NCBI GenBank assembly: GCA_010093605.1
Contig: MU004201.1
Coordinates: forward strand, 501,106 to 565,105
Length of the DNA: 64,000 nucleotides
DNA from: Lophium mytilinum
Lineage: Eukaryota
Reading direction: 5' to 3'
Shown here: piece after piece, positions 1 to 64,000 of the stretch
Numbering within the stretch: position 1 is the first letter of the stretch
How the letters are laid out: each line of letters opens with the position of its first letter
The notes under the pieces: generated by a model
The model's input: the letters and a program-made list of their open reading frames with translations, nothing else
Told to the model about the DNA's origin: nothing
The model's database searches: none
Made by a program: the position numbers and the translations under genes

Positions 1-54
1 TCCTAACTGCCCTACTGAATCTCCACAAACGTATACACGACCCTAAAGCTAAAG

Positions 55-3000
55 ATGAACTCGCTCACCTACATTATAGTAGTAGTGGCACCAGTCGCAA
101 CTGCAATTATGGACAACCTCTCGGCCTCGGATGTAAGTGCCCTCCTGTATGCAACTGGGGTGCGGCTGTCGGAGGCCCAGTCGAAGAAGTACCTAGACGT
201 GCTTAGGGAAATGCCTGAGTACGCTGACTGGATTATGGATAAGGTTAATTAAGGGTGGCCTATAGTCCTCGTGGGCAGCGACGTCTCCACGCTCATCGAG
301 AGGGTTATGAACCCGCTGGCGTTCTGGCGTTGTGGTGGTATGAGCAGGAGACTCACAATCTGGTTGGCTGTTCTAGCCAGGCCCTTGTTCCCCGTAGATG
401 ATCAGGAAGGCGAGTACGTTGGCATGGACTACAGCGGCAACGTGGTCGCCAACGTATACACCTATAGGAGCGGCCCCGGGTTGCCGAAAGGTCTAGCCGA
501 CTCGATCTTCTCGCTACCACCTAGCGGCCTGGCCAACTACGAGAAGATGTAGGATAGCACTAGCTGGTTCCTGGGCAAGACCCCGAATATGAACGGCCTC
601 GACATCTTCTTCTTCTTCGAGTCGGTACCCGTCTGTAATTGCTTCTTTGAGTCGCCCGCTTATAATACTACATACCCACACGGGCTTGTTTAAGAAGGGC
701 TGGAGCACCCCCAGGTATGGCAGGGCGTGCTCTAGACGCCCCCTATAGCCACAAGGACACCGGCGCATATAATCGGGGATAAGATTACGACGTCGTTTAT
801 GCAGCTAGGGCTGGCCAACAACGTGGTTAGGTCCGCGAGGGGCGTCACGGCAGTACAGGCAAGCAGTTTCTCCAAGACTAGCATCTTAATTAGCTTCGGC
901 AAGCACACGCTTAGGACTGTAATAGATATTCCTCTTGTGCTCACGAACAATAAGATGCATGCCAGCAAGACTATAATCCGGCCCGGCCGCAGGTTGGGCG
1001 ACAAGCTGTCGATGCACTCTACAATCACGCACCTGTTCGCGACGCAGCTCAATAAGCGGGACTTTATTAACCTTATGAGAGGAATAGGTACTATGCATGC
1101 CAACAATATTATAGAGCTGTACACGAGTCCGTTGATGGACGTGTTTAGGGACTTGCACTGGACCTCGAGCATAAGAGAACGGGGGCACGAGCTCACGATC
1201 CTAAGCTGCGGGCTGTTCTTAGCAACGAAGACGGAGAGAATTGAAGGGGTAACCACGACCAGAGAGATTGGCCTGTCCGAGATCGCGAATCTGCATGGGC
1301 ATACAGTAATGAAGAAGACCGCCAATATGCCCTGGAACTTAAACGCGACTATAGACTACTAGCAGTATAAAGTTTCCGTCGCTAACGTGGTTATGAACTT
1401 AATTGTAAGTCTGTTAGGGCCTGTAAGCGGAGGCTCCTACAGTTAGGTGGCGGTGGACCCATCCGGGGAGCTGTTGCAGAGTGCGATACCCGAAGCACCG
1501 TCGGCAGTAAGGTTGTATAAGAGCAATGCCTCTGTCCCATGCAGGTGGAATATCTTGTTGGAGGAGAGGGACAACTTTGTGGCTGTAGGAGTAGTAAGGG
1601 AAGGCTAATTCGGGAGGAAGCAGAGAAGATCTTTAACAAACTTTAAGACCATCTACATCTCTAAGTGACGACGTTCAGCACCAAGACTTACAGGACCGCT
1701 TACGGCCAGGAGCTGCGCTGTACAAGCACCTATTCCATGGATATTAGCAGGGCTCGGAGTTAATCAACTAAATCGACAGTTAATCGAATTAATTAAAGTC
1801 TTGACAATTTAATTCAGTAGCTTAGCCATCTAGATAAGGTTTAATGAATTGATTTTAAGAGGCCTAATCGATTAAAAATTAAACAGCAGTTCGATCGTGA
1901 CCACACGTGATGATATTTGTTTGGTATTAATGCTCTTGTCCCTTGGAGGTCCGCAATCCTTAGCCTCTAATTAGTCCACTACTAACTAAATAATCTCTAT
2001 GTTATACATTCTGGCACACTCTCTCTTTTATGCAGCCTACTATGCTTCTATGCAATCTCCTTAACGCTTAAAACTGACTGTGCGCTGCGCCAAGAATATT
2101 CGATTGATTTGAACCTCCACTAACTAAGCAGTTAATTCGATTGAATTCGAGAGGCCTAATCGATTAATCGGTTGACTCCGAGCCCTAGATATTAGCACCT
2201 ACTAGGTCCCGTTCTTACTTACATCCAGGTACGACGAGGTATGCAACAACCGGCTCGTGGATCTGCTTAAGAACAACTGTAAGTTTAGGAAGACCATGAT
2301 GCAGATACTTATGCCGTTCGACTTAGCCAAGTTTCTAGCGGCGGTCCGGTGCGGCCTCACCCGCAAGGAGAGGGACCTGCACATGCACCCGCTGTTGGAC
2401 GTACTGGGGAAATTTGACGATCTGGCAGTCCTGGAGGAGATTGGAGTTGTGGTTGCGGTGGTGGGTAGCGATCTAAACCTACTTATGCAGAGGACAAGGG
2501 GCCCGGTAACGTACCTGGAGACGTACGGGAACAACTACAACTTATTATTCCTGCTCCTGGCATTCAGGGGGCCTTAAAAGGGGGATGGATAAGTTTAAGC
2601 TTAACTCTATATATAGGAGCATAGGAGACAAGGAGTGGTCGCTCTAGGACTTGCCTAGATACTAGCCTCTAATTAGATACTAGATTAGGTGCGAGGCACC
2701 CCGGTGCCATTATTAGCCCCTACTCGGAGCACCGCGGCCTCTTCACGGACGTCCCAACGCCGCTCTCTAGCCTAATAACGTCGGCGAAGTTCGTCGCCAC
2801 GGCACCCGCATGGACGAGGACAGCTTAGACATCAGCCCGGAGATGATGGAGAAGCTCGCTTCGAAGACGATTCCGACTGGCTCTCGTGTTATGACGTACG
2901 TCGGGGCTGGACCTGGGTTCCCGGTGCTAAACGGCGCGGTGGGACTGGTTGAAGAACAGGATGGGGATGGGTTATTAATGCAGCAGCAGGATGAGGAGCC

Positions 3001-3283
3001 GAGCGTGGACGACATTAGGATTAGGGGGTAATTGATGCCGTACGGCACGCCGAGATACCTGTTCACAATCAACACCACGGACATGCTGACGAACAGAATC
3101 GGAGTCACGACCATAAGGGCCCCCGATGCCAGCGACGTCTAGATGCTCACCTTACCGTCCGAAGAACCCACGGGAACATCACGGCTAATCCAAAGTAGAC
3201 ATCTACACGTGCTCGCCTTGAGAAGCTGCAGCATACTCGCCACTGTAAACAGCGATAGTTATAGCTATTATAGTGGAGGTTGA
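55..3283 (+). pseudogene. RIP-disrupted intronless orphan gene built of three copies of an unrecognised domain; interrupted by a MITE
   Basis: Track ORFs 55-252, 271-552 and 799-1362 share one frame, separated by TAA/TAG. Reading continues across the MITE (…MDIS|TY*VPFLLTSRYDEVCNNRLVDLLKN) into 2257-2577 and, after a frameshift, 2810-3031. The repeated motif is seen three times. The 3' end is uncertain. Confidence 0.65.
1748..2187. mobile_element. hAT-type MITE (440 bp)
   Basis: Imperfect TIRs CAGGGCTCGGAGTTAATC…GGTTGACTCCGAGCCCTA. Perfect 8-bp TSD GATATTAG at 1740-1747 and 2188-2195. AT-rich non-coding interior. Confidence 0.9.
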
Positions 3284-3962
3284 AGCTGGCTCCTATATGG
3301 CACACCACTGTAAGTACAACACTGTTTGTGTACAGCTGCACTCCTGGATGTGCACATCGTGATGGACATGAACAACAACAGCTATATCTATATAATCTGC
3401 GGCGAGATTAAGGACCCGTCCAAGACTAGGTTCGCGTACGCGAGAATAGGTTCTGACTAACCACCCGAGCCGATCGTGCAGGTGCATAAGCGCGCAGGAG
3501 ATGGTCCCCATAATATTAAACAAGTACGCATCCGCGAAGGGGGTGTTTAAGATTTCGCCGGTAAACCTGCACTCGTTTGAGATGGCAGGCGTGTAGCCGG
3601 GGGCGATTTTGGCGGTTACCAGAGGCAGAGTTACTACCTAGTCCCCGTTCAACCTCTTCCTTACCTTCTTGCTAGGCAGGCACGTCCACCACGAGCAGCC
3701 TACCTCCATGACGTCGTCCGCCGTCACGTTCCCGAAGTAGCCTAATCTCTAACTCCCTGGTCGCCTTTCTGCTTCCGCTTGCAATTACTACCGGATTTAG
3801 AACTACAGGATGCTCTATGTACGGGATAGCAGCCATCTTTGTTAGGCAGTACAGCGCAGCTTGCACGAGATTAGATGCACGTTCGCTGTTGGAGATGCCG
3901 TCGTGATAGAAATAGCCAGGCGGTACGGGACTGAGGATAATAAGATGTACGCAACCGCGTTC
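3284..3962 (+). pseudogene. Orphan ORF remnant, possibly a continuation of the upstream gene, reading in frame into the UTP18 fragment
   Basis: The frame from ATG 3501 (MVPIILNKYASAKG…RRYGTEDNKMYATAF) has only TAA/TAG-type stops and continues into EIEGH*DKQRSME. Confidence 0.4.
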
Positions 3963-4768
3963 GAGATTGAAGGCCATTAAGATAAACAGCGCAGCATGGA
4001 AAATTTCTCTCTCTCCCCGAACGGACAATATATGGCCTTGAAAGGTACTGCGCGGAAGGGTGGCGGAGCGGTTAACTTCCGCAATGCCTATACGCTGTAA
4101 TGGATTGCACAATATAGCATAGATAGCCTTGGCAGTATTATAGACTTTGCCTAGTGGGGAGACGGCCGCGGCATTACAATTGCATCTAAGAAAGGACGGC
4201 GAAGTTTTGGAATGGAATGTGCAAGAGAAGCGGCTGGTGGCCAGATAAGTAGACGACGGAGATGTAGGCACGACGATAATCGCGCTCGGTGGCCAGATGG
4301 GTAGACGGCGAAGATGTGGGCACGACGACGATCGCGCTCGGTAGGAAGCGAGGCAGAGACGGTTCAATTGGCGGTAATGGATGGGCCGTAGTTGGCAGTT
4401 AGAGCAGCATCGTCAAAATCTACGATTGGAGGGCTTGATGTGCTAATCGTAAAAAAGCATTAAGCGACAGCGACGATAAGGAAGAGGAAGAGTCGGTTGT
4501 AAATGGAGGCATTCTAAAGGCCGCAATGCTAACACGTGTATTGGACCACCTTACTACCCCAACGTCTTATCTCGAATTTTCGCCGCAAGGACAGCTACTA
4601 GTAATGTCGAGTTGCTGGAAAAACAACGCACTGCGGCTGGTTTACTTGCCCAGCTGTACAGTATACAGGAACTGGCCAACGGACAAAACACTGTTGGGAA
4701 GGATAACAGCAATAGCCTGGGGAAAAGCCGAACGGGACGTTAAGAACGAGTTCTATTCCATTTTCTAG
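3963..4768 (+). pseudogene. UTP18: C-terminal half of U3 snoRNA-associated WD40 protein Utp18 (fragment with stops and frameshifts)
   Basis: Translates to QRSMENFSLSPNGQYMALKGTARKGGGAVN…DFA*WGDGRGITIASK…DGEVLEWNV…LDHLTTPTSYLEFSPQGQLLVMSSCWKNNALRLVYLPSCTVYRNWPTDKTLLGRITAIAWG. The ALRLVxLPSCTVYxNWP motif is characteristic of Utp18. Confidence 0.85.
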
Positions 4769-5125
4769 CGCCAGGCCAGGTTGAAACATGAGCATAAAGA
4801 CTCTAATGGCGGCAGACGTGCTGCTCGTTAACTACAGCCACCCTTACGCCATCACCCTTCTTCTCCAAAGCGGGAGCCATTTGATCCGTTTCCGCCATCT
4901 TGTTATCCGCGCAACCAGCAGCACTTATATACAGCAGCCAGTTAATAATTACAAACAACTAGAATGGCACATTTTACTAAACATGGCTACGAGAACGGGC
5001 CTTATGATCAACATGCTCCTGGATTAGACATTGTCATTTCCGGACGCCACAAGCTGCAGTGTGGCGTTGGCGGCTGCTCATTGGACATAGCAAATTTGAG
5101 CAATCTTTGAAGACATCTAAAGACC

Positions 5126-6559
5126 ATGCATAAACTACGTGTCGCAGACGGCGGCCGGCGGAAGAAGCTTAAACAATCCGGAGTTGCAGCGCCGCCGCAA
5201 ACGTATTCTAGGGTCCTGTCCGTGTCAATAGGCCATATAAAGTTTAATCTCTGCGAACATACATTATATAGCATTATCTTACCTGACAAGTTGCCTATTT
5301 CACCTTGTTGGTTCCATTATTCTCGTGCCGCAGAGCTATTTAGAACCCTTAGGACCGATTACGTTAACATAAAGGACTCTAAAGTTGCATTTTATTAACT
5401 TGTTATACTCTTTAAGATTCTGAAGCACACCCACGGACATACAGTGCACTACCTAACTGACTAGCCTAATGCACGAAAACTTATAAACACTAAAGGCGCT
5501 CGATATATTGTTTTTTTCTGGGCTTCAGCTGCCAGGGATCACGCTTAAATGCGCGATGCTTTGGATAAGCTTACGGATGCTCTTGGAGATTTTATTAGCT
5601 TCCCTACCGTTAAAGAGTGGCGGTGGGACTTAGCAAAGATACATGACATTTAATGTCTCGACTAGATTGCCGAGGAGGACGGCGCCTACCGACCACAAAG
5701 CTGTTTTGCCGGTCTGAAAGAGAACTTCAACAATGCGGAATTCCCCTGCCAGCTGCCAAAGGGAATAAGGAGCGTTTTAAAGCGTAGCCACAGTGCAAAC
5801 GTTAACGATGTCGATACTAAAGCATAAGGAGGGAGCATCATACCAATGTGTAAGCAGCGAAAATGTAAGCCGCTAGTAGGACGCGGGAATGCTTATAAGT
5901 GGATCCACCAAGAGTATGTTCCTTCTATTAATACCCTTAGGGAATTCCGGGTATTCATCGCTACAAGGAATGCATCCACGAATGGCCAATTGAAGCGGGT
6001 TCCTTATATCGTCCACGCCATTAAGACGCACTAGGGAACAGACCCAGAAATGACTGAGAATGAGGACACTAGGCAGCAGAACAAGGCGAAAAGAAATAAG
6101 CCTAAAGAACCAGACTGGGTTATGCAAGTTAATGCTCTCACGGAATTCGATCGCTTCCCTAAATGGGCCTCTCTCAGCGGCCGTAATATACGCAACTTTG
6201 GACTTCACATCTTTATAAGGCTTTCTTCGAATCCCGAATGGTAGAAAGGTTATGCGTCCTTCAGCGTCGGTGCGAGGATAGATATTGGAATTGCACCAAG
6301 CGGAACTGAGCTCTTTGTAGTTGAGATAACACGCGTTAGTGCTGCAGACTTTTTCTAGCAGGACACGCTGGGGTTACCATATAATCTAGTATGCGAGGCG
6401 TATGCAGAGGTAATAGCAGAGCTATATCCAGCAGAAAAAGTTGTATTAGAGGAAGACGGGAGAGACTTGGTCTAGGTGAAGCAGATGATCGGCAGTCTTA
6501 TCGAGGGGACGTGGGCTGAGGGCGGGGAGAAGAATGCGAAGCTGTTGCCATCCAAATGA
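5126..6559 (+). pseudogene. Fungal hypothetical protein with ATP-grasp-like motifs, RIP-disrupted
   Basis: Track ORFs 5126, 5846 and 6050 share a frame that ends at TGA 6557-6559. Motifs VLKRSHS, WIHQEYVP…EFRVFI and RIDIGI…LFVVEITR resemble the ATP-grasp core. Confidence 0.55.
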
Positions 6560-6752
6560 GGCTTAGCGTTAAAGACGCTAAGCTGAATTAGGAAGCACGG
6601 AAGTTAAGCCACAGCTGGTATAGATAGGATTAGACCAGAGGGTGCCCCCTTGTTCTGCCATTGACTTTCGTGGCTTAATTTCCATAATAGGCCACCTAAT
6701 GCGTCTAGGCGCTGTAGAGCTTACAGATTACAAATAGACTTAAAAGGCATAG

Positions 6753-8485
6753 TTACCAATAAGCATTTATTCTACTTCTAGCTGAACTCGCTATTATTCT
6801 CTCCTCTAACTTTGTACTTTGTCCTTTCTCTCTATGCTTAGACAGGTGTCCTAGATTCCTTCGCGGAATCCCCAACCTCAGTTGACAAAGCGGCCTTTCG
6901 TTTGGATCTTGATAGGTTCGATAAGAGATTCCTATTACGGCGATGTAGTTGCTAGGACGCGTGAACATGCCTAGACGCATGCATATTCAATTTTTTCCTA
7001 AAAGGAAAGTCCCTAGATTTGACGCGCCTTTCGTTTCTTTAGAAATTGGTTGAACTGCTTGGCGTTAATGTATATGGCAGCCTCAGCGTTATAGCAAAGA
7101 CATGCCGGAAGCATTGCGATTTGGCCTTAAGGCGGCGACCTAGTGACGGCCACACTGCCTCTAGGGGAGCTTGTGTACGCCCGAAGCCATCGCGTTGCAC
7201 ATCTTCAACTGTACGAAGTAGTCTTTGCGTGCCGTTTAAGAGGAGTTGTCGAGGTAGAGGAGCCCTCGGGATAAGACTTAAGACGTCCGCAACTCTAAGC
7301 CCCTCATTCGTTACTCGGTTGAGGTTTAAACGAGTCTGATTCTTTGTTTAGTTAAAGCGTACAACCTACTCTAATCTGCATCCTTTAATTCCATTAATAT
7401 CGAGAGGCCGCTGCTATTAACGGAATGAACGGAAGCCCTGGAACTTAATCAGTTTAAGCGGGTGGTTGGACGAATTCGAGCGATACAGTCCCAAAGGGAT
7501 CATAAGCGTGATGATGGAGCGTAGGGCTAACGTGTACTTAATAGTGAACACCCTCATCCTCTACAACTACCGCGCGGTCGCATAATTGGCCTTAGAGTTT
7601 CTTTAGCGGAGCGATGGACGGTGCCTACTGCTTTACTAGTAGAAGGGGGGTAGTTATAACAACGGAGGAAAGTTTAGGTTACTCGTCTTGCATGCAGCTC
7701 GTTTTTGCGGGTTGGCCTTTCAATTCCGTAGCAGTATAATTGTAATTCTATTAATTCGCGGTCCTCGTGGGCGCTTTTGCTGCGCTTGTTGATGATAGGA
7801 CTAGCCTTCACCAGGCTCGTTGATAATGAGAAGAATCGCCGCAGTCTTGCCGGGTCGATTTAATAAGATGGCGCTGGAGTCTCTCCAGCGCAGTGGTAGA
7901 GAGTCCCCAACTGCGTTACTGATAGAAGATGATGTCGATATTGACAGAGGAGAGTTCAGGTCGTCGCTCTCTATTCTTCGTGAACAAAACGAATTATTAT
8001 ATTCCGCCTCCAATATTACAGCTGCTTCGCTGGCGACTGTTGATCTATATAACGTAAGAATCCAGCTAATCTAATATACGCTGCCACAGGACTCTATGGT
8101 GCAGTTCTTGTAATTCGTATTAGCTGGCCTACTAACATGAAATGCCCAAACATGATGCTTAATGCGGTATACTTAGGCGATTGCTCTTGGTTAAGCCTGT
8201 TGAGGGCTTTGTTAAGAGTAAGCTAATGTGCGTGGTATAATCTGCCTCGCCTGTAATCTACTATTGGACATTGCAATGGTTTCTTTGATGACAAGCACTG
8301 CGGAACGGGGCCCCTTATGCCAGATTACTGTTCTGCTCAGCAATTATTTTGTATAAGATACGGTCGATAAATTGGAAGTTCTCTGCATTTTCGATAAAGG
8401 TTTAGAGGCCGGAACGAGGTAATATAAGTTCGAGCAAGGCCTTGGGCTTTCGAGCAGGCATTGTCTTCGGTGAACCTTCGGCATG
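6753..8485 (-). pseudogene. Divergent NF-YA (HapB/Hap2-type) CCAAT-binding domain gene, pseudogenised
   Basis: Minus 7078-7020 reads AIYINAKQFNQFLKKRKARQ and, after a frameshift, RKKLNMHASRHVHA. These match NF-YA consensus segments YVNAKQFHRILKRR and YLHESRHxHA. Long low-complexity N-terminal region; boundaries approximate. Confidence 0.7.
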
Positions 8486-8749
8486 CTTAAAAAGGTTTCG
8501 AGATTAAAAGACGATGGAACAGGTTTGAACGAGGCTTTAAACCTACGAGCGTGTATTAAGTTAGGTGTATCGGCGCAAATCCCATTATGTAGAGGGGATG
8601 GTGAGAGTTATTACATCGCAGGGCTTGGCAAACCGCAAAGTAAAGAGTTGACTAAGGTTACGCACATTAAGTACCGTAGCGGTGGCATAACTGTAGTAAG
8701 AGTTCCTTGAGGTGTCTACTACGGGTGCCGAGCTAAGGACCTAATAAGA

Positions 8750-9623
8750 GTGCAGAAATGGTCCATGCGAAAGCTTCCACAAGCGCGGTAGCGGGTGGTA
8801 TTGCAGTAAAGCACTCAGCAATAAGAGCAGGACCCGGTCTATAATGTAGTTCCCACCCCTAACCAGGTCCACCGCTTTAGTTACGCACCTGAACGTGTTT
8901 AGGGAAATGTCTAGAGATACAACCCCGACTCTCGCGTCGGCTACTACTGCCTTGAGGTTCTTAGTTGCGTTCGCCCTCCCGACTACGGCTGCCTACGCCC
9001 CTGCATCCACCTTTAGGATCGTGTTCCGGTTCGACACCTAATTGGCGCCGGGGTCGTGACCACGAAGATGTTCTTCTTTATAAACTGCTTTAACTTCGCC
9101 TCCGCCTTGGCGTCTACTACTAGGTGCAGGGACTTAACAAGGCCCTTAAGTGGACCCACCTCCATAAACTCGTATAAGGTCTTAATTATAGCTAGGTGCT
9201 TTATTGAGCTCCCACCCACGTAAATAATTGTACTTGTTGTCGGGTTAATCTCCCTAGCCCGATTATAAAGGTGTGCATGGCTACCACCGCCAACATGAAT
9301 GAGCTCGCGACGTAGTTGCGCCTTAGACCCGCGCACCTCGGCAGGGCCGCGTTATGGGCATGTCGGTATCCTTAATAGCGCTTGGAACCTACCCCCCCCT
9401 AGTTAGTGGGCGGCCTCTCGAGCGCAAACCTGTTCTTGGTCGCAGTCGCCTTGCGGTCGTAGGATAGGCTGATGCCCACCATTTACACCAACTCTTCGAC
9501 GACTAACTCATCCCGCAGCTTGGTTGGAAACACGGTCCCGTTCTCTATAAAGGTCTAAATCTACCCCGCAGACTCAATGACGGCCCTCATCGCCGTGGGG
9601 CAGTTGGTCTCGAAGTGGGACAT
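8750..9623 (-). pseudogene. Intronless orphan gene remnant with a weak methyltransferase-like motif
   Basis: Starts ATG 9623 MSHFETNCPTAMRAVIESAG* with GC3-rich codons and frameshifts. Contains TIIYVGGSSIKHLAIIKTLY…LHLVVDAK…GVVSLDIS. Confidence 0.4.
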
Positions 9624-10909
9624 GTAGGGGGTCGCGGCTTGTGATTGTAGTCTTAACCGCGTGTAGGTTGTTATCCGAGAGAATTATCCGTGGAGCGTGC
9701 TGAACGCACATCGGCCTTGAGAGCATTAGGCACGTGCACGAGATCTGGATCATGTACAGCAGCTGGAGCTTCGGCCCCGAGAGGAAGATAGTCGCAAGAC
9801 TGAGGACGTCCCTAGACAGGAGACCAAGAGGAGACTTATGGCTGTGGAGCTAGTCGGGAACGTGAACTCGCTTGCCAGGCAGACCCTCTCGGCATCGGAA
9901 TTCAGGCCGGCCATGTTTAGGCAGAGAGCGGTACTATTATTTAACTCATTTACGGTGGAGATCGTGGGTTCCTTTAGAGCCGGCGCTGGCTACAGCCGAG
10001 TTGTCAAAGGGCCCGTGCGTAAGTTCTTGCCCTTCGGACATAACCACCGTTAGGGTTACGAACTCAAAGTTGACGTCGTCTTAATGCGAAACCAGGCCAG
10101 CTAGTAGGTCAAAAACCAGGAACCTAAACGGAAGCGTATTTAGTGCGCGTGGGAGGAAAGCCTTTAAAAGCTGTTTATGAGATGGCCCTATTATGGAAGT
10201 ATCCACGGTACTATTAGAGAATTGGGCTATACCGCCTTCTCAGCCACCTGAAACGTAATTAAGTCTTGGTCGCTACGGCATTGCGGAGCATCTTCTACCC
10301 CTAGAGTTCGTTTCTAGACATCGGGATGCAGCCGCCCCTCTCTCTAGGAATAAAACCACCATCTCTTCTCGACCAAGTTACCCTGGGACGTTTCCGGGGG
10401 GTCTGCTGGTCGGTGGGATAATGTTCTTAGAAGCGCCCTAAGATCGCTGGGAATATCTTACAAGTACGAAATAGGTGATGATTGGTTTAAGGCCGTATCT
10501 AGAAGAGCCGGAATCGCCTTATCCGTGTTGTAGAGACGGACGTCAACATATTAATTGAACGGGACGCGTAAGTACGTACTTTACTTGTCTATACGCTTTG
10601 ACGAATTTGTTATTGTGGCCTAAGCAATTCTTAGCCGGAAGGAGGACATGACTGAACAAGTTCGAAGTCCTGGATAGATTAGTTGGGATTCTTTGTTGCC
10701 ATAACTAATCCGGACGCAAATAAGCCCTCCTCTATGTTATTTAACGATGGTTCACGTTTACGTTAAATACCAGGAATGTAAACGGGCTCGTGCGCCGCTC
10801 CATAAACGTGATCAGATCTATAGACTTAGACTTAATGTGCTACGACTATTGAGCGGTCCACACTATTGTAGTCTCCGTTCTAGACATGCTTGGCGTTCCC
10901 GTTCTTATC

Positions 10910-11507
10910 TTAAGCCCGAGTCTTGCCGGGGCCTAGGCCAAGAGCTTCGCTGAGATCATGACGGCGTCTGAGACGGAGTAACAACTGGGCCAAGATGCAG
11001 GACGTGACCGAAAACGCGCTTGCGGCGGCCGACACTAATGCGAAGGCCACTGGCATCGCGGCCCTAAGGCTGGTTGTGACTGTACTCGTATTTGTGGACG
11101 AGAGAGAAGTTGGTGCAGGAGAGTTAATTATAATTAGCCGCGTAAGGATGGCCACCATTATAGATGTGCACGAGCAGTTGTATAAGTTTACCCACACTTT
11201 CTGGCGCAACCTCCCGCAGCCGCCTGGGTGCAACCCTCCCACCGTAATCGCGTGGATGATTGTATAGGAGAACTACAACGTGAACCACTCTACCATTAAG
11301 TAGAAGAACTCCGGTCCGAGCACCTTCGTGCACGTGTGGACGATAGTGGAGAGGTTCAGGAACAACTTCGTGAGCCTGGGCTTGGAGTGGCTTATTAACG
11401 CCGGGACACCGTGGGCTACTGCACAGCCACCAGCATGGCCGGGCCCGCGGACGAGCATCTGTACACGAGGGGGACACTGTATCCACCCCAGCTGTGGCTA
11501 GAGACAT
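10910..11507 (-). pseudogene. Intronless orphan gene remnant with hydrophobic C-terminal segments
   Basis: Track ORFs 11273-11458 and 10910-11242 share a frame, joined by one TAG. Hydrophobic stretch AAMPVAFALVSAAASAFSVTSCILAQLLL. Confidence 0.4.
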
Positions 11508-11656
11508 GAAAGTGTCGACTGTTGACGAGCCCGTAAGGGAGTTAACGGTTGTTTCTCGACTTCGAGACCGCCATAATGTTGCCAGGGTCTTAATAGCTTA
11601 CTTGTATATGAACCGGTCCTAAATAGTGTAGCTATAAATATTATGCCAAAATCCTT

Positions 11657-12790
11657 AAGGCTGGGCAAGGTCCAACAACGTATGTGAGCCGCTCGTCACG
11701 TTCTCTTGTCCGAACAGCTCCGTCTACTTCATCAACTTCATTATCCGCGACAGGGTGGCACTTTCGTTGTTGCCCTTAAGCATGTACAAGATGTAGGTCT
11801 TAAGTGCGGACGCCTTGAATATCTTACAGCAGCTCTTATACGTGGTCGGGCTTATGGCGATCCTCGCGTCCCTGGGTGTAGCGAAGACCGCCGTCCCCTT
11901 TACCTCCCTAACCAGGCGCACACCAATGTACTCGATCGATTGCGAGATAGGGTGGATTATCGCCTCGGGAACTTTCTTCGCACCCACAATGATGCTCTCG
12001 ATCACGGCTATGGCCTAAACCCCGTCCCGATGCCTGCTAATGGCCAGCTATAAGTTCGCGTTCGACTCCAGGAGGGTGTCCCTATTAGTCCTGAAGAAGG
12101 TGCTTGTTATAAAGGTCACGCTCTCGCTCTAAACCTAGGGCAGCTCCGCGAACTTAACGCTCCTGTAGAGCTTACCTATAATGTCCTTATAGCACAATAA
12201 AGAACGCGATACAGGTTCCCCATACGCTATTCTTTGAGATGTAGCCTCTTGCTGCGGTGGCTAAGTGATAATTGCTTAAAACCGTGCCCCCGGCGATGGA
12301 GTCGACCAGGGACCTAGTGTTGGGATGGATTGTTATTACGCGGCTGTCCGCCATAGGGTTCGCGGGTGCCGACCCAGTGCTTGGAGGCGTCTTGTGCCCC
12401 TTCGCCGTTGCAGTTGAGCTGTCGGTCTAGTTATAGGCCTGCTTAAACCCAACTGCCGCCCGCATCTTAAGCATGTTCGGGTCCGGGACTAACGCCGTGG
12501 TCCTTCCGGAGGGCTGGATGCCGTTCTAGGCCATGGACGCCAACAAGGTCTTTATCAAGTTAATGCGCCTATTAAAGCTCTCGACGATGACCGTGAGCAC
12601 CTCCAGTATATTAATGACCTTGTCGAGCTTTTCCGACCCCCCGGTGCCGATGCTAGTAATCTTATTAACTGCATTCTATCCTAGGTCCATACCTAAGTTT
12701 ACGTGCTCGAAGTCCTTATTCTTAAGAAAGTCAAAGATGCCGTGCGTAACAGAGACTCCCCGTAAGCAGAGCGAGGCGTAGAGGCTAAGA
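11657..12790 (-). pseudogene. Intronless orphan gene: coiled coil, low-complexity linker and C-terminal domain
   Basis: Reads …SEKLDKVINILEVLTVIVESFNRRINLIKTLLASMA*…STATAKGHKTPPSTGSAP… and, after one frameshift, joins track ORF 11724-12005. Confidence 0.5.
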
Positions 12791-12799
12791 GACCACTTT

Positions 12800-13390
12800 C
12801 ATTTTATCTCTTGCTGCAGATAGTCTCTATCACATCTTGCGGTGTGGTTTCCGGTTTGCGATGCTGGTACTGGGACAGCTGTAGGGAACCCTATCGATGT
12901 ATAAGGCTGGTTTTGCGACCCAGGTCCCGACTATGGCACTGGCGCTGGCGTATGTGGTAATGTAGCTGGCGGTGCTGGTGCATGTTCGGGAAGTAGTTGC
13001 TGTCGTCCGATAGCCCGCCAGCCCGCTTGCTCCTGCAGCCTACCTGGGGTTGCCAAGGCCCGAGCGCGAGCCGCCAAAGTCGCGGCCTAAAACTTCTATG
13101 CCAGCTCTCCGTTGCGTAGCGCTATAGGCTTAAGTAATCCTCGTCTCCGTATTCTTCTCGCTATCCTTAGCCTCTACTTTGTTATTATTAAAAAGCCATA
13201 TTGACGCGCTGTGGCATTAATCTCTCGTAGGTCCTGCTTCCGCCGCTCCCGTTCCATTTGTTTTGAAAGATTAGAAAGATGCGTTAGTGGGAAATAAGAC
13301 TACTTTAGTCCCGATGGCTATGACTACGTCCACAGCCCGAGGTCCTGCTGCCGCTACTCCATTTGCACCTTGCAAAGCTTATCGGATTCG
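12800..13390 (-). pseudogene. Decayed Pro/Gln-rich hypothetical gene
   Basis: Reads MERERRKQDLREIN…EHAPAPPATLPHTPAPVP with RIP-type stops. A short duplicated start motif occurs at about 13229 and 13340. Confidence 0.3.
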
Positions 13391-13455
13391 CTAATGCTAA
13401 AGCGCTGAAGAATCAATGGTGAGCTTAGTGTGCCTCCGGGTACAACAATCTGCTT

Positions 13456-13930
13456 TCAAGTCCTAATAGTCTTAGATTGGTGCTCCCACCTAGAGATTTT
13501 CAGTGGAGCAGTGAATATCTGGAAAACTCCTCGAGCCACGGTCCAGCAACGGGACCCCATGGTAAAGACGAAACGACGTAGTTTATACCGAAGAAGAGCG
13601 TCTCCGGGAGAAGAGTGAACCGATGATGACCGTAAGGTCGGAAATAAATCTTTTTTAACATCACCATGTAAGAGAAAATTGGAGCGTTTTGGATCAACTG
13701 AAGACCCACCTAAAATCTGCAACCTAGACCAACTTAGATAGACAATATTAATGAGAAGGGGCAAGATAACAAGGTAGAGATGAATGATAGAGGAGAAACT
13801 AATTGCACGGACGAAGTTAATTGCGGCGGTGTCCGAAGAATTAGACGTATTGGGGCAAGCTTTTTGCAAAACCCCTCCTCCCTTACTATTTGCTGCGTCG
13901 TGTATAGAGTAGCGACGTTAGTCTTTAGCA
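13456..13930 (-). pseudogene. Decayed putative membrane-protein gene
   Basis: Hydrophobic segment IIHLYLVILPLLINIVYLSW with frameshifted downstream sequence. Confidence 0.3.
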
Positions 13931-14631
13931 TTTTGGGGGCTGGTGGTGCAGTTAAATTCTAAAATATAACATTACTTATAGAACACGCTAAGTTACGAAG
14001 TAGCGTTTGATGTACTGTATCATTACAGGCACATCTTAACGTCCGAAGAGAGAGGTAGTGTGTGGCACCGCGGCCAGGTAGCCAGATTTAGGGCCAGCAA
14101 AACGCTGGCGTTGGCATTAAGAGCGGTGGTATTAAGAACGATATAGCTAAAGAGAACGTCCTGCAGCTACTGTTAGTTAGCACGCGTGCGGTTGAGTTGG
14201 CGGCGAAGACAATTAAAATGATGCGGTGAATCACGTTCTTAGAGTAGATTTTGTTTCCACTCTTAACCTTGTGTGGCGCTAGGAACACCGAGAACAAGCT
14301 TAGCACTTGGATAATTGTCGTCGCCTCAACGATTAGGTAGGTTGTTTGAGCTGAAGCTGGCGGCGAAAGATCTGCTTCAAAATTGACATTGGCGTGAGGC
14401 TGTGGTAGTTGTCCAGACAGCCGTTTGGATACTTTAACAGGCTCCTGGCTCGCTAATGGAATTTTGCTCTTGATTGCGAGGAGGAATTAGAGTATTCTTC
14501 TGGTACCGAGGCCTTTAAAGATCGGGAAGGTGGTAAGAATAAAGATGAAGCGACAAAGAAGAAGGACGGCGTAAGTCTACAAAGTAATGAGTTTTGCACT
14601 ACTTTGAATACTACTTCATGTTGTCTCTGAC

Positions 14632-14736
14632 TTATTGTCGTCTTGTTTTAGTAAGAGATTAACTGTCGCCTCTTATCCTGATTCTGCAGCTCGCGACAGT
14701 GGAGAATAGCCCTAATTGTCTCGAATATCGGCAAAG
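14632..14736 (-). pseudogene. Single ankyrin-repeat fragment
   Basis: ADIRDN*GYSPLSRAAESG*EATVNLLLKQ matches the ankyrin consensus. Confidence 0.75.
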
Positions 14737-14779
14737 CTTTCGTCATCATCGTCACCCCTGACCAGCTCACCGCAGCGGC

Positions 14780-15330
14780 ACTCGAGATACACTACTAGTG
14801 CCCACGCGGCGACCTTTTTCGACCGGTTTAAGATGAGCCTTCTTTTATTACGACTGAACTCGAAATTCGTCGTTTAGTATTGGCAGTATCCGTCTGCCCA
14901 AATTTATTAGGCGTGAGTCTTCGCAGCTAAGTGGCTAGACCGGGTAGGTCGAATAGTTTTGGATGGTGTGGATAAGCCGGAGGGTTATTTCACTGGCGAC
15001 TGGACGAGGAACCTCGTTGATGTGGACACCGTGGTTCGGAGCTTCTCTAAATCGTGGCAACAGGCTGCGTCGAAGAGCTGCTTGTTCTATTGCAAGATGC
15101 CTGCTGACATTACTAAAGCGCTTAATGCGGTAATCGAGACGATTAATTTTAAATATAGTTTGAGAAGAAGGGCGAGCAATATACACGTTCCAGATTGTTA
15201 GGTTTCGAGAAGACTATGTCCGTGTGGTGGAAACGAGTTGTCCTTGCGCTTAGACGAGGCCGACACCAACATACGTTGATGCTGAAGAGGCGCGGGCCAT
15301 TGTTGCGGCGGTATAGCTTTGGAATTTAGC
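14780..15330 (+). pseudogene. Alpha/beta hydrolase (peptidase S33/TAP-like family) fragment
   Basis: …FAAKWLDRVGRIVLDGVDKPEGYFTGDWTRNLVDVDTVVRSF…SCLFY matches the fungal TAP-like motif FAxxFPDRVGRxVLDGV. The nucleophile region is degraded. Confidence 0.7.
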
Positions 15331-15581
15331 GCAGGCATATCGAGGGGGATAGGTTCTAGAGTAAAAGCAGACGCTTCAGTTAGGACTACTGCCTCGGAAG
15401 CTCAATCCTCCCAGCATTTAGGCCCGACACGAGGTCTTCTCTAGGCCAGGGACCGCTAAAGCCGTGCATTATACAGCCTTACCGATTTAGGGCGTATACT
15501 ACAACAAACAATGTTACAGTCTTACGCTTGGCGTGTTCAGTCTAGGCGTTAGTATCGCGAATGACGCCCATGGGGAAGGCC

Positions 15582-16903
15582 TTAAGAATCCAACGGGTTT
15601 CTATGTAGAGTACTGTAGAAGGTGTTAGAAATTAAAAAGAGGAGACAGAGTAGAGAAGACATGCTAGCTATAATACACCTTGCCACTGCTAAGACACGCG
15701 AGACGACGGATGGCAGGTCCTGGATGTTATTACGAAGAGATCTTGCGGTGGCGCTTAATGCTGCCCTTTCTAAGGCTCTTATCTCCTTGTTTAACTGTTT
15801 CTGGACCAAAGGCTAATTAAGCAGGATTGGTTGCCTATACCAGCACCTCTCCCTCAGCGTCCACGCAATGTTACTCTGCATGTCTAGGGTCTAAACTACC
15901 CTTTACTCTCCCCTATACACCTCCAGTTACTCCCCAGGGCGACTTCTGCCTTCGCCACCTTCTTAGCTGCTTCCACATCTCACCCTTCTGCACCTCCTTC
16001 CGCTCCTTGAGGCGGCTCGTATGCTCTTACCCCTTCGCTGCCTTCTTAGCGGCTTTATCAAGGGGAAAGAGCATGCTGCCCTCTTCTCCATTCGCTCCTT
16101 GAGTGGTCTTGTATGCTCCTAAGCCTTCGTTGCCTTCTTAGCAGCTTTAACCCGTGATTCCATATGCGGTCTTCCTCATTAACGCAGATGCGCATGCGCT
16201 TTGCATAGATCTTAGGGTCCATCTCAAATTCTAGTGTTAAACAATAGTAATAAGTAGCGAAGAAGCAGATGCGGGTAGCAATGCCATGTAGCACGATGTG
16301 AGCGACTGCTACAGCGTTGTAGGACTAGGTGCCGCGGTTAGGCTAGTTAAGAATAACGAGAAAGCGGGGCATGGTCTTAGAGAAGATCTTCTAGGTAACT
16401 ATAAGCTCGACGAAGAAGGTTAACAGGGTTGTGGGGAACGGCCTAGGCAACTACAACGCCATTGTTATTATAAGACAAGGTGCCGCAGCTAAGCTTGTCG
16501 AGAATGATAAGGATGCGAAGCGTAGACTTGGAGAGGCCCTTCTTAGTCTCCGTAAGCTCGATAGAGATTGTTAACTCCTGTGGAAAACAAGGTACCGCGG
16601 TTGAGCTTGTCGAGGATAATAAGAGACCGGGCGTGGTCTTAAAAAGGATCTTCTGAGTCTCCGCAAGCTCGACGGAGGAGGTTAATCGGGGTGGGGCGGC
16701 CTAAGCGACTGCGATGCCGCCGTAAGACGAGGTGCCGCGGTCGAGGTGCCGCGGCCGAGGACGTTGATAATAATCAGAGGGGGTCCGTAGCCTCGGAGAG
16801 AATCTTTTGGGTCTCTGCGAGCTGGACGAAGAAGGTTGACTGGGCGGCGAAGATATTGGCGCCGAGGAGACATAATGCGTTCTATGGGGGTTAGGCGGGC
16901 CAA
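15582..16903 (-). pseudogene. Decayed repeat-containing hypothetical gene or genes
   Basis: Four degenerate repeats start GGT(G/A)CCGC at about 16328, 16480, 16591 and 16731 (minus-strand P(V/I)NLLRRAxGDxED…LIILDKLxRGT). A 93-bp KAAKK duplication lies at about 16003 and 16096. Confidence 0.4.
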
Positions 16904-16931
16904 TATAGTAGGGAGGTAGCAGTCCTAGAAT

Positions 16932-16985
16932 TAGGGCTCGGAATTAATTAACTATTTAAACGGCTGATTAAATGGATTGAAGCGG
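16932..16985. mobile_element. Solo terminus of the 1748-2187 MITE family
   Basis: TAGGGCTCGGAATTAATTAAC matches the MITE TIR CAGGGCTCGGAGTTAATCAAC with transition changes. No partner end seen. Confidence 0.55.
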
Positions 16986-18384
16986 ACGCGTGGTGTTGTC
17001 TTACTTTGCGTATCGGTGTTTCTTCCTCCAGGCGTGTGAGGGAAGTAATAAGATCGGCGGGTGCTAACATCCGAGATCGCGGAGGTTTCTAGGTCTCTAC
17101 CACCGATAGTAGTTCTTTTGGAATCCACAATGTTTAGAGCACGTTGACTTGTTTCTCGTCTAATACAATGCGGTATTTGATGTCGATGCTCTTTTAAAAG
17201 CGAAGTGCTCCGGCTCCAACGCGATCGATACTAAGAGACAAACCAGATTAATAGACCTGCTTTAGCAGCCAGCACGTGACTATAAGAAGTAACGCACGAC
17301 TAGGAATTTCAACGCACAATATCTGTTTGTCCGGCTTTGCGTTATTATAGGTTCCTAATGAAGATATATAGGAGGGAAAACATGATGGACAAGTTTTAGG
17401 AGACGTGTGCACGTGCACGACACGTGCTGAGTTGGCCGAATAACTATTAACCAACACCTTACTGCCTATAAACACTTATTTCTCTCTCTACTTACACCTT
17501 ATAGGCACACGTGGAAGATATGCCGCACGGGAAGCCGGCTTTGCAATGCAAAATTTCGTACTATATTTATATACTCTAAGTTTTTGCAACCTATCTTTTA
17601 TAGTTACGTGCGGCTGGTAAGTTATATAATGATAGAGAACGGCATATATACATAGATACCCAAAGTTTTAGTTCTCTCCGGCTAGATTAACAATATAATT
17701 CTGAATATTGTAAGCTTGGCGGCGTTCAGCTGGCAACGTAAGTTCCTTTTCAAAATCCGCTAGCATTTAACACTCTTGCCCGCGTCTATATTATCAACCC
17801 GTAGAGATCTATAAGACACATACATATCTACAGAATTAGCATCCTTCCTACCTACTAATGGCATTAGCGGTGAGCTCCTGCAGCCCCCTTCTTTCCGTGG
17901 AACAATGGTTTGGTCGGACCTCAATTCTTTAACCTTCTAGCGCGAAGGGTTTCTCGTAGAGACCACGAGAATCCGAGGACCGGTGCCTAACACAACACGC
18001 AAACTTCAACCAACAAGTAAGATAGTGAGTAGGTAGTAGATTATATTATGGAAATCTTTCACAAATCATGAAGAAGCACACGGGCTGCTGCATCAACGAA
18101 GAGCAATTTAGTCATTGAGAGACAGTGCCTTATCTAAGCGCTGGGAATTTGTACTACATAATGTTATGTTCTACCTGGAATATATAAAATTTAAAGACAG
18201 CCTCCAATACTCAACCGTCCATCTTAACAAACGTTAAGGTCAGCACGATTTCCGAAAATGTCCGAGATCTCTCAGTGCGCCCGGGACTATAATGCGATTG
18301 ACCTAAGTGTTTATAACTAACATCCTAAAAGCCCCCGCGTAATGTTTAGAGGTACATTAATACCTAGTGCAACTAGATACGCTC

Positions 18385-19662
18385 CTAGACTAGATAGTCT
18401 GTGATTGCCTTACCTGAAACATTAACTTAACTACTGCTACACGTTTAGAGTTGGCTAGCCAACCGTGTAAAATGGGAGTACTTACGATATCCATCCATAC
18501 TTGTTACTAGGTAACCCTGTAACGCGCGGCCTATGCTGTTAAAGAGCAACATCTTGGTCGCCCTGGAAGTTTGCCTGTAAAGGCATTCTGCGGAATCGTC
18601 GTAGTCTATCTAGATCTTAGATAGGAGCTGGACCTCACTGGTGTAGGGATCCGGGACATTGATCGACACCCAGACTTTTGCCGCGATTTCTTCCTCCGCT
18701 GCGCTTAGGGGTCTCCCAAGTGCAGTCTCCTCCTGGCGCAAGTAGGCGGCCCTAAGGTCCCAGTTGCGCAGAAAATGGAGGTCCTTTAGGTTCGTGTTTG
18801 CATAATAGGCCCACATCTCGTCTGCAAAGCACCCAGATGAGTCTCGCGCGTAAGGAAGGACATAAGCAGCAATGTTCTTATATGCAGCTTCTATAAAGCT
18901 GCGTATAAAGGTGAGTGTAAGCTCCTGGATTCCAAGGACGACGGGGTGGGACTCCTATCTGCTAAGGAGGTCAAGAATGATTTGAGCAATGTAGTGCTGA
19001 ATAGCTTCCTCAATTTCACTAAATAGAGTAGCTAGTGGCTGCTCCCACTCGCTAAGACATGACGATGTGAGGTGTTGAACGGGGACACTTTCTCTCCTAA
19101 TCTCATCCAGCTGAAATCTCCGACGGAGACACCCGAATCGTGGGTTCCGAGCTCGCTCCCGACGAGGACTGGACCACCCTGTGGCAGAGCTCGCCTTATA
19201 GTTAACTTGCGCGGCATCTATACTCTTGCATCCGCTACCTTTAGACTAATTAACGGAGTAAGACTTATTGTATAAGCCTTCGTCCAGGGCTCCTCTATGT
19301 TTAAGCGAAGGTCGCATGTCCTTAAGATTTTGGTGGAAGTGCAGGAAGGTCTTATCCAGACAGGTCTTGAGATAGGCTTCTGGTTCACGACTATGTACAG
19401 CTCGGTCTAACTGTATAGATAGTTTTCCAATCGTTACGCCTAAAATTTTATGGATCTTCTCGGCTTCCACGCCGAAGCCGGCAAAAGTGAATTCGGGAAG
19501 CCCTTCTCGGGCTGGACTTGGGGGAGGTGCTGTGTTCGTCTTGTATTAGCCGGGGGATTAGACTGGGAACGCCGTAGCGCAATAGTAGGTCTTACCAAGG
19601 GTTCCGTCTTGTATCTCGTCTGGGTAGTTTGGCTTAGTGCAGATAGGGAGTTGGACACGCAT
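18385..19662 (-). pseudogene. Dynamin/Mx-like protein middle and GED region lacking the GTPase domain
   Basis: One frame from ATG 19662 joins track ORFs 19246-19470 and 18610-18816. It reads WEQPLATLFSEIEEAI… and PDPYTSEVQLLSKI*IDYDDSAECL…LFNSI, resembling the fungal dynamin-like GED (DPFxxExxxxAxVRxYY). GTAAGT donor at 18485. Confidence 0.5.
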
Positions 19663-19677
19663 GATTCGGGTAGCTTG

Positions 19678-19843
19678 TATGGTGTAGGAGAAGGCAGCAA
19701 GTGAAAGCCGATGTGTGAGAGAAGACAGCGTGTAAGATCCGATGTGTGAGAAAAGACAGCGTGTAAGAGCCGAGGTGTGGGAGAGAACAGCGTGTGAAAG
19801 TAGAGGTATAGGAGAAGACAGCGAGTAAAAGTAAAGATATAGG
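19678..19843. repeat. About 31-bp tandem repeat, 5-6 units
   Basis: CCGATGTGTGAGAGAAGACAGCGTGTAAGAT and variants, immediately upstream of the minus-strand ATG at 19662. Confidence 0.85.
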
Positions 19844-21380
19844 AATTGGGCAGATATATAGCTCCATTCATGATTTAATAAACGTAACTTATAAGGGGGG
19901 AGCCAGTGCGCTTAGGAGTGCGTTCGCGGGTCTGGAAAGATAAGTTGAGGTGGGAAGCAGCAGCCATCCGAATCCACAACTGGAAATCTCTTGCCTGCCA
20001 CTATTAATGTGACGAGTCGCAACGTTCATACTAAGGATAATTGTAGAGACGAAGCAAAAGAGACATGGGTATATGCACGCTGGTCCTATTATGTAATTGT
20101 TATAAAGAGACTAAAAGACGTCCACGCTATTAGTGGCACGCATTGCAGATTTTAAAGGCGGTTACAGATCAATAGTGTAACCATCTTCTTGGGCACATAA
20201 CCCAGCATGGCGCGCAATCCTGGCTCGCCACCCCGATGGCAATGTACAACCTGGAGGCGTATAGTTCCCGTGGCCTTAAGCAGCAACGAGAAAAGGTTAA
20301 TATGGTGCTTACCTAGGTACGCTTTATGCCTATGCCGAGACAATAATTTGCTTGCATCTTAACAGCCCGCCATCTCTACCGGATCGCGTGGTCTGCGAGG
20401 CCGAACCTTGAGAGCGTCCTCACTTCTATCTGCTGTTGGGCTGGCTGGCTGCAGCGCTTATGCAGCGAGTAAACAGTCTGCAGGTATTTTAGAAGGCCAC
20501 CTGGGCAATGGCGACCGGCTTCACGCCCCGGCTCGCAACCAAGGATTCCCCTGGTCCCCCTCACCACCGTACTTAACGCCCCCTAGTTCCATCCCGCTCC
20601 CCATCCTCCCCCTAACTATCCCCTCCCCCAACTCACTAGTAACAACGCATGCGCAGCGTAGCTATATACAGTCCGCTATCTATTATTTAAACTAGAATGC
20701 AACTGCGCCTATATTGCGTCCACGCTATAGAAGGATTTGGAGCGCCGTTAGACACCTATACCCCTAGGAGCGGATCCGAGCACCTCCATCCCGCAACTAT
20801 CACTTGACTGAAGTGCCTCAACGGATAGCTGCTGCGGCTCCCGTCTATTAACTTCACGGAAACTCCTCGACGGATGGTTGCTGCACTTCGTGTCTATCGA
20901 ACCGCTAGTTATTGGCCATGAAGACGACGGGACATCGGGAGCTAAGACGGGGCCTAGGTTCCGCTTAGGATGGCCTGCCCTAAGCTAGACCGCTTGCTTG
21001 AGGAGCACCCAATCCGCTGAGGCCCATGACGCTGAAGCCCAGAGTGATTCCACTCGTCTTGGTGTTGTATAAAGTTGACGACATCTCTTCTTCTTACTTC
21101 TTCTTAATTACTTTTCTTGGATTCCTACCAGCATCCAGACCTCGCCTTTTTCTCCGTCGCCTTTCTTATTTTCCAACCAACATCTAGTTCTCGCCTTCTC
21201 CTTAAATACTTTTCTCGTTTGCCAGCATCCAGTTCGTTGCACCCTTGTTGTAGGCTCCTGTCTTATCTCCTTGTTAATTGGTACGCTTTCTGCCTGTTAA
21301 AGTGGCCAATAGCTATCTACCTGGCTAACCTTAAGCTCTAGAATATTATGCCTCCGTCAACCCTATCTTTATCTAGCTAA

Positions 21381-22670
21381 ATGGAGCCTAAACAGTACGC
21401 ACCAAATAAGCTTCCGCACGTTTCTGGCCCCGTTATCTGCCCTAGTATATCTATTAGCATAGCTACTGCATTTCCAAAACCTGCTAACACGTCGCTCTTA
21501 CCAGAGCACACTTTTTTGCCTAGACTTGTCGCACCTTTACGTCCCCTAGCTTTCATCCCACCATCACATACCTTCGGCCTACCAGCTCGCCCTCTGCCTA
21601 TGCCATCTACATCTCTAGCTCTTAATAGGTATATATATCTAGCATATCCTCTAGACATACCTATCTATCCCCAAGCCTTCAATCGGCACCCAGGCTCTAT
21701 CGCGCCGGAGTATCTACCAGGCATACCAATACCCCCCCTAGCACAAGTCGCATCTAGCAACGTGGAGGAGTCACAGATAGCTGGGCACCAACCTGAAAAC
21801 CTCGTGTACTGTAAGTCTTTGCTGCACTACTGCTTTCCTTAGTCTAATTGTGTGCCTATTTTAACCCTATCTAGTTCTAGGGAAGATGAAAAAGACCGGC
21901 ATAAGTCTATTCGACCGTGTCAACATGCCCCCCCCTCCGCCGAGATATTTATTTCACGACGCCCTAAGCGCCGAGCAGGTTCTTATAGGGGATTAATCTA
22001 TCTACAAGTTATGTTCGCACGCGATCTTTCCCGGGGAGAGAATTATGCTAAGGGAGTGGGATAGTTACAAACGCTGCCCGGTTTTACTTACGTCTCTAGT
22101 GGACACCACACCCGGTACGGGGTGGACTTGCAAGATTGAGCTGTTAATGAGCTACCAGCTCTTAGAGCCTACGTCTATATTATCAAATTGGGCGCCTTTC
22201 TTTCCTTGGGTCTTAAATGGATGCCCATTTATTGTTCCGTTCTGCACCCTATGGAACAAAGACTACCTAGTGAACGCGCTTCACTGCGCGCACCTAGCGA
22301 TTCTAAACCTGACCCAGGCCCCCGAAATCTACGCTGCGTATGCGGTTTACGGTATTCAGCCTCTCAATAATGGATAATGCTAATTTAGCCTAAACGTTAT
22401 CTCCATTACAGTCTCGGGGCCCCAGTGCCACGATTACTCCTTCTACGATCTTCCGGGGATTGTCAGCCTACTTGACCACAGATACTAGTTCGCTTACGCC
22501 AAGTTTACCCAGGAGCTGGCCAGGGAGTACATATGCCGGTAGAGTATACCATTTCTATACGTGCATATAAGGGGAGTAAACACCTTTAATTCTATTACCT
22601 TTTAAATAATTGCAGACTTGTATAAATAGAACGGCTCCATGAGGCACATGTCGTATTATTAATGGCTTTC
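21381..22670 (+). pseudogene. Dynamin-family GTPase N-terminal domain, degenerate, with a Pro-rich first exon
   Basis: After an intron (GTAAGT at 21811) it reads VLIGD*SIYK…KRCPVLL…WTCKIEL…FFPWV…AHLAILN…FSLNVISITVSGPQCHDYSFYDLPGI…LAREYI. These are the dynamin G1, (T)RCP and DLPG motifs in order. Confidence 0.75.
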
Positions 22671-22949
22671 CACGCCAGTACGATTAGGGTACGGTCGGAA
22701 GTGGAAGGAGTCCTAAGATGAAATGGCTGCAGGCAGGTTCAGGTAGACCAGCAATGGAGAAGTAATGGGAGTTGGAGTTAAACTTTTTCTTATCACAATA
22801 TACCCATATTCAGCTTTTTTAGTCTAGCTAGGAGTTATAATAGTAACGGAAGCGAAACTTCTCTATCAAAATTTATTTGGTACCTTTGACATTTTTAATC
22901 TTTATAGTGTCCGCCCGTGCCTTAAGATGCGCTTATTAGCTTACGGTAT

Positions 22950-23800
22950 ACTATACTACTAACAAACGCCGGATTTACTCTTCCTCTTCACGTCGTTGAA
23001 ACCGCATCTTTTATTTAGCTTCCGCGACCCTTCTCTAGCTAGGGACGCGATACTTATTCTTCCTCGAGCCTCGGCATTCCGATCCTAATCCCTCTTCCTC
23101 CTTCCTCCAACTTGCCCTTATGTTATGGCAGCCCCTCGGCACCAACCGTTGGCGCAGTCGGCATACGAAGAGAATTACTACAGCGGATCCTTAATGCTCT
23201 TACTGGTCTCCAACGCTGAGCTATTAAACTCCTTCTCGTCCTTTAATAGTGGCGGTGGAATGCGGTGGCGAGCCCCTTCTGCGGCTGGATACGCAATCTT
23301 CACGCGATCTCGGGCCTCTGCATTCTAGTTGCAATCCCCCTTTTCTTTCCCTCATACTTCCCCTTATGTTGCTGTGGCCTCTTAGCACCCACCCAATGTT
23401 GGCGCAACTGACATACAAGGATGATCGCCACAGCTAATCTTCCGAATTCTTAATGGGTGGAGCTCCCGATACCTTATTCCGGTCTTTCTATTTAATAGCT
23501 GAAGAGCGATCATACGTGCTCGTCAGGAGTTTTTCGTCAAAACTGTCCAACGAGTCAAGAAAGTCCTTAACATCTATAGACCCAACGACGTCAGCAAAAG
23601 CATCGGCACTATTACTTTAGTCCAGGAAACCGCTGCTGGTGTAGCTAGGAGGCTGAACGACGTTAAAGCCGCGGCCACCATCGTGCTGGTCAAGGCAACC
23701 ACTGCTGCTGAAGGGGCCAAGAGCCTAAACGGCGTTTAAGTCAATACCGGCCGAGCGCTCTTCCCTCGGCGGCCCAGGTTAAGAGCTCTTTAATATCGAT
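22950..23800 (-). pseudogene. Decayed orphan gene with an internal duplication of about 245-bp period
   Basis: 23064-23190 and 23309-23440 are diverged copies. The minus frame is acidic and low-complexity with RIP-type stops. Confidence 0.3.
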
Positions 23801-24963
23801 TGAATCCACCGCTTGGCTATTACGGGTCTAAATAAACGTAACCCATTAACTTTAATAGCTGATTGCGGGCGGAAACGCTGATTTATTAGAAGATAGCTTA
23901 GATTAAATATAAAGTAGTACTAAAGTAAATACGTAAGCGTATATAGGCGATAGAAAAGAGAGTAATATAACGCTTAGTAGCTACGTAGGACGGAAGCTGT
24001 ATAGATCTACATAAGTTAGCCTTAGAGATATAGAGGAGAAAGCTAGCGGAGGCCTTAGCCCATAATCACCTCCCGTCACGTCACCGTAAGCACCGAGTGC
24101 AGCGTCCCCGTGACCCTATGCTCCCCCGGGCTATAGTCGTCTTAGTCTTGCGATTTTGCAGTAATGCCTTCTAATGTCTTAATCCTATATAGGTTTACGG
24201 CGTTCACGCTGCTAGGATAAAGGCTAGTCCTTAAAGTCTATAAAACAGTCTTTTTCTTAGGGGGAGGAGGCTTTTTTTATACTCTCTAACTTCTTTACAA
24301 CAGTACTAGGTCCTTCTTACTAGCCTTTTAGTGCTTCAGGATTAGGATCCCAGTAATAACTATGAAAGATAAGGATAAGAAAGATAGACGGAGTGTCGGG
24401 AGCTATGCTGCGCAAGCTGCGGGCCTGTATTTATTTTGATTTTTGATGCGAACGTTAAGGGCTCATCCGGCTCCTATACAGCGCACAGTTAACTTTTTAA
24501 GCCGTAGGTGGATAGGCGTGCTGCAGGTGCGGGTGCGCGAGGCCTAAGCAAGTGTAAAACTAATATTCTATAATGTAGAATGTCTGTTCAACAATATACG
24601 TTTTATGAAGGACTTGTGTAAGCCCCCTAATTTCCGCGCCCATGTAGCGTACAGGGGCTTTACCACTAATCTTTTAGCTCACGGGCGGGCTAGCCTGTGC
24701 GCGGTGTGGAAATCATGTAGAGTTTAGAGTAGAACTCCAAAAAACCGCTATACTGCTTAAAAGGTTAGTTTCTATACTTGCAGGTAAAGACAGCCGAGGT
24801 TTACCAGAACTAGTTTTGCTAAAAGCATAGTACTGCGAGGTGTTACTTTAGGAATTCTACCTCTTCTTCAACGTACTTTTATAACTTAGTATCTGTGCTA
24901 ATCCACCGGATGCATCTAGAGGCTACATATTATCTAACAATATACCCCTACTCTTATTTTCTA

Positions 24964-25637
24964 GAATAAGCCTAATTATCACCCCCCTTTTTGCTACGTA
25001 TTACCCCCCTTTTCACTCCATATCACCCCCCCTACATTAGGCTAGCTCCGGCCCGTAAGAATACTGTTCCACCAATCCAACTTACTTGCTTGCCTGCTCG
25101 TGCTTAATAAGGAATTTATATTACTACTGCACTCTCTCTTAATATATCACCAGCCTCACCACCATACTGGATAAGCAGGCACTCCAACAGCTACTTAGGG
25201 CTTAATTTTCTTAGTCCCCAGTAGCTAACTAGGCCCTAAGGATGCCCCTATGTCTACGCCTAAGGAAGAGACTGCCCGTGGTGAAGAAACTAGAAGGTAT
25301 TTAGGTGTAAAGCTATAGTTTATAGGCGTAGTTAACATTCCTTTTAGCCAGCAATTGGACGGCGGCCATCTAGACTTCTTCCGCTGGTAGAGTAGCTATA
25401 ATAGATAGAGTGAATAGAGTCCTGTTAGCGTAGGTAGTGCAGCCTTTCCGTTTTATAATGCATAGGTACTTGCCATTTTACGCAGCCCTAGCTCCGCCTC
25501 GAAAAGGTAAACGAGCGAGTTTAATTAGAGGAACAATATTTATACGGGCCGGAGCTAGGCCTAATTAAGGGGGGGTAATATGGAGTGAAAAGGGGGGTAA
25601 TACGTAGCAAAAAGGGGGGTAATAATTAGGCTTGTCT
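24964..25637. mobile_element. Non-autonomous long-TIR DNA transposon (Mutator/Merlin-type MITE)
   Basis: TIRs over 100 bp containing C-runs/G-runs and CTAGCTCCGGCCCG. Ends GAATAAG…CTTGTCT (RIP of GGACAAG…CTTGTCC). 8-bp TSD ATTTTCTA. Confidence 0.85.
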
Positions 25638-25784
25638 ATTTTCTATACCCTATATTAGATCTAAACTTCTAATATATATAGCTTACTAGCCTATATTAGC
25701 CTGCAAGCTACAAGGTAGTAATAGTTATGTAATACCAATTAGAAGGCTGCCACTTAGCGTTCTTAAGATAGTTGCAGGCCCTGC

Positions 25785-25850
25785 TTTAAAGGTATAGAGT
25801 TGGTGTAAGAATAGATTAATAGATAGATAGATAGATAGATAAATAGAGAA
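25785..25850 (-). repeat. Fragment of the Copia LTR 3' end running into (GATA)n
   Basis: TTTAAAGGTATAGAGTTGGTGTAAGAATAGA matches the LTR termini at 39697, 54539 and the reverse complement of 61559. Confidence 0.55.
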
Positions 25851-26127
25851 AAAGTAATAAATTTATAAGTAGATATATAGGTAGATAAAAGAGCATTAAA
25901 TAATTAAATAGATAAAATATAAAAATATTAAAATATAAGAAACTAAATAGATAGATAAATAGATAAATAGATAAAGAGTAAGTAACTAGTATATAATTAG
26001 AAGTATAGATAGATATATAAATACTAAAAGTTTAGTAGATAGATAGATAATTATAAAAAGTAGTTAGAACCTATCTTATTAAACCTTTATATCTTTACCT
26101 AAAATTATATAGTACTCTATAGTATAT

Positions 26128-29100
26128 TATTATTATTATTAAATTCTATTACGCTAGTGTAGCTCCCGTTAGGGTCCATATAGCTATTCTATCTAGGCTA
26201 ATTTATAAGGGGAAACTGTTTGCTACCGGGCAGCGTTCGGGTGAAAACCTCGTCCTCTATTATATCTGGCGTTAGGCGCCCTTCTCCTTTATATTTTACT
26301 ATAGGGGATATATAGTAGGTCTATAAGAACTGCTATAGAATAAGCCATTAAAATGCGTCTTCCTATATCTATCCGGGAAGGTTCGTCGTCGTCCTTCTAG
26401 GTTTGGGCCGAGTGGAATCCAGATGCGAGGCTAGTATAGAATTAGCGTAAGGGCCCGCGTGCAAGTGGTGCGCTCGCGGGGCCTTTATCTAAGGTAATAA
26501 GGTAAAATAAATAGTAGCCGTGTAGGCTGTTAGAGATGGAAAGGCTGCGCGGCGTGTAGGTAGTATATAGCGGAGGTATATAGAAAGTATATAGTTTATA
26601 GGCAGGCTATAAGAGTAGAAGGGCTGCAAGCGGCTATATAGAGTTTGCAGCCGTAGTGGCACGTATAAGCCTCTGTGGCATGGCTAACAGCTATAGGAGG
26701 GCTAAGAGTGTAGAGTATATAGTTTATAGTCTGCAATTAGGAAGTATACAGCCGCTTATAGCAAGTATAAGCCCTTATAGCATAACTAACTAATAGCGGG
26801 AGGGAGGGAGCCGCGTGTATATACTGTTGTAAAGTAGGTAGGCTGTTTAGAAATAGGAGGGCTGTAAGGGATAGGAAGTATATAGAAAGTATACATTGCA
26901 GGGTATATAGCAGAGACCTAAAGCTAACTATCTATACCAAGTACTAGTTAAGAGGGGGCGCTAAGGCCCGCTGTAGTGTAGTTAGGGGTAATAGTAAGGC
27001 TATAGGTAATAGTAAGGCTATAGGTAATAGTAAGGCTATAGGTAATAGTAAGGCTATAGGTAATGGCAAGGCTATTAGTAATGGCAAGGCTGTTAGTTAT
27101 AGCAAGGCTGTTGGTTATAGCAAGGCTATAGGTAATGGCAGGGCTGTAGTATTAAGCGGGAGGGCTAGGTCTACTCCCTTTCCATCTCTCTCGCCATTAA
27201 GAGGTAGGGTAGCAGGTCTATTTTCTATAGAAACTACCTAGCTACTACCTTAGGTCCCTTTTTACTTTTATATATTTCCTTATACATCCAAGTCTTTACT
27301 TCCTTAAATAGTTCGCCTCTACCCTCTATATGCCTCTTGCAGTTTATTACTACATAGCGTGGCAATTAGAGGCCGTGCCCGCAGGGGCAGGCTAGTGTTA
27401 GGTAGCCTAGCACCCGCATACGGTGCAGGTATCCGTTAAGCCCTATATGCTCTATTTATAGGTTTATAAGAATAGTGCTTTTAACCTTTATAAGCCCTTT
27501 ATATATAGTCTCCTATTATTTACTCTATTTAGTATTAAGGGCCGGCGTTAGTAGCCCGCGCCGTTCTATTTTATAAAAGGACTCCCATGCCTTCTCCCAC
27601 CTTTCTTTATATTTGCATTTAATCGTAAATCGCCTTAAGCGCTCGTAGGCTTTATCTAATTTGTCTTTATACCTAGTGCATAACCTTATAGCCTTTACTG
27701 CAAGGTTACGGAGTATATTACAGCAGCTAGGGCCGTACTTTAGCCTTATAAGTAGCCTATAGTAGGTGTAGATTTCCTGTTATATATTGCTGCATGCTGT
27801 TTTAATATACTAGCGTGCTGGCCCTTTGCGCGTGTAGTCCGCGTAAGCCACTATAAGTTCCTCTAGTTTTAGCTAGAGTAGTAGGCATAACGTTTTATAT
27901 TCTAGTACTGTAGTGCTTATAGTCTTATAGGCCCCTAAGATTCTCCGGAGGCATTAGTTCTGGGTTATTTTAAGCTGCTTAATCTTTGTCTTACTAAGCT
28001 GCTCCGGCATGCCTAGTACAGTGTACTAGGTAGTGCATCCGTATATAATGGCAGGCCGGACCACTACCAAGTATATTAGGTGTGCTTTCCTAAAGCTAGC
28101 GCCCTAGATAGATGCTATAAGCCGCGTAAGTACCCCTATCTAGGTTACAGCTTTATTCTTTATAATGCTAATGTGCGGGCCCTATTTAAGCTTTAAGTCT
28201 ACCTACACTCCTAGTACTCTTAGGTCCATTATAGGGCCCTCCGTGAAGCCTTATATATTAACTGTAGCTCTTAGGTTAACTTCTTTATAGGCTCTTGTAA
28301 AGTGTATTAGGTAATATTTATCTAGTGCGAATACTACGCCGTACTTTCTTGCCTATTCCATGCATCTATTGTAGGCTCTCTTAATGGCCCTGCAGTTTGC
28401 CTCTGTGGTTCTACTATATATAAGGATATTTATATTATCTATAAACCCGTAGGCCGTTATATTGCCGTTCTAAAGGGTTAGCAGTAGTATACTAGCGAAG
28501 AAGAGGAAGAGGATGGGCGATAGGGAGGAGCCCTGCGGAATGCCTGTAGTAACTGCAATTAGTTCTACTATGTAGCTTCCTATAGAGAGCCTAGTTATGC
28601 GGTCTTATAGAAAGGACCTAGTAAACCTTATTATCTACTCCAGTACACTCTAGACCCGTAGGTTGTATATTATTTATTCATGTAAGACTTAATTAAACGC
28701 TCCTAATATATCTAGGCTAAGAAGTAATGCTATAAGCCGTGGGTTTCCTTTCTATACAGTATAAATTTATTCTATAAGGAGTTTAAGTGCTGTCTATATA
28801 GAGCGTTCCGGCCGTGCCCCTATTTAGCTAGGCGGTAGCATACCCTTTTCCTCTACTATCTTAAAGAGCCTCTTAGCTATAATGCGTTTAAATAGCTTAC
28901 CTATTATTTCTAGCAGCGCAATAGGCCTGTAGGCTTTCGCTATTATATAGAACGCTTTCTAGGGTTTACGTAGAACTACCGTAATTAATTCTTTAAACGG
29001 GCGGGGGTAGTGTCCTCTATATAGGTACTTTATAAAGAAGCGGGCGAGTACTAGTGCTAGTTATATCTTGCACTTCTTTAGGAATCTATTTATAATTCCT

Positions 29101-32100
29101 GTAATTCTAGAGGCCTTATCTAGCGCGATTTCTATTAGTGCTAAGAGTATGTCTTCTATAGTAACTTCTATAGAGGTAGTGTATAGTTCTAGGTATTAGA
29201 ACCCTTCTAGGTTAGATAGGTTAGCTTCCACCGGTGGTGGAAAGAACTATTTGGCGAGTATGCATGCTTTTATCTTGTTATCTGCATGCAGGGTAGAGTT
29301 ACCTGGCCAGGAGAGGGGGGGAAATTAAGGAGGGGGCCTCGATTCCTTTCTAACCGTGCGGCCCCATTTAGCTAGTTTCTATGCCCCTTTAGGGTTGTTC
29401 GTTACCTTCTCCACCGTGCGGCGCTATGCCTTAGTGCTCTCTTTCTATATAGCTCTTTTCTTATAGTTATACTAGACCTAGTATAATATCTAGTCCTCTA
29501 TAGAGCGTAACGAGCGCTATATTCTATACGCCCGCCTAGTCTTATATACCTCCTCTAAGTACTTCTTAGTCTAGAATAGTAATGCGTGCTATAAGGGCCG
29601 TGCTATTAGTACTATAGTATTAATAGTAATTTTAATAAGTTAGTAGAGAATGCGTATAAAGTTATCTAGGTCTTCTTCTTCTTTATTGTCCAGGGGGTTA
29701 TTCTAGTTTTCCAGCTTAACTAGCTAGGCTGCAAGGTGCTCCTATACGTCCTTCTATATAATATTCTTCTATAGCCGGCGTAGGGGCTATTTAGTTGCTA
29801 GTAGTAGTGTAATATTAAATTCCGTGTATATAGGGCGGTAGTCTAAGTAATAGTTCTACTCCTCTTAAACTATGCAGGATGTTATATATTTTATTAGCCA
29901 TTTAGATATAAACATAAGGTTAATTATAGTCTACTACGTTCCTCTTACCTATATTTCTATGCCCTCCTCTATAGCTAGGGTTAGGCCTGCTTCCATTATA
30001 ATGCGAATAAGCTCCTTAGCTTACTCTTCTACACTAATTACCTATATTCCTCCCTAGGACGGGTAGTATAGGTTTATATCGCCTATAAGTATATGCTCTG
30101 CCTCCTTATATAGTATAGAGGGCAGCGTGGCTACAATCCTATATAGCTTTAGGTTGTAGATGTTATAAATTTAAATGTCCTCTCCCCCGGCCTGGAGGGA
30201 GAGGGTAATAAGGTCTGGTAAGTAGTACTCTATAGTCTATTAGCCTAGGTTTAGGCACTTATTAATATACGTGTATATTCTAGCTTTTAGGCTTCCTCTA
30301 TATAGTAGGTAGTATAATTTTATACGTAGTAAGGTGTATTTCTAGGTGTTCTTCTATAGTTCTTATATAGCTAGCACCAACGGCTAGGGCTAGGCCGCCT
30401 CTACCTTCTCGAGGAACTCCCTTTAGGTCTCTTGGCTCTTATTAACGTTGTACTATATAATAGTAAGTATATTAGGTTACCCTAACATTAGGTATCTATA
30501 GAGTCTTTAGGGTTATTTATTACGGCCCGGCTAGCCTTAGTATAGAGCTAATAGCTCGCTGCCTCTTCTTCCTAGGTGGACGGCACCTGAGTTACGTTAA
30601 ATTGCAATAGTCCGGCGTTATCACCGTAGGTTGTTGTCTAAGAGTGGTGTAGCATTTTATAGGTAGGCTGCGGGGTTCTATAGAAAGGCTGCGGGCTGTT
30701 ATAGCAAGGCTGCAGGTTGTTATAGTTAGGCTGCTGCGTTAAATAGAAAGTATGCATTAATTAGGTAGTCTATATAGCATAGGCAGACTATAGCACTCTA
30801 TTTATCTTTAGTTATTTTAGGTTCTTATGCGCGGCGAATATAGCGGATATAGGGGGGCGTCCTACTCTCCTTAGAGTGCTGCCGTCTAGTGCGTTGCTGT
30901 TCTTAGTAGCCTTCCTCTTTCTACTTACCGCGTTAAGAGCTTATAATTCTATTATGGATTGGAATATTACTATACCCGGCGTGTTATTAGTGTTATTATT
31001 AGAGCTATTATTAGCCCTATAGTAGGTTAGTGCTGCCCACCTCTTTATATTAGCTTTTAGTTAAGCATTCTTCCTTATAGTGCACGCCGCACTATATAAT
31101 AGGTGGCTTCTCTTACAGTTAGCGCACTTTCTAATGCTCTCCTCTGTGCATTATCTTATATTATGAGCTCCTGCGCACGCCGCGCATACCGCCTCCTTCT
31201 TGCAGTATCTAGCAACGTGCCTATAGCCCTGGCATTAGAAGCATTAGGTAGCTGTAAAGCCTGCCTTATACCTTATAGCCTCTAGCATGTATCCGTCCCA
31301 TGCCAGCCCGCTATCTATAATCTTATTTACCATTGCCTCCGTGCCTATAGTAACTATAGCCGATAAGGCGCGCCGTTTAGGGTTATTTCTAATGGCCTAG
31401 ATCTAATTTAGGTGCTTCCACGTAATCTTATATATAGCTAGGCCTAGGTATAGTGCCTTATTATCTTATATAATACTGCTTTGCAGCGTTGGGTCCTCTA
31501 GGTCCGTCTCTTTAGGTACTCCGTGCACCTCTAGGAGGACCTTAGGTAGTTAGATTTATACTGTTTTGCCTAGGACCTTTATCTATTCCTTCTTCTTTAT
31601 TAGGGCTTTCTTAGCGGTTGCGTCCGGCACGTAGGCCTTCACGTCTCCGCTCTGGAGCTTTCTAACGCCGTAGATCTTTATTATGTTAGGCTCTCCTGCC
31701 GCTTAAAGCTTATAGGTAATAGTTGCGTTTAAGTCCTTATTTATTGCGGCGCGTTCCTTCTTATCCTTAATGTGTATAGTGATTTTATGGGTAGTCTACA
31801 TTACATACTCCCTATTTCCTGCAGTCTTACTATTTCTTCCTGCCGCCGTTACCGCTGTATAGGTTGTTTCTTATACAGACAGCGCCTATACGCCCTTCCG
31901 CGTTTCCTCTATTATTTTTATTATCTTTCTCCATGGCGTTTATTATAGGTCCTCCGCAGTACCTAAGAGGCTAGCTAGTACGCGCCCGGCAAAGTTCTAG
32001 AGGTGCTTAAGGGCGTTGTTCATCTCGGGGTTAGGGGATATAGGCTTATTCTGTAGGGAGTCCTGTATGCTATAGGCTTCTTTAACAAGCGCTTAAACGT

Positions 32101-32364
32101 CGGCGTAGACGTTCTACTTAGTCTTCAGTTAGTAGATTTAGTTTTAGAGTTGTTGTTGGTGTTATTAGTAGTGTTGTTGTTGTTGTTGTTATTAATGATG
32201 CTGCACGATAGGGGTTGCGATGCGTAATTCCACCGCGACGCCGCCAGTACGGCTCGTAGAGCTCTGATACTGCGTGCGAACGTTCGTAGGGCCTTGAGTA
32301 GCCCCTAGGGGCCCTCCTTGGGTCGTATTTCCAAGGTGCTGCGAATTTAATTGCATTGTTTTTC
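26128..32364 (-). mobile_element. Full-length Tad1-like LINE, RIP-inactivated (copy 1)
   Basis: 13-bp TSD CTCTATAGTATAT at 26115-26127 and 32365-32377; (TAA)n tail. ORF1 has Cys/His knuckles. ORF2 has the endonuclease region, RT motif GIPQGSSLSPILFLFF and a C-terminal CPCG zinc finger. TAATG ORF1/ORF2 junction at 30490-30486. Confidence 0.95.
26984..27150. repeat. 18-bp tandem repeat in the LINE 3' UTR
   Basis: About 9 units of GGCTATAGGTAATAGTAA; mirrored at about 52270-52432 in copy 2. Confidence 0.85.
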
Positions 32365-33059
32365 CTCTATAGTATATATAATATATTTTTAAATAAGAAT
32401 TCTTTTCCTTAATATTTATATATCCTTATTCTACTTAATCTTTTAGTTAACTTAATAACTTATAGCTATAATAAGTAAAGCTTTCTTCTATTTATAATTA
32501 TTAGAAGCGAAGATAAGAGTATATATACAGCTATATAGACATTTAAGTTTATTATTTATACTATCTAAGTATAATAACTTTATATAAGCCTATATATAAT
32601 CTATATAGCCTTTCTATATAAACTTATACTTATCTATTATACTAAGTATGCTATTATATTATTACCTATCTACCTATCTAAAAGTATACTAGAACTAATA
32701 ATACTTTAACTTATTATAGGGTTATATTTCTACTATTTCTTGCTAGCCCTTATTATTATAATATCTCTTACTTTAAATTTATTTCTATGTAAGCTAATAT
32801 AAGAAATATAAATACCTAAGATTTACTATTAAAGGCTATTAATAAGGCTAGTATCTTACTCGTAATATAAGGCCCTAATTAAAGTGTAGAAAAGAATATA
32901 TAGTATAGAGAAGTACTATTTATAGTAATACTTTATTTAAAGAAAGTATTTGAATAATAGACTATGTAAGTAGGTTAAAACTTTTAGTGTGCGCTTTTTA
33001 CTAAGTAGTAGATTAATTATTAAAGTATATATGTACATAAATATATCTATATACTAATT

Positions 33060-33480
<421 letters not shown>

Positions 33481-34891
33481 CTATATATCCACCCTTATAT
33501 AGTATTGCAACTGTACTTTTATTACACCTATAGTGAGTAATATAGGGAGAAACCTCTACTAATACATATACCTGGAAGATAATGAAGGTACTTCCAATAT
33601 CTTGACATAGATATATAGATTTTATATAAGTTAGAGATTAGAGAAGTTTAAGATTATTTAAGTAAAGGTATAGATTCTTGCCTTTAAAGACTTGTATTTA
33701 GGTTTAATTAAGGAAACTATATATATAGTAAGAGAAAGAGTATAAGCAATAGCAGAGCAGATAAAATCCGCTCTAAAGCTCTAAGATATAAAGTATTATT
33801 TATCTCTAATCTTTTCATAGCTATAATACACTATAGTACTTTAATCTTGACTAAATCTATAAACAACCCTCTATGATTTATAATACGCTACTGCTATAAA
33901 TTACTTTCTGCAATCTCCTATAAATAGTATATTAACTATTTCTTTTAGTTTACTATTATTAGCTTAGATTATAGGCATGATAAATTTCTTTATAAGCTCT
34001 ATTTATAATAGGAAAGACTTACTAATCTTTATTTACCTCTACAAAATCCTAAAACATCTAAAACTACTTATATCTACATCCTATAATAAATAAGAAGGTG
34101 TAGAAGGAGCTATATAGAGCTATAGGTTAAAAGAAGTTTTATTATATCTTTAGTATTTTTACTTTTTATATATTAAATAGACTAGGAGAATATCTATACT
34201 ATAAATATATGGGTAAGTTACTGCGTAAATAGATAGACTATATAATATATATATATATAAATAGCTATAAAGTAATATTATTCTAGGTAGGTACTTTAGT
34301 CTGCTAAATACGCTTTTTAATTAGCTTTCAGTAGAGTATTTATTAAAAGGTATATTTCCTTCTTTAGCATAACTACTATATATATCCCTACTATAACCTC
34401 TTAAATAATAAAAGCGTAGTAGCCTTATATATAAACCCGATAATACTGTTTAATAGTGAGTAAAACTATAAGCATTTAAAGGTAATATAGGGAAGTTGGA
34501 TAATAGTATAGAAATATTTTATAATATAGTAAAGTATATATAAGTTTATAATCTTATTACTATTGATATAGACTATAGTATAAGTAGAATAGTCCTGTCT
34601 ATCTAGCTATCTATCTACCTTATATAACTCTTTAACCTCTAATACTATTATTTTAGTATAGTATAACAAATAACTAGAAAGAGCTATATAGGAGATTTAA
34701 GTAGTTGTACTAAGAATACTTTTTACATTTACTTTATTTCTCTACAGCTTTAGTTCTCTATAATACAACCTTATAAGTTATAGTACTTTATAATGTTAGT
34801 AAAGTGCTATTACTTAGACTAGCAATACTACTTTACTACAGTTATAGCATAATAACAACTTGCTACTTTTTATTACATGTATTACATTTAT

Positions 34892-34945
34892 TGTAACGTT
34901 AAAGAAATAGAGTCAGTATAAGAATAGATAGATAGACAGATAGAC

Positions 34946-35004
<59 letters not shown>

Positions 35005-35160
35005 ATAAATAATATATTACTTAAGTTCTATTCTATACCAATAGTAATAGAGTTGTATATGTACGCTATTTCTTGCATTATAGAATAATTGTCTAATAAT
35101 TATTATAATGCGTTCAAACGCTTATAGTTTATCTGTAAGAATATAGCGTTTATGCTATAA
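34892..35160 (-). repeat. Diverged solo LTR related to the Copia LTR
   Basis: Shares GAATAGATAG…TTAAGTTCTATTCTA…GAGTTGTATAT…GCGTTCAAACGCTTA blocks with 39697-39956. Confidence 0.6.
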
Positions 35161-36569
35161 AAAAACGTGAATATAGTATATAGCTGCAATTAGCAGCTAT
35201 AAAAGTAGAATATATACTACACTACTAAATACGCAATTAGTAGCAATTAGCAGCCTCTTGCCGCTAAATAGCTAGAATATTTCTCCCTAATTCAGTAATA
35301 TCTAATAATATGTCTAGCTATATTCTTTACTAAACTATCTACTATAGTAACCCTCTTACTCTTTTATATATTATTTTTTATACCTATAATATTATTAGTA
35401 TTAGTACTAGTATCCCCTCTAGCTTATAGTTATTAAAGGTGTATTTCTATTATTATTAATTTCTATTATACTATACTAGCTCCTACTAGGGTTTATATAG
35501 CTGTTCTAGCTAAGCTAGTCTATAAGAAGAAAATGTTTACTGCTGCCTAGTATTTAGATAAAAATTATGTCTTCTATAGTATATAGAGCTAAGCGCTTTC
35601 TTTCTTACTATTTTTTACTATTAGGGACTTATAGTAAGTCTATTAGGCCTGCCTTAAAGGTATATAGTATATATAGTACTAAGGTTATAATAGTTATAGC
35701 TTACTAATATAAGTATACTTAAGTAAGTAATATTAAATATATATTTAAAGAATCTTAAAAGTAATAAAAAAGTAGTTACTAGACTTTTAAATATTTTCAT
35801 TTAAATAAACTTTTAATATAGTAAATAGTCCTTTTACCCTATTAGAAAGCATTATATTAAGTTAATAAGGGAACAATAAATTCTCTACTTAAGTAAAAAA
35901 TAATAAAAGAATTATATATAGAATGCACATAAATATATAAATTAGTAAGTAAATAGATGGATATGTAATAAAAAATTATATAGTATACTTATTTTTATTC
36001 TATTAGGGTTACCTTATTAGTCTTCCTTAGAGGCTATATATATAATAACTATTATACTTATATAGTTAGAGACTATATTTAGCTACTAGGTATATAAACT
36101 AGGTAATAATAGAGAGAGTTATAGCCTAAATAAAAATAAGCCCTTAAAACTAAAGTTATATATAGTTATAGTACAATTTATAGATATACAGGTAAAGTAG
36201 ATAGTAAGAGAGTAAATATAACTTTAGTAGTAACTAGTAAAGGAATATTTATAATCTAGTAGAGAAGTAAAAATAGCAATTTTACTTAGTAGAAGCACTA
36301 TAATATTTCCTTTTAAGACTCTTTTCCTAGTAGAGTAAGCAGTAATAGAAAGTATTTTTAGGGCTATTTCCCCCTAAAATAGTAGCAGCGCTCTATATTA
36401 AAGTATAGTAGCAGTCTATACCTAGTAGAGAACTAGTTACCTTAGCTTATTTAAAAAAAACTTTTTAATTATATAGGTTACTTTCCTTTTTTATAATAAT
36501 AAAGCTATATAAAGCACTATATATACTCTAATAGGTTTAGAAGGACTTATTATAGTAGAATAAACTTGT

Positions 36570-36574
36570 TTTTA

Positions 36575-36637
<63 letters not shown>

Positions 36638-36686
36638 ATATCTATCTATCTATATATCTATATATCTATCTATCTATATATCTATA

Positions 36687-36760
<74 letters not shown>
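36570..36760. repeat. (TATC)n microsatellite
   Basis: Direct reading. Confidence 0.95.
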
Positions 36761-36762
<2 letters not shown>

Positions 36763-37258
36763 GGTATTTACGCCTCTTTCTAATACCTTAAAGTATCTAC
36801 TCAATTTTCTAATATTATATTTAGTTTTAACAGCCCAAATTATATACTAATAGTAATTAAGTATAGTACATAATATAACCTTTCCTTTAGCTTAGCTCTA
36901 AAAATAGGCATACTAGCTAAATAAGATTTTATTAAGGGCAAGTACTTTACAAAGATATTTTATTAAATTCTACTTCCCCTAGATATACTCTACCTTACTA
37001 TCTAGTAGATTATACTTCTATTAATATCCCTTATATATTATTCTATAATATCCCTTATAGACTATCCTATATCTTACTAAGAGTTAACTACTCTACTATA
37101 ATCTAGAAATATACTATTTATTTATTAAAAACATTAGTAAGTAAACTCTATATTACTTAATTACTTTATAGATATTAGTAGCTATAGTATCTATAAAGTT
37201 CTATATAAAGGAAAAAGGGTATATACTAAAGTAGTAAGGCAATAAGATAGAAGTTTAA

Positions 37259-37845
37259 GGATAAGTTTAATTACTACCCCCCCTTTCTCTCTATAGCACC
37301 CCCTATATTAAGCCTAGCTCCGGCCCGGATAAATATTATTCTACTAATTAGACTTACTTACTTGCCTCTATATAAGCTATCTAGGCTAATAAGAGTCTAT
37401 TTACTCTAGCAACTAGCGGACTACTCTACCGGCGGAAAGCGCCTAGATAGCTACTGTCTAACTACTAACTAGAATAGAACGCTAAATATACCTGTATTAC
37501 TAAAGCCTTACCCTAAATATTATTCTACTATACTAGTTCTATTAGGCGTTATCCTTTATACTTAGCCTGGACGTTAACAGACTTAATACTATCCTCTACG
37601 TATGCATGGCGGCTCTAAGGGGGCCAAAGGAGTATAGTATTAAGGGGGGGATGTAGAAGAAGTAGTGTTAATATATTAAGAGAGAGTGCGCTGTAGTAAA
37701 TTCCTTATTATAAGCAGGTAAGTAAGTAAGTTTAGTTAGTAGCAGTATTTATACGGGCTGGAGCTAGCCTAATATAGGGGGGGTAGTAGGAAAAGAAAAG
37801 AGGGGTGCTATAGAGAGAAAGAAGGGGTAGTAATTAAGCTTATCT
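37259..37845. mobile_element. Second long-TIR MITE of the 24964-25637 family, opposite orientation
   Basis: Ends GGATAAG…CTTATCT, same CTAGCTCCGGCCCG motif. 8-bp TSD AAGTTTAA/AAGCTTAA with one C/T difference. Confidence 0.85.
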
Positions 37846-38514
37846 AAGCTTAAGAGAGGAGGCTCTAAAGGGCTTAAATAGGCATGCCCCCCGGGATACT
37901 AAGGGGCGTAATATGCGTTTAAAGATTTAATAATTTACTAAATTCTATAATTTATACTACTTATTGCATTTTACTACGTTCTTTATTAATGCTAGAACTA
38001 AGAGATCCGTTATTAAAAGTTTTAATATTAACATTATTTTAGATAATTGCATTAATTACAACTAGTTTATTAAAGATATTAGATTTTTCTATAGGTAGTT
38101 AAGCCTACTAAGCTAAGGTAACTATTAAGTTTCAATGTATAAGGTTTAGTAGAAAAGGTACTCTAGAGCACCTTCCGGATATATTTTACTATAATAATCC
38201 TTCCGCAGGTTTACCTATGGAACGGATTAACGCAGCACTTAAGTATAAACAGGGTCGCTCTTTCCGTCTAAATTAGGGGAAGGTGCAATTATATTCATAC
38301 GTAAATAAAGCGTACACTTAAGTATAAATAGAGTCGCTCCTTCCGTTTATATTAAGGGAAGGTACAACCATGTTTATACTTAAGTAAAGCGTAAAATGCA
38401 TGTTTATTTACATATAGATAGTAGAGAAGGTGCAACTTATAATATTAAAAACTATAAGTTCGTCCTTGTCTCCTAACCTTTTCAACCAGCATTAGACGTC
38501 CTAAAATCTTCAAA

Positions 38515-39446
38515 ATGTCTGTTTCCACGCTCTCGGCCGCGCAACTTCTTGCTGCAGTGCAGCAGATTACAACCGCGCCCAATTTTGCGATTAAAAATCG
38601 CCATCTCACTGCCGCCGAACTCGCCGCCCTCCGCGCCAACCCACCAGTTTGGCCAACCGCGCCCGTCTTCTCGCCGTTTGCGAGTACCCATAATAGGTAT
38701 TCACAAGGTATATACTAGTTTGTTATTCTTCTTATACTTAAATGTCTTTTAATTTATGCCTCTAAGATCTTTTCAAACCTAAACATTCACATATTTGCGC
38801 TTTCCAAGTTCCTTTTAATGGCAGTTCTAATTTAGACATTGTTGCACTTCCTTCTTCCAGCGTAAACATTCCCATATTCACGCCTTCCAAAGTTTAGGCA
38901 TTGTTGCGCTTTTCTTTTCAAACCTAGACATTTTTATATCTGCGCTTTCCAAGTTCTGCTTCAACTCTTTCTTCCAAGAATTCTAGTACATACTTTAGGC
39001 ATTTTGAAGATTTACTGACATGCCCATGCTTTAGTTCGTGTCGCTGGCACCGGCACAAAATTTTTGTGTCATAGAATCACCTATGCACAGATGCATGGGG
39101 CACTTGGGGCTGGGCTGGATGCCAGCCATGCGATGTACCTGGGAAAGAGGACATCATCGCAAGCTAGCTGTCCAGTCTGGAAAGCCTTCCCCAGTATTAA
39201 CATTTCAATAGAAACATCAACCCGCGACATTTAGTCGCCGAGACCAATGCGACCAACCAGTCGCGCAAACTCTGCTTCCTGTTTATGGAAGAAATGCTCT
39301 GGCGCTGGGAGGTGGGCCTCGTGGGAGCTCACTGGTGGAGCAAAACTGACCTGAAGAATTATCTTCAGCAGTTGAATGGCGCTTGTGCCATTATTCATAA
39401 TCATAGGTGCGAGTGCGAGCCCAGCTTGTGGGAGGAGATGGACTAG
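38515..39446 (+). CDS. His-Cys box / His-Me finger (I-PpoI-like) endonuclease-like protein, 183 aa, 3 exons (38515-38707, 39035-39158, 39212-39446)
   Basis: The spliced frame is open: …YSQVRVAGTGTKFLCHRITYAQMHGALGAGLDASHAMYLGKRTSSNINPRHLVAETNATNQSRKLC…NGACAIIHNHRCEC. Intron 1 is GT..CTGAC..AG and intron 2 is a 53-nt GC..AG; phases are compatible. Gln and Trp codons are unmutated. Confidence 0.75.
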
Positions 39447-39696
39447 TGGACATTTGATAGATTCTGAGCGACTAATAATTTGAATACTGTTGCATTTTCA
39501 CACTTCACTGTCTATTGCAAGTATACTTATCCCTCTAATTTCTTAGAGGGCCCGACTATATCTTAAGCAAAGTTTTATATAAAAAACTTCACCCACTTAT
39601 ACTTAGTTTGTAAACGTTCCTTATATTTTTAGTAATAAAAACTTAGAGGCTTTGCTGCGGATTGCCTATATTTACTTCTATATAAAGTCGAAGAAG

Positions 39697-39956
39697 TGTT
39701 AAAGGTATAGAGTCGATGGGAGAATAGATAGATAGATAGATAGGAATTGTATTGCTTGAGTTCTATTCTACATTAATAGTAACAGAGTTGGATATATACA
39801 GCATTTAATGCATTGTAAAACGTTTCTCTAGCGTTCTTGTAACGTTATCTAACGTTTATTGTATTACGTTTAAACGCTTACGGTTTCGTTCTATTTAAAG
39901 GCTTTTGAGCCTATTATGCGTAAGAATATAACGCTTATACTATTATAGAATTTACA
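39697..39956 (-). repeat. Copia 3' LTR
   Basis: TG…CA termini, near-identical to 54539-54801; purine run AGGGGA precedes it on the minus strand. Confidence 0.85.
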
Positions 39957-39999
39957 CAGTCCCCTAAGGGTTATATCCTTATTTTTAAAATTCTTTTTT

Positions 40000-40026
40000 A
40001 AATAGATAGAGAGATAGGCGGATAGG

Positions 40027-40124
<98 letters not shown>

Positions 40125-40134
40125 NNNNNNNNNN

Positions 40135-40230
<96 letters not shown>

Positions 40231-40326
40231 ATACTAATGAATTGGTAAGTAGATGCATAGGTATATAAAGAGCGATGAATTAGTAAATAGATAGAAAGAT
40301 AGATAAATAGATAGATAAATAAATAA

Positions 40327-40404
<78 letters not shown>

Positions 40405-40600
40405 GATTTTTCTTTTTTGCATAGATAGATAGATAGATAGATAGATGATTTTTCTTCTTTGCATAGATAGATAGATAGATAGATGATTTTTCTTCTTTGC
40501 ATAGATAGATAGATAGATAGAATCTATGTATCTATGTATTTCCGTAATAGAGTTATATCTATATATCTATGTATCTATGTATCTATATAGATAGATTTCT
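40000..40600. repeat. (GATA)n array in the Copia 3' UTR with N gap
   Basis: Direct reading; N10 gap at 40125-40134. Confidence 0.95.
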
Positions 40601-42872
40601 ATCTATACGTTTATATTTATTTAGTGTCTAATCTTATGTAGTCTACTATTTTAGCAAAACTACTTCCTACTAATGGTTTAGTAAATATATTAGCTATTTG
40701 CTACTTTATAATAAGGTAAGCTAGCTTTATTAAGCCGTTTCGAACGTTTTCTCTTATAAAGTGATATTGTATATCAATATCTTTAGTTTTTGAGTAATGT
40801 TTGGGATTATTAGCTAGTTCTATAGCTGACTAACTATCTGTAAATAGATAGAAGTCTTCTTTATTTTTAATTTAAAGTTGTTTTAATATACTTATTAAGT
40901 ATATATATTCTTGTATAGTTTCTTTTAGTACCATATATTTAGATTCGCAACTAGATAGTGCTATAGATTTCTATAGTTTACTATTCTAGCTAATAGGTGT
41001 TTTTCTATAGGAAAAGTAATATCCTATAGTAGATTTTCTTCCTAATATATCACCCCTATAATCTGCATTAAAATAGCCTAATATATAAGGTGCAGGATCA
41101 TTAGAAGAAAATTTAACGCTTAGTCCTTGCGTAGGCTTATATAATAAGTATTTCCATATCCTTTCTAAAGCTTTAAAGTGAATAGGACTGGGATTAGATA
41201 TAAAATAAGCGCGTAGATTTACGCTATAGGCTATATCTAGTCTTGTTTTTATAGATAGATAGATAAGACTTCTAACTTATTATTAGTATAGTTTTATATC
41301 CTCTTTTAATGCCTGTTTATTGTTTTTCTCTAGTTTTATACCTATTTCTCCTAGTATAGAAACAGGATTTAGTTTCTCTTTATTAAATCCTTTTAAGAGA
41401 CTTTTTATATACTTTTTCTAGCTTAGTAATAGGGTTCTTTCCTTTCCATTACATATTATTTCCATATCTAGAAAATAGGATATAGGGCCTAGGTTTATTA
41501 ATTCTGAGTCTTTACTTAGTTTTAATTATAGATTTTCTATATCTTTTATATTTAGGCTAAATACTAATAAATTATCTACGTAGTAGACTATTATTATATT
41601 TAATTGCGTATATCTAAATACTACTTAGTCTATAATAGTAGTTTTAAAACTATACTTCTCTAGATAAGTAGCTAGATGTATATATATACTACTATCTAGA
41701 TAATTGTTTTAAGCTATATAAGGCTTTATTTAGTTTATAGACTTTATTATCTTTACTAAAACTATGTAGTTGTTTTACGTATAGTTTTTTATCTAACCCT
41801 GCATGCGTAAATGCGTTTTTAAAGTCCTATTATATTATTTCCTAGTTATAATAAGTAGCTATTATAAGTAAGAGCCTATATATTTCTAGGCGGTAGATAT
41901 TTGCAAAGGTTTCTTTATAATCTATGCTATAAGTTTAGCTAAGATCTTTTACTACCTATCTTGCCTTACATTTAGATATATTATTATCTATATTAGTTTT
42001 AATTTTACAGACCCAGCATCCTTTTAACGCATTTCTATTTACTAGTAAGTCTACTAACTTCTAGGTATTTTACTTATTAAGCTATTCTATTTCTATTTAC
42101 ATAGCTTCTATCTATTTATTATTATATAGAGATTCTATAGCTTGTTTATATATATTTGGCCTGTTATTATTATTAATAATAAAGGCTAATTCATCTTTAG
42201 ATAGATCCTCTGTGTATGCATTTATAGATAATTAAGTTTAGTTTCTATCTATATATGTATTTAATATAATAATTATACCTGGTTTTCATCTATGTATCTA
42301 TTTATCAAATTTGGATTTTATGTATATCTTTAAGTAGATTGATTTTTTAATGGTTTTATAGCTAATTTATCTTTAGATAAGCTTTTATCTATAATAGTAT
42401 TATTACTACTTTTATTTCTAATAGTATTATTACTACTTATTATATTATTGTCTATATTTCTATGTTCTTTTAGTGGCTTTATAGTATATTCTATAGAGCT
42501 TTCCGTTTTATTTACTTTATTCTTTATATTTAGAAAGCTTTCTATTATAATTATATCTCTTGCCTAGAAGATTTTGTAAGTTTCTAGATCTAATAATCTA
42601 TACGCATTTAAACTATAGCCTAATATTATAGCCTTTTTAGCTCTTAGTTCTAATTTAGTTATTTGCGTTTTAACCTTATAATAAGCTGTAAAGCTAAAGA
42701 TTTTAATATTATCTATTTTAGCTTTTCTTTTATAATATAGCTTAAATAGCGTTTTATCTTTTAAGCTAGAGTGCGGCGTTCTATTATATATATATACGGC
42801 CGCATTTACAGCTTCTCCCTATAGATTAAAAGGTAATTTAGCTATATATAATAGAGCCCTTACTATATAAAA

Positions 42873-45667
42873 GGCCGGTGCTAGATAGCCGACCCCTTTT
42901 TACTATTCGGCCGATGCCGTATTTCTAAGCCTACGCACCTACCTAAGGACCTTTTACCGCGTTCTAATTAGCTTAGAGGGCTTAGAGGAAGCTCCGGCCC
43001 TTTACTTAATATATATGCAGTCTTCCCGTTTAATATATAGGCTGTATAGCCTTACTATTTAGTATATATCTATATATCTATATGCCTACCTGCCTATAAG
43101 AATGCCTAAACCGTTAATTTTACATCTAATAGAGGCCCTCTCTCTATTACCGCTAGCCTATAAGTACCTATATAAAGTCCTTATTAATAAGATCCTCTAT
43201 ATACTTATTAAAATCCTTATTAGCCGCCTTATAAGCTGCCTTATAAGGCTGCGGTAGGGCTGTTAACTGCGCTATGCTTCCTGCGACAGGTTGTAAACCC
43301 CGTACCTGCGCTTCTAGTAGGGCAATCTTCCGCTTAAGGTCTACCTTTATATTCACACATTACTTCTTAGTAGAAGGGCCTAGTATTAAGTTTTTTAGTA
43401 GCCTGCCGCGCTTTCTAGGCTACTAAGTAGCTGTTAACGCAGCTATTAACGCTGTAGTACTCTTAGTAGTTACCTATTAACCTAAACCCTCTATATTTAG
43501 CTGCGCAGGTATTATTATAGGCTCTTGCTATATGCCCGCTAGTCGGCTGCCGCGCCTACTTCTACTAAGAGCTGCACGGGCTCTATTTACTAGATTATTT
43601 TACTCTATAATTTTAAATCCTAAGGGCTCTTATTAAGTAGAGTAGTTAGGCGTCTTTCTAGCTAGCCGCCCCTTATATTATTATATAACTTAAGGCTATT
43701 AGATAAGAAGTAGAGGGTTAATAGGGGGTAGCTTAGACGTAGGCGCTAGCTTAGTATAAGGCTGTATTAATAGCTAGTATCTATTAATTAATTCTAGTAT
43801 AGTCTTATAGACGTTTATTACTATATAGTATAATTCTTAGTATAGTTTATAATAGTAGAGTATACTATAGGTACTCTAGATTTACTAGAGTATATAGTAG
43901 TAAACTAATTCTTCTTAGCTAGCTAGAGCTACTTTTAAAGTAGCTATAGCCTCTAAGATATTACCTTACCTATAAGGTATTTAAATTTAGGTAGATTAAG
44001 GCTAAAAGGTATACTTTATAAGCTCTATATGCGGTTATTATTAAGCTTATTATACTACCTATAGATAAGGTTATCTATAGAGCTTACTATATTATAGAGG
44101 TCTTCTCTAGTATTCTATAAGCGCTTCTTTAGATAGCTATATAAGCCCTCTAAATGCAATATTACTATATTACTATAGTAAAGGTACTTTCTAATCTAAT
44201 AGTTAGAAAATTAAGTCTAGTATAGTGCCTACTTATCTATAAGGTAGCTAGCTAGAAGCGGTTTAATTAGTATATACTTATTAATTAGTTTCTTCTAGCC
44301 GGCTATAAAGTTGTTAATAAATTTAACCTATAGAAGCTTATTCTAGGCGTATAGAAACTTAGTATAATTAGCTTCTACTACCTTAAGCTAATCTAGTATT
44401 AGCTCTTCTTCTTCTTTATATATTTCTAGTGCAGTAAGTAAATACTATTTATTCTTCTTCTATAACTCTATAGCTTTTAATCTAATATTCTTTATAATAT
44501 ACTATCTATATAAAACCTATTTAACGCTAGAAAAATACTATATAAGCGCGTTCTTTAGAGCCTTCTCTTTATCTATAATAAATATATAAGGTATAATATC
44601 TAGTTAGTAATAGAGGTCTATAAGAGCCTATATAATAAAGAGATAATTAGGTTCTATTTTACTAGCTAAGAACGTGTAGCCTATTTTATAGTTCTAGTTA
44701 GAGAATATAACTCTAGTTATATATAATATTAGTATAAGGAAATAATTTATTTTATATATATAATCTAGAAGTAGAATATCTAGATTCTTCTTAAATATTT
44801 TAAGGCTATTAGGATAAATAAAGAAGAGGTAAGTAACGCGTTGTATATTATCTAGAAGAAAGCTATAGTTATACTTCTTACCGCCTAGACCTCTATATAT
44901 TTCTAGCTATTAGAGGAGCGCCTATATAGGCGTAAGGCTACTAAGTTTCTTCTTTTTATATCTATATTTCTTATTATATATATCCTTTATATTAATTTTT
45001 TACCTAGTAAGTAGAAGGCTATTAAGGATTATATCTAGTTAAATATTAGAGTTAATCTAATAATATATTTCTACTACTATAGAGGGCGTGCGCTTCTAAT
45101 AAATAGCCGGCAGGCTATTATCTAGAAACAGCTTATAATTATACTTAGTATAGCCTTCTATAGTAGTATAGTAGTACTTACTAGAGCTATTAACTACCTA
45201 TATATTACTAAGAAACTAGTAGTTAGTATACTTTAAAAACTTATTCTATATATATAATAGCTTTAGATTAGATAGTTTACTACTATAATTATATTAAATA
45301 GTAATCTATTAAAGTTCTTCCTTACTATTTTTATATAAGCGCCAACGGATAATTCTATAGCCCTCTTTTATTGCATGCCAGTTAATAGACTAAAGCGCAG
45401 CCTTAATATTAATATAGAAGTAATTAGGTGGCGGCCTTAGCTCTATAAGTAGTTTCTCTATAGTATTAAAGGAGGTAGAGAAGGTAGAGAAGTAGACTAT
45501 TAAGTATATAAACGTATAAATTTAGAATCTATCTATACTCTAGAGGAGCCGGCCCAATAAGTAAGCTAATTAGAACGCGGTAAAAGGTTCTTAGGTAGGT
45601 GCGTAGGCTAAATAGAAATACAGCATCGGCCGAATAGTAAAAAGGGGTCGGCTACCTAGCACCGGCC
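42873..45667 (-). mobile_element. Mutator-like (MULE) DNA transposon inserted in the Copia integrase
   Basis: About 55-bp TIRs GGCCGGTGCTAG…GACCCCTTTTTACTATTCGGCCGATG; approximate 8-bp TSD ATATAAAA/ATATTAAA. Minus ORF RVTYLFFIYPNSL…ILLLDYIYKINK is the RIP form of LLDCTYKTNK. LEGLYSYLKK and a SWIM-like remnant follow. Confidence 0.9.
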
Positions 45668-47040
45668 ATATTAAATATAGTTAAGTTAATTTACTATATT
45701 AAGCTATTTTATTCCGGCATATAGAGGCTTAAGAATTAATAGGTTATACCTATTTTTAAAAGAGTTACTTTAAACTTCTTATTTATATATTCTCCCCTAT
45801 TATTAGTTTTAAAGATTTATATCTTTCTTTTATCCTCTATACTTTTAGTCTTAGCTTTATATCCTAGAAAGGCGTTATAAGTTTTATCTTTAGATTTTAA
45901 TAGTTTATATTCTAAATATCTATCTTAAAGCTATATCTATAAAGAAGATAATATATTTATTACCCCCTAAACTAGGTGGATTTATAGGCCCTGCTAAATC
46001 TAAAAAGACTTTTTTTAAAGAAATTACTATTTTTAGTATTATTTCCTTACTTCTCTTATTTTTTATTATTTTAGCTTTTATATAAGCTTTATATTATATA
46101 GATTCTTTTATAGTTATACCTAATAGTATACTAAGCTTTCTAGCGCTTATATAGCCTATTCTTTAGTGCTAAATAGATAGATTATTTCTATCTATATATA
46201 TATTTATTAAATTGCTTTTATCTATCTCTTTATATATTTAGTTTCTAAAAAGTGTTGTATTTTCTATATTTATATAATATAAAGAGTCTTTAAGCATTAC
46301 TATTACTAGTATAGTATTATTCTTATATATAGCAGCTATTTTATTTTTAAATATAATATTTATTTTTATAGAATCTAGTTTACTTATAGATATTAGATTA
46401 TATCTAAAGTAAGGTATAAAAAGGTACTTTTCTAGTAGAAATATATTCCTATTTAGTTTTAATTATACATTTCCTACACCTTCTACAGTTATAGTTTTAT
46501 TTTCTCCCTAATTTAATATAGTAGCTTACTCTTTATAGCTAGTAAATAGCTTTCTATCTACTATTATATAGCTTGTGCTCCTGGAGTCTAATATATAATT
46601 AGCTTTATTATTAGAAGTATAATAGGATGCTAGAAATATCTTTACTTTAGCTGCATCTAGATTTATATTAAAATCTCCCTAATTATTAGGGTTAGATTCC
46701 TCTATAATAAAGGATTCTTCCTTATTTTCTTTTAGTAGTTTAAATTATTCTTTAGCTCTAAACCACTTTAGTGCCCTTTTAGGAAATAAGTAGAAATAAT
46801 CCTAAATAAGGTGTATAGCTGTTTTGCACTTCTTATAGTATTGTTTTTCTATAATATTCTTATTTTTAGGTAAGAAGTTTTTAGTTCTATTAAATAGAGC
46901 CGTTTTATGCTCTTTAGACTCTTATCTCCTTACTTTATCTATTAAATTAGAGAACAAATTATCCAATTTAATATTAGATAAATTTTCCCTATAGGATTGC
47001 GTGACTATTATTATAAACCTATTATAGGGGTTTATTAAAT

Positions 47041-50000
47041 AGATATATTAACGCCGAAAACGATGCAATTAAATTTGCAGCACCTTGGAAATACAACCTA
47101 AGGAGGGCCCCTAGGGGCTACTTAAGGCCCTATAAACGTTTACACGCAGTATTAGAGCTCTACAAGCCATGCTAGCAGCGTTGTAGTAGAATCACGCATT
47201 GCAACCCCTATTGTGCAGCATTATTAACAACAACAACAATAATAATACCACCAATAACACCAATAACAACCCTAAAACTAAACCTACCAACTAAAGACTA
47301 AGTAGAACGTCTACGCCGACGTCTAAGCGCTTATTAAAGAAGCCTATAGTATACAGGACTCCCTATAGAATAAGCCTATATCTTCTAACCCCGAGATAAA
47401 TAACGCCTTTAAGCACCTCTAGAACTTCGCCGGGCGCGTACTAGCCAGCCTCTTAGGCACTGCGGAGGACCTATAATAAACGCCATAGAGGAAGATAATA
47501 AAGATAATAGAGGAAACGCGGAAGGGCGTATAGGCGCTGTCTGCACAAGAAACAACCTACGCAGTAGTAACGGCGGCAGGAAGAAATAGTAAGACTGCAG
47601 GAAATAGGGAGTATATAATGTAGACTACCTATAAAATCACCATATATATTAAGGACAAGAAGGAACGCGCCGCAATAAATAAGGACTTAAACGCAACTAT
47701 TACCTATAAGCTCTAAGTAGTAGAAGAGCCTAACACAATAAAGATCTACAGCGTTAGAAAGCTCTAGAGCGGAGATGTAAAGGCCTACGTGCCGGACGCA
47801 ACCGCTAAGGAAGCCCTAATAAAGAAGAAGGAATGGATAAAGGTTCTAGGCAAAACGGCATAAATCTAACTACCTAAGGTCCTCCTAGAGGTGCACGGAG
47901 TACCTAAAGAGACGGACCTAGAGGACCTAACACTACAAAGCAGCATTATATAAGATAATAAGGTACTATACCTAGGCCTAGCTATATACAAGATTACGTA
48001 GAAGCACCTAAATTAAATCCAGGCCATTAGAAACAACCCTAAACGGCGCGCCTCATCGGCTATAGTTACTATAGGCACGGAGGCAATAGTAAATAAGATT
48101 ATAGATAGCAGGCTAGCATAGAATAGATACATGCTAGAGGCTGTAAGGTATAAGGTAGGCTTTACAGCCACCTAATACTTCTAATGCCAGGGCTACGGGC
48201 ACGTCGCTAGACACTGCAAGAAGAAGGCGGTATGCGCGGCGTGCGCAGGAGCTCACAACACAAGATAATGCACGGAGAAGAGCATTAGAAAGTGCACTAA
48301 CTATAAGAGAAGCCACCTATTATATAGTGCGGCGTGCACTATAAGAAAGAATACTTAACTAAAAGCTAATATAAAGAGGTAGGCAGCACTAACCTACTAT
48401 AGGGCTAATAACAGCCCTAACAATAATACTAATAACACGCCGGGCATGGTAATATTCTAATCTACAATGGAATTACAAGCTCTTAACGCGGCGAGTAGGA
48501 AGAGGAAGGCCACTAAGAATAGCAACGCACTAGACGGCAGCACCCTAAGGAGAGTAGGACACCCCCCTACATCCGCTACATTTGCTACGCATAAGAACCC
48601 GAAACAACTAAAGATAAACGGAGTGCTACAGTCTACCTATACTACGCAGACTACCCAATTAATATATACTTCCCGTTTAATGCAGCAGCCTAACTATAAT
48701 AACCTGCAGCCTTACTATAACAGCCCGCAGCCTTTCTATAGAACCCCGCAGCCTACCCATAAAACGCTACACTACTCTTAGATAATAACCTACAGCGATA
48801 ACGCCGGACTATTGCAATTCAACGTAACTCAGATACCGTCCACCTAGAAAGAAGAGGCAGCGAGCTATTAGCTCTATGCTAAGGCCAGCCGGGCCGTAAT
48901 AAACAACCCTAAAGACTCTATAGATACCTAATATTAGGGCAACCTAATACACTTACTATTATACAGTATAATATTAACAAGAGCCGAGAGACCTAAAGGG
49001 AGTTCCTCGAGAAGGTAGAGGCGGCCTAGCCCTAGCCGTTGGTGCTAGCTATATAAGAACTATAGAAGAACACCTAGAAACACACCTTACTACGCATAAA
49101 ATTATACCACCTACTGCATAGAGGAAGCCTAAAAGCTAGGACATGCACGTATATTAATAAGTACCTAAACCCAGGCTAATAGACCGTAGAGCACTACTTA
49201 CCGGACCTTATTACCCTCTCCCTCTAGGCCGGGGGAGAGGACATTTAAATTCATAATATCTACAACCTAAAGCCACACGGGATTATAGCTACGCTGCCCC
49301 CTATACTATATAAGGAGGCAGAGTATATACTTATAGGCGACATAAACCTACACTACCCGTTCTAGGGAGGAATACGGGTAATTAGTGCAGAAAAGCAAGC
49401 TAAGGAGCTTATTCGCATTACAATAGAAGCAGGCCTAACCCTAGCTACGGAGGAGGGCATAGAAATGTAGGCAAGAGGAACGCAGTAGACTATAATTAAC
49501 CTTACATTTACATCTAAATAGCTAATAGAATGTATAACATCCTACACAGTTTAAAAGGAGTAGAACTATTACTTAGACCACCGCCCTATATACACGGAAT
49601 TTAATATTACACTACTACTAGCAACTAAATAGCCCCCACGCCGGCTATAGAAGAATATTATATAGAAGAACGTACAGAAGCACCTTATAGCCTAGCTAGT
49701 TAAGCTAGAAAACTAGAATAACCCCCTAGACAATAAAGAAGAAGAAGACCTAGATAACTTTATACGCATTCTCTACTAACTTATTAAAATTACTATTAAT
49801 GCTATAGTACTAATAGCACGGCCCTTACAGCACGCATTACTATCCTGGACCGAGGAGTGCTTAGAGGAGGTATATAAGACTAGGCGGGCGTATAGAATAT
49901 AGCGCTCGTTACGCTCTATAGAGGACTAAATATTATACTAGGTCTAGTGCAACCGCAAGAAAAGAGCTATACGGAAAGAGAGCACTAAGGCATAGCGCTG

Positions 50001-53000
50001 CACGGTGGAGAAGGTAATAAATAACCCTAAAGGGGCATAGAAACTGGCCAAATAGGGCCGCACGGTTAGAAAGGAATTAAGGCCCCCTTCTTAATTTCCC
50101 CCCCTCTCCCGGCCAGGTAACCCCACCCTGCATGCAGATAATAAGATAAAAGCACGCATACTTACTAAACAGTTCTTTCCACCACCAGTAGAAGCTAACC
50201 TATCTAACCTAGAAGGGTTCTAATACCCGGAACTGCACACCACCTCTATAGAAGTTACCATAGAAGACGTACTCTTAGCACTAATAGAAATTACGCTAGA
50301 TAAGGCCTCTAGAATTACAGGAATTATAAATAGATTCCTAAAGAAGTGCAAGATGCAACTAGCACTAGTGCTCGCCTACTTCTTTATAAAGTGCCTATAT
50401 AGAGGATACTACCCCCGCCCATTTAAAGAATTAATTATAGTAGTTCTACGTAAACCCTAGAAAGCGTCCTATACAACAGCGAAAGCCTACAGGCCTATTA
50501 CGCTGCTAGAAATAATAGGCAAGCTATTTAAACGCATTATAGCTAAGAGGCTCTCTAAGATAGTAGAGGAAAAGGGTATGCTACCGCCTAGCTAAATAGG
50601 GGCACGGCCGGAACGCTCTACATAGACAGCACTTAAACTCCTTACAGAATAAATCTATGCTATATAGAAAGGAAACCCACGGCTTATAGTATTACTTCTT
50701 AGCCTAGATATATTAGGAGCGTTTAATTAAGTCTTATACAAATAAATAATATATAACCTACAGGTCTAGAGTATACTAAAGTAGATAATAAGGTTTACTA
50801 GGTCCTTTCTATAAGACTGTATAACTAGGCTCTCTATAGGAAGCTACATAGTAGAACTAATTGCAGTCACTATAGGTATTCTATAGGGCTCCTCCCTATT
50901 GCCTATTCTCTTTCTCTTCTTCGCCAGTATACTACTACTAACCCTTTAGGACGGCAACACAACGGCCTACGGGTTTATAGATGACATAAACATCCTTATA
51001 TATAGTAGAACTATAGAGGCAAACTGCAGGGCTATTAAGAGAGCCTATAATAGATACATAAAATGGGCAAGGAAGCACGGCGTAGTATTTACACTAGATA
51101 AATATCACCTAATACACTTTACAAAAGCCCGCAAAGGAGTTAACCTAAAAGCTATAGTTAATATATAAGGCTTCACGGAGGGCCCTATAATAGACCTAAG
51201 AGTACTAGAAGTGCAGGTAGACTTAAAGCTTAAATGGGGCCCGCACATTAGCATTATAAAGAATAAAGCTGTAACCTAGATAGGGGCACTTACGCGGCTT
51301 ATAGCATCTACCTAGGGCGCTAGCTTTAGCAAAGCACGCCTAATATACTTGGTAGTAGTCCGGCCTGCCATTACATATAGATGCACCACCTAGTATACTA
51401 TACTAGGCATGCCGGAGTAGCTTAGCAAGACAAAGATTAAGCAGCTTAAAACGACCTAGAACTAATGCCTCTAGAGAATTTTAGGGGCCTATAAGACCAC
51501 GAGCACTATAGTACTAGAATATAAAATATTATACCCACTACTCTAGCTAAAACTAGAGAAACTTATAGTGGCTTACGCGGACTATACGCGTAAAGGGCCA
51601 GCACGCCAGTATATTAAAATAGCATGCAGCAATATATAATAGAAAATCCACACCCACTATAGGCTACTTATAAGGCTAAAGTACAGCCCTAGCTGCTATA
51701 ATATACTCTGTAACCTTATAGTAAAGGCTATAAGGTTATGCACTAGGTATAAAGACAAATTAGATAAAGCCTATAAGCGCTTAAGGCGATTTACAATCAA
51801 ATGCGAATACAAAGAAAGGTAGAAGAAGGCATAGGAGTCCTTTTACAAAATAGAACGGCGCGGGCTACTAACGCCGGCCCTTAATACTAAATAGAGCAAA
51901 TAATAGAAGACTATATATAAAGGGCTTATAAAGGTTAAAAGCACTATTCTTATAAATCTATAAATAGAGCATATAGGGCTTAATAGATACCTGCACCGCA
52001 TGCGGGTGCTAGGCCACCCAACACTAGCCTGCCCCTGCGGGTACGGCCTCTAATCACCACGCTATATAGTAATAAACTGCAAGAGGCATATAGAGGGCAG
52101 AGGCGAACTATTTAAGAAAGTAAAGACTTAGACGTATAAGGAAATATATAAAAGCAAAAAGGGACCTAAGGTAGTAGCTAGGTAGTTTCTATAGAAAACG
52201 GACCTACTACCCTACCTCTTAATAGCGAGAAAGATGGAAAGGGAGTAGACCCAGCCCTCCCGCTTAATACTATAGCCCTGCCATTACCTACAGCCTTACT
52301 ATAACCAACAGCCTTGCTATAACTAATAGCCTTGCTATTACTAATAGCCTTGCCATTACCTATAGCCTTGCTATTACCTATAGCCTTGCTATTACCTACA
52401 GCCTTACCATTACCTATAGCCTTGCCATTACCCCCGACTACACTACAGCGGGCCTTAGCGCCCCCTCTTAACTAGTACTCGGTATAGATAGTTAGCTTCG
52501 GGTCTCTACTATATACCCTGCGATATATACTTTCTATATACTTCCCGTCCCTTATAGCCCTTCTATTCCTAAATAGCCTACCTACTTTACAACAGTATAT
52601 ACACGCGGCTCCCTCCCTCCCGCTATTAGTTAGTTATACTATAAGGGCTTATATTTGCTATAAGCAGCTATATACTTCCTAATTATAGACTATAAACTAT
52701 ATACTCTACACTCTTAGCCCTTCTATAGCTGTCAGCCATGCTATAGAGGCTTATACATGCCACTACAGCTGCAAACCCTATATAGCTACTTGCAGCCCTT
52801 CTACTCTTACAGCCTGCCTATAAACTATATACTTTCTATATACCTCTACTGCATACTACCTACACGCCGCGCAGCCTTTCCGTCTCTAACAGCCTACACG
52901 GCCACCATTCATTTCACCTTGTTGCCTTAGACGAAGGCCCCGCGAGCGCACTACTTGCACGCAGGCCCTTACGCTAATTCTATACCAGCCTCGCATCCGG

Positions 53001-53288
53001 ATTCCACTCGGCCTAAACCTAGAAGGATAATAATAAACCTTCCCGGATAGATATAGGAAGACGCATCTCAATAGCTTATTCTATAGCAGTTCTTATAGAC
53101 CTACTACATGTCCCCTACAGTAAAATACAAAGGAGAAGGGCGCCTAACGCCAGATACAATAGAGGACGAGGTTTTCACCCAAACGCTGCCCGGTAGCGAA
53201 CGGTTTCCCCTTGTAAATTAGCCTAGATAGAACAGCTACATGGACCCTAACGGGAGCTACACTAGCGTAATAGAATTTAATAATAATA
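47041..53288 (+). mobile_element. Full-length Tad1-like LINE (copy 2) inserted in the Copia gag
   Basis: Colinear inverted copy of 26128-32364. About 17-bp TSD ATAGGGGTTTATTA(A/G)AT at 47024-47040 and 53289-53305. ORF1 ATG 47063; ORF2 about 48931-52247 with YGFIDDINI; (TAA)n tail. Confidence 0.95.
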
Positions 53289-54538
53289 ATAGGGGTTTAT
53301 TAGATTATTTAAAACCCAGGCTATAATAACTTAATTTAGTTATTTAAGCTTTATTTGCTTTTAATTAATCTATTAACTATTTTATTATATTTAGGTAATC
53401 TTCTATAGTTAAAAACCTGGATAAAATAGTATTAAATAGTTCCTTATAAATAACAAATTTAGAACTAAAGCCCTTTAGGCTATATAGCTACTTTGGTAGC
53501 TTCTAAGCTTCTATTATAGTAGTAGAATACTATAATTATTATAGAGGACCGTTCTTTATAGTAAGTCTAATATTATCTATTACTTTTACATTGTTTTCCT
53601 TATTAATAGGAATAGGAGTAGTACTATAAATAGCATTACTACATCCTTTTTCTACTAAGAGAGATTGTACTCTTAGAGCCTAAACCTTATAGCTAGATTA
53701 ACTAACTAACTTAGTAATAGATATTTTATCTAAGTTGAATTAAATAGATAGATAGATAGATAGATAGATAGTTAAATAGGTAGCCTGTTGGGCAAATACA
53801 TAGATAGATAAATAAATAGATTTCTATATATTTATAGATTGTTAAATAGATAGATTTTCTATATATTTATAGATTGTTAAATAGATAGATTTCTATCTAT
53901 CTATATAATTAGCGAATATATAGATAGATAAGTTCTATATATCTATATATTTATTAAATAGATAGATAGATAGAAAGAGAAATATTTCAATTTTTAATTA
54001 ATTTCTCTATCTTGTGTTAGATAAGATAATGGGATAAAGGGTTATAATCTAATCTAGAGTATCTTAATTTAATACGTAATAGATAATAGAGGTTAAAAGG
54101 TTAATTACGTGGTGTATAACGTAATATAAACTTATAGAAGCTTTATATTAATAGATATAATAAATAGGTAATATTTCTTTAGTCTAATTTTACTTATAAT
54201 GGATTTATAATTCCAGATCGCGTTCTAGCTATTATATAGCGGGCTTATAGTCGATAACTTTGTCTCCTTTAATTTCGGCTTTATTTTCCGCTATTTCGGC
54301 TTTGTTTTATGCTTGAAATTACTCATAGGGTGGTGTAGTAGGTTTGTACGCTGGAGATGGTAATTAAGATAGTAAATGGCGGCGTTTTTGTCCAATATTT
54401 AGTCAATTTAAATAATTCTGGTCAATATTTTATTAATTTGGATGATTTTAATCGATATCTAGTTAATTTTAAGAGGGAACCTGCCCGTTGGTGCTATATA
54501 TAGTTGTAGATTGCGTAGTGCAATCTAAGCTTATAACC

Positions 54539-54801
54539 TGTTAAAGGTATAGAGTTAATATAAGAATAGATAGATAGATAGAAATTGTATTGCTTAAGTT
54601 CCATTTTACATTTTACATTAATAATAACGGAGTTGTATATATACAGCATTTAATGCATTATAAAACATTTCTCTAACGTTCTTATAACATTATCTAACGT
54701 TTATTGTATTACGTTTAAACGCTTACGGTTTCGTTCTATTTAAAGGCTTTCAAGCCTATTATACGTAAGGATATAACGATTATACTATTATAGAATTTAC
54801 A
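54539..54801 (-). repeat. Copia 5' LTR
   Basis: Adjacent to the PBS at 54527-54538; matches the other LTR copies. Confidence 0.85.
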
Positions 54802-55389
54802 CATACTATATTTTATACTACTACTCCCAAGCAGGCTTTTTTTTTTACTTAGAGTACTAAAAGTTACATTCTAAAGTTCTATAGAAGGATACAAGGTAGG
54901 TAGTAGGTTAATCTACCTCAATAGTTCTTTAATAGAGCATATTCTCTATAGTAGATAGAAACGAGCTAATATATATTTATTAGTAAAAAGCCTCTTACTA
55001 TAACTAAGGATCTTTAACCTATAGAAGATTATATTAATTTAAGTAAGAAAATAAAGAATATATAGTTAGACTCTATATAGCTACTTATATATATATATAT
55101 GTAATATAAGCATATACTATCTATTAAACTCTAGTACGCTATAATAGCTTGTATTAGGATCTATAGATAGATATATATTAAGGAAGTTTAGTACTTACCT
55201 AATAAATAACTATTATTAATTCATAATAAAGGCTCTATATAGCTAGCTCTATTGTAGACTCCTATACCCTATATACTAGATAGTTTTATTTCTAATACAT
55301 GTTATAGCTAAGTGGTTCTATTAGCATGCAAATAACCTAGTAGATTAACAAAAGAACTTTAGAAAACTAATGAGTAAGCGTATAGGGAA

Positions 55390-55526
55390 ACATCTATCTA
55401 TTTATCTATTTATCTATCTATCCATCTATTTACTAATTCATTGTTCTTTATGTATCTACGCATCTATCTATTTACTAATTCATCACTGTTCTTTATCTAT
55501 GCATCTACTTCCTAATTCATCACTGT

Positions 55527-55581
<55 letters not shown>

Positions 55582-55780
55582 NNNNNNNNNNTGTTCTTTA
55601 TCTATCTATGCATCTACTTCCCAATTCATCACCGTTTATCTATCTATCTATTTATCTATTTATCTATTTATCTATCTGTTTATTTATTTATCTATCTTTC
55701 TATGCATCTACTTGCTAACTCATTACTGTTTTTCTATCTATCTATTTATCTAGCTATCTACCTTCCTATTTATCTATGTT
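55390..55780. repeat. Compound (TATC)n array with N gap
   Basis: TATC runs interspersed with CTAATTCATCACTG-type spacers; N10 gap at 55582-55591. Confidence 0.9.
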
Positions 55781-55974
55781 TCTATACATCCTTTTAGAAG
55801 CTTAAACATTTACCTCTCTTAAATGTAATATTAGTCTAATTATAATACTAGAGTATAATACCTATAGTAAAAAACTAGCCTAATCGGACTTAATTTTACT
55901 TTTAAATAGACCTATATCTTGTCTTTTAAATGATGTTATATAGACCTCTGTTCTAATTCCTTATGAAAATAGAA

Positions 55975-56620
55975 TATAAGGGGAAATCGTTTACTGCCGG
56001 GTAGCATTTAGGTAAAAACCTTATCCTCTATTATATCTAGCGTAAAGCGCCCTTCTCTATTACGTTTTTCTATAGGGGATATTGTAAGGACTACAATTGC
56101 ATAAGCGTTATATCCTTACGCATAATAGGCTCAAAAGCCTTCAAACGGGACAAAACTGTAAGCGTTTGAACGTGATACAACAAACGTTAGATAACGTTAC
56201 AAGAATGTTAGAGAAACGTTTTATAATGCATTAAATGCTGTATATATACTCCGCTGCTGTCGATGTAGAATAGAACTCAAGCAACACAATTCCTATCTAT
56301 CTATCTATCTATCTATTCTCCCATCGACTCTATACCTTTAACAGATATATAGTAGGTCTATAGAAGCTACTATAGAATAAGCTATTAAGATGCGTTATTC
56401 TATATCTATTAGGATGGTTTATTATTGTCCTTCTAGGTTTAGGCCGAGTAGAATCTAGATAACTAGCTAGTATAGAATTAGCGTAAGGGCCCGCGTATAA
56501 GTAGTATACTTGTGGGGCCTTCTTCTAAGGTAATAAAATAAAATAAATAGTGGAGGCCGTGTAGGCTATTAGAGATAGGAAGGCGGCGTAGTATATAGGT
56601 AGTATACAACTGTAGTATAG
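55975..56620 (-). mobile_element. Diverged 3' fragment of the LINE family, split by a solo LTR
   Basis: Homologous to about 26205-26580. Confidence 0.8.
56083..56343 (+). repeat. Solo LTR (261 bp)
   Basis: TGTAAGG…TTTAACA with 5-bp TSD GATAT. The empty site GGGGATATATAGTAGG is visible in LINE copy 1 near 26304. Confidence 0.92.
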
Positions 56621-57523
56621 GGTTAATTTAGCGGCGGTAATGTTATCCCGCTCTAAAGATAGAATATAGAAGATTATAAGGTATAAAATCTATAGACAGG
56701 CAAATTATTCTAGATAAATATTATTAGAAAGTATAAGAAACTTTAGAATAGAACTATAGTTATAAATCTTAGTATAGTTTAATAAATAAATAAATAGCTA
56801 AAGACTAACTAGTTAAGGTAATAATAAAGTAATCTATATTAGTTTAAATATTTCTACAATTTAATATCTCTTTAGTTCCTAAGGCTAAACTAGAATATAT
56901 AATAAAAGTTCTTCTAGAATAAATATAGTATTAAAGAGTGTAATTAGTAGTATACTAAAAGTAGTTATACTTTAGTCTATATAAGATAGTAGATAGAACT
57001 AGAGTATAGTTTAAGCGCTTTAGATAGTTAGTGTATCTCTAAATAAGTTAATTTACTCTATAGACTAAAAGGTTAAAATGAAAGTATAAAGTTAATATAT
57101 AATCTTTAAATTAAATTAGCTTAAAGGTAGAAAAATAATAGCTAGAAAGATAGTTAGTATCTAGATAAAACCTATAAAATTATCTAGATCTAGCTATAAG
57201 TATTTAGAAATATAGATTTTCTAATCTACTATTAATCTAGAATATAAGAATATAATCTAAATCTTATTTAAGAGTAATAAGCTATAGTAAAAAAATAGAA
57301 TATAAAAGTAAGTAATAAAACTAAAGCTAAAGCTACTCTTAAGTTTTATAACTAAGATATATTTTAGGGTAATAGCACTAAAGGTTATAGATATAGTAGT
57401 AAAAGTAAGGTTCTTTTAGTATAAAGTACTTTCTCTAGTAGGGTAGAAAGATTTAATTATAATAAGTAATTAAATATAGAAGTATTAAGCTATATATTTA
57501 TTTAATAAGAAAGAGATATAAAA

Positions 57524-58267
57524 TATTATTATGCATAATAAAATAAGATAGAATATAAGGGTCCTATTTCTTATAAGTTTATATATAAATTAAAATTCTA
57601 TGCTATTTTTCATTATTTTTAAATTATTTTCAAATATTTTTTTAAATAGAACTAATACATCACGTAATATAGCTTATTTTTGGTCTAATTAGTGTCAGAA
57701 GTAGACTATTCTACTCACGTTATTAAGCTACGTATAATGCGCCTAGCGCCAGCCCTATATAAGGAGAATTTAAAAGGAAATTTAAAAGAAATAAAATCTA
57801 CCTACTTTATCTCTGTTGAATAGATAGATAGATAGATAGAAGAGTCTCTCTAGTCGTCATCAACTACTAGAACCTCCTCTAAGCCCTTATTATTACTATT
57901 AGCAGCTTCCTTAGTAAAAGGACCCCAGCTTTTTAAGTATAGAATTAGTTCTATACTCTTTAGGCTTAGCCTATTTCTTTTCTTTGTAACTAGGTTACTT
58001 CCTTATAAGAATACCCTTTCTGCTAATGCTAAGCTAATAGGAATAGCTAGATACTATCTAGTAAGCCTGCTAAAATCTAGACACTTCTTTTCCCTTATAG
58101 ACCACCAGTTAAGGGGGTCTTGTTTCCTTGGTTCTTTTACTTTTTTAAAATAGTTGTCCTACTTATTAGCAATAGCTTCGTTAGTAAAGAAACTATCCTT
58201 AGAACTAGGAGATGCCTCTCTACTAAGTAGGAGATCTAAAAGCTCTCTTTCCCTGCACAGAAGTTAG

Positions 58268-58298
<31 letters not shown>

Positions 58299-60686
58299 GA
58301 TAGATAGAAAGCTAGTAGTTACATAGATAGATAAAGAGATAGATAGAAAGGGACTTACTCTTTAAATCTGCGCTTTAGAAGCTCTTTTCCTATAGTAATT
58401 TAACCTCGTTAAAATCCAAAGTGCTTAGTAAGACCCTGGTCCTTATAATAAGGGTAAAGAAGAATAGTAAAGAAGTATACTAAGTCTAGCTTGCCTAGGG
58501 CTATAGGGAAATACTTTAAAAGCTTTTCCCTTACTTTTAAGCCGTATTATAGCCAGTTTCGCCTATATTAGGCTCCAGGAGATAGGCATTAAAATTTACC
58601 CTTATTCTAAGTACTTCTAGTAGCCCTAGCTCTAAAGTAACGTACTTTTCCCCCTAAGACTTAAAGGTAATCTTTGTTAGGATAGAAAGAAGCTTAATTA
58701 GGCTATTAAGCCTTTTCTAGTCCTCTCTGTTAAGCCTCCTTTTTCTATTTAAAGGTTTTAACTATTAAATAGGTAGAATTCTAGCGTATAGGGGTATCTA
58801 GAGGGATTATAGGAGGTCTCTTATAGTTATATGTCTTATTACGGCGCTTATACTTCCTAGAAAGCTCGTGTTTATACTTTATAGCAAGCACAATAAGGCG
58901 AATCTTGTTAAAGGTGCCTTTCTCCTAATTTTCTGCTATTAAAACGTTAGCTAGATAGATAGATAGATAGATAGATTTAAGTAGATAGATAGATAGATTT
59001 AAGCAGATAGATAGATAGATTTAAGCAGATAGATAGATAGATTTAAGCAGATAGATAGATTTAAGCAGATAGATAGATTTAGGCAGATAGATAGATAGAT
59101 AGATAGATTTGGGCAGATAGATAGATAGACTTACCTACTTCTTCTGCTTCTTCTCTTAGGTTTTAGTAGGCATTTGGGGGTGTGGCTTTAAATTACTTAA
59201 TAGTACTTTGCGCTACTAAATTAATAATATAAGGCAGGCAGGGCATATTAATAAGGAGCCTATACATTCTATAGCCCTCTTAATTAAGAAAATAACGGTA
59301 TTCTCTTATAATTCCTACTATATTAAAAGCATTATCTCTTATATTGCTACTAATACTTTTATAATACTAAAATCTTCTAGAACTGTATGAAAAAGGTCGA
59401 ATTAATATTTAGATAAATGGGCCTAATTGAGGGGTGGCATAGCTAAGAGGGAGCTTCGCATTTTCGAGTTTGAATTAATAAATTGATAAGTAATTCTAAA
59501 GAACTCTGTTTTATTGCTTGCAGTCTATGCATTAAAAGCCGTAGAGATAACACCTCCTAATATAATTTGTTAAGCCAGACTTAACTTAATCTAGGCTTTT
59601 TCCACCTGAAATACCTTCTTAATATTCTCTTCTATCTTCCTAGGAGTAGAACAGGTGACATCGCAATTTAGGTACTTAAAAGCATCTTGAAACCCCTTTT
59701 TAAAGATAATACTAATAGGAAGATTGCACTCTACAACTAGATTTAGAAGCAGCTTCGAAAATTAGCTTTAGTCTGGTTTCCCTTTCCAAGTAAAAAGGTT
59801 TTCGTCCTTCTTCTTATGCGAAATGCGCAGCCGGTCCTGATTATTAAGCATTTAAGTCGATTAAGCAGCCTACTAGCGTCCTGCTGAATTAGCTTTAGCT
59901 GCAGCTGCTTTTTCCCTAGCATCCTTTGCTGTAGCTCCAATTTGGGGGTGTTTATTGCGATAATGAGTGAGAAAATTGGACGTATTTGTTGAATTAGTAT
60001 CTATAACATTTGTTGAATTAGTATCTAAAACTAAACTCTAGTTGTAATTTGCGCAGCTAACTCTTACTCTCCTCTTTCTGCCCTGTTTAAATTCAAGAAG
60101 GGTTACTGTTAGTAAACCTTCTGAAAATAGATAGCCCTTGAAAGATGTTGCTGGAAGTGTAAAATCCGGTAAAAGATAGATTGATTTGTCCTTCTTAGGT
60201 GGCATGATTGAGATACGCACTTAATGCCTCTTCTCTGCGTCTTTCTAGCTCTTCTTATACCTATCTAATACTAAATTGCGAAAAGATTGCTATATACTGC
60301 TTGCTGTATAGTTAAATTACTATATACTGCTTGCTGTATAGTTAGATTACTAGTGTATAGAATTAGTATAACTAGGGCACAAATAACCTAACAAACTAAT
60401 AAGCAAACTCATTAGCAAATAAACAAGCAAACAATAAAGTAAATAGCAAAAATACACATAAATACATACATAAATATATACGTAAATATATATGTAAATA
60501 TATACGTAAATATATATGTAAATATATACGTAAATATATATGTAAATATATACGTAAATATATATGTAAATATATACGTAAATATATACGTAAACATATA
60601 CATAAATAAAAGGTAAAGATCTATCTATCTATCTATCTATCTGCCTAAATTCATCTATCTATCTATCTATCTATATGCCCAAATTC

Positions 60687-60768
<82 letters not shown>

Positions 60769-61133
60769 GTATCTATGTATCTATGTATCTATCTATCTAT
60801 CTTTCTATGTATCTATCTATATAGATTTATCTATCTATCTATATTTATCTATCTTTCTATCCATTTACCCCTTTTTTAGGCTTAACTATTCACGTATCTT
60901 AAGTTTAATAGTATTCCCAATTTACTAGTGGCGTATTTTAGCCGTAGTAAAAGAATCAGCCTAATTAGGCTTAGTTTCACTTTCACCAATCCCTTTTTTA
61001 GTCACGTGATATTTCCAAATAGGCCTATATTTCTATTTGAAATAACTCTATATAGACCCCTATTTTCTATTTCTTATAGAATAAAATCAAATAAAATCAA
61101 ATAGAAATATATTTTCTATCCTGCATAACACTG
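57524..61133 (-). mobile_element. hAT DNA transposon with intron-containing transposase pseudogene (about 60206 to 57850)
   Basis: Motifs VISTAFNA*TASN…FINS…VLEDFSI…RDNA and the hAT dimerisation domain DPLNWW…YLAIPIS…AERVF…KRNRLS…LKSW. Right terminus reads CAGTGTTATGCA on the minus strand; the left terminus is degenerate and no TSD was seen. Confidence 0.85.
60451..60605. repeat. 12-bp tandem repeat with alternating variants (24-bp period)
   Basis: (AAATATATACGT/AAATATATATGT)n upstream of the hAT transposase. Confidence 0.9.
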
Positions 61134-61179
61134 AATCCCTAGGGAAGGACTCTAATACACCCCCTTTTACCTCTATATA

Positions 61180-61423
61180 TATAAGTTCTACAACAGCATA
61201 AGCGTTATATCCTTACGTATAGTAGGCTTAAAAGCCTTTAAATAGAATGAAACCGTGAGCGTATGAACGTGATATAATAAACTTTAGAGAAGCGTTGTAT
61301 AATGCATTAAATAGTGTATATATACAGCTCCGTTGCTGTCAGTGTAGAATAGAACTCAAGCAATTCAATTCCTATCTATCTATCTATCTATCTATTTATC
61401 TACCTATCTATCTATTTATCTAC

Positions 61424-61479
<56 letters not shown>

Positions 61480-61559
61480 TTATCTATTTATCTATCTATT
61501 TATCTATCTATCCTATCTAGCTATCTATCTATTCTCACACCAACTCTATACCTTTGACA
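61180..61559 (+). repeat. Solo LTR with expanded internal (TATC)n
   Basis: TATAAGTTC (RIP of TGTAAG)…CCTTTGACA with a low-complexity 5-bp TSD ATATA. Confidence 0.8.
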
Positions 61560-62339
61560 ATATATATCTCCTTTTTATTTGACCTACACCCCTTACTTCT
61601 AATCTTATGATTGGCCTGGAGGGCTTGGATTACTGCTCCGTTGCTTCACTCTTATCTGCATCCGTGTTATAATGGAAGGCTGTAGAGCCTCCCCATTTTA
61701 CTGTGCATTTGTCCTGTTTACTACTACACGTGAGGCCGTGCATAAGGCAGTGCACGAGGCTGTACTCATAGCAAGGGTGTGCAGCACTCCCGTTTTACTA
61801 TACAACTTCCCATTCCCTGTATATTCAGGCTGTTGTAACTGCTATATACATGTCTAAATACCTAAAAGCATGCCAAAACAGCTAGATTCTGATCTTATTA
61901 CGGCTCCTCCGCATTAAGGGATGAAGGTGAGGACAAGGATGTGCTTGTTTATAGCCACGCCGCAATACAAGAGTAATACACTTACTAAGATTGTCCCCAC
62001 AACATTATCAAATATCTATAAAGCAGTCTCGCTCTAACAGGAGAGCACCTACTAAATGTCGTTAAAGTTAATACGTGTTGGAAGGAAAGGTGATTATTAA
62101 GCTGAAAACCCTCCATATAACGGAATCCACCCCTAGCCGCGTAATATAGCTAATAAAGAAGCCGTTTCTCTTCCTGCAAACTAACTGGATTTTAAATGCA
62201 GGCCGTTGCGTCTAAATATACAGAAATGCACCTAAGTTTTCTACCGTGGTTGCTTGCTGTAGTGAATGTCCCAATCTAACAACCTCCCTCAATCGAACAG
62301 TGGGCAATAATGGTGGGAAACCTCCTTAATGGTGAGCAT

Positions 62340-64000
62340 CTAGTAATGAACTAAGTGAAACATGCTGTAGTGATAAAGAGCGAGTCTTGCATTGTGCATC
62401 AAGGAGTGTTGTAGATGAATGCAGTAAGGAGCGTATTTTGATGAATGAATGGAGCATCCGTTGATGGCGGACGATGGCAATAGCGCGCGAAGGTGAAGAG
62501 GAGCGATATCCTGTGGCGATAGCTGGCAGGAGCGTTGTAGTGGTGAATGGGTAAAGCGTCTAGTATCAGTGATGGCTAACAACCTGTGATGATGGCTGAT
62601 ATCTTATAGTAATAGCTGGCATCCGTATGGCGATGGCTGTGCATCTAGGAATGCATCGAAGAAGCCATCTAGGAAAGCATGCTAATGATGCTGGGCGCGA
62701 GGATCTGCTATTAACACCCTGCAGGAATGGTCGGACGACCTGAGGCTCATGGTAGCTTTGAATGAAGCCGGGCTTATTACCTATTAAATGCAGGCCATTG
62801 CGTCTAATGTTAGGTGGAAGATAAGCTAATATACGGAAATGCACCCACGTTTGCTACCGTGATTACTCGCTATGGTGATTGACCTAATCTGACACCGGAG
62901 CAACTCTTATACCTACGCCGAGGGGCTCACTTGCACAATCTGCCTGGTACGACTAATTGTGATGGCAAGAGTCACGGTTTTCCTCCTGCAAGCTATGCTA
63001 AGGGGCTCCTCGCCCAAGCTGCCTGGCGTGGCTAATAAGCGCGTTCCTCTTCATCTAAACCAACCGGACAACTCTCACGTTAAAGCTGTCTAGCATAGCT
63101 TATAAGGAACGCATTTCTCCTCCTATAAACAATGCTGAGGGGCTCTTAGTCCAAGCCGCCGGCTTAGCTAATAATAACGAGAATTCGGCTTCAATATTGC
63201 CCTGAACAACGTCCTTTACAACAATCTCCTAGAGACGGCGGCAACCTCCCACCCAATAAAAGAAGGCTGTCATACGCCCACCATAAGAAGGTCCTGTTTA
63301 TCATGAACGGCTAAGAACGTAGTTGGATGGCGTATATTTTAATTCAAGGACTATCTCTAAATAGTAAAGAGTTTACGGGCTACAGCTCTAGAACTTTCAG
63401 GGAATATAGTTTAGGCGATAAGGCCTTCGGATACCTTCTGCGCCATTGAGTGTAATAAAGTCGCATTTAATGGCCCCAACTCTTAATTCATGCCCTCTAT
63501 TGAGGCTCGCTGGGCAATCTCCTGGTCTAGCTGAGACTGGAGAGATAAAGCTCGAGCTTGAAATTCTTTACGTCGAGTGCGCCTAAGGATTGTCAGTGTT
63601 GCCTGCGTTGTGTTGACAGCCTATTGGAGTTATATATCAATATCTTCCGCATTACCTAGCTAGGGACCGTTGGCGTATTGAACGCATGGTAGATAATTAT
63701 GAGCCTCGCTATAAGAAGCTATCTGGATCTCGTTATCACGTTAGCCTGGAGCTCTAGGTCCTGCGGGTTGACGCTGTCTAGGACGGCCTTAATAAGGAAG
63801 CATCTCGCGGAAAGGATTAGCCAGCTCTGTTGTCGGTTAGTAGCGAGCGGCGAGCGCGAGGTAAGGCCTTCGGAGACCTCGCCCCGCTCCAGCTTAGATG
63901 ATTCCTCCAGCCTAGACTTCTTTAGGCGCTCCGCCTCTTTAAGAGCCCATATCGGTTTCGGCGACAATAGATGCGGATGAGAGGGCGTATGGGGTTGAGA
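62340..64000 (-). pseudogene. Decayed orphan gene or genes with a coiled coil and internal duplications
   Basis: Reads …TQATLTILRRTRRKEFQARALSLQSQLDQEIAQRASIEG… with TAA/TAG stops. Duplicated blocks at about 62190/62785 and 62980/63115. Confidence 0.35.

Follow-up and report, generated by a model that had tools for sequence, protein, structure and literature searches.

Within a 64-kb stretch of DNA from Lophium mytilinum (the window), an apparently intact nuclease gene lies among heavily mutated remains of transposable elements, and the question that this locus raises is to which kind of genetic element the gene belongs and how it has escaped the decay around it. The original prediction, made from the letters of the sequence, regarded it as a free-standing nuclease and considered a domesticated homing endonuclease, a selfish or drive-type gene, or a nuclease belonging to some mobile element not yet recognised. 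The gene and its product, the DNA in which the gene is embedded, its relatives in other rDNA loci and the pattern of RIP along the window are considered in turn.

Gene model

The reading frame runs on the plus strand from the ATG at 38515 to the TAG at 39444-39446, and its three exons (Table 1) join, in the spliced translation, to 552 nt encoding 183 residues. Eleven related metagenome loci (L001-L011) were retrieved with an alignment of 11 sequences. Intron 1, which begins one base beyond the YSQ codon, occurs in five of these loci (L007-L011), whose donors occupy the same codon position as the CAAG|GTATAT donor of the window, and is absent from the other six. The position and phase of intron 2 are matched by introns in four of the 11 loci (L005, L006, L007 and L010). 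L004-L007 and L010 were scored by script, L004 lacking the intron; the DNA alignment adds L003, with a GTAAGT intron, and has none in L008.

Table 1. Features of the window around the homing endonuclease gene (HEG)
Feature	Position	Strand	Remarks
LINE	~24.5-32.5 kb	-	RVT_1, Exo_endo_phos_2; degraded
5.8S rRNA relic, full-length	37868-38021	-	Rfam 97.4 bits, E 3e-23; GC 31%; RIP-mutated
ITS1 relic	38022-38191	-	GC 25%; RIP-mutated; between SSU end and 5.8S
SSU rRNA 3' exon, last 31 nt	38192-38222	-	three transitions
Group I intron, 3' tail	38223-38514	-	~292 nt; terminal G at 38223; RIP-mutated
HEG exon 1	38515-38707	+	residues 1-64 and first base of codon 65; from spliced translation
HEG spliceosomal intron 1	38708-39034	+	327 nt; GTATAT...TAG
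HEG exon 2	39035-39158	+	carries H77-R78 and predicted catalytic S95-H96
HEG spliceosomal intron 2	39159-39211	+	53 nt; GC-AG; GCAAGC...TAG, with TTAAC
HEG exon 3	39212-39446	+	NINPRHL, N121, R124, C127, C164, H168, C172; stop TAG
Group I ribozyme core, 3' half	39532-39700	-	Rfam Intron_gpI, RF00028; RIP-mutated; 5'-truncated
Dispersed ~265-nt repeat, one copy	39697-39958		cuts off 5' half of ribozyme; blastn
(TAGA)n after dispersed repeat	39947-40520		
copia element	40560-43100	-	RVT_2; degraded
LINE	~46.8-53.2 kb	+	RVT_1, Exo_endo_phos_2; degraded

A database search with exon 3 retrieves a public model of the same locus, which is annotated in Lophium mytilinum as a 'hypothetical protein' of 167 aa and is 100% identical over the shared part. 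This model employs the donors GTACCC and GTACCT and falls 16 residues short of the 183-aa model. Both of the disputed stretches, '...SPFATTHxGYSQ...' and '...SHxLYLGxxT..NINP...', are retained in homologous proteins, and since the homologues keep these residues as well as introns at the positions and phases of the 183-aa model, the latter is better than the public one. Judged by the sequences of its homologues, the public gene model is mis-spliced and lacks 16 conserved residues. The three-exon model proposed originally, including the position of the GC-AG intron, agrees with the homologous proteins and loci at both splice sites.

A nuclease of the His-Cys box family

All of the motifs that had been named from the sequence (HR, ASH, NPxHL, ExxxxNxxRxxC and CxxxHxxxC) are located in the spliced protein, as H77-R78, A94-S95-H96, N109-P110-R-H-L, E116...N121..R124..C127 and C164-x3-H168-x3-C172. 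In the alignment, every one of the 34 columns conserved in at least ten of the 11 homologues is kept in the window protein, whose nearest relative is 52% identical to it. Searched with a profile, a set of 1.84 billion representatives yields 264 clusters with E ≤ 0.001, 97 with E ≤ 1e-10 and 17 with E ≤ 1e-30, many of the 264 relatives being fragments of mis-called genes. The 32 near-full-length members display the invariant or near-invariant pattern N.HL...WP..P...Y...HR...SH...N.NP...E....N..R..C...C...H....C. All named relatives, from Lipomyces, Rasamsonia, Elasticomyces, Trichomonascus, Orbilia and Sorochytrium, are annotated as 'hypothetical protein', and those from Sorochytrium comprise six accessions, from six contigs, within one 90% cluster.

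The Pfam family PF05551 (zf-His_Me_endon) has a cut-off of 27 bits, and exon 3 alone and the public 167-aa model, which stand in for the 183-aa protein, score 19.6 and 17.1 bits, both below it. Among the 32 relatives, 16 match PF05551 with E ≤ 0.01 (best 1.6e-6) and three match HNH_3. In the protein atlas, the nearest clusters bear PF05551 (66% of members) or HNH_3. A profile built from the 32 relatives matches I-PpoI among the PDB sequences with an E value of 5.5e-5. In this alignment, which covers I-PpoI residues 92-125, SH, NP, E, N, R and C of the family correspond to S97-H98, N107-P108, E114, N119, R122 and C125 of I-PpoI. The columns of the catalytic His and the metal-binding Asn are those of I-PpoI H98 and N119, and they are occupied by H96 and N121 in the window protein, in which both predicted catalytic residues are thus kept, as claimed.

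Structures were compared by means of an AlphaFold (AF2) model of P0003, a 177-aa homologue with 40% identity to the window protein (150-row alignment; pLDDT 96.7, pTM 0.90). In an exhaustive structural alignment of this model with 48,161 chains, I-PpoI ranks first (rmsd 3.8 Å over 113 residues, 22% identity) with a Z score of 6.1, which is middling by the aligner's own note, followed by I-HmuI (5.0), Smad4 MH1 (4.9) and NFIC (4.0) before the scores drop to 3.3. A Foldseek search of the PDB with the same model returns nothing at E ≤ 0.001, its weak rows being Smad MH1, I-PpoI, I-HmuI and NFI. The MH1 and NFI domains share the His-Me fold of I-PpoI and I-HmuI. On the family profile and the modeled homologue, the original assignment to the I-PpoI-like His-Cys box nucleases stands, and the protein is classed as a His-Me finger enzyme.

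The family departs from I-PpoI in its putative zinc sites. The first of these, which in I-PpoI consists of C100, C105 and H110 and also includes an N-terminal Cys, is missing from the family. The columns at C100 and C105 contain Leu/Tyr and Arg/Thr-like residues in the family and M/S-like residues in the window protein, which confirms the earlier observation that the two Cys after ASH are replaced, and the equivalent of H110 is a His in the window protein that is unconserved among the relatives. At the second site, C127 aligns with I-PpoI C125, and C164, H168 and C172 recur in ten or more of the 11 relatives, with a spacing that differs from that of C132, H134 and C138 in I-PpoI. Unlike in I-PpoI, the family has a helical insert of about 35 residues between C127 and this C-terminal cluster.

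Remains of a group I intron and of rDNA

In the sense of the rRNA, that is, on the minus strand, the 3' half of a group I ribozyme is followed by a spacer of 85 nt, the antisense gene, the tail of the intron, 31 nt of SSU rRNA, ITS1 and 5.8S. When 39440-39700 is scanned alone, the ribozyme half at 39532-39700 obtains 62.8 bits in Rfam (gathering score 50; E 6e-16; model positions 79-253), and the region has purine/pyrimidine 18-mers in common with L007. The intron tail contains two tandem repeats of 79 nt (38236-38393), and its terminal G38223 is joined directly to TTCCATAGG, which is SSU sequence. Read on the minus strand, the DNA upstream of 5.8S, '...TTAATCCG|TTCCATAGGTAAACCTGCGGAAGGATTATTA', represents the SSU rRNA 3' end, from which it differs by three transitions. 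An SSU pattern of 30 nt that allows for transitions matches once, at 38192-38221, with 0 mismatches, and 0 of 100 shuffles match.

The possibility that the ribozyme is complete and extends over 39532-39882, where the score of 43.8 bits does not reach the gathering threshold, was discarded, as was an intron start near 39950, because 39697-39958 proved to belong to a dispersed repeat of about 265 nt. Other copies of this repeat lie at 54539-54803, 56083-56343 and 61182-61391 (blastn within the window). Being unrelated to the intron, the repeat accounts for the low score of the full-length alignment, and scanned by itself it gives no group I intron signal. Just below 5.8S, the segment 37671-37843 resembles other repeats in the window. 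The rDNA-derived fragment measures about 1.85 kb and covers roughly 37844-39696.

The rest of the intron and of the rDNA unit was sought in several ways. The window lacks the 5' splice site of the group I intron together with P1-P5 and the 5' exon, and Rfam detects no LSU on 34000-37900 at E ≤ 10. Comparison of purine/pyrimidine 18-mers with intact rDNA loci returns nothing beyond 5.8S, the intron core and the end of SSU, and transition-degenerate versions of three rDNA primers match at chance level only, the match at 42398 lying inside the copia element. With the 5' exon, P1-P5, the SSU body and LSU all missing from the window, homing of the whole fragment is not possible.

The insertion site of the family

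Most of the 11 related loci are rDNA. A group I ribozyme (83-115 bits) lies beside the gene in eight of them, and L005 and L003 have additional ribozyme matches at other places in the SSU gene, the lowest with 56.1 bits; eukaryotic SSU rRNA is found in six loci, 5.8S in three and LSU in two. The context of an intron at the SSU 3' end is present in ten loci, in nine of which the gene is antisense and in one (L004) sense, and the sole locus without an rDNA intron context is L001, a contig of 1012 nt. In the window, as in ten related loci, the HEG is located 3' of the ribozyme core. These loci assign the family to the SSU 3'-end intron, in which it is mostly antisense, and it has conserved spliceosomal introns. 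Literature searches on S1506 HEGs, on nuclear His-Cys HEGs of Ascomycota and on free-standing His-Cys genes returned no description of this fungal family.

The exact site follows from the junctions. On the strand opposite to the gene, six of the 11 loci have the intron-SSU junction '...CCG|TTCCGTAGGTGAACC', and the junction of the window is the '...CCG|TTCCGTAGG' of these six intact loci; the 5' exon 'GTCGTAACAAGGT|' is also found in six of the 11. According to the group I rule, by which the 5' exon ends with U and the intron with G, the intron is placed after a U lying at a distance of 36 nt from the E. coli 16S terminus. This U is presumably position 1506, that is, the S1506 site. Of the two junctions that define the S1506 class, an insertion between GTCGTAACAAGGT and TTCCGTAGGTGAACC, both are found in intact relatives and the 3' one in the window.

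These data bear directly on the idea of a free-standing or domesticated nuclease, which would have left its mobile element and either been selected for a cellular job of the host or become a drive gene. In its favor, the reading frame is intact with all family-conserved columns kept, everything else around it is degraded, and with its host ribozyme truncated the gene is no longer able to travel with the intron. Yet the gene is physically within the remnant of its own intron, joined to SSU, ITS1 and 5.8S, and its relatives are intron-borne in ten of 11 loci; moreover, with the nearest relative at 52% identity, close orthologues that would support conservation are lacking, and the donor of intron 2 is a weak GC. 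We consider this idea very improbable. The designation as free-standing cannot be maintained for a gene that lies antisense in what is left of its group I intron, nor can that as domesticated, with the relatives residing in the same intron of intact rDNA. The mobile element that had been thought unrecognised is the rDNA group I intron, which the relatives share.

RIP and the survival of the gene

Between 24 and 59 kb of the window, both RIP indices depart strongly from normal, except in the bin containing the gene. The LINE blocks on both sides, each of roughly 6 kb, have hundreds of stops, with 218 in one frame. The original placement of the gene inside a RIP-destroyed transposon nest is correct for these wider surroundings of LINE and copia remains, but the immediate flanks are rDNA and group I intron. 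Within the HEG exons, GC content is 54%, TpA/ApT 0.47 and (CpA+TpG)/(ApC+GpT) 1.67, compared with 1.4-2.3 and 0.4-0.6 for the two indices in the ITS2 side, 5.8S, ITS1, the intron tail and the ribozyme half, which bears out the contrast drawn at first between an intact gene and RIP-ridden surroundings. Neither index is shifted in the HEG's own introns and spacer. In 120-nt windows, the RIP index changes stepwise at ~38460-38520 and ~39480-39540, delimiting an un-RIPed HEG cassette of about 1 kb (about 38470-39530).

The individual substitutions show the same division. When 5.8S is compared with two intact 5.8S genes, 107 positions are identical, 25 are changed C>T or G>A, two by other transitions and one by a transversion. 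The 25 changes fall among 63 conserved G/C sites and affect CpA (5/7), TpG (10/11) and CpG (7/16), and CpT (0/6), CpC (0/4), GpG (0/5) and ApG (0/6) are unchanged. In 56 columns of the conserved ribozyme part (39515-39680), there are seven RIP-type changes and one other. Among 116 columns of the HEG exons on which four intact loci agree, 102 are the same, four differ by RIP-type changes, three by other transitions and seven by transversions. The signature of RIP is thus found in the flanks and not in the cassette. A second copy of the gene is not detected by blastn within the window, and the single-copy state suggested originally would agree with the gene's having escaped RIP.

With a probability of roughly 85%, we regard the gene as the antisense HEG of a nuclear S1506 group I intron that has been stranded in a dead rDNA fragment and whose cassette has been spared by RIP. 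The HEG lies 3' of the ribozyme core, is oriented against the rRNA and has two spliceosomal introns of its own, and the rDNA fragment that holds it, about 1.85 kb long, is embedded in what is left of LINE and copia elements. RIP has mutated all parts of the fragment that have copies elsewhere or adjoin a repeat, leaving the cassette untouched, most likely because this is the sole part of the fragment without a second copy in the genome. Its uniqueness might in turn be explained by a working rDNA array that bears the intron without an HEG.

A HEG-less intron would be unnecessary if geometry alone were responsible, with RIP spreading over a few hundred bases from the rDNA pieces on one side and from the dispersed repeat on the other, and fading before it reached the gene. 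Leakage of RIP into unique DNA beside repeats is documented in fungi, and the RIP-mutated parts of the intron are short (~292 nt and ~170 nt) and each adjoins repeated sequence. Against such leakage stand the steps of the RIP index at both borders of the cassette, where a gradient is not seen, and the conserved ribozyme positions, which are as clearly mutated as 5.8S. This explanation appears rather unlikely to us, if by no means far-fetched.

The gene could be a silent relic that escaped RIP as a single copy and has not yet decayed, its open frame reflecting youth and not function, with a GT-to-GC change at a donor as an already disabling lesion. Indeed, the donor of window intron 2 is GC where the introns of the four relatives have GT, and without splicing at this donor the frame ends at a stop at 39232-39234. 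GC-AG introns are, however, a normal minority class, and the donor could be a normal minority splice site or a first lesion. Intron 1 is swollen to 327 nt, compared with 50-70 nt in homologues at the same position, and encloses three diverged tandem repeats of about 60 nt (family D5), and TACTGAC is retained 20 nt from its 3' end. The RIP-mutated DNA around the gene is AT-rich, and such DNA is usually packed as heterochromatin in fungi. Degeneration is also common among nuclear HEGs, according to a study of red algae (PMC2585584). On the other side, there are 183 codons without a stop, a frameshift or the loss of a conserved residue, and the repeats of intron 1 are just 62-72% alike, which suggests that the exons have stayed undamaged for some time. 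On balance, a silent relic is a strong contender that comes close to an even chance.

If the protein of the stranded HEG is made, it would be expected, by analogy, to work like I-PpoI, with H96 as the general base that activates water and N121 holding the metal. Its predicted target would be intron-less SSU rDNA around GTCGTAACAAGGT|TTCCGTAGG, and after the cut, repair from an intron-bearing copy would spread the intron. The element cannot home from the window locus, and the enzyme could do no more than act in trans. A more far-reaching version, in which the stranded HEG, shielded from RIP as a single copy, is still expressed, cuts in trans any SSU rDNA copy without the S1506 intron and so forces the array to keep, or through repair to re-acquire, a HEG-less intron, seems improbable. 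If true, it would constitute a split homing system, with nuclease and intron at different loci.

Significance

What lies here is a selfish gene of a familiar type in an uncommon location. The apparent novelty of a free-standing nuclease disappears with the finding that the homing endonuclease gene is borne by an intron. At the same time, a sizeable and almost unannotated family of 'hypothetical proteins' is linked to the SSU 3'-end intron, and it represents a predicted subfamily without the first zinc site of I-PpoI, a feature that helps to define the His-Cys box family. The locus also provides a clean natural example of RIP halting sharply at the border of a unique segment, and it raises the question of whether a HEG can survive, or even act, once the intron and the rDNA that housed it are gone.

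Comparison with known systems

I-PpoI, encoded in an LSU rDNA intron of Physarum polycephalum, is the type enzyme of the His-Cys box, and its His-Me finger core is common to the family described here. The window gene differs from the I-PpoI gene in being antisense, in having two spliceosomal introns and in its association with SSU instead of LSU.

A comparable organization is seen in the HEGs of I-DsqI (Dsq.L2066) and Dir.S956-2, which are described as antisense nuclear His-Cys HEGs with small spliceosomal intron(s) (PMC9548176). Antisense His-Cys HEGs in myxomycetes are, in the same account, spliced, polyadenylated and active, and DNA is cut at the insertion site (PMC9548176). As in the window, these HEGs occupy an extension 3' of the ribozyme core and are oriented opposite to the rRNA; they differ in being from myxomycetes, at other sites, in group IE introns and in working rDNA (PMC9548176). 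Compared with them, the window element is fungal, lies at the SSU 3' end and has two introns, one of 327 nt and one of the GC-AG type, with no AATAAA near the stop in the sequence read, and its host intron is truncated and RIP-mutated.

Complementary-strand His-Cys HEGs in all stages of decay have been described from the S1506 introns of Porphyra/Bangiales (PMC2585584). They can be likened to the window HEG by site and strand, as they share with it the same rDNA position and the complementary strand. The red algal S1506 HEG is placed there in an extension of P1 (PMC2585584), whereas the HEGs of the window and of the ten related loci are 3' of the core.

A precedent for RIP-affected rDNA is provided by Leptosphaeria maculans, another Dothideomycete, in which RIP-mutated rDNA units are flanked by short tandem repeats and a LINE (PMC3105345). 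In that fungus whole or partial units of the array are involved, whereas the window contains a 1.85-kb fragment with a RIP-spared, intron-borne gene.

Gene model and tandem repeats

The public 167-aa model of the endonuclease gene (P0001, 38515-39446) splices at the donors GTACCC and GTACCT and thereby lacks 16 residues on which the relatives agree; the 183-aa spliced model is the better fit to the family. Tandem repeats occur both inside the gene and upstream of its ATG (see table), and the two 79-nt units of the upstream pair can in addition be read as an imperfect inverted repeat of 78 nt.

Repeats in and around the endonuclease gene
Feature	Position	Strand	Remarks
LINE copy 1, RIP-degraded	~24500-32500	-	RVT_1, Exo_endo_phos_2
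LINE copy 2, RIP-degraded	~46800-53200	+	RVT_1, Exo_endo_phos_2
Dispersed ~265-nt repeat, copies	39697-39958; 54539-54803; 56083-56343; 61182-61391		
Dispersed ~265-nt repeat, partial copy	34984-35085		
Long (TAGA)n array	39947-40520		
Two 79-nt tandem repeats	38236-38393		84% alike; group I intron tail, upstream of ATG
Three ~60-nt tandem repeats	within 38708-39034		62-72% alike; intron 1 of endonuclease gene

LINE copies and the dispersed repeat

The AT-rich zone is flanked by two copies of one LINE in inverted orientation, the outer parts of which are alike (88% between 32000-32362 and 47057-47419). The dispersed repeat has the termini TGTT...ACA, with a (TAGA)n array inside or adjoining it. 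One of its copies continues through 56344-56619 into sequence that resembles the ends of both LINE copies (52850-53112 and 26307-26580), which suggests that the repeat may be the 3' end of the LINE together with a (TAGA)n tail, its copies then being 5'-truncated insertions. The group I intron may have been the insertion site of one such copy. How far the intron fragment really lies from the copia element is uncertain because the (TAGA)n array beside the fragment contains an assembly gap (an N run near 40125-40134).

Related genes in other rDNA units and genomes

Whereas the endonuclease gene is antisense in nine other related loci, in the metagenome locus L004 (1-1336) it shares the strand of the SSU rRNA and the ribozyme; this copy has no spliceosomal intron. 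The rDNA unit of another locus, L005, carries a second, distant paralogue (5179-5442; 29% identity over residues 51-137), which is antisense within another SSU group I intron (Rfam match 4846-5759). In Sorochytrium milnesiophthora (Blastocladiomycota; P0016, P0156-P0158), six accessions of the protein on six contigs fall into one 90% cluster, and the gene is therefore multi-copy in this species, with the copies possibly located in rDNA units.
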